Shown piece by piece: positions 1 through 57,695 of a DNA stretch of 57,695 nucleotides (its first letter is position 1; each line of letters opens with the position of its first letter). The notes beneath the pieces were generated by a model. The model saw only the letters and a program-made list of their open reading frames with translations. It did no database searches and had not been told where the DNA came from. Position numbers and translations under genes: made by a program. Source of the DNA: an uncultured virus (IMG/VR IMGVR_UViG_3300013110_000368) (Duplodnaviria; Heunggongvirae; Uroviricota; Caudoviricetes; Kyanoviridae); IMG/VR virus record IMGVR_UViG_3300013110_000368; one strand, written 5' to 3'.

Positions 1-1526
1 TAGGCAAACAATCTATGACTTCCACCATCCTTTGATCCCAAAAGATTATATTTGGTATTTTTCTCTGCTGTAAACATCCACTCAACGAATGCCTTTTTGG
101 TTGCATTTGTAGGTCTGAAAATACTTGTCGAGACTCCCTTATCAATACCTATAAGTTGATACTGAAATGGATTGATGTATTCATCCATTTCATAATACCC
201 ACTGTAATCTTTATAAAGTGGGTCTGCTGATGTTTCCTCAATTGCCTCGATGCCGAAAATTTGTTCCAGATTAACATTCTCTTTCCAAGTTGGTATCATC
301 ACTTCTCCACCCAAACTTATCATTAATAGTTCTGGATGGTCTAAATCTGCATCAACATACTTTATTTTCTCTGCAAGATCTTCACCAGCTGGAATTCTTT
401 CTGATGGAGGTACTGCACTATTAACTAATTGATCTACCGTACCATTTTGTACTGACTTAAAGTACTCTTGGGCCCGCAGTTCTATCACCAAATTTTCATA
501 ATGCTTATCCTTTGGTCTTTCGGCAGTTTTTGAATACATTGCATCAACAGGTATACCAGCAGAATTTCCCATCAATTCTATTTCCACAGATCCCATCCAC
601 TTTGTTGCACCAATCAAAACCACCTCGAATTCGTTCATCGAGATTTCATTCCACGAACCATATTCATCTTCATCAGTTTGCATCATCATTTTCTGAATTT
701 CATCCAGAAATCCCTTCTTCATTATCTTCTCCGCACCATCATACCACTGACGAACTATCCACCCTTTGGTTTTCTTGTCTGGTACTAATTCTGGACGTTC
801 AACTCCACCAAATTCAAATGGTTTGCCTACTTGCATTTTCAATTCAGCTGCTAATTCATGAGTCATTGGTATACCACGTTTGGTGTTAAGAAGTACCCAT
901 TCCTCATCAATATATGAACCCTGATAATTTCCAAGTTTCAATTCCCCTGCTTTCTCTGATGCAAGGTTATCGTCCTTATAGATGTGGGCAAAATTTCTCA
1001 TGTATAGATCTTTGGGGAATTTCTTAACGGCACTGAGCATTATCTCACGTTTCAATTCATGAAATAGTTCGTGCAACTTTTCTACAACTTGGAAAAAGTG
1101 CCTTTGTGATGTTGATCGTTTTGCTTGTGTTAATAGATTAGAAATACGAATCCATCTCCGACCCTGATTGTCTTGCAATGACCAAAAATCACTACCCGAT
1201 TCAAGAACTGGATACCCGTGAACGATTGTCCAAACCCCACCAGTAGTGGCAATACCACCTTTAAGCAAGTCTTTCATCACACCTCTTGGTGTTGTCATGA
1301 CCGAAATTTGTCTGGCCGAATTTTGGATTCGTATTAAGTCGTCTATCCTATCGGCATTGGTGATGTGGATACCATATTTTTCAGTTGATTCTCCCTGTAA
1401 TCGAACCATCATCTTTTTGGATAGTGGGATATGTGAATGTTCGTTGAACACCAACCAATTAACTTCTTCTACCGCTTCAATCAATAGTGGTTGTTCTTCA
1501 GTGATGAATTTTTTAAATCTCAACAT
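1..1526 (-). CDS. Putative internal virion protein, runs off the left edge; paralog of 13859..14905; possible ADP-ribosyltransferase-like fold
   Basis: Not in the ORF track. My translation from ATG 1526 (MLRFKKFITEEQPLL...) stays open to base 1 (at least 508 codons). It shares PLSK.MM.R, HIT, GGI.T.GGV, D.QGRRW and WNEI with the 348-aa ORF. Confidence 0.8.
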   Translation of the reverse strand, partial: MLRFKKFITEEQPLLIEAVEEVNWLVFNEHSHIPLSKKMMVRLQGESTEKYGIHITNADRIDDLIRIQNSARQISVMTTPRGVMKDLLKGGIATTGGVWTIVHGYPVLESGSDFWSLQDNQGRRWIRISNLLTQAKRSTSQRHFFQVVEKLHELFHELKREIMLSAVKKFPKDLYMRNFAHIYKDDNLASEKAGELKLGNYQGSYIDEEWVLLNTKRGIPMTHELAAELKMQVGKPFEFGGVERPELVPDKKTKGWIVRQWYDGAEKIMKKGFLDEIQKMMMQTDEDEYGSWNEISMNEFEVVLIGATKWMGSVEIELMGNSAGIPVDAMYSKTAERPKDKHYENLVIELRAQEYFKSVQNGTVDQLVNSAVPPSERIPAGEDLAEKIKYVDADLDHPELLMISLGGEVMIPTWKENVNLEQIFGIEAIEETSADPLYKDYSGYYEMDEYINPFQYQLIGIDKGVSTSIFRPTNATKKAFVEWMFTAEKNTKYNLLGSKDGGSHRLFA

Positions 1527-1722
1527 CGTCCAATTCCTTTATGTATACTAGAATTCTATCTAATTTTGCTTCTATGCGAACAAGAGTTTCTGACAATGTG
1601 GTGTCACCCAATCCCAATTTATCCTGTACCACATCTGGTACAGGTATCGGTGATGCCTTGATTGCTGTCTTGGCAACATTCCGTAAGAGATTTTTAGGTC
1701 TGAGACTCATGCTAAAATTCAA
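1513..1722 (-). CDS. Hypothetical protein
   Basis: Fits the gene packing; C-terminal coiled-coil-like LVRIEAKLDRIL. Start may be ATG 1710. Confidence 0.6.
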   Translation of the reverse strand: MNFSMSLRPKNLLRNVAKTAIKASPIPVPDVVQDKLGLGDTTLSETLVRIEAKLDRILVYIKELDDVEI

Positions 1723-1759
1723 ACTCCAATCCCTTATTGAATCTTAGCATGATTTCCCC

Positions 1760-2626
1760 CTATAAGTCCATGTGTGTAACTTGGTATTCCTCTGCACTTG
1801 CCGAAACTTCGACCTTATCTGCTTCCTTTTCTTCGATGAACAAATGTCGCAATGACTTGCGTTGTTTGTCCTTTCTGCGTTGTACTGCATCTGCATAGGT
1901 ATCGTTTTCGTCATACAAGAATTGCAATTCCTGATGTGAGAAAAACTCATACAAACGACTTGGATGCGTACCAAACCCCATCCACGTCATAACGTCTATG
2001 CCAAACCCCAATTGGATATTGGTGATTCGTGAACATAACCCTAACAGACCACCATTAGCATGAAACACTCCACCACCCGAATTTCCAAAAATAGATGGTG
2101 CGTTGTACATGATATACGATTTCTGCTCGATGATTTCACGCAAATAGGTTAGTTCACCCTTATTTGAAAATGGATCGTGTAGCAAACTGCAACCACTAGT
2201 CCAAACTTCGTCAAATAATTTCATATCTGCAATTTCGTTCTTGGGATAGATGGAAGCAACCCAATCTTGTGGTTTGGTATTGGTAAGTCTCAGGGCCGCA
2301 AGATCATGATTTTTGTCATAGGCAATAATCTCTGCCTGTGTGCTATTTGCCGATGATATTTTTGAACCATCATAATCAAAAACCTCAACCGAGACTTCTT
2401 CCATGATGTCCTTTTTGATTTCTCGTTTCAGCAGTGAATCCCATTCGTCCTTGACCGAGATTGCACCATCAATGACGTGCTGACATGTCAAAACTATATT
2501 AATAAATTTCCCTGCATTATTAGGATCTTCTTTGCTGTACACCAGCACACCAGATCCCCCTGCTTTCCCTGCCTTGACTCTAGTGACAGGATACAAAACC
2601 TTTTCGTGTAATTCTTGTTGATTCAT
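1760..2626 (-). CDS. Trypsin-like (S1) serine protease
   Basis: Catalytic triad motifs LTCQHV, DLAAL and GNSGGG. GGAGA Shine-Dalgarno before ATG 2626 (MNQQEL). Confidence 0.85.
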   Translation of the reverse strand: MNQQELHEKVLYPVTRVKAGKAGGSGVLVYSKEDPNNAGKFINIVLTCQHVIDGAISVKDEWDSLLKREIKKDIMEEVSVEVFDYDGSKISSANSTQAEIIAYDKNHDLAALRLTNTKPQDWVASIYPKNEIADMKLFDEVWTSGCSLLHDPFSNKGELTYLREIIEQKSYIMYNAPSIFGNSGGGVFHANGGLLGLCSRITNIQLGFGIDVMTWMGFGTHPSRLYEFFSHQELQFLYDENDTYADAVQRRKDKQRKSLRHLFIEEKEADKVEVSASAEEYQVTHMDL

Positions 2627-2768
2627 AGCATAATTCTCCATACAAACAATAGTGTAATCCAAAATAATAATAATGTGATTGACAATGCCAACCAATACCT
2701 AACCCACAAATACAGCAGATAATGTTTCAATCCAACTGATTTCAATAGAACGAATCTGTCCTTATATT

Positions 2769-2776
2769 TATTTATA
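2769..2776 (-). promoter_or_regulatory. T4-type late promoter (TATAAATA)
   Basis: Exact consensus in the intergenic region upstream of the protease. Confidence 0.65.
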
Positions 2777-2783
2777 ACCCACT

Positions 2784-2849
2784 TCATTTCCCTGCCAATA
2801 TAATTAGGGTAAAAAGTACAATTATAACAACCAACTCAAAGTCAGTCAT
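2784..2849 (-). CDS. 21-aa single-TM peptide
   Basis: MTDFELVVIIVLFTLIILAGK; ATGA overlap with the iscA stop. Confidence 0.4.
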   Translation of the reverse strand: MTDFELVVIIVLFTLIILAGK

Positions 2850-3160
2850 ACACTGAAACTTTCACCGCATCCACAGGTTGAATTTGCGTTGGGATTTCCG
2901 ATGCGAAATCCATTACCCATCAACCCATCCTCATAGTCAATCTCAGACCCCGCCAAATACAAAATAGATCTCTTATCACAAATAAGGTGAAATTCCTCAT
3001 CAACCCACATCACCACATCCTTTTCATCATAATTGTCAAAGGAAAGGTTGTACTGGAAACCAGAACAACCACCCCCTTCTACCTTAACCCTAAGACCTAA
3101 TGTATTATCATCCATCATACCAATGCATTTCTGCATGGCAAATGGTGTTATTGTTAGCAT
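2846..3160 (-). CDS. iscA: A-type Fe-S cluster carrier (IscA/ErpA/HesB family)
   Basis: GGGCSGFQY and C-terminal NPNANSTCGCGESF motifs. Confidence 0.92.
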   Translation of the reverse strand: MLTITPFAMQKCIGMMDDNTLGLRVKVEGGGCSGFQYNLSFDNYDEKDVVMWVDEEFHLICDKRSILYLAGSEIDYEDGLMGNGFRIGNPNANSTCGCGESFSV

Positions 3161-3411
3161 TATTCCTCTACCAATCTAACCATCGTGATCTGACTACCAG
3201 AAAATGTCACATTTTTACCTGTATCAGTTTTCAGTGAAACAACATCTTCCATGTCATCCCACCAAACCCGTGAAACGATACCCGTGTTATACTCTCCCCT
3301 TGCTAGAATACCCACTCGTTTTTTGCTGTCCATTGCGTATCGGCAACAAGACACATTTCTTGATACCGAATTTTCAATCTTCGACAAATATTCACCGTTT
3401 ACAAACTCCAT
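3160..3411 (-). CDS. Hypothetical small beta-rich protein
   Basis: TAATG coupling to iscA; late promoter upstream. Confidence 0.6.
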   Translation of the reverse strand: MEFVNGEYLSKIENSVSRNVSCCRYAMDSKKRVGILARGEYNTGIVSRVWWDDMEDVVSLKTDTGKNVTFSGSQITMVRLVEE

Positions 3412-3442
3412 AGACCTGCCCCCTACGAACTTTATGCAAATG

Positions 3443-3450
3443 TATTTATA
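3443..3450 (-). promoter_or_regulatory. T4-type late promoter (TATAAATA)
   Basis: Exact consensus, intergenic. Confidence 0.6.
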
Positions 3451-3453
3451 ATT

Positions 3454-3549
3454 TTACGAAAGCAACGCAAGCATAATAAAGGCAAAAAATATCAATGTTC
3501 CAATCATGTCTGCAATAAACTTTTCATTATCTGAAAGTTTAGAAGTCAT
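3454..3549 (-). CDS. 31-aa single-TM peptide
   Basis: MTSKLSDNEKFIADMIGTLIFFAFIMLALLS; fills the gap between genes. Confidence 0.45.
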   Translation of the reverse strand: MTSKLSDNEKFIADMIGTLIFFAFIMLALLS

Positions 3550-3736
3550 TTATGGCCGTACCCCCCTTGAGTAGTGCTTCTGCTTGCCAGACCAGATCTC
3601 GTATCATGGCAAATTGCAACCGAGTTTTCCATGCCTTTTCTTCTTCTACAGTTCGATTCAGATTTTCAGAAATGTGCTTCATTTCCTCTACCAGTTCAAA
3701 AAATTCTTCTTTTTTCGATTCATCCATAATATCCAT
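3539..3736 (-). CDS. Hypothetical helical protein
   Basis: Start re-called to MDIMDES (3736) on a GGGGGAAG Shine-Dalgarno. Confidence 0.6.
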   Translation of the reverse strand: MDIMDESKKEEFFELVEEMKHISENLNRTVEEEKAWKTRLQFAMIRDLVWQAEALLKGGTAINDF

Positions 3737-3746
3737 ACTTCCCCCG

Positions 3747-4040
3747 TTAAAATCCTCTAAAACTTGTATCTCTAATAGGAATTCTAGGATTTGAACCATT
3801 TTCTTCAAACCCCTTATCATCCAGATAATCAATCAGATCCCCACTATCAACCTCAACTAACATATCATCATCAAGTTGAACACATGGTTGTGATTTCTGA
3901 CCTGTCTTTTCCACCATTTCTTTAAAATATTCTGGTATGTGAATTTGCCTTTCCTCGTATTCGATGCCATACTTTGCTAAAACCTCTCTTACACCCCGAC
4001 TGAAACTACATTTCTGTTTTAGGTATGCAATTGCGATCAT
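3747..4040 (-). CDS. Glutaredoxin-like protein, monothiol CSFS active site
   Basis: YLKQKCSFS, KTGQKSQPCV (cis-Pro loop); thioredoxin-fold pattern. Confidence 0.85.
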   Translation of the reverse strand: MIAIAYLKQKCSFSRGVREVLAKYGIEYEERQIHIPEYFKEMVEKTGQKSQPCVQLDDDMLVEVDSGDLIDYLDDKGFEENGSNPRIPIRDTSFRGF

Positions 4041-4198
4041 TCAGTACCATTCTCCTTGATATATTCTTGAAGTGCATTCTGTATCCACTTCTCTATTGCA
4101 GTTTGGTCATCTGTACCTAAATGTTCAACAATCTTCTGGTACAAATCTTCTTCTAATTCCAACTCGACTTCGTTCTGTTCTTCTTCATTCATCATCAT
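4037..4198 (-). CDS. Hypothetical acidic small protein
   Basis: Start re-called to MMMNEEEQ after a GGAGA Shine-Dalgarno. Confidence 0.55.
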   Translation of the reverse strand: MMMNEEEQNEVELELEEDLYQKIVEHLGTDDQTAIEKWIQNALQEYIKENGTE

Positions 4199-4541
4199 CA
4201 CTTGCTGTCTCCAATAGTGTGTTATCCTGTTCCGAATTGTTGAACCAAAAATCAATGACCTTGCCCCAACTTCCCACGAAAGCCCCAACCATGACCAAAA
4301 GCACCTCTTTCCAACCAGCAGTCAAATCCTTACCCAATGCCATAAATCCCATCATCAGCACAATTATCAAACCAAAGATGAAAATTATGCTAATAGTGGC
4401 ATACCATTTTCGTTGACTGCGATACATTATCAATTTCATAAATTCCTCATGTTCACTCACTTTCATCATTTGAGTTAATTCCTGTTCAATTTCCTCGATT
4501 TCTTCTACCACGTCCACCACCTCTTGATCTAAATTGCTCAA
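4185..4541 (-). CDS. Two-TM membrane protein, holin-like
   Basis: Two hydrophobic helices; GAFVGSWGKVIDFWF resembles phage holin-like C-termini. Confidence 0.55.
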   Translation of the reverse strand: MSNLDQEVVDVVEEIEEIEQELTQMMKVSEHEEFMKLIMYRSQRKWYATISIIFIFGLIIVLMMGFMALGKDLTAGWKEVLLVMVGAFVGSWGKVIDFWFNNSEQDNTLLETASDDDE

Positions 4542-5088
4542 TCATACGAGATCTTTCCTCTGGACTCGCATTCTGGAATCTTTGGATTTGTCCTTCCCAT
4601 TGCCCACGTCCTTGTCCTCTGGATCTCCCCTGCACTCTTTCAGTGCTTTGAGTAGATCTTCGTTGGCTTGAACGTGCAGATCCAGTTGTATCATTAGACG
4701 TTTGTTGAGTTCTCGCAGATGTACGTTCTCGTTTATTAGTTTTCGTTGAAAGGAAAGAAAGTCCGTTTCCGACATAAGATTTCCCCGATTTCATAACTAC
4801 CTTTTCGTTCGTGATCTTATTGATAACATCATCTCCCAAACTATCACCAACAGAAACGACCAACAAACGATTTCTTCCAATACGACTAACATATGCTCTA
4901 GCAAAATCCTCACCGACAATAGTGCCGATTAATTCAAATTTTGGTGTTGGGTCTGGTCTAGTCCAACCCAACGGTCTAAACAGATTGTTATCTGTAATGA
5001 CTTGATAGTACGCAAAATCGTTCTGCGTACTATCAATCTGTGTGAATAATAAACTGCTAACAATCAGGCAGATTTGGATCATAACCAT
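4486..5088 (-). CDS. GspC/PilP-like (type II secretion HR-domain) membrane-anchored protein
   Basis: Hydrophobic N-terminus; Y..I...NLFRP; FELIGTIVG; VSVGDSLG..VI.KI...KVV; Arg/Gly-rich tail. Confidence 0.6.
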   Translation of the reverse strand: MVMIQICLIVSSLLFTQIDSTQNDFAYYQVITDNNLFRPLGWTRPDPTPKFELIGTIVGEDFARAYVSRIGRNRLLVVSVGDSLGDDVINKITNEKVVMKSGKSYVGNGLSFLSTKTNKRERTSARTQQTSNDTTGSARSSQRRSTQSTERVQGRSRGQGRGQWEGQIQRFQNASPEERSRMIEQFRSRGGGRGRRNRGN

Positions 5089-5473
5089 ACATTCCTATAT
5101 CAGAATCAAGTTTCAAAGACCCCGTACTATCACTAATGGTCAAAGTTAATGCGTCCTTCAATGAAGTTTTTGATATTTCCTGAGCAAGTTTCATCCCATA
5201 CTCCGCCCATGAATCAAAATAATGCTGTTCTTCTTCCCCAAGAACCAATGCAATTTCCTGTACAATATCAGAATATTCTATATTAGGAAACTCACTGGCA
5301 ACCGTTCCAACCAGATCGGCATAAGCATCAAAGGTTGCTGATTCGTACCCATTAGACCCTGCATATATCCATGTAGCAAAATGACTGCTATCCAATGCCA
5401 CCATTGGATCTTTTTTAATCTGTTCACTGATAAACTCTTTCCGACTATCCGTTTCGTCTAAATATACTGGCAT
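5057..5473 (-). CDS. Hypothetical protein
   Basis: 138-aa ORF with a GGGGGA Shine-Dalgarno. Confidence 0.7.
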   Translation of the reverse strand: MPVYLDETDSRKEFISEQIKKDPMVALDSSHFATWIYAGSNGYESATFDAYADLVGTVASEFPNIEYSDIVQEIALVLGEEEQHYFDSWAEYGMKLAQEISKTSLKDALTLTISDSTGSLKLDSDIGMYGYDPNLPDC

Positions 5474-5482
5474 AATTTCCCC

Positions 5483-5590
5483 CTAAAATATTAATTTCCA
5501 TAAAAATTTTATTGTCAGTGTCCAAAAGGTGAAACAAAACAATAATATACCCATCCATACCAACAACTTGTACACATCGAACTCAAACAT
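5483..5590 (-). CDS. 35-aa single-TM peptide
   Basis: MFEFDVYKLLVWMGILLFCFTFWTLTIKFLWKLIF; ATG directly after the upstream stop. Confidence 0.5.
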   Translation of the reverse strand: MFEFDVYKLLVWMGILLFCFTFWTLTIKFLWKLIF

Positions 5591-5968
5591 TTAACTTGCC
5601 TTTAGTTCTTCTATATATTCCTCAAAGGATTGAGTTGTTTCTTCATACTTCTTTTTGGCATTGACATTTTCATAATATCTTGCCCATCCCTCTGCCCAAA
5701 CAGATTCTCGTTCGACAATTTCTCGCATCAAATTACCCAAAATTTTCCGAGTAGTTGCCATAGGCAATGCAGATTTTATACGATATGCAACCTGTGTGAA
5801 TGCATTTTCAAAATCTCTACCTACAAATCTACCACCTGATATGAATTGAGAAATCAAATCATAACTTTCTGGTACTACTCCCTCGTCTAATATTTTTTTA
5901 ACTAATTTCTCAAGCAACCAATCAACATCGTCACTAAAATCTTCATTTATCATTTCGTATAAACTCAT
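5591..5968 (-). CDS. Hypothetical protein
   Basis: TAATG coupling to nrdJ. Confidence 0.7.
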   Translation of the reverse strand: MSLYEMINEDFSDDVDWLLEKLVKKILDEGVVPESYDLISQFISGGRFVGRDFENAFTQVAYRIKSALPMATTRKILGNLMREIVERESVWAEGWARYYENVNAKKKYEETTQSFEEYIEELKAS

Positions 5969-7962
5969 TAAAACACCTCACATGAACCACCACTACAGGC
6001 AAGCTCACCTTGTAAATTTGTATTATCATCAATCTCAGTTACATCTTCCAGATTGATGCGTTGAATTTTCTTAGAGAATTCCTCATACTTGGATTGGTCA
6101 ATATCCTCGAATGGTGCTTGCACATACGTACCATTATCATATGGCAAAAATGACAGACCATTAAAGGCATCTTGATTATTCCACAACCACGTAGAAACTC
6201 TACCCCAATCATCTTGTTTGATACTAACAGTAGCAGACACGTTATGTGTATTCATACCACCATTATGGCCCGACTTCACCCATGTCTTGGTGAAGTGCTT
6301 GACCCGATTCAAGAACTGTTCCACATCCTCTGTTCTGACTTTTGCTCGATCTGGTGCTTTCACTGGTACAGTTATAACTGCCCCATCACCAAATACTTCG
6401 TCCTCTACCACTTCTGGAACATTCTCTAATAGGTATTTATATATTGCTTCATTCTTCCCAACACGCAAACGTCGATTGTAAAAATCGTTGTGCCATGCAT
6501 GTATGCCTGATGATGTACCCAAGACCAAACTACCTGTACCCTCTGGTTTGACACACGTAACCCTTTTTGCTGGATTGATACCTAGAATTTTAGCAATTCG
6601 TTGATTTTCCGCAACAGAACATTTTGCCGATTCCGCAAAATCGTATTCCATTTCATCAATAGATGCAATACCCGTCAACGAAACCCCCAACAGTGCTTCC
6701 TTCTCGGTCTGTTTTTTCCATTGCGCCCTAAGATAATGAAAATCGGTATAGGATGCCTGTAATGTACCTATAAATGCGGCTACTTCTGCCCGTCGATTCA
6801 AATCCTCTTGACTTTCCAAATCTGACACGTTGATTGATGTCAAGTTACAGAATTGGTACGGATTTAAACTGATTTCACAGCATGGGTTAGACCCCAATTC
6901 GATGTTATTAGTGAAATACAACCCTGGCTCACCAGACCCTGACTGCTTAATTACATCCCATTTGGTTTCAAATAGATCTTTGGTTATCAACGGTCTAGCA
7001 ATCACAATTGAGTTATTAGATCTGGCACGTTCTGGATAGAAATGATACCATTCCATCTTACCCGTTTTTTGCATGGTCTGATATGCCGCCGTGTTCAGAA
7101 ATATAGGTTGAGTTTTACAATATTTTCCATCTCTCCACACACTAACAATTATATTAAAAACGTCATCGTGACTTGACAGAATTTCTTCTTCGACTACATC
7201 ATATGCCGTTTTGCATTTCATCATTTCTTCGTCGGCAATGCTGAACAATGAGATCAACGCACTTCTGCGAATTCCCCCTGCCAATACTGCATCGGCAATC
7301 AGACATAAAACGTCATGACATTCCAAAGGTGATAATTTTTCACCATCCTTTTTGGCATCCAACATGGTTTGAATTTTGTTTATTGCCCGTTTCAATGGTT
7401 CTGGGCCAGGTGCTTTCCCCCCTGATATGACTAACCTCGCTCCCTTTTCTCTGACTGCTCGATAATCAAACAACGGCAACGGACGACCATCAAAATATGC
7501 TCTCATAAGCATCTTTATAGCATCTGCCCATCCTTCTATGGAATCCTGTACCAAATATCGACGTGATTTTATTGGTTTTCTTATCTCTGGCAACTGCTCT
7601 ACGTGATGTCTCTGCACTGAGTACCCCACTCCAGCACCCGACAACAGCAAAAACATAGTTTCTGAAAATGCCAACCAATCTGTGATTGGCAAATATGAAC
7701 AATTGAACATCCTTGATGGATTGACATCAATTGCTGTACCAGCAAACTGCATCGAACGCATTGATGGTATAACCTTTTTGGTGTAAACGTATTGGTAAGC
7801 AGAATCTATTTCATCTGCCAATTCTGGATATTTCTCTTTGTGCATTTCCTTGTTACGATCAACTGTTTCCTTAAAAGTCTCTCTCCGATTCTTTTCTGGT
7901 AGATATTTGGCATACTTCATATGATGTACCAAATCACTCAGAAATTCTAAATTTGTGTTCAT
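5968..7962 (-). CDS. nrdJ: Class II (adenosylcobalamin-dependent) ribonucleotide reductase, RTPR-like
   Basis: PSMRSMQFAG, FNCSY, GSNPCCEI, TCVKPEGT, C-terminal ACSGGSC redox pair; no NrdB partner in the window. Confidence 0.88.
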   Translation of the reverse strand: MNTNLEFLSDLVHHMKYAKYLPEKNRRETFKETVDRNKEMHKEKYPELADEIDSAYQYVYTKKVIPSMRSMQFAGTAIDVNPSRMFNCSYLPITDWLAFSETMFLLLSGAGVGYSVQRHHVEQLPEIRKPIKSRRYLVQDSIEGWADAIKMLMRAYFDGRPLPLFDYRAVREKGARLVISGGKAPGPEPLKRAINKIQTMLDAKKDGEKLSPLECHDVLCLIADAVLAGGIRRSALISLFSIADEEMMKCKTAYDVVEEEILSSHDDVFNIIVSVWRDGKYCKTQPIFLNTAAYQTMQKTGKMEWYHFYPERARSNNSIVIARPLITKDLFETKWDVIKQSGSGEPGLYFTNNIELGSNPCCEISLNPYQFCNLTSINVSDLESQEDLNRRAEVAAFIGTLQASYTDFHYLRAQWKKQTEKEALLGVSLTGIASIDEMEYDFAESAKCSVAENQRIAKILGINPAKRVTCVKPEGTGSLVLGTSSGIHAWHNDFYNRRLRVGKNEAIYKYLLENVPEVVEDEVFGDGAVITVPVKAPDRAKVRTEDVEQFLNRVKHFTKTWVKSGHNGGMNTHNVSATVSIKQDDWGRVSTWLWNNQDAFNGLSFLPYDNGTYVQAPFEDIDQSKYEEFSKKIQRINLEDVTEIDDNTNLQGELACSGGSCEVF

Positions 7963-8318
7963 GATCTCTCCCATTTTCCAAACTGTTGTGGTCTATATTC
8001 TTTAAGTTCTAATTGTGTCATTTTTCCCTTATCAAATACTGCAAGATATTCTATCCAATACCCTTCTTCGACTGTGTGAAACGTGATGGTACAACTCTCA
8101 ATAAATTCTTCAAACCGACCATCAGATCCATCTTTGCTAGAAAAGGTAGTACCACCCTTCTCCACTTCAAGAAATCCATCACTATTGATCCTATAGTTTT
8201 CCATAAATCGGTCTAGTGATTTGGTCTGGTATGTAAGAGAATTGAAATCTATCTCACAGGAATCATCATCTGGTTCTGGCATTACTCGATAGCATCTTAT
8301 TGTGTCGAACATTCCCAT
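7959..8318 (-). CDS. Conserved phage hypothetical protein (MGMFD...QTK type)
   Basis: MGMFDTIRC and YQTKSL motifs; TAATG overlap with the primase stop. Confidence 0.7.
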   Translation of the reverse strand: MGMFDTIRCYRVMPEPDDDSCEIDFNSLTYQTKSLDRFMENYRINSDGFLEVEKGGTTFSSKDGSDGRFEEFIESCTITFHTVEEGYWIEYLAVFDKGKMTQLELKEYRPQQFGKWERS

Positions 8319-9355
8319 TATCTTATCTTTCTCCACTCTAATAATTTTAAATTTGCACCCACACCTTTGTAGGTATTCTTATTTATGATTTTGACGATCT
8401 CACTTTGGTCAATTCCGTTCAAAATCATATCATTTATGTCCTTTTCTTTTATGGTATCTGGGAAAAAAGTTATGGTGTAATCCAGATCCATATATTTCTC
8501 CATTCTCTTAATGGTATCCCGATTCCTCGGTTCATTGTCCATCACCACCACAACCTTCTCTTTTGGAACTACGGTAGACAATGCGTTACAATCACCACCA
8601 CCCATAGCAATACAATTAGGTAGAAAAAGACTATCAAAAGGGCCTTCAACCACATAAATGCGTTGATTGAGGTTGATCTTATCCAATCCAAAAACTTTTG
8701 GTTGTTCTTCCAGAAATCCAAGGGTAACATATCTAATATTGTGCCTTTCTGGACTGACTGACCTACCTTGCACATGAGTTAGTTGCTTATCTCGATTGTA
8801 AAAAGGTATCAGTATCCGTCCTTCACCAGCAACGGTATCAACTAGGGTTGGGTACTTATTGGGTAAGGCATCATTTACATATTCTGCAAAATCATCACAC
8901 CAATAGAAATCTGAAACGTCTGGCAATTGCCGACCTAACAGATATTTCTTTCCATCATGTTCATCTGGTTGTCTGTCTATTGGAACTGCATGTTTGGAAT
9001 TGAGTTTATTGAACACTGGTGCATCATATGGGTACAATTCCTCATCGGTTGGTTTCTTGTAATTCGAGAAACCATTTTCACCCGATGTCCATCGTTCCAT
9101 CCTGTACTGCTTGTACAAGGTTGGATCTATCTCTTTGATTAAATTTCCGACTGAAGATCCGTATCCGCAATTGTGACATTTATAGAACATGTCATCCAAT
9201 TTTTTGTAGAAGTATCCCCTTGCTTTAGATTTGGATTTTTGCGAATCACCGCAGATCGGACATCTGCAATTAAAGGTGTAGTCACCTTTTTTAGAAAATT
9301 TATCGAGTTGCCCCGAAAGGTTGATAATGTAGTTTATGTCGATTCTTATACTCAT
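8318..9355 (-). CDS. gp61: DNA primase (T4 gp61-like)
   Basis: Zn finger RCPICGDS...YKCHNCG; TOPRIM VVEGPFDS; DNEPRN; KDINDM. Confidence 0.95.
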   Translation of the reverse strand: MSIRIDINYIINLSGQLDKFSKKGDYTFNCRCPICGDSQKSKSKARGYFYKKLDDMFYKCHNCGYGSSVGNLIKEIDPTLYKQYRMERWTSGENGFSNYKKPTDEELYPYDAPVFNKLNSKHAVPIDRQPDEHDGKKYLLGRQLPDVSDFYWCDDFAEYVNDALPNKYPTLVDTVAGEGRILIPFYNRDKQLTHVQGRSVSPERHNIRYVTLGFLEEQPKVFGLDKINLNQRIYVVEGPFDSLFLPNCIAMGGGDCNALSTVVPKEKVVVVMDNEPRNRDTIKRMEKYMDLDYTITFFPDTIKEKDINDMILNGIDQSEIVKIINKNTYKGVGANLKLLEWRKIR

Positions 9356-9360
9356 AACAT

Positions 9361-9398
9361 ATATTATACCACATTTTCAACCAAATGTCAAGCTAAAA
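9361..9398 (-). promoter_or_regulatory. Sigma70-type early promoter for primase
   Basis: TTTTAGCTTGACA-17nt-TATAAT with an extended -10 TG. Confidence 0.85.
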
Positions 9399-9401
9399 TG
9401 G

Positions 9402-9629
9402 TCACTTCATCAAGTTTATTATAGATAAAATGGCACTGATTATGGCAGGTACACCAGCACCGAAAGCAATTGCCTTCCATCCAACCCTCAATGAAGTTTC
9501 CATCCGTTCGACCCGTAATTCTAAATGATGTAGATGATTATCACGCATCGTTTTTACATCATCTTCGAGCCGATTTATGGCAACTGAAATTTGTTGGAGT
9601 TGATCTCGTATAAAGTCGTCGGTACTCAT
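9402..9629 (-). CDS. Coiled-coil protein with C-terminal TM helix (XhlA/holin-like architecture)
   Basis: Heptad N-terminus and hydrophobic C-terminus. Confidence 0.55.
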   Translation of the reverse strand: MSTDDFIRDQLQQISVAINRLEDDVKTMRDNHLHHLELRVERMETSLRVGWKAIAFGAGVPAIISAILSIINLMK

Positions 9630-10177
9630 AATTGTTGCCCCTGTCGGTAGTCACTAAAGGATGCAACAACCTTTTTCTTCTTTTTCTTTTTCTTATTTCT
9701 TCTAACTATTTTCTTCTGTGCTTTCTTAGAGATTTTCAGATCGTCATCTCCAGCACTTGCGTTATATCCCATACCATCAACAGGTGATGAACCACCACCA
9801 ACACCAGCAGCCGTCATCGTTTCCTGTAGGTCATCCCATACGAATTTTAAGAATGTGGTACGTTTGAGTTCGTCTAACTGCACTGGATCATAATCTTCTT
9901 TAAAAAACATGTAAGTTGCGGCCGCAAGACTGCCTAAACTTTTGCCTATAACTGGAACTTTCTGAATAAGTTTTTTCAGATTCCACACCATACGGTTGAA
10001 GAACCCATAGGCATCCTTTTCTTCTGTCGTTTTAAGATCTCGTTTTTTCTTGAGAATGTTCCCTTCGTCATCAATAATTCCCAATTTGTAGGCATCAGTC
10101 TGATTGAATGGTTGAATCAGTGCCTTAATGAACTTATAAGTGAGATAATAATCGGTTGCTCTGCTGAATATTCCCAT
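9626..10177 (-). CDS. Conserved T4-like phage hypothetical protein with poly-Lys tail
   Basis: YKFIK.L..PF..TDAYKLGIID..G motif typical of marine T4-like phages. Confidence 0.75.
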   Translation of the reverse strand: MGIFSRATDYYLTYKFIKALIQPFNQTDAYKLGIIDDEGNILKKKRDLKTTEEKDAYGFFNRMVWNLKKLIQKVPVIGKSLGSLAAATYMFFKEDYDPVQLDELKRTTFLKFVWDDLQETMTAAGVGGGSSPVDGMGYNASAGDDDLKISKKAQKKIVRRNKKKKKKKKVVASFSDYRQGQQL

Positions 10178-10187
10178 TGAAAAATCC

Positions 10188-10589
10188 TTAATCCAATACT
10201 ATTCTAACTTCTTTAACCACGTTTTGGTCTAATGGTATGTCAACTGTATTTAGGGTTTTGTACTTTTCTGAAACCCCCAAAATGGTTTCTGGCAAATGAC
10301 TCAACGCAATCAAACATGGTTTCAAAATGGGCCAATGTTCTTCATTGATTCGATGAAACAAAACTTTAGTTATTGCCTGATTGTCAAAAACGTTATATAA
10401 TAAAATAAGGTGATTGAAAATCAAATTGATTTTCAGTACATCACCTTTCTGATAACGGTTGAACAGACGTTTGAGATACTTAATGTGATTTAGATCATCG
10501 TTAAAATCGTCGATGCCAGTACAATGAGGATTCTCATAGTTCTTGGCACAATACAGCATAATGTTGTCATCATTAAGTATCTCAAACAT
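10188..10589 (-). CDS. Conserved T4-like phage hypothetical protein
   Basis: LN.DN..LY..KNY.NP.C...DF.DDL..IKY.KRLF motif. Confidence 0.8.
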   Translation of the reverse strand: MFEILNDDNIMLYCAKNYENPHCTGIDDFNDDLNHIKYLKRLFNRYQKGDVLKINLIFNHLILLYNVFDNQAITKVLFHRINEEHWPILKPCLIALSHLPETILGVSEKYKTLNTVDIPLDQNVVKEVRIVLD

Positions 10590-10611
10590 AGTTCATAATA
10601 TTCCTTTAGGT

Positions 10612-11097
10612 TTATGCGTCTGGTGTCACAATATCCTCATCACCAGCACCATCTGCCATTGAACCAGCAACTAAACATTCCCAAAATACCCTACCAGCAC
10701 GACCACCCGTACCGACTGTTCGTTTGTTCCAACCTGTATGTGGAATTGTACTTTTACCTTCACCCATACTGACTTCTATAACAGCATCACTATTTCCACC
10801 AGCATTACCATCTATGGTTGGGGCGGCACTATATCCAGCACCCCCTGCGGTAAGTGTAACAGTTTGAATTACACCACCTGATGCGGTAAAGGTTCCCGTT
10901 GCTGGTGTAGAATTAGAACCAGTAATAACTAAAGCACCAGAATTGGCATATCCCGTTCCACCATCTGATAGTGATATAGCAACTACATTATCTCCAGTAG
11001 TTGCCCCCACTTCCCCTGCTGTAATCCCGAAAACATCTGACCCGTTGTCAAATTTCGGTTTGTTTGCTGTCGTATCCGACGATCCCCATAAACTCAT
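10612..11097 (-). CDS. Virion structural protein (Gly-rich)
   Basis: MSLWG...KPK N-terminus; HTGW...GTGGRAGRV..E.LVA C-terminus; internal GGTGY/GAGY beta module. Confidence 0.7.
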   Translation of the reverse strand: MSLWGSSDTTANKPKFDNGSDVFGITAGEVGATTGDNVVAISLSDGGTGYANSGALVITGSNSTPATGTFTASGGVIQTVTLTAGGAGYSAAPTIDGNAGGNSDAVIEVSMGEGKSTIPHTGWNKRTVGTGGRAGRVFWECLVAGSMADGAGDEDIVTPDA

Positions 11098-11117
11098 GAC
11101 TTTTCTCCTTTGTTTGT

Positions 11118-11627
11118 TTATCTAATACCGTGTTTTGCCAAAAAGACTTTCCAATCATCTCCACCATTATTCATTCTATCCGTCGCAGATAGTTTCCAAT
11201 AATCATTGAATATCTGTTTGGCAATTTTAGGTGACATTTTTATTTCATCACTCATAAATTCCGCAAACTCATCTTCTGAATAATATTCCATTGAATTGCT
11301 CAATTGGTCAATCAGAAAATCGACATCAGAAAACAATTCATTGATTTCCTCTTTGGATTCCTCCATTTGAGTATTCTTAGATGATCTAGCTGCAATTCGT
11401 GCCACTGTTGCCCTGTACCCCTTGGTACGACAATCGGGCCCATCTTTCCTACGACCACCACCATCCATACGTTTTACCGCATTTTTATACTCTTTGGTAC
11501 GACCATCAACCTTTTCGGTTTTAGGTTCTTTTTTGGGTTCATCCAATGCAGTTCCAGACAAAATTTTCTCTATTGCTGGAACGACATTCTTAGTTCTAAA
11601 TTTGTTATCAACTCCCAAGTGACTCAT
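11118..11627 (-). CDS. Hypothetical protein with duplicated D(G/C)RTK.Y motif
   Basis: VDGRTKEYKNAVKRM and PDCRTKGYRATVARI. Confidence 0.65.
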   Translation of the reverse strand: MSHLGVDNKFRTKNVVPAIEKILSGTALDEPKKEPKTEKVDGRTKEYKNAVKRMDGGGRRKDGPDCRTKGYRATVARIAARSSKNTQMEESKEEINELFSDVDFLIDQLSNSMEYYSEDEFAEFMSDEIKMSPKIAKQIFNDYWKLSATDRMNNGGDDWKVFLAKHGIR

Positions 11628-12232
11628 ACTACCACTCCTGTTAGATATTTTGATAATATTTTGCTCAAACCCTTATTGCGTTTTTTCTTGGTGTCAAAAT
11701 CGTTTTCTATCACCAGATCCCAATCTTCCCAATCGTTTAGTGAATTCTCAATAATGTGTGCATTGGGTTGATGTTGTTCCCGTTCTACCCGAATCAAGAG
11801 TCCATTACATTCCCTGATTCGTTGTGCTTCATTAGGAAATCTCAAATCCTCTATGACCCAAAAGGAATCTTTATTATTACCCATGTGATTGAGAACCTTT
11901 TCATTATTGCATCCAAATAATGCATTAACCCAAATATCCTCATCACCATGATTCCTTGCACCCGTTCCAATGATCTGTAATATTTCACGATAATTAGACA
12001 TCTTATAACCACTCTGAGTTTGTCTGGTATTTATATAAATCGGAACCTTATCTTGCTTATCACGTTTGATGGTTTCAATATCATTATCATACATCTCCGA
12101 AATTATTTCATACAACGGTTGGGCAAAACTCTTGACGACCCCCGTTTTTCCATTTTCCTCTAAAATTTTGATGATTGTTTTTGCCACCCTTGACTTGCCA
12201 GATCTTATTTTGCCACTTATACCTATAACCAT
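11624..12232 (-). CDS. Deoxynucleoside monophosphate kinase (T4 gp1-like)
   Basis: P-loop GKIRSGKS; SFAQPL; REILQIIGT; DLRFPNE. Confidence 0.88.
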   Translation of the reverse strand: MVIGISGKIRSGKSRVAKTIIKILEENGKTGVVKSFAQPLYEIISEMYDNDIETIKRDKQDKVPIYINTRQTQSGYKMSNYREILQIIGTGARNHGDEDIWVNALFGCNNEKVLNHMGNNKDSFWVIEDLRFPNEAQRIRECNGLLIRVEREQHQPNAHIIENSLNDWEDWDLVIENDFDTKKKRNKGLSKILSKYLTGVVV

Positions 12233-12291
12233 TTTTCACCCTCAACTGTTTTAAAACATACCTACGTTTCAAATTGCTGTGCATCAACGCA

Positions 12292-13134
12292 CTACATCTT
12301 TCTGAAATGACTAAATTTCATATGTTCCTCTTTTTTCACCTTCTTCTTATAACCTTTCAAGCGACTCTTTTCACGACGACCTCTATTCTTAGACTGATCT
12401 TCAAAACCAACAATTTTACCTTTCTTGTGGGATGCATCCTTCCCATCACCATTACCATACGTACCCTTTTCTCTATTGTATTTATTCAACTCTGCCCTGT
12501 ATTTTATCCTCTCAGGTGATGATTGAAATTTTGCATATTCATCTTTATAATCTCTCTCAGATGCTTCTACGACCATATGCTTTCTGAGTTCTTCAAACAT
12601 CTTTTTTTTCATCTTGTCTGGCATCACTTTTGGTATACCTGTCTTGAATGACTCAAAATCACCTTCTGCGGCTGCTTTTCGCATTTTAGATGCTGACATG
12701 CCCTCTACACCAGTTGCATCTGGATCACGTTCACCAGCACTGACCACCTTAACCCCATTCGCAAATTCGTAATAACCATGTGTCGATTTAACTCCATTAT
12801 ACTTATTTATTAGTTTGTTGAAATCCGAAACTCTATCACCACCTACCACCATTGTAACATCTGTGTACCCTGCATCATAAAGTTTGGTTACAACATGGAT
12901 TGCCGTTTTACATTTGGGGTCAGATATGACCTTATCTGCATATTTCCGAAATGCCAGTTTCATATACTTAACTTTAACTTCATGTGGCATTGGATCTTTA
13001 TCTGGGCTCTGTGTCCAACTCGGATATATGAGAAAATCTGCACCACTACCAGCAACACTTTCTACCTTTTTGATAAGTTTTTCGTGTCCGATAGTTGGTG
13101 GATTGAAACGACCAAATGTAAAAACGACTTTCAT
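12292..13134 (-). CDS. Cytidyltransferase-family (HIGH) nucleotidyltransferase with C-terminal HNH-like extension
   Basis: FTFGRFNPPTIGH; VVGGDR; SAGERDPD; MSASKMR; C-terminal RDYKDEY...GDGKDASH...SKNR. Confidence 0.85.
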   Translation of the reverse strand: MKVVFTFGRFNPPTIGHEKLIKKVESVAGSGADFLIYPSWTQSPDKDPMPHEVKVKYMKLAFRKYADKVISDPKCKTAIHVVTKLYDAGYTDVTMVVGGDRVSDFNKLINKYNGVKSTHGYYEFANGVKVVSAGERDPDATGVEGMSASKMRKAAAEGDFESFKTGIPKVMPDKMKKKMFEELRKHMVVEASERDYKDEYAKFQSSPERIKYRAELNKYNREKGTYGNGDGKDASHKKGKIVGFEDQSKNRGRREKSRLKGYKKKVKKEEHMKFSHFRKM

Positions 13135-13135
13135 A

Positions 13136-13345
13136 TTACTTTCCTTGTAGGATTTTACACAATTTTGCTACGTCTGGTTTTCTCAATGCAACTGCAATTT
13201 GTTCAGCAAGTTTCTCCACACCGATATTCTTGAAAGTGGTACGCATCTTACCAAAAAATTCTGCATCACCTTCTTCACGTAATGAAGTTGGAACTTCATT
13301 GTTTTGCTTACCTATTTCAGTCAGTACTTTTACATATTTTTCCAT
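13136..13345 (-). CDS. Hypothetical protein
   Basis: Start re-called to MEKYV after a GGGAGA Shine-Dalgarno. Confidence 0.6.
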   Translation of the reverse strand: MEKYVKVLTEIGKQNNEVPTSLREEGDAEFFGKMRTTFKNIGVEKLAEQIAVALRKPDVAKLCKILQGK

Positions 13346-13358
13346 CTCATTCTCCCTT

Positions 13359-13565
13359 TTATTTTCCCAAACAACTGTTATTCTTACAGCAGACATATTC
13401 ACCATATATACCACTGTCTGCCTTACAACAGGCACAACACTTAAATGCCCGTTCTGATTCTTCTGGTTTCTCTTGGATACCTACCAATAGCATACAAAAC
13501 AAAAAAACATAAACGATAACCCACCATCCACTAACCTGTTTACCCCAAAAGGTGAAATTTATCAT
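13359..13565 (-). CDS. Small TM protein with Cys-rich C-terminus
   Basis: One TM helix, then CCACC...CC...C. Confidence 0.55.
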   Translation of the reverse strand: MINFTFWGKQVSGWWVIVYVFLFCMLLVGIQEKPEESERAFKCCACCKADSGIYGEYVCCKNNSCLGK

Positions 13566-13774
13566 TCTTCTTCTCTACATTCTAATTGTTTTTTCAGACT
13601 GCTAATTTCTTCCAATTGCTTTTTGATTTTGTTTTCTAACTCTATCTCTTTGCGTTGTCGAAATGCTATTTCCTGTTCAAAAGTGACTGCCTGTTCTTTG
13701 ACCAACCTACTCTCTTGATAATCACAACCACCAATAACAAAAAGAATAACGAAAATCCACTTATAATTTAACAT
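13562..13774 (-). CDS. Putative lipoprotein with coiled coil
   Basis: MLNYKWIFVILFVIGG-C signal/lipobox-like sequence, then heptads. Confidence 0.55.
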   Translation of the reverse strand: MLNYKWIFVILFVIGGCDYQESRLVKEQAVTFEQEIAFRQRKEIELENKIKKQLEEISSLKKQLECREEE

Positions 13775-13857
13775 CCTATCATTCCAAATATACATTCACA
13801 GAAAAGGATAATAATCAAAACCCTGTACATAAGTTCCCCACTGCTCAGTCCAAACAC
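13768..13857 (-). CDS. Small hydrophobic peptide (about 20-29 aa)
   Basis: (V)FGLSSGELMYRVLIIILFCECIFGMIGC; fills the gap between genes. Confidence 0.35.
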   Translation of the reverse strand: MFGLSSGELMYRVLIIILFCECIFGMIGC

Positions 13858-13858
13858 G

Positions 13859-14905
13859 TCAAACTTCCATATCTTGGAAAATCCATCCAAGTTCCTCATC
13901 CCATCCAGCATCATCTAAGAGTTGAGTCTTGATACCCTTCTTCTCCGTCATCTCTGCCAAATTTTCGGCATCTTCCAATGAATGATATTCAGACTCTTTC
14001 CTTATCAACACCTGTTTGATCTTGATCTTGTTGAGTAGAATTTCATTCCATACAGTCCAACCATCATCACCAGAAATCACACCTTTCAGCAAATCAACAT
14101 GTTTGCCCATAAACGTTTCCATTAGATCAAAAGTTTTTCCGACCATCGTTCCAACAAATTTTCTGATATATTTAAGCAGAACCTTATCATTTTTAGTTTT
14201 GCCTGTACGAGATTTAGTGATATATGATGTAGAATGTCCTGATCCCAACCAATGCATCCATCTCATTGCTTCACGATCTGTACTATCGTCTGGTGCTGTA
14301 GGTATTTCTATTTCATTTTCTTCCATTTTATCTGATTCAGGCCAACGTATCATCATTAAACCACTGTAGAAACTACCAACCTCTTTTTTAATGAGACTAG
14401 CCTTTCTTTTGAATAGTTCAGACATCATGCTTTCTAATGCCCGAATATAATCACCCACATTAGTCATACCCCCCAACACACCAGCAGTATCTACCCATCT
14501 CCGACCCTGATCATCTGGTGCAGACATCAAATCCTGACTACCAGCAACGACCACATCTCCACTCATTTCTATCATCACACCACCTCTGGTCTGGATTCCA
14601 CCAAGACCATCAGACCCAAAATGCTCTAGTGCCATCTCTGCATTTGTAACCTGTGTCATGGTAGAGAGTGCTTTTGCCGATCCTTGCATTTTCAATACAT
14701 GGACTGCACCTTTAGGATCAGTGATATGATATGCCCATTGCTCCGTTTGGGTTTCGCCCGTTATACCCATTCTCCGTAGCATCAATTTGGACATCGGTAG
14801 ATACCCCATCTTTTGGTCATTTGGTTGCCAAAGCAAATCATAGATAGTTTTTTGCCATGCCACACCTTCGATCTTCTCTGATAGAAATTCCTTGAATCTT
14901 AGCAT
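13859..14905 (-). CDS. Putative internal virion protein; paralog of 1..1526; possible ART-like fold
   Basis: MLRFKEFLSE N-terminus; YHIT, LSTMT, QGRRW and WNEI motifs. Confidence 0.75.
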   Translation of the reverse strand: MLRFKEFLSEKIEGVAWQKTIYDLLWQPNDQKMGYLPMSKLMLRRMGITGETQTEQWAYHITDPKGAVHVLKMQGSAKALSTMTQVTNAEMALEHFGSDGLGGIQTRGGVMIEMSGDVVVAGSQDLMSAPDDQGRRWVDTAGVLGGMTNVGDYIRALESMMSELFKRKASLIKKEVGSFYSGLMMIRWPESDKMEENEIEIPTAPDDSTDREAMRWMHWLGSGHSTSYITKSRTGKTKNDKVLLKYIRKFVGTMVGKTFDLMETFMGKHVDLLKGVISGDDGWTVWNEILLNKIKIKQVLIRKESEYHSLEDAENLAEMTEKKGIKTQLLDDAGWDEELGWIFQDMEV

Positions 14906-16164
14906 TACATCTCTCTTTGATCTATTAGAATTGGTATACCCTCATAACCAGAAACCCCATGCTCAGATACATCTAACCCCTCAACTTCTTCACGTTCATC
15001 AACTCTGATTCCGATGGTATGCTTGATTAGCAGAAAAAGTGGAAAACTGATACCGAATGCCCACGCAAACCCTGCACCAACACCGATTGCCTGTACACCC
15101 AACTGAGTCCACCCTGCACTTGAACTAAACAATCCGATTGCCAACGTACCCCATGCACCACAAACACCATGCACTGAAATTGCACCAACTGGATCGTCAA
15201 TTTTTAACTTATCGAATAACCTAACTGCACCAACTACGATACAACCACCTACCAATCCCGTTAGAATTGCCATACTTGGTGACATAATATCACAACCAGC
15301 AGTGATTGATACCAACCCTGCTAATGCACCATTTAGTGCCAACGATGGATCTGGTTTTCGGAATAGGAACCAACTCAACAGACCAGCACCAATTGCCCCT
15401 GCACATGCAGACAAATTAGTGACCACAGCAATAAATGCCAAATCACCACCAACTGCGGTAGTACTGCCAGCATTGAATCCAAACCAACCCAACCACAATA
15501 CAAACACACCCAATGCTCCCATCGGTATATTATGTGCTGATATTAATCCCATTTTACCATCTTCCAAATATTTTCCCGTTCTTGCACCAACTACTATTGC
15601 CCCTGCTAATGCGGCCCATCCACCAATAGAGTGGACTACGGTAGAACCAGCAAAATCCAAGAACCCGATTTTTTCCAACCATCCCTCACCAGCATATAAA
15701 CTGCCCCATGCCCATGACCCAAATATTGGATATACCAGACCACAGATAATCAATGAAAACAGCAAATATGACGTGAACTTGGTTCTTTCGGCAACCGCAC
15801 CACTAACTATAGTTGCAGCGGTAGCACAAAATACAGTCTGGAATAGCAAAAAGGCCCAATTGAATCCAACTGAATTACCCGTTCCTTTTGCCAACTCCGA
15901 TGATCCATCAAAAAAGAAAAAATTCGTACCAACTAACCCATTCGATACACCAAACATCAACCCAAATCCAACCATCCAGAACACTATTGAACCAATCGAA
16001 ACATCCATCAAATTTTTCATGATAATGTTACAGACGTTTTTTGCCCGTGTGAACCCTGCTTCGACCATTGCGAACCCTGCTTGCATAAAAAATACCAAGA
16101 AGGCCGCAAGACATGTCCATAAGATATTTGAATCATCCCTAAGAATTTCTAAAGTGTCTACCAT
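14905..16164 (-). CDS. amtB: Ammonium transporter (Amt/Mep family)
   Basis: FMQAGFAMVEAG; FQTVF; DFAGSTVVH; GWFGFNAGS; DDPVGAISVH (twin His); E.EGLD..EHG tail. Confidence 0.96.
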   Translation of the reverse strand: MVDTLEILRDDSNILWTCLAAFLVFFMQAGFAMVEAGFTRAKNVCNIIMKNLMDVSIGSIVFWMVGFGLMFGVSNGLVGTNFFFFDGSSELAKGTGNSVGFNWAFLLFQTVFCATAATIVSGAVAERTKFTSYLLFSLIICGLVYPIFGSWAWGSLYAGEGWLEKIGFLDFAGSTVVHSIGGWAALAGAIVVGARTGKYLEDGKMGLISAHNIPMGALGVFVLWLGWFGFNAGSTTAVGGDLAFIAVVTNLSACAGAIGAGLLSWFLFRKPDPSLALNGALAGLVSITAGCDIMSPSMAILTGLVGGCIVVGAVRLFDKLKIDDPVGAISVHGVCGAWGTLAIGLFSSSAGWTQLGVQAIGVGAGFAWAFGISFPLFLLIKHTIGIRVDEREEVEGLDVSEHGVSGYEGIPILIDQREM

Positions 16165-16173
16165 ATAAATCTC

Positions 16174-17427
16174 CTACTTATCCCAATTTTTAATACCATT
16201 GAAGTTATTGTATGAAAATTCTAACCGATCTACCAATTTGACTGCATTGCCTTTGATAGTGTCGATTGCCACGTACCCTTCGTCATTGACTACCTTGTAT
16301 CCAGAATCTGTACGGACAAAGGTATTCGGAAATCTCTTTACACCCATATTTAGTTTGTCGATAATTATCTGTTTAGCAATGGAAATATTGATATACATTT
16401 CCATCACTGCTTCTAACGTTTTACGGTTTTGTTGGATGTTTTTGATGATTTCTTCTTTTGCTTGGAGTTTTTTGACTTTCCCTGCGTCTGATTTGATTTT
16501 TGTAAGGATTTTAGTTTCAAAATAGTCGTTAAGATAGCGGATGTATTGATTGGCATGGTAGTTGGTTTCCGTGACTGATTTTCCTTGTCTGACTAGAGAG
16601 TTTAGATAGGTTTTGAACGATGCCCCCGTCAATGATGATGGTAGACTAGATTGATTGTCCAAAATACTTTTGAGTTGTGATGTGTTGACACGTCTGAATG
16701 ATTTTCCAGCAATAGACAGGAAACCAGTTAAAACACTGGTTTCCTGTTTTGTCATAGTGACTGATCCAGATTTATCTTCATATTCGGCACTTGAGTACCA
16801 AACAGAATCTGTGTTGTCTAAACCACTCACGTCTGCACCAAAACTAGCACCCATTTCTTCTAATGAAGTGCCAGTATAAGTTGTATGGAAAACGATACCA
16901 ATTTTTGCTTTTTGTATTTTTTGTGCTAGAGCAGACCTTGCTGGTACTGCATAGACAATAGTATTTGGTTGAAAAGTTATATATTGTATTCCATCAACTT
17001 CTGTACTTTCTAGGTCATTCTGTGTAAACATCATGTCACCTTGAAGCACACCCTTTATATTCAACTTCTGTAGTTCGTTGAATGCAATCACTAACTTGCT
17101 TGCTAATTGTCCTTTGTATCCATATAATGCGACATCACTTGGATGTTTGACCAACTTTGGATTCTTGTTGAACACACCCTTTGTACCTACGAAAAACTTG
17201 CCATCCGATGGATCTGTACCCACAAACACAGCAGGGGCCCCATCGAATTTGACTGTAATATCTAATTTAGACTGTGCATTACCCGATAGCATCTCTCGAA
17301 CTGACTGCAAGAAAGTTATAGATTCTCTTGCACCATTCACACCATTATTGAACACTTCGTCCTCGATGTGTTCCATGTGTAGGTTTTTGACTACTGCTTC
17401 GGTTATGAACTGCCTAAAGGATTTCAC
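16174..17427 (-). CDS. Conserved T4-like protein with RNA-ligase-like nucleotidyltransferase motifs
   Basis: HMEHIED; TVKFDGAPA (KxDG); QGDMMF; EGYV; VKLVDRLEFS; N-terminus MKSFRQFITE. Confidence 0.8.
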   Translation of the reverse strand: MKSFRQFITEAVVKNLHMEHIEDEVFNNGVNGARESITFLQSVREMLSGNAQSKLDITVKFDGAPAVFVGTDPSDGKFFVGTKGVFNKNPKLVKHPSDVALYGYKGQLASKLVIAFNELQKLNIKGVLQGDMMFTQNDLESTEVDGIQYITFQPNTIVYAVPARSALAQKIQKAKIGIVFHTTYTGTSLEEMGASFGADVSGLDNTDSVWYSSAEYEDKSGSVTMTKQETSVLTGFLSIAGKSFRRVNTSQLKSILDNQSSLPSSLTGASFKTYLNSLVRQGKSVTETNYHANQYIRYLNDYFETKILTKIKSDAGKVKKLQAKEEIIKNIQQNRKTLEAVMEMYINISIAKQIIIDKLNMGVKRFPNTFVRTDSGYKVVNDEGYVAIDTIKGNAVKLVDRLEFSYNNFNGIKNWDK

Positions 17428-19475
17428 TATTTATCCTCTTTGAACCCATTATCCCAAATATAATTTTGAGGATAACTCTCAGCTGCAATTCCACCCTTAT
17501 CTGGTCTGACCTGCATTTTTTTGTACAATATCTTACCCGAATCACCTTCTGCATGGTACTCATAGAAAATGTACATATAAGTGGCCAAATAAGTACCACC
17601 ACCCTGAATACTAGGTTCTGCCGTAAAACCCCCCAATGGTTGATTCTTGGATTGAATTTCCTCTATACCCTTTGTGTTGAGATTGGCACGCTTGACTACC
17701 TCATATTCTGTAGAGATTTTCTTCGTCCAATTGACACCGTAAACCTTTATTATTGGCATCTCACTATCACCCATACTAATATCAAACGATAAACTATTGA
17801 ATATCCTAATAGTATCAACAAATGCATTCTTACTTTTAACTATATCTTTAGCAATTCTCCCAAAAATATCCATTGCAATTACATTTACTGGCACATTGAG
17901 CAAAATAGTTTGACTATATTTCAAATTTTTTATGTTGGAAATAAGTTTACTAACACCTGTTGCTGATTCTCCAATGAACAATTCAGTAGTATTCTTATCC
18001 AATGCTACAGAATATTTTTTCAAGTGAGAAATGGCCCTATCCTTCCACTCTGCCCACCGTTTAGAATTTCCACTCAATGATTTATCCCAATCCAATTGCT
18101 GTTTTCTGAGTGCTTCCGTCATAAGACCTTTGTTCAAATCCCTATTCAATTTGTCCAAAGATCTATTCATAAATGATGGTGATGTCAATTTATCAACCAA
18201 TGACCAAACTGCTTTCTTCACCTTTGAAAATAGTTTGGATAAAACTGACTGAACGAAATTGATACCTTTCTTCAGATACCCCTTTATGGTATCAAATTTT
18301 ATAAATTCCACCAACAAAGAATCATTTATATCTACCAATTGAGATTCGGTTCTAACAGGTTGTACTTTTGGTTCCTTCCCACTGAAAAAGAAATCCTCAA
18401 TTTCATAACGATCTTCCTTATCATAATACCCCAATCCCGTCAATGCAACTATAGATTTTCCACCCTGTGCGCCACTTTTACTCAATTTCAACGATAACTG
18501 AAGAATTTTACATTTTTCTTTATCACCTTCCATTAAAGAAATGACACCATTATCATCGGTTGTCATGGTATAGTTTTCTGGATTTCCCTTTATGGATGCC
18601 CATGTTGCACCAGTGAATGTAACCACATCAGCAGTGTTTTCTTTCTTTTTGCCAATCGTTTTCTTATCAACTGCACCACCAACATCCCTAAACCAATTAA
18701 ATTTATAGTCAGTATCAATTTTATCCCACAGAATATCGGTAACTGGAAACACCGAACTGTATTTCTGTCTAAATCCCAACGCACTTTGCAATATCCCCAT
18801 GATAGAGTTTAGATACCATATTGCCAATTCTCGACGATAAGTGTATGTAACTAGCCCTAATGTAGATATGGCATCATTCATATCCCCGAAAAAATCATCT
18901 ATGGCGTTCCCATCTAATATAGCATTTTGTTCATCTATTACAAATTCACCTTGCTTAACCCATTTTTCCAATTTGGAAGTGTTAGAAACACCCAAACCAA
19001 CAGCAACAGTAACCTCATATAATTCAGTAGATTCTGCTGGAGAAAGTTTGTGTGCTTCTATTTCTTGTTCTTTTCCATCTTTCCAACGATAGACATTTGC
19101 TTTCTTTTGGATTTTGGACTTATTAAATGCATTTTGTATAGCACCAGTAGTAGAACTGATTTGAAAGAACACAGAACCAGATGAAATTTCAGTTCTGAGA
19201 TAACATGTGACATCCGCATCACCAACAACAATAGCATGGTTTATCGTATCAGGAACATTTCCCAAAACGAAAAACAGACTATTTTTATCCAAAGAAGATT
19301 CCAACTCCATTATTTTTTGGACAATTTTTGCAGATGAACCAGATGATTTAGGTCTGAGTGTCACTGGTATTTGGTCTGCTACATAATATCCAGAATCCAC
19401 AATACTTGCTTCCCATAAAGCATCAGCAAAGTTTTGAATCGTCCTATCATACATGTGTTCTTTAAATCTAAGCAT
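17427..19475 (-). CDS. Large putative internal virion protein, possible PD-(D/E)xK nuclease-like domain
   Basis: MLRFKEH N-terminus; TELYE...KENTADVV...LQLSLK; late promoter upstream. Confidence 0.7.
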   Translation of the reverse strand: MLRFKEHMYDRTIQNFADALWEASIVDSGYYVADQIPVTLRPKSSGSSAKIVQKIMELESSLDKNSLFFVLGNVPDTINHAIVVGDADVTCYLRTEISSGSVFFQISSTTGAIQNAFNKSKIQKKANVYRWKDGKEQEIEAHKLSPAESTELYEVTVAVGLGVSNTSKLEKWVKQGEFVIDEQNAILDGNAIDDFFGDMNDAISTLGLVTYTYRRELAIWYLNSIMGILQSALGFRQKYSSVFPVTDILWDKIDTDYKFNWFRDVGGAVDKKTIGKKKENTADVVTFTGATWASIKGNPENYTMTTDDNGVISLMEGDKEKCKILQLSLKLSKSGAQGGKSIVALTGLGYYDKEDRYEIEDFFFSGKEPKVQPVRTESQLVDINDSLLVEFIKFDTIKGYLKKGINFVQSVLSKLFSKVKKAVWSLVDKLTSPSFMNRSLDKLNRDLNKGLMTEALRKQQLDWDKSLSGNSKRWAEWKDRAISHLKKYSVALDKNTTELFIGESATGVSKLISNIKNLKYSQTILLNVPVNVIAMDIFGRIAKDIVKSKNAFVDTIRIFNSLSFDISMGDSEMPIIKVYGVNWTKKISTEYEVVKRANLNTKGIEEIQSKNQPLGGFTAEPSIQGGGTYLATYMYIFYEYHAEGDSGKILYKKMQVRPDKGGIAAESYPQNYIWDNGFKEDK

Positions 19476-19508
19476 AAACTCTACCCGTCTAATTTAGTTC
19501 TCTAATGG

Positions 19509-19516
19509 TATTTATA
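19509..19516 (-). promoter_or_regulatory. T4-type late promoter (TATAAATA)
   Basis: Exact consensus 34 nt upstream of the 682-aa ORF. Confidence 0.75.
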
Positions 19517-19528
19517 AACCTAACAGTT

Positions 19529-19606
19529 TTACCATAACGAACCGACTGCCATCAAACCAACTACCGAAATCACTACTGCTATTGCCACACTAATTATCCA
19601 CTTCAT
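19529..19606 (-). CDS. 25-aa single-TM peptide
   Basis: MKWIISVAIAVVISVVGLMAVGSLW; ATGA overlap and GGAGA Shine-Dalgarno. Confidence 0.5.
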   Translation of the reverse strand: MKWIISVAIAVVISVVGLMAVGSLW

Positions 19607-19971
19607 TTTTTATTCTCCCCCAAATTGTCTGGTTTATTTGGATTATAGATTGTAAACGTATCATCATCATAGTCGATCTTTGCCCCTTCCACTACTGCTA
19701 AAGTACTGTCATCAATGACCATCTCGAACTGGCCCAAACTGTAAAAATTATCGTACAGGTGTTGAATGCTGTCTTTTCTTTCGTCTAATCCTAGACCTAT
19801 TTTGTAATCGGTTTCCGTTTGGCCTTGATGTACTAGTCTTAGGAGTGTGTCTCTTGGAATCCATCTCTTTTGATTTATAGTGTTCTCTACTTGCCTGATT
19901 GCGGATTGGGTGATTTCCACTAACATTTCGTTTTCGGATGGGATGACTACGGACTGTACGATTTCTGGCAT
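19603..19971 (-). CDS. Degenerate, Cys-less HesB/IscA-fold protein
   Basis: VEITQSAI...LLRL...YKIGL...MVIDDST..VEGAKIDY...FTIYNPN parallels IscA; GGAGA Shine-Dalgarno before ATG 19971. Confidence 0.6.
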   Translation of the reverse strand: MPEIVQSVVIPSENEMLVEITQSAIRQVENTINQKRWIPRDTLLRLVHQGQTETDYKIGLGLDERKDSIQHLYDNFYSLGQFEMVIDDSTLAVVEGAKIDYDDDTFTIYNPNKPDNLGENKK

Positions 19972-20194
19972 TGATATATCTCCGTTGGGGGTTTCGGACA
20001 ATAATTGGACGACTATAGTTATAGTCGTAATAATAACTTCTACCATACACTGGTATTCTGTACGCATGTACAGGTGGTGGTGGATAAATCCTGATTGTCG
20101 AATCTATAGGTTCGTATTGATAAGTTTCAATAATGCAACCTGTTACCTGTGTGAGCAAAAACAAAATAATTGAAATTCCAATTAGTTTTTTCAT
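19748..20194 (-). CDS. Putative lipoprotein with Pro/Tyr-rich and Arg-rich tail
   Basis: MKKLIGISIILFLLTQVTG-C lipobox; ATGA overlap with the SET gene. Confidence 0.6.
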   Translation of the reverse strand: MKKLIGISIILFLLTQVTGCIIETYQYEPIDSTIRIYPPPPVHAYRIPVYGRSYYYDYNYSRPIIVRNPQRRYINARNRTVRSHPIRKRNVSGNHPIRNQASREHYKSKEMDSKRHTPKTSTSRPNGNRLQNRSRIRRKKRQHSTPVR

Positions 20195-20502
20195 GTTTGA
20201 CCTACCTCGTATAAAGTGTATTTACAGGTGATTTCTTCACCCTTTTTGATGTCCTTAGATGTAACCAAACGTTTCCAAATACCACTATCTACTAACGTGC
20301 AATTTGGTGTGTCACTGTGGTTATAAAACCCCCCCAACGGTGTCCTACAGTACCCCTGTGGAAAACTAAGCCACTCTACCATTCTGACATGTGCTATACC
20401 CAAATCAGTTTTTTCTGGTATATCACAAGTTGCAAATATACCCAAACCATGTATTGACGAATCCTTGATTGTCAAAGAATCAGGTAATGGTTTGTACTTC
20501 AT
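20191..20502 (-). CDS. SET-domain protein (lysine methyltransferase-like)
   Basis: IHGLGIFA; FYNHSDTPNC; DIKKGEEITCKY. Confidence 0.9.
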   Translation of the reverse strand: MKYKPLPDSLTIKDSSIHGLGIFATCDIPEKTDLGIAHVRMVEWLSFPQGYCRTPLGGFYNHSDTPNCTLVDSGIWKRLVTSKDIKKGEEITCKYTLYEVGQT

Positions 20503-21902
20503 ACTACCCCTTCAAATCTACTTGAGACATCTCTTGCCCCAATCGACCCACTAAAGAAATTATTGTCATCATCATCGTCATTCGGTGAATCAAACAGATC
20601 ATCCTGTGCCGAATCTTCGGCATCAAATACTCGCATTTTATCCCTATCTACCCCAACCACAAATCTTCGATACTTGGTTGGATCGTTATAACGATTTTTT
20701 AGTTGCTTGACCAATAATTGACCAAGTTCTTCCATTTCTTCATTGCTAATCAATGCCACCATAAAATCAGCAGTTGCTGGCAATCCAAAACTTTCAGCCG
20801 TATCAGTCAAATCCACATCAGAATTGGTAAAACCTGTCCGATTAGTCTGTGTTGCCGTTACAACTGGTATATTGTTCTCTACTGCCAACCCACGCAATTC
20901 CTCTGCAATTGACTTGACCAATGTATAAGAATTGGTATTGGCATTAGGTTTTACCCGACTCGACGAACAGATATTCAAGTAGTCGATGTAAATGATGTCT
21001 GGTCTAAAACTCTTTTTGAGATTCAGTTCATTCAACAGATGTCGAAAATGCCCCACATGTGCTACTGCCGTTGGGTATTCTTTGACAATCAACTTTCCAA
21101 CTGTCTTATTCCGTATGCTGTCGATATGACTAAGATATTTATCCCGTTTCAAGGTTGATAATTGCACCACTTCAACATCCAATAAATTGGCATCTATTCT
21201 TTCGGCAATCCGTTCTTCTGCCATCTCCAATGTGATATACAGTACATTCAAACCAGCATTCAAGTTTGCCCCTGCACAATGGCACATAAACAAACTCTTA
21301 CCCACACCAGTTCCAGCCATAATTACGTTCAATGACTTTTTAGGTAGACCACCTTTAGTGATTTTATTCATCAAATCCAGATCAAACGGAATCCGTTCCT
21401 CTACTTTGTGATAGTACTCAAACCGTTCCTCTGAATCCTCGATGTAATCATGACCAACATTAGGATCAAAACTAACTGACAGTGCATCACTCAACATTTT
21501 GGGTATCTCCCCCGTACCCGTTGTAGTTTTCTTATTGTCATCAATAATCTCAATCGACCCCATGATAGCATTGTATAATGCCTTATCCTGACAGAACTTT
21601 TCGGTTTCTGCCAACAACCACTCGATGTCAACTGGATTATCCTTACCCCCTTCCATCATTTTAACTGAATCTATCAAGTCTTTATACTGGTCTTCAGATA
21701 CCGTACCCAATGCCCCTAGAGAAATTTCTAAGGTTTCTCTAGTGGGGCAATTGTTGTAAGTGGCAACGTGTTTTGCCACTTCTTCAAATAACACTTTCTC
21801 ACTGAAATCATGAAAATACTTGTTATCCAAAAATGGCAAAACTTTTCTAGTGTATTCTTCATTATATATCAGATTCCGCAGAATCGTTTCTTCAATTCTC
21901 AA
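20499..21902 (-). CDS. gp41: Replicative helicase (T4 gp41-like)
   Basis: AGTGVGKS; ITLEMAEE; IDYLNI; TATQTNR; ESFGLPATAD; QLKNRY. Confidence 0.96.
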   Translation of the reverse strand: MRIEETILRNLIYNEEYTRKVLPFLDNKYFHDFSEKVLFEEVAKHVATYNNCPTRETLEISLGALGTVSEDQYKDLIDSVKMMEGGKDNPVDIEWLLAETEKFCQDKALYNAIMGSIEIIDDNKKTTTGTGEIPKMLSDALSVSFDPNVGHDYIEDSEERFEYYHKVEERIPFDLDLMNKITKGGLPKKSLNVIMAGTGVGKSLFMCHCAGANLNAGLNVLYITLEMAEERIAERIDANLLDVEVVQLSTLKRDKYLSHIDSIRNKTVGKLIVKEYPTAVAHVGHFRHLLNELNLKKSFRPDIIYIDYLNICSSSRVKPNANTNSYTLVKSIAEELRGLAVENNIPVVTATQTNRTGFTNSDVDLTDTAESFGLPATADFMVALISNEEMEELGQLLVKQLKNRYNDPTKYRRFVVGVDRDKMRVFDAEDSAQDDLFDSPNDDDDDNNFFSGSIGARDVSSRFEGVV

Positions 21903-22061
21903 TTATTTCTCCTCTTTTTTTGGAATATATCTCTGTTGTTGTAATGACCTTGCCATATCTGAATAAGTACTCAACCTTCTACACAAATAATCCCAACGTC
22001 TTTTCCAAAATTCATATGGATGGTCATCAAATTGCCGACACCATTCCTTTTTTTCTTTCAA
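21903..22061 (-). CDS. Hypothetical protein
   Basis: AAGGAG Shine-Dalgarno before an in-frame TTG at 22061; the track start at 22163 is the alternative. Confidence 0.45.
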   Translation of the reverse strand: MKEKKEWCRQFDDHPYEFWKRRWDYLCRRLSTYSDMARSLQQQRYIPKKEEK

Positions 22062-22189
22062 TATCTCCTTAATTGTATGCATCTTGTGTCTAGGTCTAAT
22101 GTAATCCAAAATACTTGCCCCAAATGCGATAAAGGATGCAAGTTTATAAAATGCCGACCCCATTTTTCCGTTCTAATACGAACGTTCAT
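22058..22189 (-). CDS. 43-aa hypothetical protein
   Basis: GGAGA Shine-Dalgarno then MNVRIRTEKWGRHF...; its stop overlaps the TTG start of the next ORF. Confidence 0.4.
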   Translation of the reverse strand: MNVRIRTEKWGRHFINLHPLSHLGQVFWITLDLDTRCIQLRRY

Positions 22190-22256
22190 TGGTTTTCTCC
22201 AACTGCTAACAATCTAGTAAAAATGTACCATTAGACTACTCTAGGTACAAAACTTC

Positions 22257-23369
22257 CTACTCAACATCAGTATCAATCATACTCAAAGATTCTGACAAAT
22301 CTTTTTTTTCTTCACCATCAACCACTTCTAATTCCGAATCAACAGGTATCATTCCCCCATACTGAAATTCCTGATTGGCATATTTTTCAATTCTCTCCAT
22401 AATATCTGTGGTGAAATATTCCTTCGGATTTCCATATATCTTAGATGCATAATGCTTGCTTGCATCAGGCAACTCAATCCGATTAGACAATTTCTTGAAT
22501 ATACCAGCATCAACTGCCATATCAATCAACCCATAATACCGATCCAAACCCTTATCATAGGTCAACAACACCTCAACCTTTTTATTTTCCTTTGACAAAC
22601 GACTTTTTTCCATCTTGACCGTTATAATATTTCCTACTATCTCTTTATCACTATCCCTCTCTTTTCGTTTAGATAGCATAGCAATAGTAGATGCCGAATA
22701 TTTCAGACCAGACCCACCCGACATTTCCTTTGTTGGGTAATATGCACCAACCACATCATAGACATGATTGCAAACCAATAAAGGTACATTTGCCTTTGCC
22801 AATTTCAGATTCAATACCCGAAATGTTGCTTTTAGGATCTGTGCCTTTGTCATATCTCTGGTTTCATCACCCTTAGCCGTATCCTCAATTTCCTTCGTTG
22901 AGGATAATTGCCCAAGACTATCCAATATCATCATCATTGGTCTACGTTCTTCTTTATCCTGACTTATCTGAAAATCAATAGTTTGTAATGCCGTATGCCT
23001 AAACTTCTGTATGGTATCGGGTTCTGATTTTATAACCCGTCTGGTATCAATACCCCTACTTTGCATCATCTCATTTGTAACTGCACTTTCTGTATCAAAA
23101 TATACCACACTACCTTCTGGATTATTCTTCAAAAACTGACTAACTACCCCCAAGACGAAAAACGTCTTACCTGTTGCCGTTTCCCCTGCAAATACAGTCA
23201 CCTTGTTATTAGGCACACCACCATAAATACTACCTGACATTACAGCATTCAGAACATACGATCCAGTATCTACTGTACCAGAAAATTCGGCAGATGATTT
23301 CTCATCGGAAGCAATAGTAGTATGCTCATCTCCTAGTGTTTTTACAAGATCACTTAAAAAATCATTCAT
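22257..23369 (-). CDS. uvsX: UvsX RecA-like recombinase
   Basis: DTGSY.LN; GETATGKT; FDTE; LDSLG; DMTKA; SGGSGLKY. Confidence 0.95.
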   Translation of the reverse strand: MNDFLSDLVKTLGDEHTTIASDEKSSAEFSGTVDTGSYVLNAVMSGSIYGGVPNNKVTVFAGETATGKTFFVLGVVSQFLKNNPEGSVVYFDTESAVTNEMMQSRGIDTRRVIKSEPDTIQKFRHTALQTIDFQISQDKEERRPMMMILDSLGQLSSTKEIEDTAKGDETRDMTKAQILKATFRVLNLKLAKANVPLLVCNHVYDVVGAYYPTKEMSGGSGLKYSASTIAMLSKRKERDSDKEIVGNIITVKMEKSRLSKENKKVEVLLTYDKGLDRYYGLIDMAVDAGIFKKLSNRIELPDASKHYASKIYGNPKEYFTTDIMERIEKYANQEFQYGGMIPVDSELEVVDGEEKKDLSESLSMIDTDVE

Positions 23370-23646
23370 CCGTTTCGACCTCTATTTTTATGAAATTATC
23401 TTTGATACATGATGGACATTTAAATTTCCGTTCCATCACTTCTTCTGGTTCTCTAACTTTTTGTAAGATCCTATCCCATCTCGGAAACCTGACATTTAGA
23501 AACATGCTACAATCTTGACAGAAAAATCTGTGCAGTTTTCCACCACCCAAATATGACCCCCACATGGCAGGGGCAACCCCATCATGAGAGGAATCATCAG
23601 GTATTTCAAACTCCCTTACGTGAACAAACTTTTCAGCCAACCCCAA
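23362..23646 (-). CDS. Small Zn-ribbon protein
   Basis: CQDC...CPSC. Confidence 0.6.
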   Translation of the reverse strand: MGLAEKFVHVREFEIPDDSSHDGVAPAMWGSYLGGGKLHRFFCQDCSMFLNVRFPRWDRILQKVREPEEVMERKFKCPSCIKDNFIKIEVETDE

Positions 23647-24146
23647 AATCCTTTTGGTTTTTCAACAATCACCTCTTGTGATGCTACATTTTCCTTTGAC
23701 TTTTCTCTCAAATTCTCAAGTACCTGTTCCCTTTTTGACCATTCATCTTCTGTTTCCTTTGGGAAAAATTTGGAATGCGGAGGATCATCAGGTGCATCCT
23801 CATCTTTATATTCATCAAAAGATTCTTCATCTAAATCAGATTCGGTCAAAACTAGTTCATCAGATTCTTCTTCAACATCTGGTACTAGAAGTTCATCAAC
23901 TTCTTCACTATCTGTGAATTCCCATTCATCTTCTTCGATTACGGTTTCTTCTTTTTTCCTCTCTTGCAATTCATTTTCCAATTTAATGGCAACCTGTGCA
24001 ACAGTGTGCTTATGTCTAATATCGGAAACACGATCATCATCTAAACCACTCAAATGACTTTTTACCTCAATACCATACCCTTTGATTTCCTCTATCAATT
24101 TTGACGAACTAATACCAAATTCTTTTGCTAATTCATGTACTCTCAT
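23616..24146 (-). CDS. Protein with translation initiation factor IF2 N-terminal-like domain, acidic linker and amphipathic C-terminal helix
   Basis: MRVHELAKEFGISSSKLIEEIKGYGIEVKSHLSGLDDD; C-terminus KPKGFWGWLKSLFT. Confidence 0.8.
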   Translation of the reverse strand: MRVHELAKEFGISSSKLIEEIKGYGIEVKSHLSGLDDDRVSDIRHKHTVAQVAIKLENELQERKKEETVIEEDEWEFTDSEEVDELLVPDVEEESDELVLTESDLDEESFDEYKDEDAPDDPPHSKFFPKETEDEWSKREQVLENLREKSKENVASQEVIVEKPKGFWGWLKSLFT

Positions 24147-24154
24147 GTTTCACC

Positions 24155-26629
24155 TCATACGAAAAATGATTCTAAACTTGCCTGTTTCTCATAATGCCAA
24201 CCAACGACATTCAAGACGTTTCTTAGTGGATCTAAGTATGCCTTTTCAAATTGCATACCATAGTCTATATATTTATCTAAACCGAATTCACTAGGTAGGT
24301 TATTGATGAAAGCAATCACCCTATCAGTCGTCGGATTAGGTTCCTTTAGGTAGACATATTTTATTTTTTCGTTGTTCTTGATAATTGGATATGTCCGATC
24401 CAATTTGTGTTCTTTGACCAACGAATTGTAAATGATGGTTCCTTTGACGTGAAATGGTGTACCCTTTGTGTATAGATCTACACTGCTAGAATACTTGTCA
24501 ATTCCCTTTACTGTTCTCGGAAATGAAACTTCTGACACTGGCATCTCCATGAATTCCTCACGAAATTCCTTAACGTATTCAATCAGTTCATCCTCTGTAC
24601 TATCCATAATGATACTCAGTGAATCCATAATACGTTGCCTACAGGATGCTGGTGTTGAACTTCTTACGGCCTCAATTCCCATGATTTTGATCTTAGGTTT
24701 CTCATTTCTGACCCCTTCGTTATCCCACACATTCAGTACATACCGTTTTTTGGCAGTCCAGATACCTCTATCAGCAATAACCTCACGTTTCATCACCATT
24801 CTCTGCTGATATGCATTCATGTAGTCTGCCAATTTCTGATAACTCTTTTCGATAAATGGTTCAATTAGGTCTATGCAAACCCTATCCAATGCACTGACAA
24901 TTTTTTGCTTATCGGTCATATTCTGAAAATGGGTTTTGACTATAGCATCCAATGTCAAATATACACTATCTGTATCACTGGCAATCACATAATCCACATC
25001 ATCAGCTCTCAACAGAGAATTTAGATACTCGTTCAATTCTCGTTCAATCCACCGAATTGCCAATTGTCCAGACTTGGTGATTGCTTCTGCTTGCCTGACA
25101 TCAAAATATCTAAAATATTCATTACCCAAAGCACCATATGCACTATTTAGTGAAATCTTACGTGCCATCTGCCTAGTTTCATACTTGGCAACATTTTCTT
25201 TGTCACCCGATTTCAATGCATCCATCTGTAACTGCTTATACTTCACCCGATCATCATAAAACTGTTGCATCAACTCAGGTAGAAACCCCTGTGCTTCAGT
25301 ACTGAAATAATGCCCATTCCCAGCCATGGTTGCATTTGGCACATCTGGTAGTGGTAGTGTACCCTTGACTAACTCACTAACCTCAACAAAGAAACTTGGC
25401 AAATCTGTCCTCAAGGTTTCTGGTGAAATGTTGTACTGCATAATCAGATGTGGATACAGACTGTTCAAATCAAAGGATACTACCCAATCAGCAGATATAC
25501 CACCATCTTTGATCTCTTTGACATGACCACCTGTGAATTCTGGTTTGAATGGATTTTCCTTTCGTGGTGGCACAACGATATTCTTCTGCCTGAGATGGTT
25601 GTATATCACTGCATCCCAAAATCTGGTTTGAGCAAACACATCTTCGTAATTGATACCAGCATCATATGCCATCGTGACACACAACTCAATCAACCTCAAC
25701 TTATCCTCAAGTCTATCGACCAATTCAACGTCCTTGATATTGTACTCGATGAATTTCTGATAGTCCTGTTTGTAGAAATTGTGCATGGTATCGTGTTCTG
25801 CATATGACATCTTACGTTCACCCAATTCCACAAAGGCAATGTGATCCAGTTTATAACTCTCCTGACTGACATATGTATACTTTTTGTACAAGTCCAAATA
25901 ATCCAATTGCGAAAGACCAGCAATCATATAGACATATTCTTCACGGCCCATAATCTTGACTGTCCGTTCCTTCACTACATTCCAAACCGACATTTTTCTG
26001 GATGTACCATCACCCATCACCCGATCCATACGTCTAACCAAATATGGTATGTCATACAATTTGCTGTTCCAGCCCGTAACTATATCAGGTTGCAATGTAT
26101 TCCAAACTTCCAGAAATTTCTCAATCAACTCCATTTCAGTCGGACAACATATGTATTTGGTATTTTCATCAGCAACATCTACTGGTTCTCTACCCAAAAC
26201 ATATCGACCTTTGGTCAAACTATCCTTGATAGTTATGGCAATCAGTTCTTCCCGAACGTTCTCTACTGTCGGAAATCCTTGCTCTGATGCCACTTCTATA
26301 TCAATAGTGCAAATCCTGATCTTAGATAAATCGAAATCACACCCAAAAAATTTATCACCGATATACTGATGACTCCAATCGGTGTACCCATAGACGGAAA
26401 AATTTTCCACCCCTTTATATCTTTCCATGAAATTTCGACAATCACGAATAGATCCTGGCTGAACTTTTCCTACTGGTTCTCCATGTATGGTTCTGAATTT
26501 AGTTTTTTCTTTGGTGGGAATGAAAACGGTAGGTTTATATTCTTCGGAGTATCTAATACGTTCATCATTTTCAACACTTCGTACTCTGACATTATTTCCA
26601 ATCGTAAAAACATTTGTGTAATAGTTCAT
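24155..26629 (-). CDS. gp43: Family B DNA polymerase (T4 gp43-like)
   Basis: DIEV exonuclease motif; SFDLNSLYP; KISLNSAYG; SDTDS; KKRY. Confidence 0.98.
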   Translation of the reverse strand: MNYYTNVFTIGNNVRVRSVENDERIRYSEEYKPTVFIPTKEKTKFRTIHGEPVGKVQPGSIRDCRNFMERYKGVENFSVYGYTDWSHQYIGDKFFGCDFDLSKIRICTIDIEVASEQGFPTVENVREELIAITIKDSLTKGRYVLGREPVDVADENTKYICCPTEMELIEKFLEVWNTLQPDIVTGWNSKLYDIPYLVRRMDRVMGDGTSRKMSVWNVVKERTVKIMGREEYVYMIAGLSQLDYLDLYKKYTYVSQESYKLDHIAFVELGERKMSYAEHDTMHNFYKQDYQKFIEYNIKDVELVDRLEDKLRLIELCVTMAYDAGINYEDVFAQTRFWDAVIYNHLRQKNIVVPPRKENPFKPEFTGGHVKEIKDGGISADWVVSFDLNSLYPHLIMQYNISPETLRTDLPSFFVEVSELVKGTLPLPDVPNATMAGNGHYFSTEAQGFLPELMQQFYDDRVKYKQLQMDALKSGDKENVAKYETRQMARKISLNSAYGALGNEYFRYFDVRQAEAITKSGQLAIRWIERELNEYLNSLLRADDVDYVIASDTDSVYLTLDAIVKTHFQNMTDKQKIVSALDRVCIDLIEPFIEKSYQKLADYMNAYQQRMVMKREVIADRGIWTAKKRYVLNVWDNEGVRNEKPKIKIMGIEAVRSSTPASCRQRIMDSLSIIMDSTEDELIEYVKEFREEFMEMPVSEVSFPRTVKGIDKYSSSVDLYTKGTPFHVKGTIIYNSLVKEHKLDRTYPIIKNNEKIKYVYLKEPNPTTDRVIAFINNLPSEFGLDKYIDYGMQFEKAYLDPLRNVLNVVGWHYEKQASLESFFV

Positions 26630-26633
26630 GCCT

Positions 26634-26671
26634 ATATTATACCATAAAATCTTAGATTTGTCAAGCTAAAA
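26634..26671 (-). promoter_or_regulatory. Sigma70-type early promoter for DNA polymerase
   Basis: TTTTAGCTTGACA-17nt-TATAAT with TG extension. Confidence 0.85.
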
Positions 26672-26672
26672 T

Positions 26673-26703
26673 AAAAAAAGGGGTTGGAAATTTCCAACCC
26701 CTT
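26673..26703 (-). terminator. Rho-independent terminator after hsp20
   Basis: AAGGGGTTGGAAATTTCCAACCCCTTTTTTT on the minus strand. Confidence 0.9.
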
Positions 26704-26727
26704 CCCTATAACCACCCATTTGGGCTG

Positions 26728-27150
26728 TTATTTTATTTCAATCTGTTTCGGTTTCTTTTCGTCTGGAACAACGTTTTCCAACTGAATTCGTAAAACACCA
26801 TCAGATAATTTTGCATCTGTCACTTCAATAGTATCGGCAACAGTCCAAGATCGTTGGAATTTTCTGCTGGCAATACCTTGATGCAGATATTGAGTATCCG
26901 AATTTTCATTTGAACCTTCGATAACCAAATTATTGGTTTCTGGCAAATGTGTAACCTTGATTTGCTCTTGTGTGAAACCAGCAAGTGCCACCTCAATCGT
27001 GTAGTTGTTATCATTCTGCTGAATAATATTATACGGTGGATAGTTTGGTTGATTCCGTTCAGTGTCAAACGATGACATCTGGTCGAACAATTTATCGAAA
27101 CCCACGAAAAATGGATCAAAACGGTTTAGTGTTGAAAGTAGTGTAGTCAT
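26728..27150 (-). CDS. hsp20: Small heat shock protein (Hsp20/IbpA-like)
   Basis: YPPYNI; IEVALAGF; YLHQGIASRKF; DGVLRI. Confidence 0.95.
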   Translation of the reverse strand: MTTLLSTLNRFDPFFVGFDKLFDQMSSFDTERNQPNYPPYNIIQQNDNNYTIEVALAGFTQEQIKVTHLPETNNLVIEGSNENSDTQYLHQGIASRKFQRSWTVADTIEVTDAKLSDGVLRIQLENVVPDEKKPKQIEIK

Positions 27151-27215
27151 GCTTTGTTTCTCCTTATTGAATAAGCAAGATTAAAATTTGTGGTCATCCT
27201 TTACGAATCGACCAC
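27151..27215 (-). promoter_or_regulatory. ROSE-like RNA thermometer in the hsp20 5' UTR
   Basis: UCUUGCUUA-UUCAA-UAAGGAGA hairpin sequesters the Shine-Dalgarno with a bulged G; upstream GUGGUC...GACCAC hairpin. Confidence 0.7.
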
Positions 27216-27224
27216 CATCGTTTA

Positions 27225-27608
27225 TTATTTTTTACCGATGTTGTATTTTGGAACCAATTCCCAATCATCCTTATCGGCATAGGCAAGAACTTTTATCTGA
27301 CTCAGTGGTGCAATATTTTCTTCTGTTTCACCACTGACAATCTTAACCAAACCCCATTCTTGCAAAAGGTTTGTAATCGTATTTCTACGTCCTTCATCGT
27401 TTTCTGAAAAATTAGTTGGTTTCCCATCTAATGCAAATAGTTCTTTGAAGTGAACTATATAGTACCTACCCTGCTTATGCAATATATGACAGGATTGGTA
27501 CAATTTATTATCGTTTCTGGATGCGACTCCAATTCGACTCAATGTTTCTTTTACCTTCAGAAAGTCATCTGGTTGCTCCAATGTAATCTCTATCATGCTT
27601 TCTATCAT
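27225..27608 (-). CDS. regA: Translational repressor RegA
   Basis: DDFLKVKETLSRIG; LYQSCHILHKQGRYYIVHFKELF. Confidence 0.96.
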   Translation of the reverse strand: MIESMIEITLEQPDDFLKVKETLSRIGVASRNDNKLYQSCHILHKQGRYYIVHFKELFALDGKPTNFSENDEGRRNTITNLLQEWGLVKIVSGETEENIAPLSQIKVLAYADKDDWELVPKYNIGKK

Positions 27609-27991
27609 TTTTTCAAACCACCTTTGTATAGTCTATCTTTGATATATTCAATGTCATCATGACCAAGAATTCTCAAAGCATCCTTTGCTTTACGAGTACT
27701 ATAGTTAAAATACTCTTTGATGCTCTCTATATCATCAAACGATTCAGGCTGAAGCCACTTACGTGCTTTCCTCTTTCGCTTCCTAAGACTATTTATAAAA
27801 TATTCATATTGTAACTTTTTATCACAATGTGGTCTGAAATTCATCTCATTGACAAACATCACACTATCGACATTCTGTGACAGGAATTTGTTGATCCTGT
27901 ATGGTTCGTAAAACCTCTCACATTTTGGATCTTTTTCCATCACATTATCTTTGCGATAGTTTATATCATTAAGAAAATCAAAAATTTCCAT
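27605..27991 (-). CDS. gp62: Clamp loader small subunit (gp62-like)
   Basis: Y.PY.IN..LS; NEMN; IKEYFNYS..KA..AL.IL; synteny. Confidence 0.9.
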   Translation of the reverse strand: MEIFDFLNDINYRKDNVMEKDPKCERFYEPYRINKFLSQNVDSVMFVNEMNFRPHCDKKLQYEYFINSLRKRKRKARKWLQPESFDDIESIKEYFNYSTRKAKDALRILGHDDIEYIKDRLYKGGLKK

Positions 27992-28926
27992 TAGGCAAAC
28001 TCACATCGGTGCATAATCTCAGTTAGACATGCAACAATATTCACCTCTTGATCTACCACAAATGCAGATTTGTATTGATAATCCGCAACAATCACAACTG
28101 CCTGTGCTATACCAGATGGTGTCAAAGCATCAACCAACCGATCATACACATTTCTGAGTAGAACATTCGGTTCGTTATCCATATTATCGACCACCCACTT
28201 AGACATATTTGTAAAATGTTTGGATTTAATCATTTCGATTACCCGATCAATTTCCACATCAGCAACACTGGTCAATATGCCAACATCAATTGTACCACTA
28301 GCAGAATACCGTTGGAGTTCATTTAAAACCCTTCTCCAATCTGGTATGTATTTAGTTATCAGTTCTGCGACAACTTTTGGATCATATTCGACCCCCTCTT
28401 TTTCAAGAATTTTTTGCACTCTATCCATGAAGTCTGCAGCGAGTTGCTGAATTTCCTTCTTGGGGATTGTAAATTCGACAATCGAGCAACGTGAATGTAA
28501 AGGACTGATAATCCGATTGGCAAAATTACAAGTGAAGATAAACCTGCAATTTTTGCTAAATTCCTCAATGAATCTTCTGAGTGCTGGTTGCGTGACGTGC
28601 GAGAGATAGTCTGCTTCATCTAATATCACCACCTTTCTACCACCAGTAAGTGAAACCGTACTGGCAAAATTTTTAATTTGATTTCTAAGTGTATCTATAC
28701 CACCTTCTTCTGAACCATTTATCAAAATATAATCAAAATCTAATTCTGTGCATAATGCCTTGGCAATAGTCGTCTTGCCTACTCCAGCTGAACCACATAA
28801 CAAAAGATTTGGAATTTCGTTGTTTTTCACAAATTCCCGAAAGGTCTTTTTAAGACCCTTCGGTAATATACATTCATCAATAGTTTGGGGTCGATATTTC
28901 TCGACCCATAGAAATTCCTCTCTCAC
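27991..28926 (-). CDS. gp44: Clamp loader large subunit (gp44-like)
   Basis: LWVEKYRP; GSAGVGKTT; ILDEAD; PLHSRC. Confidence 0.96.
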   Translation of the reverse strand: MREEFLWVEKYRPQTIDECILPKGLKKTFREFVKNNEIPNLLLCGSAGVGKTTIAKALCTELDFDYILINGSEEGGIDTLRNQIKNFASTVSLTGGRKVVILDEADYLSHVTQPALRRFIEEFSKNCRFIFTCNFANRIISPLHSRCSIVEFTIPKKEIQQLAADFMDRVQKILEKEGVEYDPKVVAELITKYIPDWRRVLNELQRYSASGTIDVGILTSVADVEIDRVIEMIKSKHFTNMSKWVVDNMDNEPNVLLRNVYDRLVDALTPSGIAQAVVIVADYQYKSAFVVDQEVNIVACLTEIMHRCEFA

Positions 28927-29603
28927 TAAACATCTCCAAAGGTAGAATCTGGTTCAAGTGCAATCCAGTATTCCAACTCAATCTCATTGTTTTTAAAATG
29001 ACTAATACCTTCTGCTGAAATGGAAACTGTATAATCTCCACGCAACATTTTAAGGTTTTCAGTTCTGAAATACATCTCGAATGTACTGTCTGCACCATTC
29101 CCGACTTCCAAATCGAATGTATTAGTTGTCGGATCTCTCTTATCCAACACACTTAGGTTAATTTGACCAGAACCATTGCTCCGTAAAGCAAGATCTGGTT
29201 TACCTAATACATTTGACATATTCCTAACCGTACTAAAATCTTCCTTTGTCAAATCAAACGTTATATCGGAATCTGGCATATTCATCGTTTTAGTCGGTGA
29301 TATTATTGTACTGGCATCAGCATAGTAATATCGACAAACTGCCTTATCCCTACTCAATACCACTGATTCTCCATCAAATTCATACACAGCACCCTCAAAA
29401 ATTTCATCGCCAGCAACCCTCAAAAATTCACCCAAATCGTAGATTCCGAATTCATTCCCAAAAGTTTCAGCAACTTCTGCCTGTGCCAAAATGTTCTTAG
29501 ATGTTGATATAGTTGATAACACATTTCCCTTCTTCACCAATATCGAACCATTGATGGTTGAAAAGTTCTTCAGTATATCAAACGTTGCTCTTGAAATTTG
29601 CAT
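28926..29603 (-). CDS. gp45: Sliding clamp (gp45-like)
   Basis: ILKNFSTIN; FGIYDL..FL; ENLKML.GDY.V; YWIALE. Confidence 0.95.
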   Translation of the reverse strand: MQISRATFDILKNFSTINGSILVKKGNVLSTISTSKNILAQAEVAETFGNEFGIYDLGEFLRVAGDEIFEGAVYEFDGESVVLSRDKAVCRYYYADASTIISPTKTMNMPDSDITFDLTKEDFSTVRNMSNVLGKPDLALRSNGSGQINLSVLDKRDPTTNTFDLEVGNGADSTFEMYFRTENLKMLRGDYTVSISAEGISHFKNNEIELEYWIALEPDSTFGDV

Positions 29604-29629
29604 ATCCACTCCAATTATCTTTAATGACT

Positions 29630-29667
29630 ATATTATACCATATTTTTTCTAGTTTGTCAAGCTAAAA
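29630..29667 (-). promoter_or_regulatory. Sigma70-type early promoter for gp45-gp44-gp62-regA
   Basis: Same TTTTAGCTTGACA-17nt-TATAAT motif; the -35 box overlaps the upstream gene's stop codon. Confidence 0.85.
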
Positions 29668-30817
29668 AATCTTCTAATGTGATTTTTTTTGGTTTACTCC
29701 AATTAGCGTTATTTTCTATCTGAGTTTCCATCATAGAATTGAATGTCTCATGATAATACTCTAAACCACCAGCAACTTCATAATATTTCTCCTTTATTTC
29801 CTCTAATAGTTCAAGTCGTAATGAATCATCTCTCAGTTCAATGCATTTCGCATACAACCCCTCAAAGGTATCAACTCTCTGATAATCATTTGCAACTAAC
29901 ATACAATTCACATCATACTTTCTCCAAACCAAAGGAATGACATCACAGACTACGCATTCATTGTATCTAGCAGTCAATATATCATCAAAATCAGGCCAAT
30001 TGAAGCATAAAGACACTCTTGCCTTTTGAACCTCTGGTATAACTTTAGACCCCATTAAATGGGTAAATTTTACATCTTGTTTGAACCCATCGAAAAAACC
30101 AATCCAAAATGTTTTCAAATCTGAACGATTGGTTTTCTTCAAAATCTCATACCTAAAATCCTCCGACAGTTTTTTCTTATATAATGGTTGCTGTTTTCGT
30201 ACTAACCCTCTGTCCATAATATCATACATCACCTGTTCACTCGTATATGAATAGATGAATCTTTTTGTAGTACCCCAATATGCAAAATCATAGATTTTAT
30301 CTGGTTTATGACCACCTAAATGCTTATCTATTATCGTCTGCCTGACGTGATGCACCCCTGCCCTAAAATCGGATTCATCTATGACACTATAGGTAAAATC
30401 AAACTCATTAAATACATTCTTCTGAAACAATTCAACCGTATCTGCTCGATCACTTTTTAATAATATGATATGTCTGGGTTTTCCATCTTCCCGAAATTGA
30501 ACCCTAACATCTTCCACATAATTCCATGTACGTTTCATTTTATAACCATCAACCCGACTCTCAATGTTATATGCAAACTCAGAATCGGTAGTTATGACCA
30601 ATACATCTGTGTCCTTCAAATCCACAGAACTTCTAGGCACGTTACGACCCACGTAATTAAAATTATACCATCTGAAATCATAGTTTTGCTGATTAGTCTT
30701 GACAAAATTATCGTACAAGTAGAAAAATGAATCAGTTGGTTGATTTGGTTGCCACAACTTTGTATAATTTCTCTGTTTAGCATTCCTCAATCTACAAAAA
30801 GTTACAACCTTTTTCAT
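29657..30817 (-). CDS. GT-B glycosyltransferase, T4 beta-glucosyltransferase-like
   Basis: DFAYWG; C-terminal LTARYNECVVCDVIPLVWRKYD...LYAKCIELRDDSLRLELL parallels the BGT C-terminal domain (recalled from memory). Confidence 0.6.
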   Translation of the reverse strand: MKKVVTFCRLRNAKQRNYTKLWQPNQPTDSFFYLYDNFVKTNQQNYDFRWYNFNYVGRNVPRSSVDLKDTDVLVITTDSEFAYNIESRVDGYKMKRTWNYVEDVRVQFREDGKPRHIILLKSDRADTVELFQKNVFNEFDFTYSVIDESDFRAGVHHVRQTIIDKHLGGHKPDKIYDFAYWGTTKRFIYSYTSEQVMYDIMDRGLVRKQQPLYKKKLSEDFRYEILKKTNRSDLKTFWIGFFDGFKQDVKFTHLMGSKVIPEVQKARVSLCFNWPDFDDILTARYNECVVCDVIPLVWRKYDVNCMLVANDYQRVDTFEGLYAKCIELRDDSLRLELLEEIKEKYYEVAGGLEYYHETFNSMMETQIENNANWSKPKKITLEDFLA

Positions 30818-31587
30818 GCCACGTTCCATATCAAAGCCCCCTTTGTACCATGATCTTTAACAAACTTCCAAACCTTAGCATCATAATTAGCAACAGATGG
30901 ATACGGTGGCAATTCATTTTCTGGTGGAACTTGGTCAAACTTCAAAGGATGTTTATAAACTTTTGCCGAAAGACTTTCATGTGATTGGAGTTTATGCCCA
31001 ACTGATACTATATTATGTTCTGCATCAGGCCACCCCAGTTGCAACCCCCTAGATAAAGTTCCCGATCCACCAACAACCCAAACTTCAGATGGATTGTAGT
31101 CTATACTACCACAAACCCGAATAAAGGAAGCCATTACAGTTGGGTGATCTATACCAAACGGAACTAGTTTTCTGAATTTTGGTTTCTGGTTGACATACGA
31201 AACTGCCTTGGACATAGTATGCGACAGATACCCCATATCCACCCACTCAACAACAGCACCTTCTGCAATTGCCTTTTTTTGTGGCATAGTATAATTTTCT
31301 TCCTTTCTTTTTGCCATAAACAATACTAATTTTTTATTATATCTTTTACAAAGAATGGAAAGGGAAACTTGGGCCCAACCATTTGCTGGACTCCCCCCAT
31401 ATACCCATTCCTCGCATTCCATATTGCTTTGGATTAAAAAATCAGCAACTCTGATCTTGGAACCACCATGCAACAAATCATCCCGTACTACAACAAACCC
31501 TTCATGTTCTTTAAGTATGGGTTTTGGGTTTCCGTCTTCCCAATCACCAATCAACTCAAGATATTCTTCTGTTGTTAAATCTATCAT
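30814..31587 (-). CDS. PLP-dependent enzyme (ACC deaminase / D-cysteine desulfhydrase fold)
   Basis: VVRDDLLHGGSKIR (Schiff-base Lys); VVGGSGTLSRG phosphate loop; NYDAK; LIWNVA. Confidence 0.8.
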   Translation of the reverse strand: MIDLTTEEYLELIGDWEDGNPKPILKEHEGFVVVRDDLLHGGSKIRVADFLIQSNMECEEWVYGGSPANGWAQVSLSILCKRYNKKLVLFMAKRKEENYTMPQKKAIAEGAVVEWVDMGYLSHTMSKAVSYVNQKPKFRKLVPFGIDHPTVMASFIRVCGSIDYNPSEVWVVGGSGTLSRGLQLGWPDAEHNIVSVGHKLQSHESLSAKVYKHPLKFDQVPPENELPPYPSVANYDAKVWKFVKDHGTKGALIWNVA

Positions 31588-32951
31588 CACACCATCCAAT
31601 CACTAAGATCTCGGTCGAAAGTCAATTCATGCTTATCATTATTCTTTCTGAACACCCAAATCGGTTCTATAAAAACTGTATCGTAATACTCTTTCTTTTT
31701 CTTTTCATCTACGACATTCCCCTCTGGTGTTTTAGTGATATACCTATAACCCTGTGGTCGCTGCATTAATCGCAACCCTGCCATACCCAAAAAATTACAA
31801 TCATCGTTCTGTTTAACAGAATCAACCATATCATCGCAAAGTCCATAAATCTTCCCCCTGACCTTTGGTTCAGTTATGTTGATACACATATATCCATCAT
31901 CTATAATGGATTCCCAAGTTTTTTGTAAGGTGGGGAAATAAAAATCATCTCTCCACGATTCAAAAGTAGGATACCTAAACCAACTCTGCTCCGATTCATA
32001 TAATGAATCCTGTGCATATCTTTCAAGAGAAAAATATGGTGGTGATGTGAACATATAATCAAAGGTGTCCTTCCATTCATCCCACTCAAAATCCTCCGAT
32101 GGTACTCGATGAATTATAACATGCTTCTTTGGTGATTTCAGTTCAAAATACTCATTTCCAGAACCACTTATCCGTATATTATTTTTTATGCCCACCAAAT
32201 CAGCATAATAAAAGCACTGCTGTTTATACATATCGAAAGTATCTGCATTCGGATCACACCCAACATAAAGTTCTGCATCACTCGCCCAAAAACCAGCAAG
32301 ACGATCACCCCAACCCATTGAAGTATCTAAAATTCTTTTCGCACCATATGCTTCATAGAGGAATTTTGCCACATTGGGTCTGAATTGTGTTGCAACATAA
32401 GCACCCAACCGACACGATTTTCGGTATCTTTCTGGTGTTAGGTCAACAAACTCAGATGCCATTCTAAACATAGGTGCAAGCATCTGTCGAACTTGTTCCA
32501 CTGTACCAGTTTTCCAAATTGTAACTGGATTCCTTTGCTCATGGGATGGACATCCAACCCTATTCCTGTTCTGAAAATAATCAGAAACCACATTGCTACC
32601 ATTTCCTAACTGTATTGCATATAACCCACACTTATCAAAATCATACTTGAATTGATGTTCTCCCTTAACCTCAACTCGCCTATCACCCTTTTTTATACGC
32701 ATTTTTTCCATACTCTGACGCATGTCACCAAAACGTTTGACCACTTTTTTTTCATCCATTTCACGATATGGAAATTCTGGTCTAGTTTCTACGATAATCT
32801 CAGCGAGTGCAAGTAAGACTAATTCCACCCTATCTGCATTCTCACCCCGTATAAACCCACCTGTAAAATCTTTCCAATCATCACCCCACACAGGCAATCC
32901 ATCGGCATTCCTATGTTCCATCAACTCATTCTTAATTTCATTTTTTACCAT
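31587..32951 (-). CDS. SAM-dependent DNA amino-methyltransferase-like protein
   Basis: QFRPNVAK; ILDTSMGWGDRL (motif I); FTSPPYF (motif IV); EPIWVF. Confidence 0.85.
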   Translation of the reverse strand: MVKNEIKNELMEHRNADGLPVWGDDWKDFTGGFIRGENADRVELVLLALAEIIVETRPEFPYREMDEKKVVKRFGDMRQSMEKMRIKKGDRRVEVKGEHQFKYDFDKCGLYAIQLGNGSNVVSDYFQNRNRVGCPSHEQRNPVTIWKTGTVEQVRQMLAPMFRMASEFVDLTPERYRKSCRLGAYVATQFRPNVAKFLYEAYGAKRILDTSMGWGDRLAGFWASDAELYVGCDPNADTFDMYKQQCFYYADLVGIKNNIRISGSGNEYFELKSPKKHVIIHRVPSEDFEWDEWKDTFDYMFTSPPYFSLERYAQDSLYESEQSWFRYPTFESWRDDFYFPTLQKTWESIIDDGYMCINITEPKVRGKIYGLCDDMVDSVKQNDDCNFLGMAGLRLMQRPQGYRYITKTPEGNVVDEKKKKEYYDTVFIEPIWVFRKNNDKHELTFDRDLSDWMV

Positions 32952-32955
32952 ACGT

Positions 32956-32993
32956 ATATTATACCACATTTCCAACCAATTGTCAAGCTAAAA
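32956..32993 (-). promoter_or_regulatory. Sigma70-type early promoter for the methyltransferase operon
   Basis: TTTTAGCTTGACA-17nt-TATAAT with TG extension. Confidence 0.85.
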
Positions 32994-33015
32994 ATAACTT
33001 TCTCAAACCACCTTA

Positions 33016-33915
33016 CTAAACTTCCAGCCCAAGTTCCTGTAACATACTTAACATTTCTGGATCACACTTATCTTTCATTTCACCAACAAAATTCTTCTTT
33101 TCTTCCTCATTCAATTCTTCATTAACCACCTCTATCATATTAGACATACTAAGTTCCATCATACTTTGTTGCGACCATTTCTCGGAATTCATTACATAAA
33201 ACAAACCAGTAGTCATTTCCTCTTTTGCTTCTTCAATATTTTCCTTTTCCCAAGTCATTCGTTTTTGCACATCTTCCATAAAAGTTTGAACAATCTCATC
33301 AGGCATCAAAAACCATTCCCCCTTTTCTCTGAAGGGGGAAAAAAGTTGGTGCATCCAACGTTCAAAAAACAGAGATTCATCCTTCCTATGAGAACCAAAT
33401 GTAAAAATTAATTCAAGTTCATTCGGATTGGAAGTCTGTAAAGTTTTCAATCTCGACTCTGGATTTTTACTATTTCCTATTTTATAAAAGGAATCACCAA
33501 CTAAATCATCTGCTTCTATACCACTCTGTCTAATTATATATAAATAATGTTGATTAATCATCCTCTTTGCTGTCTCAATTTGCAAGTCATCATCCAACCG
33601 TTGGATTTCAATTAGTGCTTCTAAATTACTACACAATTTTGTCTGCTTCAAAACCTCTCTTGCTATAGGGTTTATCTTGCCAATCTGTTTCATCCGTTGA
33701 TATGTCCGTTCTCCTAATCCAACAGATTCTGCTATTTCAGCAGTCGTGTACCTCTTTGATAATGCATTACTATATTGATTATCAGATGAGAGGGCCCTAC
33801 AACCCGATTCTAATAATTTTTCTTCATAATCTATTATATACTCTGCTTGCTCAATCAAATTAAGATTTTTGTCTAACACATCACACCACCTTACTAAAAT
33901 TCTGTACCTTCTCAA
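33016..33915 (-). CDS. ParB-like HTH region fused to a GIY-YIG (T5orf172-type) domain
   Basis: TTAEIAESVGLGERTYQR helix-turn-helix; LYII...YKIGNSKNPESRLKTLQTSNP...E..MH..F...GEWF. Start may be GTG 33879. Confidence 0.75.
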   Translation of the reverse strand: MRRYRILVRWCDVLDKNLNLIEQAEYIIDYEEKLLESGCRALSSDNQYSNALSKRYTTAEIAESVGLGERTYQRMKQIGKINPIAREVLKQTKLCSNLEALIEIQRLDDDLQIETAKRMINQHYLYIIRQSGIEADDLVGDSFYKIGNSKNPESRLKTLQTSNPNELELIFTFGSHRKDESLFFERWMHQLFSPFREKGEWFLMPDEIVQTFMEDVQKRMTWEKENIEEAKEEMTTGLFYVMNSEKWSQQSMMELSMSNMIEVVNEELNEEEKKNFVGEMKDKCDPEMLSMLQELGLEV

Positions 33916-35593
33916 ATTTTATCACACTATCGAATTTCTCATACAAAGTATCCCCTTTATGCGAAATTACGAAAACATTGCTTTTCAAACCCAGTGACTG
34001 CAAGAGTTTGAGGAACTCATCTGTACCATTGGCATCAAGTGAACTATCAAACACTTCGTCCAAAATTAATAGATTAGTACTGGCACTATTCTTCAATTTT
34101 GCCACTGCTCTCCATGTAAAAAGCAGTGCCAAGTCAATCCGCATCTTCTCACCTTCACTGAACGAGTCATAACTAAATTCATCTCGAAATCGACTTTTGA
34201 TAATCTCGTTAAAATTTTCGTCGATGGTGAAATTGAAATATGAATCCATGGCCGTGAGATATTTGTTTACCAAGTTGTTCATCACTGGCAAATACTGCTT
34301 GATAATCTTGGTCTTGATACCAGTATCCTTCAGCATTTCACTGGAACACATCAAATACAATCCCCGATCTTTGAAATCTTGCATTGCACCACCAAGTCTG
34401 TACCTCTCGGTCAACAGATGTGTCAAACGGTCTTGATCCCCCTCTGACTTATCTTTGACCTTACCAAGGTAATCAACCTCTTTGAGCAACTTATCCATAT
34501 ATCGTTGTATCACCTTGATCGAACTAGCACATTCTTTTATTTTATCATCATGACCACGAACTCCACTAGCAAACTTCTCCAATCGAGTCATTTCCGACTT
34601 AGTACTAGTAATCTCACTTTGAAGTTTGGTGTACCCTTCTTCAATACCCCTTATCTTATCATATTTCACCTTCAAAATTTCTTGGACATGCCTATAGTCC
34701 AAAACCTGACCACAAACTGGACAATCTTCGTTGTCATTGAAAAAAGCAACTTCTTGGTTGACTTTTCTCAAGTTGTTCTGAATCTGAGTATCAAACAACT
34801 GCATCTTCGATAACTTATCAGATACCCCCGATAACGGTTCAATCGCATCTAACAATTCCTGACGTTGTTGATCCAAACCCTCAATTTGTTCATTCAGATC
34901 TGAAATCTGAATCTTGGATGTAGATATTTCACCTTCAGTGTTCTCGATTTTATTATCACTGATCTGCTTTACTTCCTCGATATATTTTTTCTGCATGTCA
35001 ATGCGTTCTTCATTTATACTGTAGTTTTGCTTTGCATGTGATAATTGAATTGAATTTTCAGCAACTTGTTCTTTTAGCAGGGTATTCATGGTAGAAAATA
35101 CCCCAATATCTAACAAGTCCTCAATCACTTCTCTGCGATTGTAAGTGGATAATTGCATAAAGGGCTGAAATGAACTAGACCCCAACACAATAATCTGCGT
35201 AAAACTTTTGTAATTGAGTTTCAATATATACTTTTCCAACCGATCTTGGTACAACTTAGTAGTTGAATCTTGATCCATCAATTCATCATCAATATAAATC
35301 TCAAAAATATTAGGTTTCACCCCCCGACGAACCAAATAGTTCTTACTACCAGACTTGAATTCCACCTCAACCAACATGCCCCGTTCATTGACTGAATTGA
35401 CCAATTGTGGTTTGTTGATTTTGCGAAATGGTTTTGAGAACAACCCAAAGGTTAGTGCATCTAGCATAGTGGACTTACCCGAACCATTTTCACCTATCAC
35501 TAATGTGGATGGTGACTGATCCAGAGCAATCTCGGTAAAGGTATCACCAGTTGACAAGAAATTTTTCCAACGAATTTTGCTAAAATGTATCAT
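33881..35593 (-). CDS. gp46: Recombination endonuclease ATPase subunit (gp46, Rad50-like)
   Basis: KNFLSTG; GENGSGKST; CPVCGQ hook; FSEGEK; LDEVFDSSLD. Confidence 0.96.
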   Translation of the reverse strand: MIHFSKIRWKNFLSTGDTFTEIALDQSPSTLVIGENGSGKSTMLDALTFGLFSKPFRKINKPQLVNSVNERGMLVEVEFKSGSKNYLVRRGVKPNIFEIYIDDELMDQDSTTKLYQDRLEKYILKLNYKSFTQIIVLGSSSFQPFMQLSTYNRREVIEDLLDIGVFSTMNTLLKEQVAENSIQLSHAKQNYSINEERIDMQKKYIEEVKQISDNKIENTEGEISTSKIQISDLNEQIEGLDQQRQELLDAIEPLSGVSDKLSKMQLFDTQIQNNLRKVNQEVAFFNDNEDCPVCGQVLDYRHVQEILKVKYDKIRGIEEGYTKLQSEITSTKSEMTRLEKFASGVRGHDDKIKECASSIKVIQRYMDKLLKEVDYLGKVKDKSEGDQDRLTHLLTERYRLGGAMQDFKDRGLYLMCSSEMLKDTGIKTKIIKQYLPVMNNLVNKYLTAMDSYFNFTIDENFNEIIKSRFRDEFSYDSFSEGEKMRIDLALLFTWRAVAKLKNSASTNLLILDEVFDSSLDANGTDEFLKLLQSLGLKSNVFVISHKGDTLYEKFDSVIKFEKVQNFSKVV

Positions 35594-36621
35594 TCTATGC
35601 TTACCGCCTCCAAGTACAGATCTCGCAACATTTTGTCTAATCTGCTCTTGTCTAAATCAGTTGATAAATTTTTCACATGATTACTAATTATGGTGATAGT
35701 GTCCTCTGTGCCTTCAATCTTGGTTTCATCTTCAATCGTATCAAAATCCTCTACGATAGACAATTGTGCTGGATTGACTGCATACAATTCATCGACAAAG
35801 GAATCGAACTCATATGGATTTTTTTTCTCCGATACTACCAACCTCACAAATTTGTTACTGTATACCGAAAAATCAATCTCCATATCCTCTTTGTAAAATA
35901 TCTTATGAAACAGAACATTCGGATTCCGAATAAACTCCAACTCTTGTGTCTCAGTATCAAAAATATGAAACCCCCTATCTGTATTGTAATCAGACCACAT
36001 CATTTCATATGGTGTACCTAGATAGTAAATATGCCCATCATCATTTCTTAGATGAAAGTGACCAGACAAAACCTGTTTGAATTTAGAAAAATCAGTTTTC
36101 GACATCCCGATCTCAGATCTCATACCCTTAAACATTAGAAACCCCACTAATGCCAAATGCCCCATCAGGATCGTAGAATCTGTTTTATCTAACTCCACAA
36201 AGGAATCGTGTTCATTTTCTGCACACAGCCATGGCAATAAACAAACCCTCAAATCACCAAGTGTAATGGTTTCGGCAGTATCATAAACATGAATAAATGG
36301 TGTATCCCCATACAATTCATTAACCGAACTCAACTTTAATGTATTCTTGTAATATGAATCATGATTACCAACCAGAATATGAGTCATTATGGTTCTATCA
36401 TAAATTATTTCCATGAAATTTTTGCGTAGGTTATTCAATGTCAAAAAGGAAACTGTTTTCCGTTTATCCATCAGATCACCCAAATGCACCACATCCTTGA
36501 TATTATGTTCTTCCAGATACGGGAAAAACACTTCACCGAAAAACTGATTGATATGTGCTTGCACCACTTGATTATCATTCCTTGCCCCAAAATGCGTATC
36601 CGTAATTAATGCTACCTTCAC
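35590..36621 (-). CDS. gp47: Recombination endonuclease nuclease subunit (gp47, Mre11-like)
   Basis: DTHFG; HLGDL; GNHD; SGHFH. Confidence 0.96.
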   Translation of the reverse strand: MKVALITDTHFGARNDNQVVQAHINQFFGEVFFPYLEEHNIKDVVHLGDLMDKRKTVSFLTLNNLRKNFMEIIYDRTIMTHILVGNHDSYYKNTLKLSSVNELYGDTPFIHVYDTAETITLGDLRVCLLPWLCAENEHDSFVELDKTDSTILMGHLALVGFLMFKGMRSEIGMSKTDFSKFKQVLSGHFHLRNDDGHIYYLGTPYEMMWSDYNTDRGFHIFDTETQELEFIRNPNVLFHKIFYKEDMEIDFSVYSNKFVRLVVSEKKNPYEFDSFVDELYAVNPAQLSIVEDFDTIEDETKIEGTEDTITIISNHVKNLSTDLDKSRLDKMLRDLYLEAVSIE

Positions 36622-37181
36622 TCCATAAACCTCTCTAATGATTTTTTATTTGCCTTTCTGAGTTCCCGTTTTTGTTCCATTTTTCTTTCGTAATCAGCCA
36701 CATCAAACCCTTCGTTGACCTTAACATGATCTAATACGTGCGTATCACCATATTCTTCAAATAATGCCATTGATCTTTCTTCAACCATTTTTTCGGATAA
36801 TTTATGTTTAACATATGCTTGTTTTTTCTCTCGTTCAATTCTTCGGACAAAGGCATAATATATTATTTGAGTAAAGTAGGCAAATGGATTTTTAGATTTT
36901 TCTGGATTGAAATTGGAACAGTACTGCAAACAATTCTCAATACCATCCCCGATCATTTCCTCTTTGTAAGTATAATTTATGAAATTTGGTTTGTTGGATA
37001 AATTCATGGCAATATCTACAAAGCACTTTCCCATGAAATCAGTAGCTGGTGGAAGTACAATATCAGATAATGGAATTCCATCTGCTAGACCTTGATTTCG
37101 GGTCGTCAGTACCAAATCACAATACTCCACCATTTCCTTGTAGAATTGTTTATTATCAATGTAGTGTGCTTTCTTTGCCAT
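36618..37181 (-). CDS. gp55: Late transcription sigma factor (gp55-like)
   Basis: HYIDNK.F; KPNF.NYTY.EEMI.DGIENC; NPFAYFTQI. Confidence 0.96.
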   Translation of the reverse strand: MAKKAHYIDNKQFYKEMVEYCDLVLTTRNQGLADGIPLSDIVLPPATDFMGKCFVDIAMNLSNKPNFINYTYKEEMIGDGIENCLQYCSNFNPEKSKNPFAYFTQIIYYAFVRRIEREKKQAYVKHKLSEKMVEERSMALFEEYGDTHVLDHVKVNEGFDVADYERKMEQKRELRKANKKSLERFME

Positions 37182-37209
37182 AAAAAACCATCCTTAAATT
37201 TATTTACCT

Positions 37210-37247
37210 ATATTATACCACAAAAATCAATATTTGTCAAGCTAAAA
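37210..37247 (-). promoter_or_regulatory. Sigma70-type early promoter for gp55-gp47-gp46
   Basis: TTTTAGCTTGACA-17nt-TATAAT with TG extension. Confidence 0.85.
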
Positions 37248-37251
37248 AATA

Positions 37252-37283
37252 AGCTTGACATCTGTCTCAAAATATGGTATACT
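37252..37283 (+). promoter_or_regulatory. Divergent sigma70-type promoter, antisense to uvsW
   Basis: AGCTTGACA-17nt-TATACT with TG extension; no plus-strand ORF follows. Confidence 0.65.
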
Positions 37284-37314
37284 TAGTGTGATGCACTGGA
37301 AAGAGGGTATATTA

Positions 37315-38787
37315 CTACAAGGTGAACTTCTTCATCTTGTAGTCAAACTTCTCACTGTTATAGATCTTAATACGTTCAATCAAATGTTTCAATGTGTAGT
37401 TCTGGTATGATTTGTGTGATAGATCATCAGCGACATCTAAAAGACTAGCATTGGCATTTTTACCTTTACGTCTTAATGCCCTGCCGATAGATTGTAGATT
37501 ACGAATACGAGATTTCGATGGACTAGCAAAAACCACATTATCGAGATTCCGAATATTGACACCAGTACTGTAAGTGCCGTAACTCGCAACAATAACCACA
37601 TTATCGTTGTTTTCTGCTTCCTCTCTGATTTCTTCTCTAACATCAGTTTTTACCCCACCGTGAATATATCTTACTATTCTATCCTCTAGTGCATCAGATA
37701 GCATCTGATATAAAATACTACCATGCTTTTCCACCAACTGATACAAAACCAAAGTATTTCCAGACAATGCCGAAACCATATTGGTTATGAACTGGTTTCG
37801 TTTGGGATTTCCAACTAGAAAATCAATTTCCTGTTTATAATCCATCGACTTAACCAGTTTACATTCCTGTTCAGAATATTTCAATACCACACAATGAACG
37901 TTCAGATCTGCCAAAATGTCAGCATCCATCAACTCTTTGGTTGTCGTGACCTGTTTAACCAGCCCGAATAACCCTTCCAACACTAATTGATGTGTCTGTG
38001 TACCATCCAGTGTACCAGTAGTTCCTACCCGATACTTGGCATTTACTAATTTGGTCATAATGGAAATCAAAGATTTGGATTTGAATCCATGTGCCTCATC
38101 ACCGACAACCAAACAAAACCTCTCAAAAAAAGGAGTTTTTAATCGGTGGATAGATTGCCACGTTGAAATCACTATTGGTTTGTCGGTATCCCTTTCATGG
38201 CCAGAATAAATCCGATGACAATTATCTTCAGTAGACCATCCATTGACTGTCGAATAATCTTGGAAATCCTTGTACATTTGCTCCACCAGTGAAGTTGTCG
38301 GTACAACTATCAATGTCGGTAAATTCAAATACCTAACCAAGAGATAGATAATCAACGATTTTCCTGATGCAGTAGGTGAAACTAGTAATGATTTTTGGAT
38401 TGATAATGCATGTGTGAGTGCATCCAACTGATAATCACGGACTGTCAGTGGATTCCCATTGGATTGTAATTGAAGTGAATCAATGAATTCTGATGATATA
38501 GTCACTGGTTCATTATCAAACGATGATAGAAAAACTAAATGGTATGCCCTTTTTTGAACGAATAGTGTGACATAATGTAATAGTCCACTGTATAATTTTT
38601 TATCATAGACCGAATATAGTCGTATTTTTCCATCCCATACCTTAGACCTATAAGAAGGCATGAATTTATAGCCTGGAACATAAAAGGTGAAAAAGTCACA
38701 TAATTCTTGTGCTATACTAGGTTCGCAAGTAACCTTGATAAAAACCTCATCAATCTTAGAAACATAGACAGTATTAGGTGAGGCCAC
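37315..38787 (-). CDS. uvsW: UvsW helicase
   Basis: WDGKIRL; SPTASGKS; GDEAH; GTTGTL; LQSIGR. Confidence 0.96.
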   Translation of the reverse strand: MASPNTVYVSKIDEVFIKVTCEPSIAQELCDFFTFYVPGYKFMPSYRSKVWDGKIRLYSVYDKKLYSGLLHYVTLFVQKRAYHLVFLSSFDNEPVTISSEFIDSLQLQSNGNPLTVRDYQLDALTHALSIQKSLLVSPTASGKSLIIYLLVRYLNLPTLIVVPTTSLVEQMYKDFQDYSTVNGWSTEDNCHRIYSGHERDTDKPIVISTWQSIHRLKTPFFERFCLVVGDEAHGFKSKSLISIMTKLVNAKYRVGTTGTLDGTQTHQLVLEGLFGLVKQVTTTKELMDADILADLNVHCVVLKYSEQECKLVKSMDYKQEIDFLVGNPKRNQFITNMVSALSGNTLVLYQLVEKHGSILYQMLSDALEDRIVRYIHGGVKTDVREEIREEAENNDNVVIVASYGTYSTGVNIRNLDNVVFASPSKSRIRNLQSIGRALRRKGKNANASLLDVADDLSHKSYQNYTLKHLIERIKIYNSEKFDYKMKKFTL

Positions 38788-39205
38788 TTAGAAACTTTCT
38801 CCATTCTATTGCATTTTTTATGTTCCAATTTCGATTCTCTATATTCTTTAGTGTTTTCTCTAAAAAATCCTTTATGGCACTAACGTAATCAACCAAATCA
38901 AATGCTTTGGCCAATTCTGGATCAGCATTCATATACAGTTCCAAATCCTGTTTTACTACCTTGATGCCGAATGGTGATTCTTTATAGACTTCTGGATCGG
39001 CATTGCCCGTATAATATCTGTGCTTTTCCAGTTTCAGTTCGTTATATTTTTGCTGTACTTTCCTTAGATGCAACTTTGTTTCCTGATACATCTTCAGATA
39101 TTTGTCATACAGGTATGGTGTTCTGAGAGATTCTCTATCCAGTTCTGATTCTTCTATAACAAGATCATTTTTGGTATCATCATAAAATTCATTCAACGTT
39201 TTCAT
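38774..39205 (-). CDS. uvsY: UvsY recombination mediator
   Basis: ESL..P.L..KY; YYTG.ADPE.Y...PF; IKNAIEW.KF. Confidence 0.92.
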   Translation of the reverse strand: MKTLNEFYDDTKNDLVIEESELDRESLRTPYLYDKYLKMYQETKLHLRKVQQKYNELKLEKHRYYTGNADPEVYKESPFGIKVVKQDLELYMNADPELAKAFDLVDYVSAIKDFLEKTLKNIENRNWNIKNAIEWRKFLSGLT

Positions 39206-39213
39206 TTACACCT

Positions 39214-39738
39214 CTATGTCACTGTTTCTATAGTAAAGTCTGTTATGTCAAATGTACACGTAGCAGCTATGGCCGCAATTTCCGTATCCTGTGTTGTAAA
39301 ATCTAATGATCCTAAATTGGTAGGAAAAATGTCTTTGAATTGAATATTCTTATTCGTGTTCATAGAATTGGTTAAGATGTGTAGTGTTGCGTCTGAAACT
39401 AACCCACCGAAATTTCCCAGACCTTCATCCGTATTAACTAATGCCGTATTGTATCCTGTGAAATTCTCTGGTGATGTTAAATCTCGCAACCACTTCTGAA
39501 TTTCCATATAGTTTGCTAAATCTTCATCAACGATGAAAGAAATATCCAATGCACCGATTTCTAAATTATCACCAAAAGTATTAAAATCTCGCATTGGAGA
39601 TGGTCTTACTACCGTTCCAACCGTAAGATCTGGTATATTGGCACTTTGACAAAAGAAACTCACATTAGGCAATTTCTTAATCGAAAATCTAAACGAAACT
39701 GGTGATAGAACGTTATAGTTACTTGGTAGATTCTGCAT
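39214..39738 (-). CDS. gp3: Tail completion protein (gp3-like)
   Basis: N.LSPV.F.F.I.KLP...FFCQ.ANIP; F.VDEDL.NY; F.D.FP..L; position after gp23. Confidence 0.85.
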   Translation of the reverse strand: MQNLPSNYNVLSPVSFRFSIKKLPNVSFFCQSANIPDLTVGTVVRPSPMRDFNTFGDNLEIGALDISFIVDEDLANYMEIQKWLRDLTSPENFTGYNTALVNTDEGLGNFGGLVSDATLHILTNSMNTNKNIQFKDIFPTNLGSLDFTTQDTEIAAIAATCTFDITDFTIETVT

Positions 39739-39768
39739 GTATAGTTCCTCCACCTATATTTAGGCAAC

Positions 39769-39795
39769 AAAAAAGGGGGGCATTTGCCCCCCTTT
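39769..39795 (-). terminator. Rho-independent terminator after the major capsid gene
   Basis: AAAGGGGGGC-AAAT-GCCCCCCTTTTTT on the minus strand. Confidence 0.9.
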
Positions 39796-39817
39796 CCGTG
39801 TAACGGTGAAATGCGTG

Positions 39818-41191
39818 TTACATTAAGTTTGTGACTTTGAATTTTCTGTAATATTGATTGACATTAGCAGTCAAAGTACTTTCATCAGGTGTTCCAGCAG
39901 ATGCTTCCACGAATGGATTACTAACCAAACCATATCGGGTTTTGAATCCGATTTTCGGTTGGAAAGTTTGCTCACCAGTTGCCCGAACCATTTGTAATGG
40001 AACGTATGGACAATAGAACAGACCAGCATCGTAAGGTGAGGAACCTTTGTAACCCACCATGATGAATTCTTGATCGGTAGCAGAATAATACGGATCTACA
40101 TAAACTTTGTATTTTCCGTTTAATGTACCTACAAGAGTATTACCTGTAATACCATCATCGGCAATTGTTCCACCAGAGATAGCACCACCAGTATCCAAAG
40201 AACCTGTCATACTAAGAGCAGCCACTACATCGGCACTGGCAATTATGATATTACCACGTCCTCGACGAGTTTCGGTTGCAATAACATTAGCATCACGTTC
40301 AATTTGGAAATGCAGACCTTTAAACTTTTCAACAGACCAACGACCATTACTGTCGGTATCTAAGTCAAAAGTGCCATCGGTGGCTGTATTGTTCAACGCA
40401 CCCAATTTGGCAACAGTCAAAACTCTACGGATGATTTCTCGGTTAATTTCTGCCAAGATTTCAGTCGATAGGATATTTGACAATTCTGATTCAGCATCAA
40501 GACCATGAACTGCTTTCAGATCTTGTGCTAGTTCAGTGGTGTATTCTGCTTTTAAGGCACGACTTTTAGCAGTTACCGATGTTTTCTCGATGGTGAATGC
40601 CATTTCACGGAAATAATCCGTTGCTTGGTTCGTTCCACCAAGTGCTTCTGCTTTGGCAGTAGTCATGGCAGTTACTGCATTGGTATCAGCGGCATAACTA
40701 GCGGCAAACGGATCGGTTTCTGGAGTATCAGCATCGTCGATACCACCAACGGTATCACCAGAATCACTGGCAGAATGTTCCGTTACTGCTTCACCGAATA
40801 GTGCTTCTGCTCCGATTTCTTGTCCGTCTTTTTTGACGTAATTTGACTTCATGGCAAATATCAGACCCGTAGGGCCAGACATTGGTTGAACACCACAAAT
40901 ATCATAAGCAATGAGATTTGGGGCAGAACGTCTTACTAGACTAATTAATACTGGATCATAGGTGTCAAGTTGACGACCAGTGTTAGAACCAGCTGCGTTG
41001 TTTGCTGGTGATGCTTCCGTCAGAAGTCCAACGTTACCTTCAGCAATCCGTGATTCACGGGTTGCCAATTCTTGGTTTTCCAAGAGTACTGCCGTAACAG
41101 CACGTTTGTAACGATCTGTAATCTTCGGGAGAGCTTCATGATCCAACACAGGACTCCACTTCTCTTGAAGTTGTTGTGTATTCATTTGCAT
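39818..41191 (-). CDS. gp23: Major capsid protein (gp23-like)
   Basis: DPVLISLVRR; GVQPMSGPTG; SRALKAEYT.ELAQDLKAVHG; FQPKIGFKTRYG. Confidence 0.98.
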   Translation of the reverse strand: MQMNTQQLQEKWSPVLDHEALPKITDRYKRAVTAVLLENQELATRESRIAEGNVGLLTEASPANNAAGSNTGRQLDTYDPVLISLVRRSAPNLIAYDICGVQPMSGPTGLIFAMKSNYVKKDGQEIGAEALFGEAVTEHSASDSGDTVGGIDDADTPETDPFAASYAADTNAVTAMTTAKAEALGGTNQATDYFREMAFTIEKTSVTAKSRALKAEYTTELAQDLKAVHGLDAESELSNILSTEILAEINREIIRRVLTVAKLGALNNTATDGTFDLDTDSNGRWSVEKFKGLHFQIERDANVIATETRRGRGNIIIASADVVAALSMTGSLDTGGAISGGTIADDGITGNTLVGTLNGKYKVYVDPYYSATDQEFIMVGYKGSSPYDAGLFYCPYVPLQMVRATGEQTFQPKIGFKTRYGLVSNPFVEASAGTPDESTLTANVNQYYRKFKVTNLM

Positions 41192-41213
41192 TTTTTTCTC
41201 TCCTATTTTGTTA

Positions 41214-41221
41214 TATTTATA
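41214..41221 (-). promoter_or_regulatory. T4-type late promoter (TATAAATA) for gp23
   Basis: Exact consensus, intergenic. Confidence 0.85.
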
Positions 41222-41227
41222 ACTTTA

Positions 41228-42829
41228 TTATCTTTGAGTTGTTCTTGTCAAGGCACTTGAATAAATGTCCATTGACTCTGACAATACTTCAAAGGATTCT
41301 TCCTGTTCTTCTTCTTGCTGAACGGTTTCTACAGTCTTAGATGGGAAATAACTTTCTTTTATCGTTTCAAGTTTAGAAACAAAATCAGATTCATCTTCAA
41401 ACTTAATGCCTTCAGACAATTCTTTAAGTTTTTCCACTTCCGTGACTGTCAAATCAGAACTGACTGATTGCACAATTTCATGCCTTTTCAGTTCTGCCAA
41501 CTCTTGCTTCAAACTAATGTTTGAATTCAATTGCTCGTTCAAACTTGATTTCAGTTCTTCCATCTGCTTGGCGAGTTCTTGTAGAACATCGGTTTTGCTT
41601 TCGGGAACTTCAACATAGTTTTCAGTGAAAAGAGTTTTCAACCCACTGATGAAATTTTCAGCAATTTCAGAACGAATACCTGTGTCGATAGCAACTTTGT
41701 TGTCATCAAACCATTGATCGGCAACATAGTCAAAATAATTGTCTAATTGCTCGGTCAATTCGGTTTTGGCATTGTCTACAGCAGAATCAAACACAGAGTG
41801 TACTTCTGCTTCGGCAAGTGCCAGTTGTCTATCAACTTCGTTATTGACAGCAGCCTCAAAGATAGTCGTTGCTTTCTCTTTGAATTCTTCTGACAATTCT
41901 TCACCTGTTAGTAACGCACTAACATCGTTTGTTGGGTCGTAGGATTCTTCGGTTGTAACACCTTCTACTTCCCTTGCCTTCCAGACACGTTTTAGTGCCG
42001 TAGAAAGAGCATCTTTATGATCGACGGACTTAGGTTCTTCACCTATGTCCTTTTCGTCTTTTTTGGTCGTATCTTTTGCCATTTTGATCTCCCCATCAAT
42101 AGTTCTAAAAATAGCATACTCTTGAACATTTTCTTCACTCGTTACTACAGCCGTATCAGCAGAAACTTCAGAAGGGTCAAAAGAATCTTTAGCAGAAGTA
42201 TATCGTGCAGATTTTCTTGCTCTAGCATCGGCAGCTGCCCTCCCCATCCGTTTGAGTGGATTCAATTTATGCAACACTGTTCGTATATAGGATTTGGTTT
42301 TCTTCCTTTTCTTTTTCTTTTTCTTGAGACTTCCCTGAGTTTCCCCTGCATCCTTTTGTTTCTTCGTCAACTTTATAAATTCATAAATATCAACCGTTCC
42401 ATCTTCACTGATTACTATATCAACATTATCAAAATCGAACTCAGGATCTTCTGCTTTCAATTCGGCAAGAATTTCTTTCATTGCTTCCAAATCTTCTTCA
42501 GCAACATCTTCCCAACCATTTTCATCGGCAAGTATTGCTTGAAGTTCATCATCATCTTCAGCATCTTCTTCTTCAAGGATTTCTTCAGTTTCGACTTCTT
42601 CAACGGGTTCTTCTTCAGAAGTTACTTCTTCTACAGCAACTGTTTCTTCTTCTGAAGTTGCTTCTTCTTCAGCAACCGTTGGTTCGTCTACACTCTGGTC
42701 GGCATTGGCAGATAGAATTTGTTGAACTATATCTTCAACACCAGCCTCGGCAGTAACCTGATCTGTGTCAGTTTCAACCGCATCCTCAGAAGCAACGAGA
42801 TCTGAAAAATCTTTTTCCAATGCTTCCAT
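41228..42829 (-). CDS. gp22: Prohead scaffold protein (gp22-like) with long N-terminal extension
   Basis: LSEEFKEKATTIFEAAV; Y.DYV..QW; KLETIKESYF; synteny. Confidence 0.9.
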   Translation of the reverse strand: MEALEKDFSDLVASEDAVETDTDQVTAEAGVEDIVQQILSANADQSVDEPTVAEEEATSEEETVAVEEVTSEEEPVEEVETEEILEEEDAEDDDELQAILADENGWEDVAEEDLEAMKEILAELKAEDPEFDFDNVDIVISEDGTVDIYEFIKLTKKQKDAGETQGSLKKKKKKRKKTKSYIRTVLHKLNPLKRMGRAAADARARKSARYTSAKDSFDPSEVSADTAVVTSEENVQEYAIFRTIDGEIKMAKDTTKKDEKDIGEEPKSVDHKDALSTALKRVWKAREVEGVTTEESYDPTNDVSALLTGEELSEEFKEKATTIFEAAVNNEVDRQLALAEAEVHSVFDSAVDNAKTELTEQLDNYFDYVADQWFDDNKVAIDTGIRSEIAENFISGLKTLFTENYVEVPESKTDVLQELAKQMEELKSSLNEQLNSNISLKQELAELKRHEIVQSVSSDLTVTEVEKLKELSEGIKFEDESDFVSKLETIKESYFPSKTVETVQQEEEQEESFEVLSESMDIYSSALTRTTQR

Positions 42830-42863
42830 GTGTATTCTCCTTATATATTGAGTATCTAATAGT

Positions 42864-42871
42864 TATTTATA
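42864..42871 (-). promoter_or_regulatory. T4-type late promoter (TATAAATA) for gp22
   Basis: Exact consensus, intergenic. Confidence 0.85.
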
Positions 42872-42875
42872 CAAA

Positions 42876-43529
42876 CTAAAGTTTAGACAAGAATTCTTCA
42901 AATACTTGCAATGCCTTCAGTTCACGTTCTTGTTTGGGTACGTCTAATACCTTTTTCATCTGAGCAATTTCACCCTCTTGAATTAGACCATTGTTCCATA
43001 CCCATTCTTTGCCTTCCATAATACCATTAACAAAGGCATTAGGTGCAGATGGATCAGCAACAATATCAGCGGCAGTTGCCAAGTAAAAATCATCCTTTAC
43101 TATCTTAGTACCATCTTTTTGTTCTTCCAGAGAACCCATGCCCCTAGAGGAAACTCCAAGTTTAGCACCTTCCTTTAGAATACTTTCAACAATTTTACCG
43201 TATGGTGTTTCACGCATAACCTTTGCTTTGCCAATCCAATCATTACCACTTCTGCGTAGATTAGTTACCATATGAGAAACACGTTCGAGATTGATAGTTG
43301 GCCCTTCTGGATGACCCAATTCTCCGAATGCACGATTTTCCTTGATGTAATCCTTATTGTAACGTTTAACTTCACGTTCAAGAATATTTCTCGGATAAGA
43401 TCGTTTATTCCTGTTTACAGTTTCTGACTGAAGAAAAACCCCCTCAAGGTAAAGACTTTTTTTACCGTTGGAACCTTCGTCAATTTCAAAAACCTCTAAT
43501 TCTTCATTGACTTCTGTTATTAGTTTCAT
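42876..43529 (-). CDS. gp21: Prohead protease (gp21-like)
   Basis: GELGHPEGPTINL; GVSSRGMGS; DIVADPSAP. Confidence 0.97.
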   Translation of the reverse strand: MKLITEVNEELEVFEIDEGSNGKKSLYLEGVFLQSETVNRNKRSYPRNILEREVKRYNKDYIKENRAFGELGHPEGPTINLERVSHMVTNLRRSGNDWIGKAKVMRETPYGKIVESILKEGAKLGVSSRGMGSLEEQKDGTKIVKDDFYLATAADIVADPSAPNAFVNGIMEGKEWVWNNGLIQEGEIAQMKKVLDVPKQERELKALQVFEEFLSKL

Positions 43530-43543
43530 TATTACCCTCTTGA

Positions 43544-43966
43544 TTAACTAGAACTATAATCTGGACGTTGAGTATATCCTGTGACCTTTTTAACTTCAAT
43601 CAATAGACTGTAACTGGCATTTGAATTGGCCATACCAGCAGAATCTACATTGATATTAGCATCACCCGTGATAACAAGTGGTGCTGGTAGACCATGATTT
43701 AATCTATTCCAAGTGCCACTCCCACCAAGATTGAGTATTGCGGTAGACCCATCTTTGACAATTAAATACCCACCACCTTGAACATTCCATGAAATTGCAT
43801 TGATTGAGATTTGTTGAGTGCCAGATCCCAAATTATCACTAAAACTGGCATTAACATCAATTGTTTGTTGTGTTATTCCAGCAGACAAATTCCCTGCTTG
43901 CGTAGCACGAAACAACGAAATTCCATTTGGATTTGACTGCTCAAACACTTTAGTCATATTTGCCAT
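43544..43966 (-). CDS. Conserved head-region structural protein
   Basis: Beta-rich ORF between the gp67-like gene and gp21. Confidence 0.7.
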   Translation of the reverse strand: MANMTKVFEQSNPNGISLFRATQAGNLSAGITQQTIDVNASFSDNLGSGTQQISINAISWNVQGGGYLIVKDGSTAILNLGGSGTWNRLNHGLPAPLVITGDANINVDSAGMANSNASYSLLIEVKKVTGYTQRPDYSSS

Positions 43967-43969
43967 CGG

Positions 43970-44161
43970 TTATTCCCCCTTTTGCTCGGTTTCCTTTGGC
44001 AAACTTTCAGTCGGTAGATTGTTCAACCAATCCTTTGCAACTTCTGGTTTTCTTAATTCCAGTTTTTGCATAATTCGATCTGCCAATTCTTGTTGGAACA
44101 AAGCAGTTGCGTCAACCGTATTTCCATCATCTATTGCATCAATAATATCTTTAACTGCCAT
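43970..44161 (-). CDS. gp67: Prohead core protein (gp67-like)
   Basis: Small acidic ORF after the portal; IIDAI..G....A...F. Confidence 0.75.
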   Translation of the reverse strand: MAVKDIIDAIDDGNTVDATALFQQELADRIMQKLELRKPEVAKDWLNNLPTESLPKETEQKGE

Positions 44162-45854
44162 TGTCAGCTCCTTGATTTAGTAATCTCTGTATTTTATTTA
44201 TGTTAAACTGTTTCTCACCTGTTAAAAGTTGATTTTCTTCTTCTTGTGGTGGTTGTTGGCCATTACCATTTGCTGGTGGTAATGCTGGTTGTGGTGGTTC
44301 TTCTTCTGGTGGTTCTTCTTCACCTTCTTTTGGTTCCCCACCAGTTGCACCCATAGCACCCCACTCAATTGTAGCTTCTGGTGCTAATGTTCCACCATCC
44401 ACTTCAGCATCAATCTGTTTCTTCATTTGCCGTATTTCTTTATCGGTCATTTGTAAGATGTTCTTTTTGATGTATTCCATTGAAAAATACCGACCAGCAT
44501 ATTCTGCAACTGTACTTAGTAATTCCATCCGCATTTGTAAAATTTCAGCCGTTTTCTGTTCACGATAATAGGAATCCTCTGCCCATTCGTACTGGATCTC
44601 ATGTTGAATCTTTTCCCAATCTTCCTCTTTGATAATTCCCATCAAAATCAATTGTGCTTTTAGCAGTTGGTCAAAGAATTCGGTGAACTTATTACGTAAC
44701 CTATCAATAAACTTACTGAACTTCATTTCATCTCTGGAAATCTCTGATTCACGACCAAGTGAAAATCCAGAAGATTGTTCATCCAAACGACTCGATGGTA
44801 CATTCAGTGCTTTATAGAGTTTGATTTGGAAATAAACCACATCTTCCATCTCACCCAAATTCTGGCCACCTTGTAAGGTAGTAATTTCTGTACCACGTCC
44901 ACCTTCCCTTCGTGGCAACCAGAAATCCTCTAGCATACTCATATGTTTTCGTTCATCTTTGATCTCACCAGTTTCTGCATTATAAACCAACTTATTCCTA
45001 TACTGACTCATGGTATCCCGTAGATACTGCTCTGCTTTTGCTTTGGGTAAGTTACCCACGTCAATATAGAATATTCTTCGTTCTGGAGCTCGACTAATTC
45101 GATAAATGACCAATGCATCTTCCATCATGGTCAACTGGTTTAATGGTTTAACTGCTTTATGCAGATAACCCAAAGTATTCATTTTTTTGTAGTCGAACTG
45201 ACCACTGGTCACGTAGGCAATAGCATCAGGCATTACTTTAATGCCCTCTTGTACTGTTGAATCTGGTCGTGTTGCCTTTTCATTATATACAAAAAATTCC
45301 TCGATCTTTTTTACTAACTCTGCACTATTGGCATTTTCTGATCTTACTTTCTGTACTTCCCTAACTTTCCTGATCTTTCTTGGATCTATGTACCTAAGTT
45401 CTTGTATACCACGTTTCTTACGTTCTTCGTCAATAATAATGTGATAATATAACCTACCATCAATATACCATTTCCTAAAGATTTCATACCCCTTCTTATT
45501 GAAATCCAATGCTTGCACAATTTTCTCCCATGCTTCATGGATTTTCTTTTTGACGTTATCAGGAGCTCCAAGTTCATTCAAATCGAGATTTACTGCGTTT
45601 TCTTTTTCTTCCGATACTACGATTGCTTCGTTTACTATCGCATCAATTGCCATATCACATTCTGGATGGATAGACATTTCACGATATTTGTTAATAAGTT
45701 CAACCTCGTTCTTGATTGAACCATCCATATCAATGTATTGACCAAAAGCACCACCAGCCGCAACACCCAACGCACCATCATCATTTTCTGGTGGTGCAAA
45801 GGTTTTCAACTGTTTCTTTGCTCTTGTGACTTCAAATCCGAAAAATTTTGCCAT
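44151..45854 (-). CDS. gp20: Portal vertex protein (gp20-like)
   Basis: WYIDGRL; YRISRAPERRIFYIDVGNLPK; EDFWLPRREGGRGTEI; Pro/Glu-rich tail. Confidence 0.97.
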   Translation of the reverse strand: MAKFFGFEVTRAKKQLKTFAPPENDDGALGVAAGGAFGQYIDMDGSIKNEVELINKYREMSIHPECDMAIDAIVNEAIVVSEEKENAVNLDLNELGAPDNVKKKIHEAWEKIVQALDFNKKGYEIFRKWYIDGRLYYHIIIDEERKKRGIQELRYIDPRKIRKVREVQKVRSENANSAELVKKIEEFFVYNEKATRPDSTVQEGIKVMPDAIAYVTSGQFDYKKMNTLGYLHKAVKPLNQLTMMEDALVIYRISRAPERRIFYIDVGNLPKAKAEQYLRDTMSQYRNKLVYNAETGEIKDERKHMSMLEDFWLPRREGGRGTEITTLQGGQNLGEMEDVVYFQIKLYKALNVPSSRLDEQSSGFSLGRESEISRDEMKFSKFIDRLRNKFTEFFDQLLKAQLILMGIIKEEDWEKIQHEIQYEWAEDSYYREQKTAEILQMRMELLSTVAEYAGRYFSMEYIKKNILQMTDKEIRQMKKQIDAEVDGGTLAPEATIEWGAMGATGGEPKEGEEEPPEEEPPQPALPPANGNGQQPPQEEENQLLTGEKQFNINKIQRLLNQGADNGS

Positions 45855-45864
45855 AATAGTACCT

Positions 45865-45889
45865 AAAAGTGGGGGGAAGAATCCCCCCA
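45865..45889 (-). terminator. Hairpin between gp19 and gp20 (weak terminator-like)
   Basis: TGGGGGGA-TTCT-TCCCCCCA followed by CTTTT. Confidence 0.6.
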
Positions 45890-45907
45890 ATAGTTTTTAG
45901 TATTTAT

Positions 45908-46534
45908 CTAACCAAATCCAAAATTGAATTTACCAGAGAAATCACCGAGAGGTGTATCCACTTGGAATGAGGTTTTGATTGCAGCTTGACCTGATTCATC
46001 AAAGGTAGTATCTGCGGTTTCCCACCATGAGAATGCCCATGTTACCGCAAATTCTTCGATGGCATCATTGTTATCCCAACCCAATTCTATTGGAGCAATT
46101 GTGATAGGAAAGCAATCAACCATAGAATACTGCCTAATCGGTTTACCTGTTTTGGAGTATTGAATAATCTCTGCATTACCAGTATAGTTTTCCTGATTAG
46201 AAGATGATGCTAAATTATCTGCCTTTCCATTAATTAGTTCTGCCCAAGATTCAACAAATCTTCTAACTCTGAAATCTTCATCGTTGATGATAGTGGTTTC
46301 CCAATCATCAAAGGTGGTATTTCCAGCAAGTTTGAGTATTCTACCCATGTAAGGTACATCAACTGGCCCTATATTAACGCCAGGAATTGCACTAGTCTTA
46401 ACCATGAATGGAACAACTGACGTTGCACCAAAATCCCTTCCGTCAAGTCCTGGCGGGTTATTGATCTTAACCGCAAACAGGTTAGGTCTTGCACCTCCAC
46501 CAGCAAGAGATTTACTAAATTCGTTTATATTCAT
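45908..46534 (-). CDS. gp19: Tail tube protein (gp19-like)
   Basis: GGGARPNLF; GR.LKLAG..TFDDW..TIINDEDF; IEEF.VT. Confidence 0.95.
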   Translation of the reverse strand: MNINEFSKSLAGGGARPNLFAVKINNPPGLDGRDFGATSVVPFMVKTSAIPGVNIGPVDVPYMGRILKLAGNTTFDDWETTIINDEDFRVRRFVESWAELINGKADNLASSSNQENYTGNAEIIQYSKTGKPIRQYSMVDCFPITIAPIELGWDNNDAIEEFAVTWAFSWWETADTTFDESGQAAIKTSFQVDTPLGDFSGKFNFGFG

Positions 46535-46559
46535 TTGTATTCTCCTATGTTATCTCTAT

Positions 46560-48899
46560 TTATGCCGATGCTACTTCAGAAAATGCAACACCCGTTCCAA
46601 CAGCAACAAAGTTTAATTGGATAAAGTTAATTGAACGTGCTGGTTTGATGAAAATATCACCGATAAATTCGTTTCTATCTATGACATCACCAGTATTGTT
46701 ACTGGTATCACAAACCACCAAATAGTCTTGAATACCACGTTGTGCTTTAATTCCATTCAAGAATGGTTCGACCATGTTGCGGAACGATGCCCTAGTGAAT
46801 TCATCATTGAATTCAAACAACATAGACTTGGCTGCTCTGGAAATTGATTTCTCAAGAACTATAAACAACCTACGCACGTTGATTCGGTCAAAGGCACTCG
46901 GTTTGGATAATAGTGTTTTATCACCAAACAACAATGTACCTTGGCCAGGCATTGCGACTACTGGATTAACTCTTGCTTTGTATAGTTTATCTCGATCTGC
47001 ATTAGTTGGATTCAACCACAATTTTACTACATTCTTGATCTGTCCACGACTAAAACCAGCTGGACTCCACCAAGATGCATTGGAATTGTCAGTTGCTACC
47101 ATCAAACCAGCAATATCACCGTTCAATGGAATATCAACATACTTATCTGTATAACGATTGTATGTTCGTTTCCAACCAGAATCAGCAATACCATAAGATG
47201 TACTAGTAAGACCATCAGCCCATGTTTCAACATCCCCTGCTTTAGTTGAAGAAATTGCATTGCCAATAACAGCACCAGAATTGGGTGACATTGTTACTAC
47301 ACAGTCTTTTCGATTGCCAGCAATAACTATCAATGCTTCTGCTAATTGTGCAGTTTGATCTGAACTTGAAGATTCATCAACACCAGTGAGTAAAAGACTG
47401 ATGTCAGATGTATCAACATCGTCAAACAAGTTATAACCCTTTCCAGCGGCAGTTCTATTGGAAAAACTATTTCCATCAGCAGAATCATCTGCTCCACCAG
47501 CCAAATTTACACTTTGAGCTGCCTGTGCAGTAAAAGGAGTTGTGTTTGTCGAATCTTTCCCTTCCCATGCAGTTGTTACATTATCCCACTGTCCAGTACC
47601 ATAAATGTACTGTGAATCTCTACGCAATACATCCTTCCAATAATTACTATTACCTTGAGCATCTCTGGCATCTGTTGCCAAAGATAAAGCAACATACCTT
47701 TCCAAAACCGCACCAGCAGTACCAGAAAGTTTTCCATCTTTATCAACAACAACTATATGAATCTCATCATTGACATCAATTCCACCATTCTTGTTCAACA
47801 CATGAGAAGAAGTATCTGGTGCTGAATCGAACAAACCACCAAAATCAACCGTAGTTGAAATTCCGTTTTGTGTGTAAGTACCATTCCAACTGGATAATGT
47901 ACCTGTTTGATGAAAAAGTCTAACTTGAATAGAATTACCTAATGCACCAGCATACCTAGAAGCAAAACTAGCAGTTCCAGCAGAACTGTTAGTTGAACCA
48001 CCATCATTGGCATCGAAATCATCGGCATTGGCAATTACTACACTACCTGTTGCAGAAACTGTTTCAACAATAATTTTGATTATTTCAGTTCCACCACTTG
48101 GATCTACGATAGATACTACATCACCAGCACTATAACCAGTACCAGCCGCAACTATCGAATTTACCGTTACAGTTGCACCACCAGCAGGTGTTGTGATTTT
48201 TACTTGTAATCCTGTACCACCAGCAGGTACAGCTGCACCAGTTTGACTAGCAGTTACATCTGTTTGATTCCCACCCCATGCAGAGTCTGGTGTAACAGTA
48301 GTAGTTCCTAGTGTATAACTAGAAATATCTCCAACTATAACTTGACCACCCGATGCACCAGATTGCGTAATAGTCAAAACATCCCCTGCCTTATAACCTT
48401 GTCCAGCGGCATTAATTGTTGCAGAAGTGATTGTTTGAGCTGCATTAGCAACAATATCTACTGTTGCTCCTGTTCCCCCTGCTGGACTAACAGTGGTTGC
48501 TAAACCAGTTGCTGTTGTGTAATCACTACCACCAGCAGAAACTGAATCTATACTCCCAATAGCACCTATATTAATTTCTGCAACTGTTCCAGAACCCGTA
48601 ACTGAGTTTCCGTCAACTGCATTCTTTTCGTTATCCCCTAATGTTCTTACCACGTTGAGTGACCCTGCATACGCAAGGAAATTTGAAGCAACGTGCCAGT
48701 TCTTTTCTACGGCAGTAGTTGTTGGTTTTCCGAATATTTTAACCAATTCAACCTCTGACGTGATTGTAGTAATTTGATCTGCTGGCCCCCATAAAAATGC
48801 GGCGGCAAATCCAGCATCAGATGTAGCAACTGATGGAACTACACTCGTAGCATCAATTTCCTTGACTAATACGCCAGGACTTTGTAGATTGATTGCCAT
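46560..48899 (-). CDS. gp18: Tail sheath protein (gp18-like) with inserted beta modules
   Basis: SPGV.VKEID; W.SPAG..RG; SAFDRINVRRLF; IKPARSINFI.LNF. Confidence 0.97.
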   Translation of the reverse strand: MAINLQSPGVLVKEIDATSVVPSVATSDAGFAAAFLWGPADQITTITSEVELVKIFGKPTTTAVEKNWHVASNFLAYAGSLNVVRTLGDNEKNAVDGNSVTGSGTVAEINIGAIGSIDSVSAGGSDYTTATGLATTVSPAGGTGATVDIVANAAQTITSATINAAGQGYKAGDVLTITQSGASGGQVIVGDISSYTLGTTTVTPDSAWGGNQTDVTASQTGAAVPAGGTGLQVKITTPAGGATVTVNSIVAAGTGYSAGDVVSIVDPSGGTEIIKIIVETVSATGSVVIANADDFDANDGGSTNSSAGTASFASRYAGALGNSIQVRLFHQTGTLSSWNGTYTQNGISTTVDFGGLFDSAPDTSSHVLNKNGGIDVNDEIHIVVVDKDGKLSGTAGAVLERYVALSLATDARDAQGNSNYWKDVLRRDSQYIYGTGQWDNVTTAWEGKDSTNTTPFTAQAAQSVNLAGGADDSADGNSFSNRTAAGKGYNLFDDVDTSDISLLLTGVDESSSSDQTAQLAEALIVIAGNRKDCVVTMSPNSGAVIGNAISSTKAGDVETWADGLTSTSYGIADSGWKRTYNRYTDKYVDIPLNGDIAGLMVATDNSNASWWSPAGFSRGQIKNVVKLWLNPTNADRDKLYKARVNPVVAMPGQGTLLFGDKTLLSKPSAFDRINVRRLFIVLEKSISRAAKSMLFEFNDEFTRASFRNMVEPFLNGIKAQRGIQDYLVVCDTSNNTGDVIDRNEFIGDIFIKPARSINFIQLNFVAVGTGVAFSEVASA

Positions 48900-48968
48900 G
48901 TCTGTTTCTCCTTAATCGTTTGGTTGTATAAACTTTCCCTATAAAAGTTACAAGTGAACTTGCACAAA

Positions 48969-48976
48969 TATTTATA
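48969..48976 (-). promoter_or_regulatory. T4-type late promoter (TATAAATA) for gp18
   Basis: Exact consensus, intergenic. Confidence 0.85.
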
Positions 48977-48981
48977 AAAAA

Positions 48982-50601
48982 TCACATTTCACCAACTGAC
49001 CACATTTGTCCAGCACTGTCTACGAAAGTTTCTACTTCCATTCCTGTACTAACTATTCCAAACGGTGTTAATTCTTCTTCTATTTCTCGCATTCTCTGTT
49101 CGTACATCTTCAAACGCAAATCCTGATCCATTAAATCCTTGAAGTAACGTTGATTTGCCACCCACGCAAACAAAACCAATGTCATGACAATATCATCATG
49201 AGAACCTTCAGTTGCCTGATAACTTTTACCCTTGACCGCAAAACACGTCAATTCGGCAATAGTTTGAAAATCAACAATCAGCAACTGATCTTCCTCGATT
49301 AAGTTTTTGAGTGTTCTACACCCAATTCTCTTAACTTGTGCTGTGGTTTTGATACCCATTTCAGTACCTTTTCCAAATCCAGCACTAAGCACTTGACCAG
49401 AACGACCTTTGATGGTGGATGTCAGTATATTCTCATATTCCAAATCATAGTGTAAAATATCGGCAACCTGTCCACCAATATCGTTTACCTCTAACATCAC
49501 ATGTGCATCATTATATTTCTTTGCTACCTCAAAAATCATTGTTGGGTACAGCAAAGGTGAAATTTCATTACTGCGATAAACTGCCACCATTTTGTATGGT
49601 GTATCTGTTGCATCTATAACTGTAAAAGCACTATAATCTTTCCCTGCACCTCTGGCTACATCACATGCCATAAAATAAAACCGATCACCTTTAGGTTCCT
49701 CGTATACGTTTAAATCCTCTTTTCTGTAAATGGGATTTTTATATGGCATATTTGCCAATTTAGAAGGTGAAATTAGTGTATCAGATGACCCAATAAACTC
49801 AGTTTCAAACTCAATTCTGAACTGATCTTCTGATGTGTTCCTAATAGTCTGTTCTTTCCATTCTTCGTCACGGCCTGGAACTGCTGACCAATGAACATCA
49901 ATCGGTACATAATCACTTCGACCCTCCACCGAATCAACCCACATTTTGTAGAACTGATTCATACCATTGGGTGTTGAAACTATCAACACTTTGGTCTTAT
50001 TACCTGATGAAATTGTCGGATACACTGCCCTAAAGAATTCTTCGGCAATGTTATCAGGCACAAAAGCAAATTCATCTAAAAATATGATATTAAACGTACC
50101 ACCCCGAATAGCACTGGATGATGTTGATGACGCAAGAACCTTTGAACCATTTTCTAATTCTACGTTTCCTTTGTTCCATTCAACCACACCCTGTTGCAAC
50201 CACAAAGGCAAATTTTCATATGCCAATCTCCACCTACCTAATAATTCTCTAGCCGTTTGACCTTTGTTTGCCAAGATCCCAACTCTAACATCTGAGTTGT
50301 ACAACACATAATGCAACAAATAGGCAATGATTGTAGTGGATTTCCCTGTCTGTCTGGGCATTTTACAAATCACAAATCGGTTATCCATAAAGGTTTGGAT
50401 CATGTCCTCTTGGAAATCCCACATGTCGAAAGGCATTAAACCTTCATCAACATTGACAATCTGCATATAATTCTTGATAAAATAGATCGGATCTTCACCA
50501 CACTTCACATATTCTTTGATTTGCTCTGGTGTGAAGTCTATAGGTACATTAGCCTTCTTTAATAAAGGGTTGCCTAGATAATTAATCTTCTCCGAGTTCA
50601 T
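48982..50601 (-). CDS. gp17: Terminase large subunit (gp17-like)
   Basis: YLGNP.LK; PRQTGKST; LDEFAF; STPNG; DVARG; HDD.VM. Confidence 0.97.
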   Translation of the reverse strand: MNSEKINYLGNPLLKKANVPIDFTPEQIKEYVKCGEDPIYFIKNYMQIVNVDEGLMPFDMWDFQEDMIQTFMDNRFVICKMPRQTGKSTTIIAYLLHYVLYNSDVRVGILANKGQTARELLGRWRLAYENLPLWLQQGVVEWNKGNVELENGSKVLASSTSSSAIRGGTFNIIFLDEFAFVPDNIAEEFFRAVYPTISSGNKTKVLIVSTPNGMNQFYKMWVDSVEGRSDYVPIDVHWSAVPGRDEEWKEQTIRNTSEDQFRIEFETEFIGSSDTLISPSKLANMPYKNPIYRKEDLNVYEEPKGDRFYFMACDVARGAGKDYSAFTVIDATDTPYKMVAVYRSNEISPLLYPTMIFEVAKKYNDAHVMLEVNDIGGQVADILHYDLEYENILTSTIKGRSGQVLSAGFGKGTEMGIKTTAQVKRIGCRTLKNLIEEDQLLIVDFQTIAELTCFAVKGKSYQATEGSHDDIVMTLVLFAWVANQRYFKDLMDQDLRLKMYEQRMREIEEELTPFGIVSTGMEVETFVDSAGQMWSVGEM

Positions 50602-51031
50602 CTTCTTTCTTCTTACCCTTTATCAACTTCTGTAATTCAGCAGTAGAACCGACAAACAGTGCATTGTTCGTAACCTTTGTCGGATTTCCTTTTTTCTCTA
50701 ATGCTTTCATTTGCTCCATTTTCATTTGCAATTCCAACAACCTATCATTGACTTCAGTGGTATTCTTCAATAACTGCCCGAATACCTCAAATGCTCTTGG
50801 ATGGTCTGTTTGCTTGGCAATTTCCAATGAATACTCTAATGCATCATTGCCCTTTTCTAATAGTTTATAGTAATACTCACGACTCTTTTCGTAATCTGCA
50901 TCGACATCACCATCTCGGTTTTCTGCATCTGATTTCACAACTGCTGGTGGATCTGATAAAACCACTTCTTCGACAGTTTCTTCTTCTACAATATCAAATA
51001 AATCGTTGAGTTGGACATCGACTTTTCGCAT
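50582..51031 (-). CDS. gp16: Terminase small subunit (gp16-like)
   Basis: DYE.SR; HPRAFEV; NNALFVGSTAELQK. Confidence 0.93.
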   Translation of the reverse strand: MRKVDVQLNDLFDIVEEETVEEVVLSDPPAVVKSDAENRDGDVDADYEKSREYYYKLLEKGNDALEYSLEIAKQTDHPRAFEVFGQLLKNTTEVNDRLLELQMKMEQMKALEKKGNPTKVTNNALFVGSTAELQKLIKGKKKEDELGED

Positions 51032-52017
51032 TAGATATTATCCGTTTGTGTTTCCGTTACCGTCCAAGGATCATCTGCATCGGCAGTAGTTGGATCTGGT
51101 ACTTGAACAGTTCTGATATTTGCCGTTGACATTGCTATCTGTGTATCATCCAAACCACTGAATACCTTCTTGGAATACAATTGTGTAATTGCTTCCTTTA
51201 CGACTCTGGATTCTTTTGCTGGGCCATATAAGTAAGTTTTTAATTGGAAACTGAATGTCCAGATAATCAACCTTCGTTCATTTATAGATGCCCCTTCCCA
51301 TTGGTCTTCCTGAGAAACATCCATGAGAACTATTGGTATGTCATTTTTCTGCACATCATTGATGCTAACCGTAAACTCAGGTGTGAAATATGGTAAAATC
51401 TGCTCCACAATTTTTAACCCATCTTCAGTAGTATCACACGCCACTGCCAACATAATATCCATATTATATGGAACTCGTTGCCAATAGTAGATAACTTTAT
51501 TACTATCCGATGTATCTGCCCCCGATGATGCCAGTGATCCTGTAGTATTACTAGTTGATCCAGTTATGGTTTCACTGTTTGTAAAAGCACCACTGGCATC
51601 CCTCACACGAATTGTGGTAGAACTTGGTTGATCTACCACAAAGGCAGTAGTGGTACTAGTACCACCCGTAACTCTTTCACCCGTAGAAAATAAATTTGGT
51701 GCTGTAGCAAAGGTTAAAGTTTTATAAGTAGTTGATATTTTTTGCATCGTATTGAGTTTTCTACTAGCATCATAAGTTAATCCTGTCCACTCAAAACTCA
51801 TACGTGGCAATCCACCTTGAACTTCGGCAACACCAGTTTCGGTTCTTTGTTGTAAGTGTTGCACAAATCTTGCTCTGGGTGCATATGCCAAAGGTACATC
51901 AACACTTTGAATTGTAGTTCCAGAACCAGCACGTTTGATAGTAATACCATTAAACAATGTACCGAAAGCAACCAAAGATTTTCGGATTGATTCGTTATAG
52001 AATGTTGTACCTAACAT
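51031..52017 (-). CDS. gp15: Tail sheath terminator (gp15-like) with about 70-aa insertion
   Basis: FGTLFN; VPLAY; LPRMSFE; IVEQILPYF.P; YLYGP. Confidence 0.93.
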   Translation of the reverse strand: MLGTTFYNESIRKSLVAFGTLFNGITIKRAGSGTTIQSVDVPLAYAPRARFVQHLQQRTETGVAEVQGGLPRMSFEWTGLTYDASRKLNTMQKISTTYKTLTFATAPNLFSTGERVTGGTSTTTAFVVDQPSSTTIRVRDASGAFTNSETITGSTSNTTGSLASSGADTSDSNKVIYYWQRVPYNMDIMLAVACDTTEDGLKIVEQILPYFTPEFTVSINDVQKNDIPIVLMDVSQEDQWEGASINERRLIIWTFSFQLKTYLYGPAKESRVVKEAITQLYSKKVFSGLDDTQIAMSTANIRTVQVPDPTTADADDPWTVTETQTDNI

Positions 52018-52649
52018 TAAAATGTACCAAACGGATTAGTTTCCGTGAAATCAACAATTCCACCATCAGCATCTGTTTCAATTGCTGTGCTTTGCGTGAA
52101 ATTATCAGTAGGGGTTGTACCTGTTTCAAGATTATCAACTTCAGTTATACCCGTATCCATTGTATCTTCTGCATACTTGAACAACGAGCATTCCATCTGC
52201 CAAATGTAGTTTTTACCAAGTTGGAAAAATGGAACCATATCTTCGGTGAAGGTAATCTCATAAATTTGCTTAGAGAGAGGTAGAAAAACCAAATCACCCT
52301 CTCTTGGCCTAACTATATTTGCATCACCAGCAGTTACAACTTCGGTAAATCTGCTCATAGAACAGACCAACTGACACGTATCTGTAACCTCAAAACCAAA
52401 TCTAGTTATTATATCTCCACCACCACCAAACCCATTAATAGTATCCTGTCCGAAATACATTTCGATAGTGTATGCAGTATTGAAACTATTACTTTCTGCA
52501 TCATCGAACAAAGTATCTACGTTATTTCTAGTTCTGGGTAAATAACTAACATCAAATCCAACAATTTGAATAGATTCGGCCACTAAACTAGTAACTAGTG
52601 CCTGTTCTGCCGTCGATGTATGATGTGTGAATGCTGTTCTGACTGTCAT
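52017..52649 (-). CDS. gp14: Neck protein (gp14-like)
   Basis: YLPR; IEMY; RPREGDL..LP; PFFQLGK; F.E.NPFG. Confidence 0.93.
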   Translation of the reverse strand: MTVRTAFTHHTSTAEQALVTSLVAESIQIVGFDVSYLPRTRNNVDTLFDDAESNSFNTAYTIEMYFGQDTINGFGGGGDIITRFGFEVTDTCQLVCSMSRFTEVVTAGDANIVRPREGDLVFLPLSKQIYEITFTEDMVPFFQLGKNYIWQMECSLFKYAEDTMDTGITEVDNLETGTTPTDNFTQSTAIETDADGGIVDFTETNPFGTF

Positions 52650-52652
52650 TGC

Positions 52653-53393
52653 TTATCCTATTAGCATATGTGGCATTTCTTCGTAGTTCATTTGCATTTG
52701 TGTTTCAAGTGTTTCGATCTCAGTAGTTGCTTCTTGCATTAAAGTTGCACCACTGTATGTGATACCGCCAGGTAATTGCAACCCTTCAAATTTGCTTAAA
52801 TTTGAACCCCATTGTTTTTTCATTAGTGCTGTGGCATACCTTTTCATCCACCTATCATTATATACCGATGTGTAGGTATCTGGATTTAAAATTTCATGAA
52901 CCTCTATTAGTAAATATTCATCTACTGCAACATCGTTTGTCCAATCCATGTAAATGTACAATCGGTCTTGATGACGACTGAATTGAAATGGATGATGACC
53001 AACCATCAAATTGTCAATAGTTTCCATATGACCACTAACCATAGAATAGTGCATCATCTGAACATCAGTAAAATCATATAAGTCGTTAAGTCGCAATTGG
53101 TATCTGAGATCAAACATATTGACATTAGAATTGGATTCAACAGGAAATACATTTGATACACCCGTTACACTTGTACCAATAGCAATATACTTATTAGTTT
53201 TATCATCTGCCGTAACTTGATGTTTCAAGTAATTTCTAGTTATAGCATCGTAATGATAGTCTTGATAGTATTGCAACGCATCATCAATAACATCACCTTC
53301 CTGATCGGAAGATAAATTAATGTCAATAACACCATCACCAAGTTTGCGTTTGCAATAACTGATTAGAGTTGCTCTTGAATTTGGAACTGCCAT
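52653..53393 (-). CDS. gp13: Neck protein (gp13-like)
   Basis: YC.RKLG; YHYD; QWGSNLSKF.G.QLPGG. Start MAVPNS at 53393 (TAATG). Confidence 0.93.
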   Translation of the reverse strand: MAVPNSRATLISYCKRKLGDGVIDINLSSDQEGDVIDDALQYYQDYHYDAITRNYLKHQVTADDKTNKYIAIGTSVTGVSNVFPVESNSNVNMFDLRYQLRLNDLYDFTDVQMMHYSMVSGHMETIDNLMVGHHPFQFSRHQDRLYIYMDWTNDVAVDEYLLIEVHEILNPDTYTSVYNDRWMKRYATALMKKQWGSNLSKFEGLQLPGGITYSGATLMQEATTEIETLETQMQMNYEEMPHMLIG

Positions 53394-53791
53394 TAAAAAT
53401 CTCCCTCGTTTGCATTTCCATCTATAGCGGCAAGTACTTCGGTATTCCATTCATCCGATGATGGATCTTTTATTCTGGTGATGGATAAATTGCCTGTTGT
53501 TTCTTCGATGTTAATTGATCCCACGTTAAATTTGATAGTAACATCATTTCCCACTACGGCATTTGCACCATTGGTGATTATAACAGTTTGGTCTGCACCC
53601 AAAAGTGAACCTCTTGGTACAGATTGCATCGAATTTGCACCATTTCCAATTATGATATTACCGATAGTCAGGTTATTTGTACCCGTACCACCATCCACCA
53701 CACCGATGGTATCACTAAGTTGATATTGGCCCAATCCAGTAACCTTACCAGAATCATCAAAAATTGCTCTTAAAGGTGTTTGATCTGCCAT
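53393..53791 (-). CDS. Fibre/collar-like structural protein; paralog of 54862..55431
   Basis: PLR..FD.SG..TGL..YQ...GGTG. Confidence 0.65.
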   Translation of the reverse strand: MADQTPLRAIFDDSGKVTGLGQYQLSDTIGVVDGGTGTNNLTIGNIIIGNGANSMQSVPRGSLLGADQTVIITNGANAVVGNDVTIKFNVGSINIEETTGNLSITRIKDPSSDEWNTEVLAAIDGNANEGDF

Positions 53792-53800
53792 AATTCTCCC

Positions 53801-54109
53801 CTATAGTGGTAGTTCTGCATCCCCTGCTAATGCTTTTCCACAATCAATAATGATCCCATGCTTTTTAGTAACATCATCGGCCTCATAGGTTGATGTGTCT
53901 TGCGTTAATTGTAATTCGTGTAATGTACCTGATGCTGATGTTCCACTTGCTCCACCTGTTAATGTCACAGTCGAAACCGAAAACACAACTTCTCTTGCCG
54001 TTGCCGTTATATCATTTTCTCGATCTTGTAGAAGTTTAATTTGGTCGGCAAAGGTCTTGTTAGTGAAGGTTTTTATCTCTGCATCTGTACCGTAATATTT
54101 TAAACCCAT
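53801..54109 (-). CDS. Hypothetical structural-region protein
   Basis: 102-aa ORF in a tightly packed operon. Confidence 0.65.
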   Translation of the reverse strand: MGLKYYGTDAEIKTFTNKTFADQIKLLQDRENDITATAREVVFSVSTVTLTGGASGTSASGTLHELQLTQDTSTYEADDVTKKHGIIIDCGKALAGDAELPL

Positions 54110-54118
54110 TGTTCTACC

Positions 54119-54859
54119 CTATGATATTACTAAAACAGATGCCATCACATCTAATTTTTCTTCTGCTGATGCATAGATACTAAGTTTTCTTTGATCTGAT
54201 GCTGTATCTGATGCTGTTAAGTTAATGGGTTTCTCGATTACCATCGACGATTGTGCTGGAACTACAACATTATAAAGTATATATCCTTTATGATTATTAC
54301 TACCATCTCGCATCTGTAGATAAAAATGAACATCACCCGTATGTTTATTAGATACATAGATAGCATGTACCGTAACTTCACCACCAGTATAAACAGGCAC
54401 TAAATCAGTTATACCACTGACATTAGATTCTTCCCAAACAGAACTTGGTGGTGAATTTCCTGATGTTAAAGTTTTAACTGTAACTTTTCCATCAGTACCA
54501 CCAACAATAGTTAATACATCACCGACTGAATATCCACTACCGCCAGCAGAAATGGTTGCTGTTTGGATTTCTCCACCATCAACAGTTATTGTCACTGTCG
54601 CATCAGTTCCCGAACCAGCATTTGTCGTATTTTTTGTACCAGCACTATAACCACTACCAGCATTAGTTATTTCTGTCTCTAAACTTGAAACATCATTATT
54701 TGTTGCTGTATGATTAGACAATGCCTTATATGTTACACCATTATATATTACGTAATTGTTAGCAACATAATTTGTGGAAATTGCCCATGCACTTGGTGTT
54801 TGGGTTGCAGATAATTCTGGTACATTGACAACAGATTTAGTTTGAAAATCAGTAGCCAT
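54119..54859 (-). CDS. Virion structural protein with nested CBM5/12-like and GSGY beta modules
   Basis: W..STNY...NYV.YNGVTYKA...P..SVW; AGSGYS twice; C-terminal HAIYVSN...KPINL...LDV.ASVL.IS. Confidence 0.7.
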   Translation of the reverse strand: MATDFQTKSVVNVPELSATQTPSAWAISTNYVANNYVIYNGVTYKALSNHTATNNDVSSLETEITNAGSGYSAGTKNTTNAGSGTDATVTITVDGGEIQTATISAGGSGYSVGDVLTIVGGTDGKVTVKTLTSGNSPPSSVWEESNVSGITDLVPVYTGGEVTVHAIYVSNKHTGDVHFYLQMRDGSNNHKGYILYNVVVPAQSSMVIEKPINLTASDTASDQRKLSIYASAEEKLDVMASVLVIS

Positions 54860-54861
54860 TA

Positions 54862-55431
54862 TTATCCCCCAAAGACAATAGACATTGCTACTGCCAAACC
54901 ATCTGATTGTAAAACTGGTTTTCCAACTGCATCATTTGCTAACATAACACCATCTTTGATTGCAATAAGTTCTCGTTTTATTTCTGTTACCCTTCCAGCC
55001 TCATCTACCTCTATTGCTTTAACTACCTCTAAATTGACTTCAGTAGAAAAATCAGAAACACCAGAAGATGCTCCCTCTACTGGTGCAATTTTTAAATTCC
55101 CTTGATTATCTACTTCCAGACCACCATCAAGTGGAACTTTAACTGTACCTAAGTTATTCTGTGTGGCAATACCAAGACCAAGTGAAGGATCAAGGGAGAT
55201 GGTAATTGTACCATCTCCACTTGTCACTATTACTTGCCCTGCTTGCCCTTGAAGTTTATTTCTTGTTAGAGAACCAGATGAATTTCCGACTAATATTTCA
55301 CCACTGGAGTAGGTCGTTTGTCCAGTGCCACCAAATGGTGCGGAAACATATTCACCTGATTGAAATTCTGATAAACCTGTTGGTGTTCCAGATGAATCGT
55401 AGTCTCCCCTAACAGGAATTTTAACTGGCAT
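54862..55431 (-). CDS. Fibre/collar-like structural protein
   Basis: PVR..YD.SG..TGL..FQ...GGTG; AT..NLG.VKV..GL.VD..G fibre repeat. Confidence 0.7.
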   Translation of the reverse strand: MPVKIPVRGDYDSSGTPTGLSEFQSGEYVSAPFGGTGQTTYSSGEILVGNSSGSLTRNKLQGQAGQVIVTSGDGTITISLDPSLGLGIATQNNLGTVKVPLDGGLEVDNQGNLKIAPVEGASSGVSDFSTEVNLEVVKAIEVDEAGRVTEIKRELIAIKDGVMLANDAVGKPVLQSDGLAVAMSIVFGG

Positions 55432-55437
55432 TTTTTA

Positions 55438-55833
55438 CTATACCTCGCTTACGTCACTATCGGAAAAAACTTCGTCTGTTTCATCACCGAATTTGAAATT
55501 GCCCGTTGGGTCAACTTCTTCTGATGATGGTCTTGTTGTTGGTTCCGTACCGTTATCTGGGTTTCCTCCCTGCAATTGCTGTTGCTGTTGCTGTTGTTGC
55601 ATTTCTTCCGTAACAACCTCTAACGCACCACTATCGGTGTTTAGAGTATACTGCAATTCTGGATCACCACCTTTCTGTTGGATGTGAACGTTGATTAAAT
55701 CTCGAAAATCGTTTTCCAATTCTCGAGCGGCATATTGTGCCGACTCCAACTTACGATATGCCTTCTGGATTAAATTGATGTGAGTCTGTGCTTCCGTCAA
55801 CTCATTTTGTTCTAATTGTAATGAATCAGACAT
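55438..55833 (-). CDS. Hypothetical acidic protein with poly-Gln
   Basis: AGGAG Shine-Dalgarno; Q8 run at about 55576-55599. Confidence 0.7.
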   Translation of the reverse strand: MSDSLQLEQNELTEAQTHINLIQKAYRKLESAQYAARELENDFRDLINVHIQQKGGDPELQYTLNTDSGALEVVTEEMQQQQQQQQLQGGNPDNGTEPTTRPSSEEVDPTGNFKFGDETDEVFSDSDVSEV

Positions 55834-55859
55834 AATTACTTGTCTCCTATTTTTTCTTT

Positions 55860-55867
55860 TATTTATA
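55860..55867 (-). promoter_or_regulatory. T4-type late promoter (TATAAATA)
   Basis: Exact consensus overlapping the upstream stop; likely drives the neck region. Confidence 0.75.
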
Positions 55868-56144
55868 CTTCTCTAACATTAGTAAATCTTGAATCTTTTT
55901 TAATAAGATCTAAGATAGATTCTTCCAATTCACTTTTATTTATATCAATAAAATGGGGTATCATTTCATCCCGAAAATTAATATCTCTCGGTATTTCTTT
56001 CCCATCCGATAAAAAAACTATATATCTAAACCACAAACTTTTCCAACTTGGGAGACAATACTTATAATAACAATCAGTCATCAGAACCCTTACATCAGTT
56101 TCTGATACATCACCATCCGAAAAATCTACTAGTAATTCATACAT
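55863..56144 (-). CDS. Hypothetical protein
   Basis: 93-aa ORF directly after the Cys-rich protein. Confidence 0.6.
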   Translation of the reverse strand: MYELLVDFSDGDVSETDVRVLMTDCYYKYCLPSWKSLWFRYIVFLSDGKEIPRDINFRDEMIPHFIDINKSELEESILDLIKKDSRFTNVREV

Positions 56145-56146
56145 AT

Positions 56147-57562
56147 TTACCCCTGCCCATAAAAATCACTAAAATCTATTGATCCTGATGTAGGAACATT
56201 AGCGTTTGATGAATTGTTGGTAACATAACTGCCACCCTTATAATAATGTGATAACGAAACATCCGTATTATCTGCCCCGCCATAAAAACCACTAATACTA
56301 AGATGATCGTCTGGTTTACAAATTTCCAAAACACCAATATCACTACACCACCGATTAGTTACATATATTTTCGAGTTTTCATTTGTCCATATCCCACGTC
56401 TGTCATTATACAGGACACAACATGTACTCGGTAAGTGACGTTGCATGCAAGTTAAAACCCCCGTTGAACAATTAAACGATAATTGATAAATATAATGATC
56501 AGCTGCACTCAATCGACCCCCAGATATAGCATATATATATTTACCATCACCATGAAGATCCCATGTGAAATGTGGTATGTTAAGTTGAGATTTTATACAA
56601 AAACAGGCATTTGAACCATCTGCATATGTACACACAACTGAGAAACGGGTATAGTATCCAGTTGAATTAGCATTCCATGCAGGTGAAGCAACAATAAAAA
56701 ACCCGCCGTCACTAAGATCACATCCAGTTTCACAACCACCCCAAATTCTGCCTGGCCTCAAATACGGTTCGCTACTATACCAATTTGGGTTACAGGCAAC
56801 CCACCCATCAGTACTATTTCCTGCAAAATCTCTGCAACAATAATTACCCAACGTACAACTACTAGTATTAAAACACCAGAGAGCAAGTCCATCAGAGTAT
56901 GGAGAAGTATTTGCTCTACTCATTACTACCATACAACATCCATTGCGATTATAGACATATATACCGCAACCTGCACAGACACAACTATTATTTTCATAAT
57001 CAGTATGTCCTAAAACCCCATTTGAATTATAACAATAAACTTCAATCCCATAACACCCCGTCACGAAAATTATATTATGGTCATCAAGTGACCACATTTG
57101 CCTTGATATGAGCAAAGTACAATAACTAACTGGTCTATGAACATCTCTGTAAGTGAGAATACCATTTGAATGAGAGAAAGAATACATACAACACCGCCAA
57201 TATGCCATAATCAAATCATGATTAACATACTCAATCGAGTCAAATCGGCAACCTGACGTACTAGTAACATATCCACATTCACTATCTATAGCTGATCCAA
57301 AATTTGTACTACAAACAGATTGCACTCCGTTATCAGTTGCAAAGAATAAATACCCATCAGTACCAGTTACATCATTCCAGAAACGTCCAGCTCCTGTGCA
57401 ACCCCATGTAGAACCATGCATATCACAACAACATAACCGACCCGTACATGCCATATCTGATCCCACACCGCCAGTCGTTCCTAAACTCAACGCACCAGTT
57501 GGTGCTATTGGTGGTGAACTATATGCACTCATTATCACCTGTGGATAATTAAAAAAATTCAT
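56147..57562 (-). CDS. Cys-rich putative tail adhesin, beta-propeller-like
   Basis: About 34 Cys; C-terminal SLSHYYKGGSYV...VPTSGSIDFSDFYG fibre-attachment-like motif. Start may be 57532. Confidence 0.65.
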   Translation of the reverse strand: MNFFNYPQVIMSAYSSPPIAPTGALSLGTTGGVGSDMACTGRLCCCDMHGSTWGCTGAGRFWNDVTGTDGYLFFATDNGVQSVCSTNFGSAIDSECGYVTSTSGCRFDSIEYVNHDLIMAYWRCCMYSFSHSNGILTYRDVHRPVSYCTLLISRQMWSLDDHNIIFVTGCYGIEVYCYNSNGVLGHTDYENNSCVCAGCGIYVYNRNGCCMVVMSRANTSPYSDGLALWCFNTSSCTLGNYCCRDFAGNSTDGWVACNPNWYSSEPYLRPGRIWGGCETGCDLSDGGFFIVASPAWNANSTGYYTRFSVVCTYADGSNACFCIKSQLNIPHFTWDLHGDGKYIYAISGGRLSAADHYIYQLSFNCSTGVLTCMQRHLPSTCCVLYNDRRGIWTNENSKIYVTNRWCSDIGVLEICKPDDHLSISGFYGGADNTDVSLSHYYKGGSYVTNNSSNANVPTSGSIDFSDFYGQG

Positions 57563-57694
57563 CTATGCACACCTCTTTAGTAACATTTCTACCTGACAAG
57601 TCAGAGTGTTTATTTGTTGTTGTTGTTTTTCGATGGTGCATTGTTGTTCTTTAGTTGCTTCTACCAAAAGTGGTATGATTTTCTCTGCTTTGAC
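57563..57694 (-). CDS. C-terminus of a tail fibre with intramolecular chaperone (peptidase S74-like) coiled coil, partial
   Basis: VKAEKIIPLLVEATKEQQCTIEKQQQQINTL...*. Confidence 0.75.
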   Translation of the reverse strand, partial: VKAEKIIPLLVEATKEQQCTIEKQQQQINTLTCQVEMLLKRCA

Positions 57695-57695
57695 C

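What the first reader, a model, noticed from the sequence alone, without database searches (positions are those of the whole stretch)
23616..24146. Stand-alone IF2 N-terminal domain with acidic linker and membrane-targeting helix
Seen: the first ~45 aa match the IF2_N signature (RVHELAKE.G.SS..L......GI.VKSH.S.L), followed by a very acidic region and an amphipathic KGFWGWLKSLF end. The gene sits between gp43 and uvsX. Known: IF2_N occurs in IF2 and some RNase E/G proteins, and IF2 favours leaderless initiation. Inference: a translation-factor mimic that tethers or redirects ribosomes, perhaps linked to the leaderless mRNAs; the acidic stretch could be a nucleic-acid mimic.
Basis: partly seen in the sequence, partly recalled or inferred. 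Interest (0 to 1): 0.7.

Follow-up and report, generated by a model that had tools for sequence, protein, structure and literature searches.

The report
Membrane-anchored IF2 head-domain phage protein
An uncultured marine T4-like phage carries, right behind its DNA polymerase gene, a small conserved protein made of a copy of the N-terminal domain of the bacterial translation factor IF2, a long acidic floppy spacer and a greasy end helix that looks like a membrane anchor; its job is unknown, but it probably holds or diverts part of the host's gene-expression machinery at the membrane.

Summary
ORF 23616-24146 (- strand, 176 aa) scores above Pfam's threshold for IF2_N (41.7 bits, cut-off 25.3). 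Residues 51-132 carry 34 D/E of 82. The last 11 residues (GFWGWLKSLFT) form a predicted helix that is the most membrane-interface-loving segment in the window outside a true membrane protein.

It is a real, uncharacterised family: 167 metagenomic relatives, none in GenBank phages, PHROGs or NCBIfam. In 30 of 32 viral loci it lies beside gp43 and/or uvsX. The head and the tail are conserved; the acidic spacer varies from 46 to 211 aa.

The head matches the extreme N-terminus of bacterial IF2 at about 50% identity. The fold is also shared with excisionase/MerR-type winged helices.

Published partners of IF2's N-terminal sub-domains are 16S rRNA helix h16 (N2 and Thermus N/G1) and NusA (E. coli Domain I).

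My best reading, at 0.4 confidence, is a membrane-tethered decoy or tether for the host partner of IF2's N-terminus. Rivals are a DNA-to-membrane tether and a protein-docking tail.

The gene has a strong Shine-Dalgarno site, and most relatives carry it behind a leadered gp43. The window does hold three predicted leaderless early genes.

It is a new variant built from known parts. Function is untested.

The parts
23616..24146 (-). whole ORF, 176 aa plus stop (IF2_N head, acidic spacer, amphipathic tail)
23997..24146 (-). residues 1-50: IF2_N domain (N1-type head); its last helix runs on to about residue 67
   Evidence: Pfam 41.7 bits; pLDDT 85-90; Thermus IF2 N domain E=2.1e-6, Foldseek prob 0.99-1.0; 33-58 bits on residues 1-47 of 65 bacterial IF2
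23751..23996 (-). residues 51-132: acidic region, mostly disordered from about residue 68, net charge -27
23652..23750 (-). residues 133-165: predicted helix 133-152, then the conserved Q157-x-V-I-V-E-K-P-K lead-in to the tail
23619..23651 (-). residues 166-176: GFWGWLKSLFT, conserved aromatic amphipathic helix and candidate membrane-targeting sequence
24150..24156 (-). Shine-Dalgarno GAGGTGA, overlapping the gp43 stop codon (24155-24157), 3 nt before the ATG
   Evidence: read from the sequence
24155..26629 (-). gp43 DNA polymerase, the upstream gene of the same predicted transcription unit (context)
26636..26664 (-). perfect sigma-70 consensus promoter TTGACA-17-TATAAT with a TG extension, ending 6 nt before the gp43 ATG; a terminator-like hairpin lies at 26674-26707 just upstream
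23362..23646 (-). 94-aa Zn-ribbon-like ORF overlapping the 3' end of the gene by 31 nt; adjacent in 7 of 32 loci, so not an obligatory partner
22257..23369 (-). uvsX recombinase, downstream neighbour (context)

Best explanation
The ORF encodes an early-expressed phage protein with three parts.

(1) The head, residues 1 to about 50, is a homologue of the N-terminal sub-domain of bacterial IF2. It starts at Met1 with the same MRVHELAKE...KSH.S.L signature as the extreme N-terminus of many bacterial IF2 proteins. This is shown.

(2) The middle is a disordered, strongly acidic spacer of variable length. This is shown for composition and predicted for disorder.

(3) The end is an 11-residue Trp/Phe/Leu-rich amphipathic helix preceded by K-P-K. 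It resembles the C-terminal membrane-targeting sequence of MinD but is longer and more hydrophobic. I infer that it lies flat in the cytoplasmic face of the host inner membrane.

Inferred mechanism: the tail fixes the protein on the membrane, and the acidic spacer, repelled by the anionic lipid surface, holds the head tens of nanometres out into the cytoplasm. The head binds whatever the N-terminal sub-domains of the host's own IF2 bind. The two published partners are helix h16 on the 30S shoulder and NusA on elongating RNA polymerase.

The phage would thereby either compete with host IF2 (decoy) or hold ribosomes or transcription complexes at the membrane (tether) while its replication genes are expressed.
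For: Head. Pfam IF2_N scores 41.7 bits against a cut-off of 25.3, and 117 of 117 family members match it. A family profile hits Thermus IF2 residues 5-59 at E=2.1e-6. Foldseek ranks Thermus IF2 first, with prob 0.99-1.0 and rmsd 2.3 A over 65 columns. The best 80 matches in 185,579 species' genomes all cover only the head. In 71 of 80 they sit at the start of an ORF with the IF2 G-motif, 8 are cut by the contig end, and 1 is a 228-aa ORF. The phage head profile scores 33.5-58.0 bits on residues 1 to about 47 of 65 complete IF2 proteins, against at most 6.1 bits for the second (N2) copy. K29, H31, S33 and R44 are conserved in both the phage and the bacterial sets.

Partners of such domains. N2 and Thermus N/G1 bind h16 (PMC9192638, section 10 read). 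E. coli Domain I, including N1, binds NusA KH2-AR1 by pull-down and crosslinking (PMC12297416, passages read).

Tail. It is a predicted helix with interfacial energy -5.8 kcal/mol, rank 14 of 16,934. It sits at the extreme C-terminus in 104 of 116 members. It follows the pattern KGF..LK[SR]LF of E. coli MinD's MTS KGFLKRLFGG (motif printed in PMC5471200, passage read), and one variant ends ...GFFGWIRGLFGG. Distant relatives keep the physical character but not the sequence (SWWSRIFGWWLGS, GWFAKLFSWWVRN, LGFFSWLFSLLFNRK, GFFSFLFGIFK). 45 of 139 further cluster representatives have such a tail. This pattern is typical of lipid-binding helices rather than of a specific peptide-protein contact (inference).

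Spacer. It is 46-211 aa long with median net charge -29.5.

Expression. The gene starts 8 nt behind gp43, has a strong Shine-Dalgarno site, and follows a 12-of-12 consensus sigma-70 promoter. Contigs from RNA libraries of two studies overlap its two ends, which is weak evidence because DNA carry-over is not excluded.

Selection. The gene keeps its place in 30 of 32 loci whose gp43 is only 53-100% identical.
Against: No binding of any kind has been tested, and the host is unknown.

The head is about neutral (net -1). Its fold is equally that of excisionase/MerR-type DNA-binding HTH domains: pSK1 Par 8csh prob 0.98, RacA and Xis, and a phage HTH protein at prob 0.99 in BFVD. No Foldseek match reached E<=0.001 in either library.

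Of the h16-contacting residues named for Pseudomonas N2 (Ser-Val-Lys at the start of helix 2), the Ser is kept (S14, 95%). The Lys is not at the same place in most members, where position 16 is E in 55%.

PMC12297416 itself says the IF2 N-terminus and the NusA C-terminus are not conserved among bacteria.

The bacterial IF2 set was picked by patterns taken from the phage family. It is therefore biased towards look-alikes and says nothing about the host.

The tail's amphipathic order is only moderately better than shuffles (p=0.04 and 0.17).

Strong residue-level conservation of GFWGW within the syntenic clade would also fit a protein contact.
Confidence: 0.4

Rival explanations
1. DNA (or RNA) to membrane tether. 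The head acts as an excisionase/MerR-like winged helix that binds phage or host nucleic acid, and the tail fixes it to the membrane. This would organise membrane-associated replication or recombination, or pull the host nucleoid to the periphery, in the manner of B. subtilis RacA or Noc, phi29 p16.7 or T4 Ndd (these comparisons are recalled).
For: After IF2, the fold neighbours are DNA-bound wHTH domains: pSK1 Par DBD with DNA (8csh, prob 0.98, TM 0.71 on the target), RacA-DNA (5i44), RdfS and Pukovnik Xis, and phage HTH or excisionase proteins in BFVD. The gene is fixed inside the replication-recombination block gp43-uvsX-gp41 in 30 of 32 loci. IF2's own N2 copy of this fold binds a nucleic-acid helix, h16 (PMC9192638).
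Against: The head is not basic (net -1) and the whole protein is net -29. The sequence signature is that of IF2, not of any HTH family in Pfam: only IF2_N passes, and HTH_69 appears in 1 of 117 members at E=0.075. Position in a T4-like genome is weak evidence of function.
Confidence: 0.2
2. The tail is a protein-docking peptide, not a lipid anchor. Like the C-terminal tails of T4 gp43, gp55 and gp33 (recalled), it plugs into the sliding clamp gp45 or another replisome or RNA polymerase protein. The family would then be an accessory factor of replication or late transcription, with an acidic body like gp33.
For: The architecture of folded head, acidic disordered body and short conserved hydrophobic C-terminal peptide is that of hub-binding proteins. 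The last six residues follow the same template as this clade's gp43 tails: L-K-S-L-F-T against L-E-S-F-F-V. In loci L012, L014 and L015 both proteins end in GFFG. The gene lies in the replication module two genes from the clamp loader and clamp. GFWGW is nearly invariant within the syntenic clade.
Against: All 29 gp43 tails examined carry L-E-x-F-F, and gp55 ends SLERFME. The IF2_N tail has K/R/A/T/I where they have E, and its conserved core (G-F-W-G-W) lies outside that motif. Distant relatives keep only the aromatic amphipathic character. 12 of 116 members carry extra residues after the helix, so a free C-terminus is not needed.
Confidence: 0.15
3. One reading: a translation-factor mimic that redirects ribosomes specifically towards the phage's leaderless mRNAs.
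For: The window has five 12-of-12 consensus promoters on the gene strand. Three of them end 6-7 nt before an ATG (gp43 at 26629, primase gp61 at 9355, an unknown ORF at 32951), which predicts leaderless mRNAs. The IF2_N gene is the second gene of one such unit. IF2 is known to favour leaderless initiation (recalled: Grill et al.). An IF2_N-fold domain anchors IF2 on the 30S (PMC9192638).
Against: The gene itself uses a strong Shine-Dalgarno site. Of 23 related loci whose gp43 upstream region was examined, only 3 (L002, L004, L016) have the leaderless-type promoter. Most of the others show a hairpin followed by a Shine-Dalgarno-like leader, yet they carry the gene. The head lacks everything in IF2 that handles fMet-tRNA or GTP. 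N1 is unresolved on ribosomes (bioRxiv 10.64898/2026.06.26.734871, passages).
Confidence: 0.1

Closest known systems
N-terminal sub-domain of bacterial IF2 (Pfam IF2_N, PF04760; sub-domain N1 of long IF2 proteins; N/G1 domain of Thermus thermophilus IF2, e.g. 4b43, 4kjz)
   Same: Same sequence signature from Met1 (MRVHELAKE...G..VKSH.S.L), about 50% identity to many bacterial IF2 N-termini, and the same predicted fold.
   Different: It stands alone, with no G domain and no C1 or C2 domains. It is followed by an acidic spacer and a hydrophobic tail. It is phage-encoded. Its partner is unknown.
C-terminal membrane-targeting sequence of MinD (E. coli KGFLKRLFGG, as printed in PMC5471200)
   Same: A short amphipathic helix at the extreme C-terminus behind a basic K-G, with the shared pattern KGF..LK[SR]LF. 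One variant ends LFGG.
   Different: It is one turn longer (WGW inserted), with two Trp and far stronger predicted interfacial partitioning. It is attached to a non-ATPase. Membrane binding is untested.
Nucleic-acid-to-membrane or pole tethers with an N-terminal MerR-like winged helix (RacA 5i44; pSK1 Par 8csh)
   Same: Fold of the head and the overall plan of an N-terminal small wHTH, a long linker and a C-terminal localisation element.
   Different: No sequence relation. Their heads are basic and bind DNA. Their linkers are coiled coils, not acidic disordered regions.
Clamp-binding C-terminal tails of T4-type gp43, gp55 and gp33
   Same: A short hydrophobic peptide at the extreme C-terminus of an acidic protein encoded in the replication module, with the template hydrophobic-charged-small-hydrophobic-F-x.
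   Different: The clade's clamp motif [ST]-L-E-x-F-F is not present. The tail's conserved core is G-F-W-G-W.

Membership tests
Pfam IF2_N (PF04760) | HMM score at or above the gathering threshold | tested here: met
   41.7 bits against 25.3, residues 1-44; 117 of 117 family members match
Pfam IF2_N (PF04760) | Fold of the IF2 N-terminal sub-domain | tested here: met
   AF2 head pLDDT 85-90. Foldseek top six hits are Thermus IF2, prob 0.99-1.0, rmsd 2.3-2.8 A over 65-67 columns for five of them and 5.2 A over 72 for one, though E is only 0.075-0.13
N1-type (distal) rather than N2-type (G-proximal) IF2 sub-domain | Scores on the extreme N-terminus of long IF2 proteins, not on the copy before the G domain | tested here: met
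   33.5-58.0 bits on residues 1 to about 47, against at most 6.1 bits near the G domain, in 65 IF2 ORFs. Caveat: these IF2 proteins were selected by patterns from the phage family. Thermus' single, G-proximal domain is also N1-like in sequence (PMC9192638).
Translation initiation factor IF2 (InfB) | GTPase G domain plus the C-terminal tRNA-binding domains | tested here: not met
   176 aa in all. Pfam finds only IF2_N and NCBIfam finds nothing. It is not an initiation factor, whatever the automatic names say.
MinD-type C-terminal membrane-targeting sequence | Short amphipathic helix at the extreme C-terminus with flanking basic residues | tested here: met
   Helix 166-175; K163, K165 and K172; hydrophobic arc 40-200 degrees; terminal in 104 of 116 members
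MinD-type C-terminal membrane-targeting sequence | Binds the lipid bilayer | not testable with these tools
   Only a computed interfacial energy of -5.8 kcal/mol
T4-type sliding-clamp-binding tail | The clade's C-terminal motif [ST]-L-E-x-F-[FLM] | tested here: not met
   29 of 29 gp43 tails have L-E-x-F-F and gp55 ends SLERFME. The IF2_N tail reads W-L-K-S-L-F-T, with K/R/A/T/I at the E position.
Excisionase/MerR-like DNA-binding winged helix | Fold similarity | tested here: met
   8csh prob 0.98, TM 0.71 on the target; 5i44; Xis; phage HTH protein prob 0.99
Excisionase/MerR-like DNA-binding winged helix | Sequence membership in an HTH family and a basic DNA-binding surface | tested here: inconclusive
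   No HTH Pfam family passes. The head is net -1, but R2, K8, K29, H31, R44 and K46 are conserved.

The most novel reading that the evidence does not exclude
A phage has taken the 5' end of a bacterial infB gene and turned it into a membrane tether. The borrowed IF2 head grabs the host's 30S shoulder or NusA-RNA polymerase, and the tryptophan-rich tail pins the catch to the inner membrane. This would relocate or starve host transcription-translation coupling during takeover. It would be a previously undescribed takeover device, and a natural probe for what the enigmatic N-terminal domain of IF2 does, including its genetic links to recombination and replication restart.
Probability: 0.3. Interest if true: 0.8.

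Novelty: new variant of a known kind. Interest (0 to 1): 0.55.

Why it matters
The N-terminal domain of IF2 is conserved but poorly understood. Recent work ties it to NusA (PMC12297416). Genetics tie the IF2 isoform that carries it to RecA-dependent recombination and PriA-dependent restart (PMC3334882 and bioRxiv 10.1101/2021.06.16.448654, abstracts read).

A phage family keeps just this domain, fuses it to a probable membrane anchor, and fixes it between the DNA polymerase and the RecA-like recombinase. Evolution has thereby isolated the domain as a self-sufficient module. Finding its partner would say what the domain does in bacteria and would reveal a takeover step in abundant marine T4-like phages.

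If the head only binds DNA, it is an ordinary small HTH protein with an unusual anchor.

Tried and rejected
(1) Complex prediction of the gp45 trimer with residues 125-176 gave no answer: score 0.25, below the mark of 0.32, and the controls were not run. It is no evidence either way.

(2) tblastn against 50,697 GenBank phage records found no match (the low-complexity filter was on). At the same position, HTVC008M and P-SSM4 carry unrelated ORFs.

(3) PHROGs and NCBIfam gave no family.

(4) Searches for longer proteins. With the head, one IF2_N+TPR protein was found. With the tail region 137-176, there was no candidate. Both are word-based, so this is weak evidence of absence.

(5) No whole genome is held for this window, so gp33, gp32 and host clues outside the window could not be sought.

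(6) The protein atlas returned only the protein's own viral cluster (163 members) above 0.9.

(7) Earlier notes of this scan held nothing on this gene, and the word search gave only loose analogies.

(8) Sequencing runs. The DNA occurs in marine and seawater metagenomes of several studies, but only contigs were available, so transcript starts could not be mapped. RNA-library contigs overlap 24035-24256 and 23473-23734. Uncovered parts mean nothing.

(9) A FlgM-like match is confined to the out-of-context relative in L031 and is absent from the 117-member family.

(10) Host inference from the nearest bacterial IF2 heads (PVC-group, Coriobacteriia, Clostridia, Syntrophobacteraceae) was rejected, because the set is pattern-biased.

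(11) Literature searches for IF2_N/PF04760 and for phage + IF-2 + T4-like + metagenome listed no paper on stand-alone phage IF2_N proteins. Only listings were seen for most hits.

Full report
**What is there.** The window is a piece of a T4-like marine myovirus with no close cultured relative. On the - strand lie gp41 (20499-21902), uvsX (22257-23369), a 94-aa Zn-ribbon-like ORF (23362-23646) and the ORF in question (23616-24146). They are followed by gp43 (24155-26629), Hsp20, regA, clamp loader subunits, the clamp gp45 (28926-29609), gp46/47 and gp55 (36618-37181). The gp43 protein is at most about 51% identical to any GenBank phage, the best being cyanomyoviruses.

The ORF encodes 176 aa. 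Pfam IF2_N matches residues 1-44 at 41.7 bits against a threshold of 25.3. Residues 51-132 hold 34 D/E and 7 K/R, and the whole protein is net -29. The sequence ends ...QEVIVEKPKGFWGWLKSLFT. One addition: a small Zn-ribbon-like ORF lies between this gene and uvsX and overlaps its last 31 nt.

**It is a real, conserved gene family.** A search of 5.8 billion proteins gave 167 relatives at E<=0.01. All 120 listed carry PF04760 and measure 107-272 aa. An exhaustive profile search of 1.84 billion cluster representatives gave 25 at E<=1e-30, 106 at E<=1e-10 and 3081 at E<=0.001. The last figure includes IF2 itself and other IF2_N proteins.

In a 117-sequence alignment the invariant columns are M1 R2 V3 L6 A7 K8 G25 S30 L32 S33 and W170. 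Q157, G166, W168 and F175 are conserved at 90% or more. The middle does not align. The spacer is 46-211 aa long (median 127), with median net charge -29.5 and a median of 34% D/E.

GenBank phages, PHROGs and NCBIfam have nothing. The protein atlas places it in an all-viral cluster of 163 members.

**Context.** Of 32 viral-contig loci encoding a relative, 30 have it beside gp43 and/or uvsX. In 25 both neighbours are visible. In 5 the contig end leaves only one. In three loci about 350 nt separate it from gp43. The gp43 proteins of these loci are 53-100% identical to the window's. The Zn-ribbon ORF is adjacent in only 7 of the 32.

Two loci differ. L032 is one. L031 is the other: there a 119-aa IF2_N protein with a FlgM-like stretch and the tail ...KKKGFFSFLFGIFK lies between terminase-like and portal genes. 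Pelagibacter phage HTVC008M and Prochlorococcus phage P-SSM4 have unrelated ORFs between gp43 and uvsX.

**The head.** AlphaFold2 on the family alignment gives a confident head (pLDDT 85-90, helices 3-10, 14-23 and 37-67). It also gives a disordered stretch (pLDDT below 50 for most of 69-128), a helix at 133-152 and a terminal helix at 166-175.

By sequence profile, the only solved relatives are Thermus thermophilus IF2 N-terminal residues 5-59 (E=2.1e-6). By fold, Thermus IF2 ranks first, with prob 0.99-1.0 and rmsd 2.3 A over 65 columns. Next come DNA-bound MerR/excisionase-type winged helices (pSK1 Par 8csh, RacA 5i44, Xis proteins) and the N2 sub-domain of Pseudomonas IF2 on the 30S (7uiu). 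No match reached E<=0.001. The viral structure library gives phage HTH and excisionase proteins.

In one genome per species (185,579 species), the best 80 matches all cover only the head, at 40-61% identity apart from one at 29%. In 71 of them the match is the very start of an ORF with the IF2 G-motif. Eight are cut by the contig end and one is a 228-aa ORF. A profile of the phage heads scores 33.5-58.0 bits on residues 1 to about 47 of 65 complete IF2 proteins. It scores at most 6.1 bits on the second copy next to the G domain. So by sequence the head is the distal, N1-type sub-domain.

Two caveats apply. Those IF2 proteins were fished with patterns from the phage family. And Thermus' single G-proximal domain is N1-like in sequence as well (PMC9192638, section 10).

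**What such domains are known to do.** The evidence comes from papers.

- The N2 sub-domain, equated with Thermus N/G1, anchors IF2 on helix h16 of the 30S shoulder (PMC9192638, section read).
- The region upstream of N2 is not resolved on the ribosome (bioRxiv 10.64898/2026.06.26.734871, passages).
- E. coli Domain I, with N1 at its tip, binds the KH2-AR1 part of NusA in pull-down, crosslinking and tracking experiments. The authors note that these regions are not conserved across bacteria (PMC12297416, passages).
- Loss of the isoform carrying Domain I changes RecA-dependent recombination and PriA-dependent restart phenotypes (PMC3334882 and bioRxiv 10.1101/2021.06.16.448654, abstracts).

None of this has been tested for the phage protein.

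**The tail.** GFWGWLKSLFT places F167, W168, W170, L171, L174 and F175 on one 160-degree arc. G166, G169, K172, S173 and T176 lie on the other side. Its computed interfacial free energy (scale values recalled) is -5.8 kcal/mol, 14th of 16,934 11-mers. Only segments of the ammonium transporter at 14905-16164 score lower, and the next C-terminal 11-mer scores -1.7. Against shuffles of its own residues, the amphipathic order is better at p=0.04 (Eisenberg) but only p=0.17 on the interfacial scale.

It shares the pattern K-G-F...L-K-[S/R]-L-F with the MinD membrane-targeting sequence KGFLKRLFGG (PMC5471200). One variant ends GFFGWIRGLFGG. The polar-face positions vary (K172 to T, A, I or R; S173 to G) while the hydrophobic face is kept. 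More distant IF2_N proteins end in unrelated but equally aromatic amphipathic peptides; 45 of 139 further representatives do so. That is the behaviour of a lipid-binding helix, so I read the tail as a membrane anchor (inference).

The main alternative is a docking peptide for the sliding clamp. This clade's gp43 tails all read L-E-x-F-F (29 of 29), and gp55 ends SLERFME. The IF2_N tail shares the L-x-x-hydrophobic-F-x template, and in three loci even the ending GFFG. It lacks the acidic residue, and its conserved core lies elsewhere.

**Expression and the leaderless question.** The gene's ATG lies 8 nt behind the gp43 stop, and GAGGTGA overlaps that stop, so the gene is not leaderless. Upstream of gp43 there is a terminator-like hairpin. 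It is followed by a perfect TTGACA-17-TATAAT promoter with a TG extension that ends 6 nt before the gp43 ATG.

Five such 12-of-12 promoters lie on the gene strand. Simple arithmetic for random sequence of this length gives about 0.02 expected. Three of them end 6-7 nt before an ATG: gp43, primase gp61 at 9355, and an ORF at 32951.

The link to this gene is not. Of 23 related loci examined, only L002, L004 and L016 keep that arrangement before gp43. Most of the others show a hairpin plus a Shine-Dalgarno-like leader and still carry the gene.

Contigs from RNA libraries of two studies overlap the gp43/IF2_N junction (24035-24256) and the tail/Zn-ribbon region (23473-23734). This is only a weak hint of transcription.

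**Verdict.** The anatomy is solid: IF2-type head, acidic disordered spacer and aromatic amphipathic tail, conserved in a clade of uncultured marine T4-like phages and fixed behind gp43.

The most likely mechanism, at 0.4, is a membrane-anchored decoy or tether for the host partner of IF2's N-terminal sub-domains (30S shoulder or NusA-RNA polymerase).

It is not an initiation factor, despite the automatic names. It is a new combination of known parts with no entry in PHROGs, NCBIfam or GenBank phages, and no paper in the searches.

Noticed in passing
window 14905-16164 (-): Phage-encoded ammonium transporter (Pfam Ammonium_transp, E=4.6e-116). It is a full-length integral membrane auxiliary gene inside the replication/nucleotide-metabolism region.
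   Followed up: partly
window 26636-26664, 9363-9391, 32958-32986 (-): Perfect TTGACA-17-TATAAT promoters ending 6-7 nt before the ATG of gp43 (26629), primase gp61 (9355) and an unknown ORF (true start probably 32951, not 32975). They predict leaderless early mRNAs. Two further perfect promoters, before gp45 and gp55, have normal leaders. The gp43 arrangement is kept in only 3 of 23 related loci.
   Followed up: partly
window 23362-23646 (-): 94-aa ORF with two Cys pairs (weak Zn-ribbon matches) that overlaps the last 31 nt of the IF2_N gene in another frame. It is adjacent in 7 of 32 related loci and elsewhere in L019.
   Followed up: partly
window 29657-30829 (-): 390-aa ORF next to the clamp gene, with no family in Pfam, PHROGs or NCBIfam. 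It ends ...TLEDFLA, like the presumed clamp-binding tails of gp43 (SLESFFV) and gp55 (SLERFME). It is a candidate new clamp client.
   Followed up: no
window 20191-20502 (-): 103-aa SET-domain protein (PF00856, E=2.6e-11; phrog_28741), overlapping the gp41 gene's 3' end by 4 nt.
   Followed up: no
L031 6001-6360: In an unrelated 105-kb viral contig, a 119-aa protein combines IF2_N, a FlgM-like stretch (PF04316, 30.9 bits against a cut-off of 25) and an amphipathic tail GFFSFLFGIFK. It lies between terminase-like and portal genes. The FlgM-like part is absent from the main family.
   Followed up: partly
window, whole: The T4 late-promoter motif TATAAATA occurs 12 times against 4.8 expected, 11 of them on the gene strand, several just upstream of structural genes.
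   Followed up: no
proteins P0125, P0159, P0177: Other architectures of the IF2_N domain in metagenomes: IF2_N plus TPR repeats (348 aa), and proteins of 571 and 620 aa with four IF2_N-like stretches.
   Followed up: no
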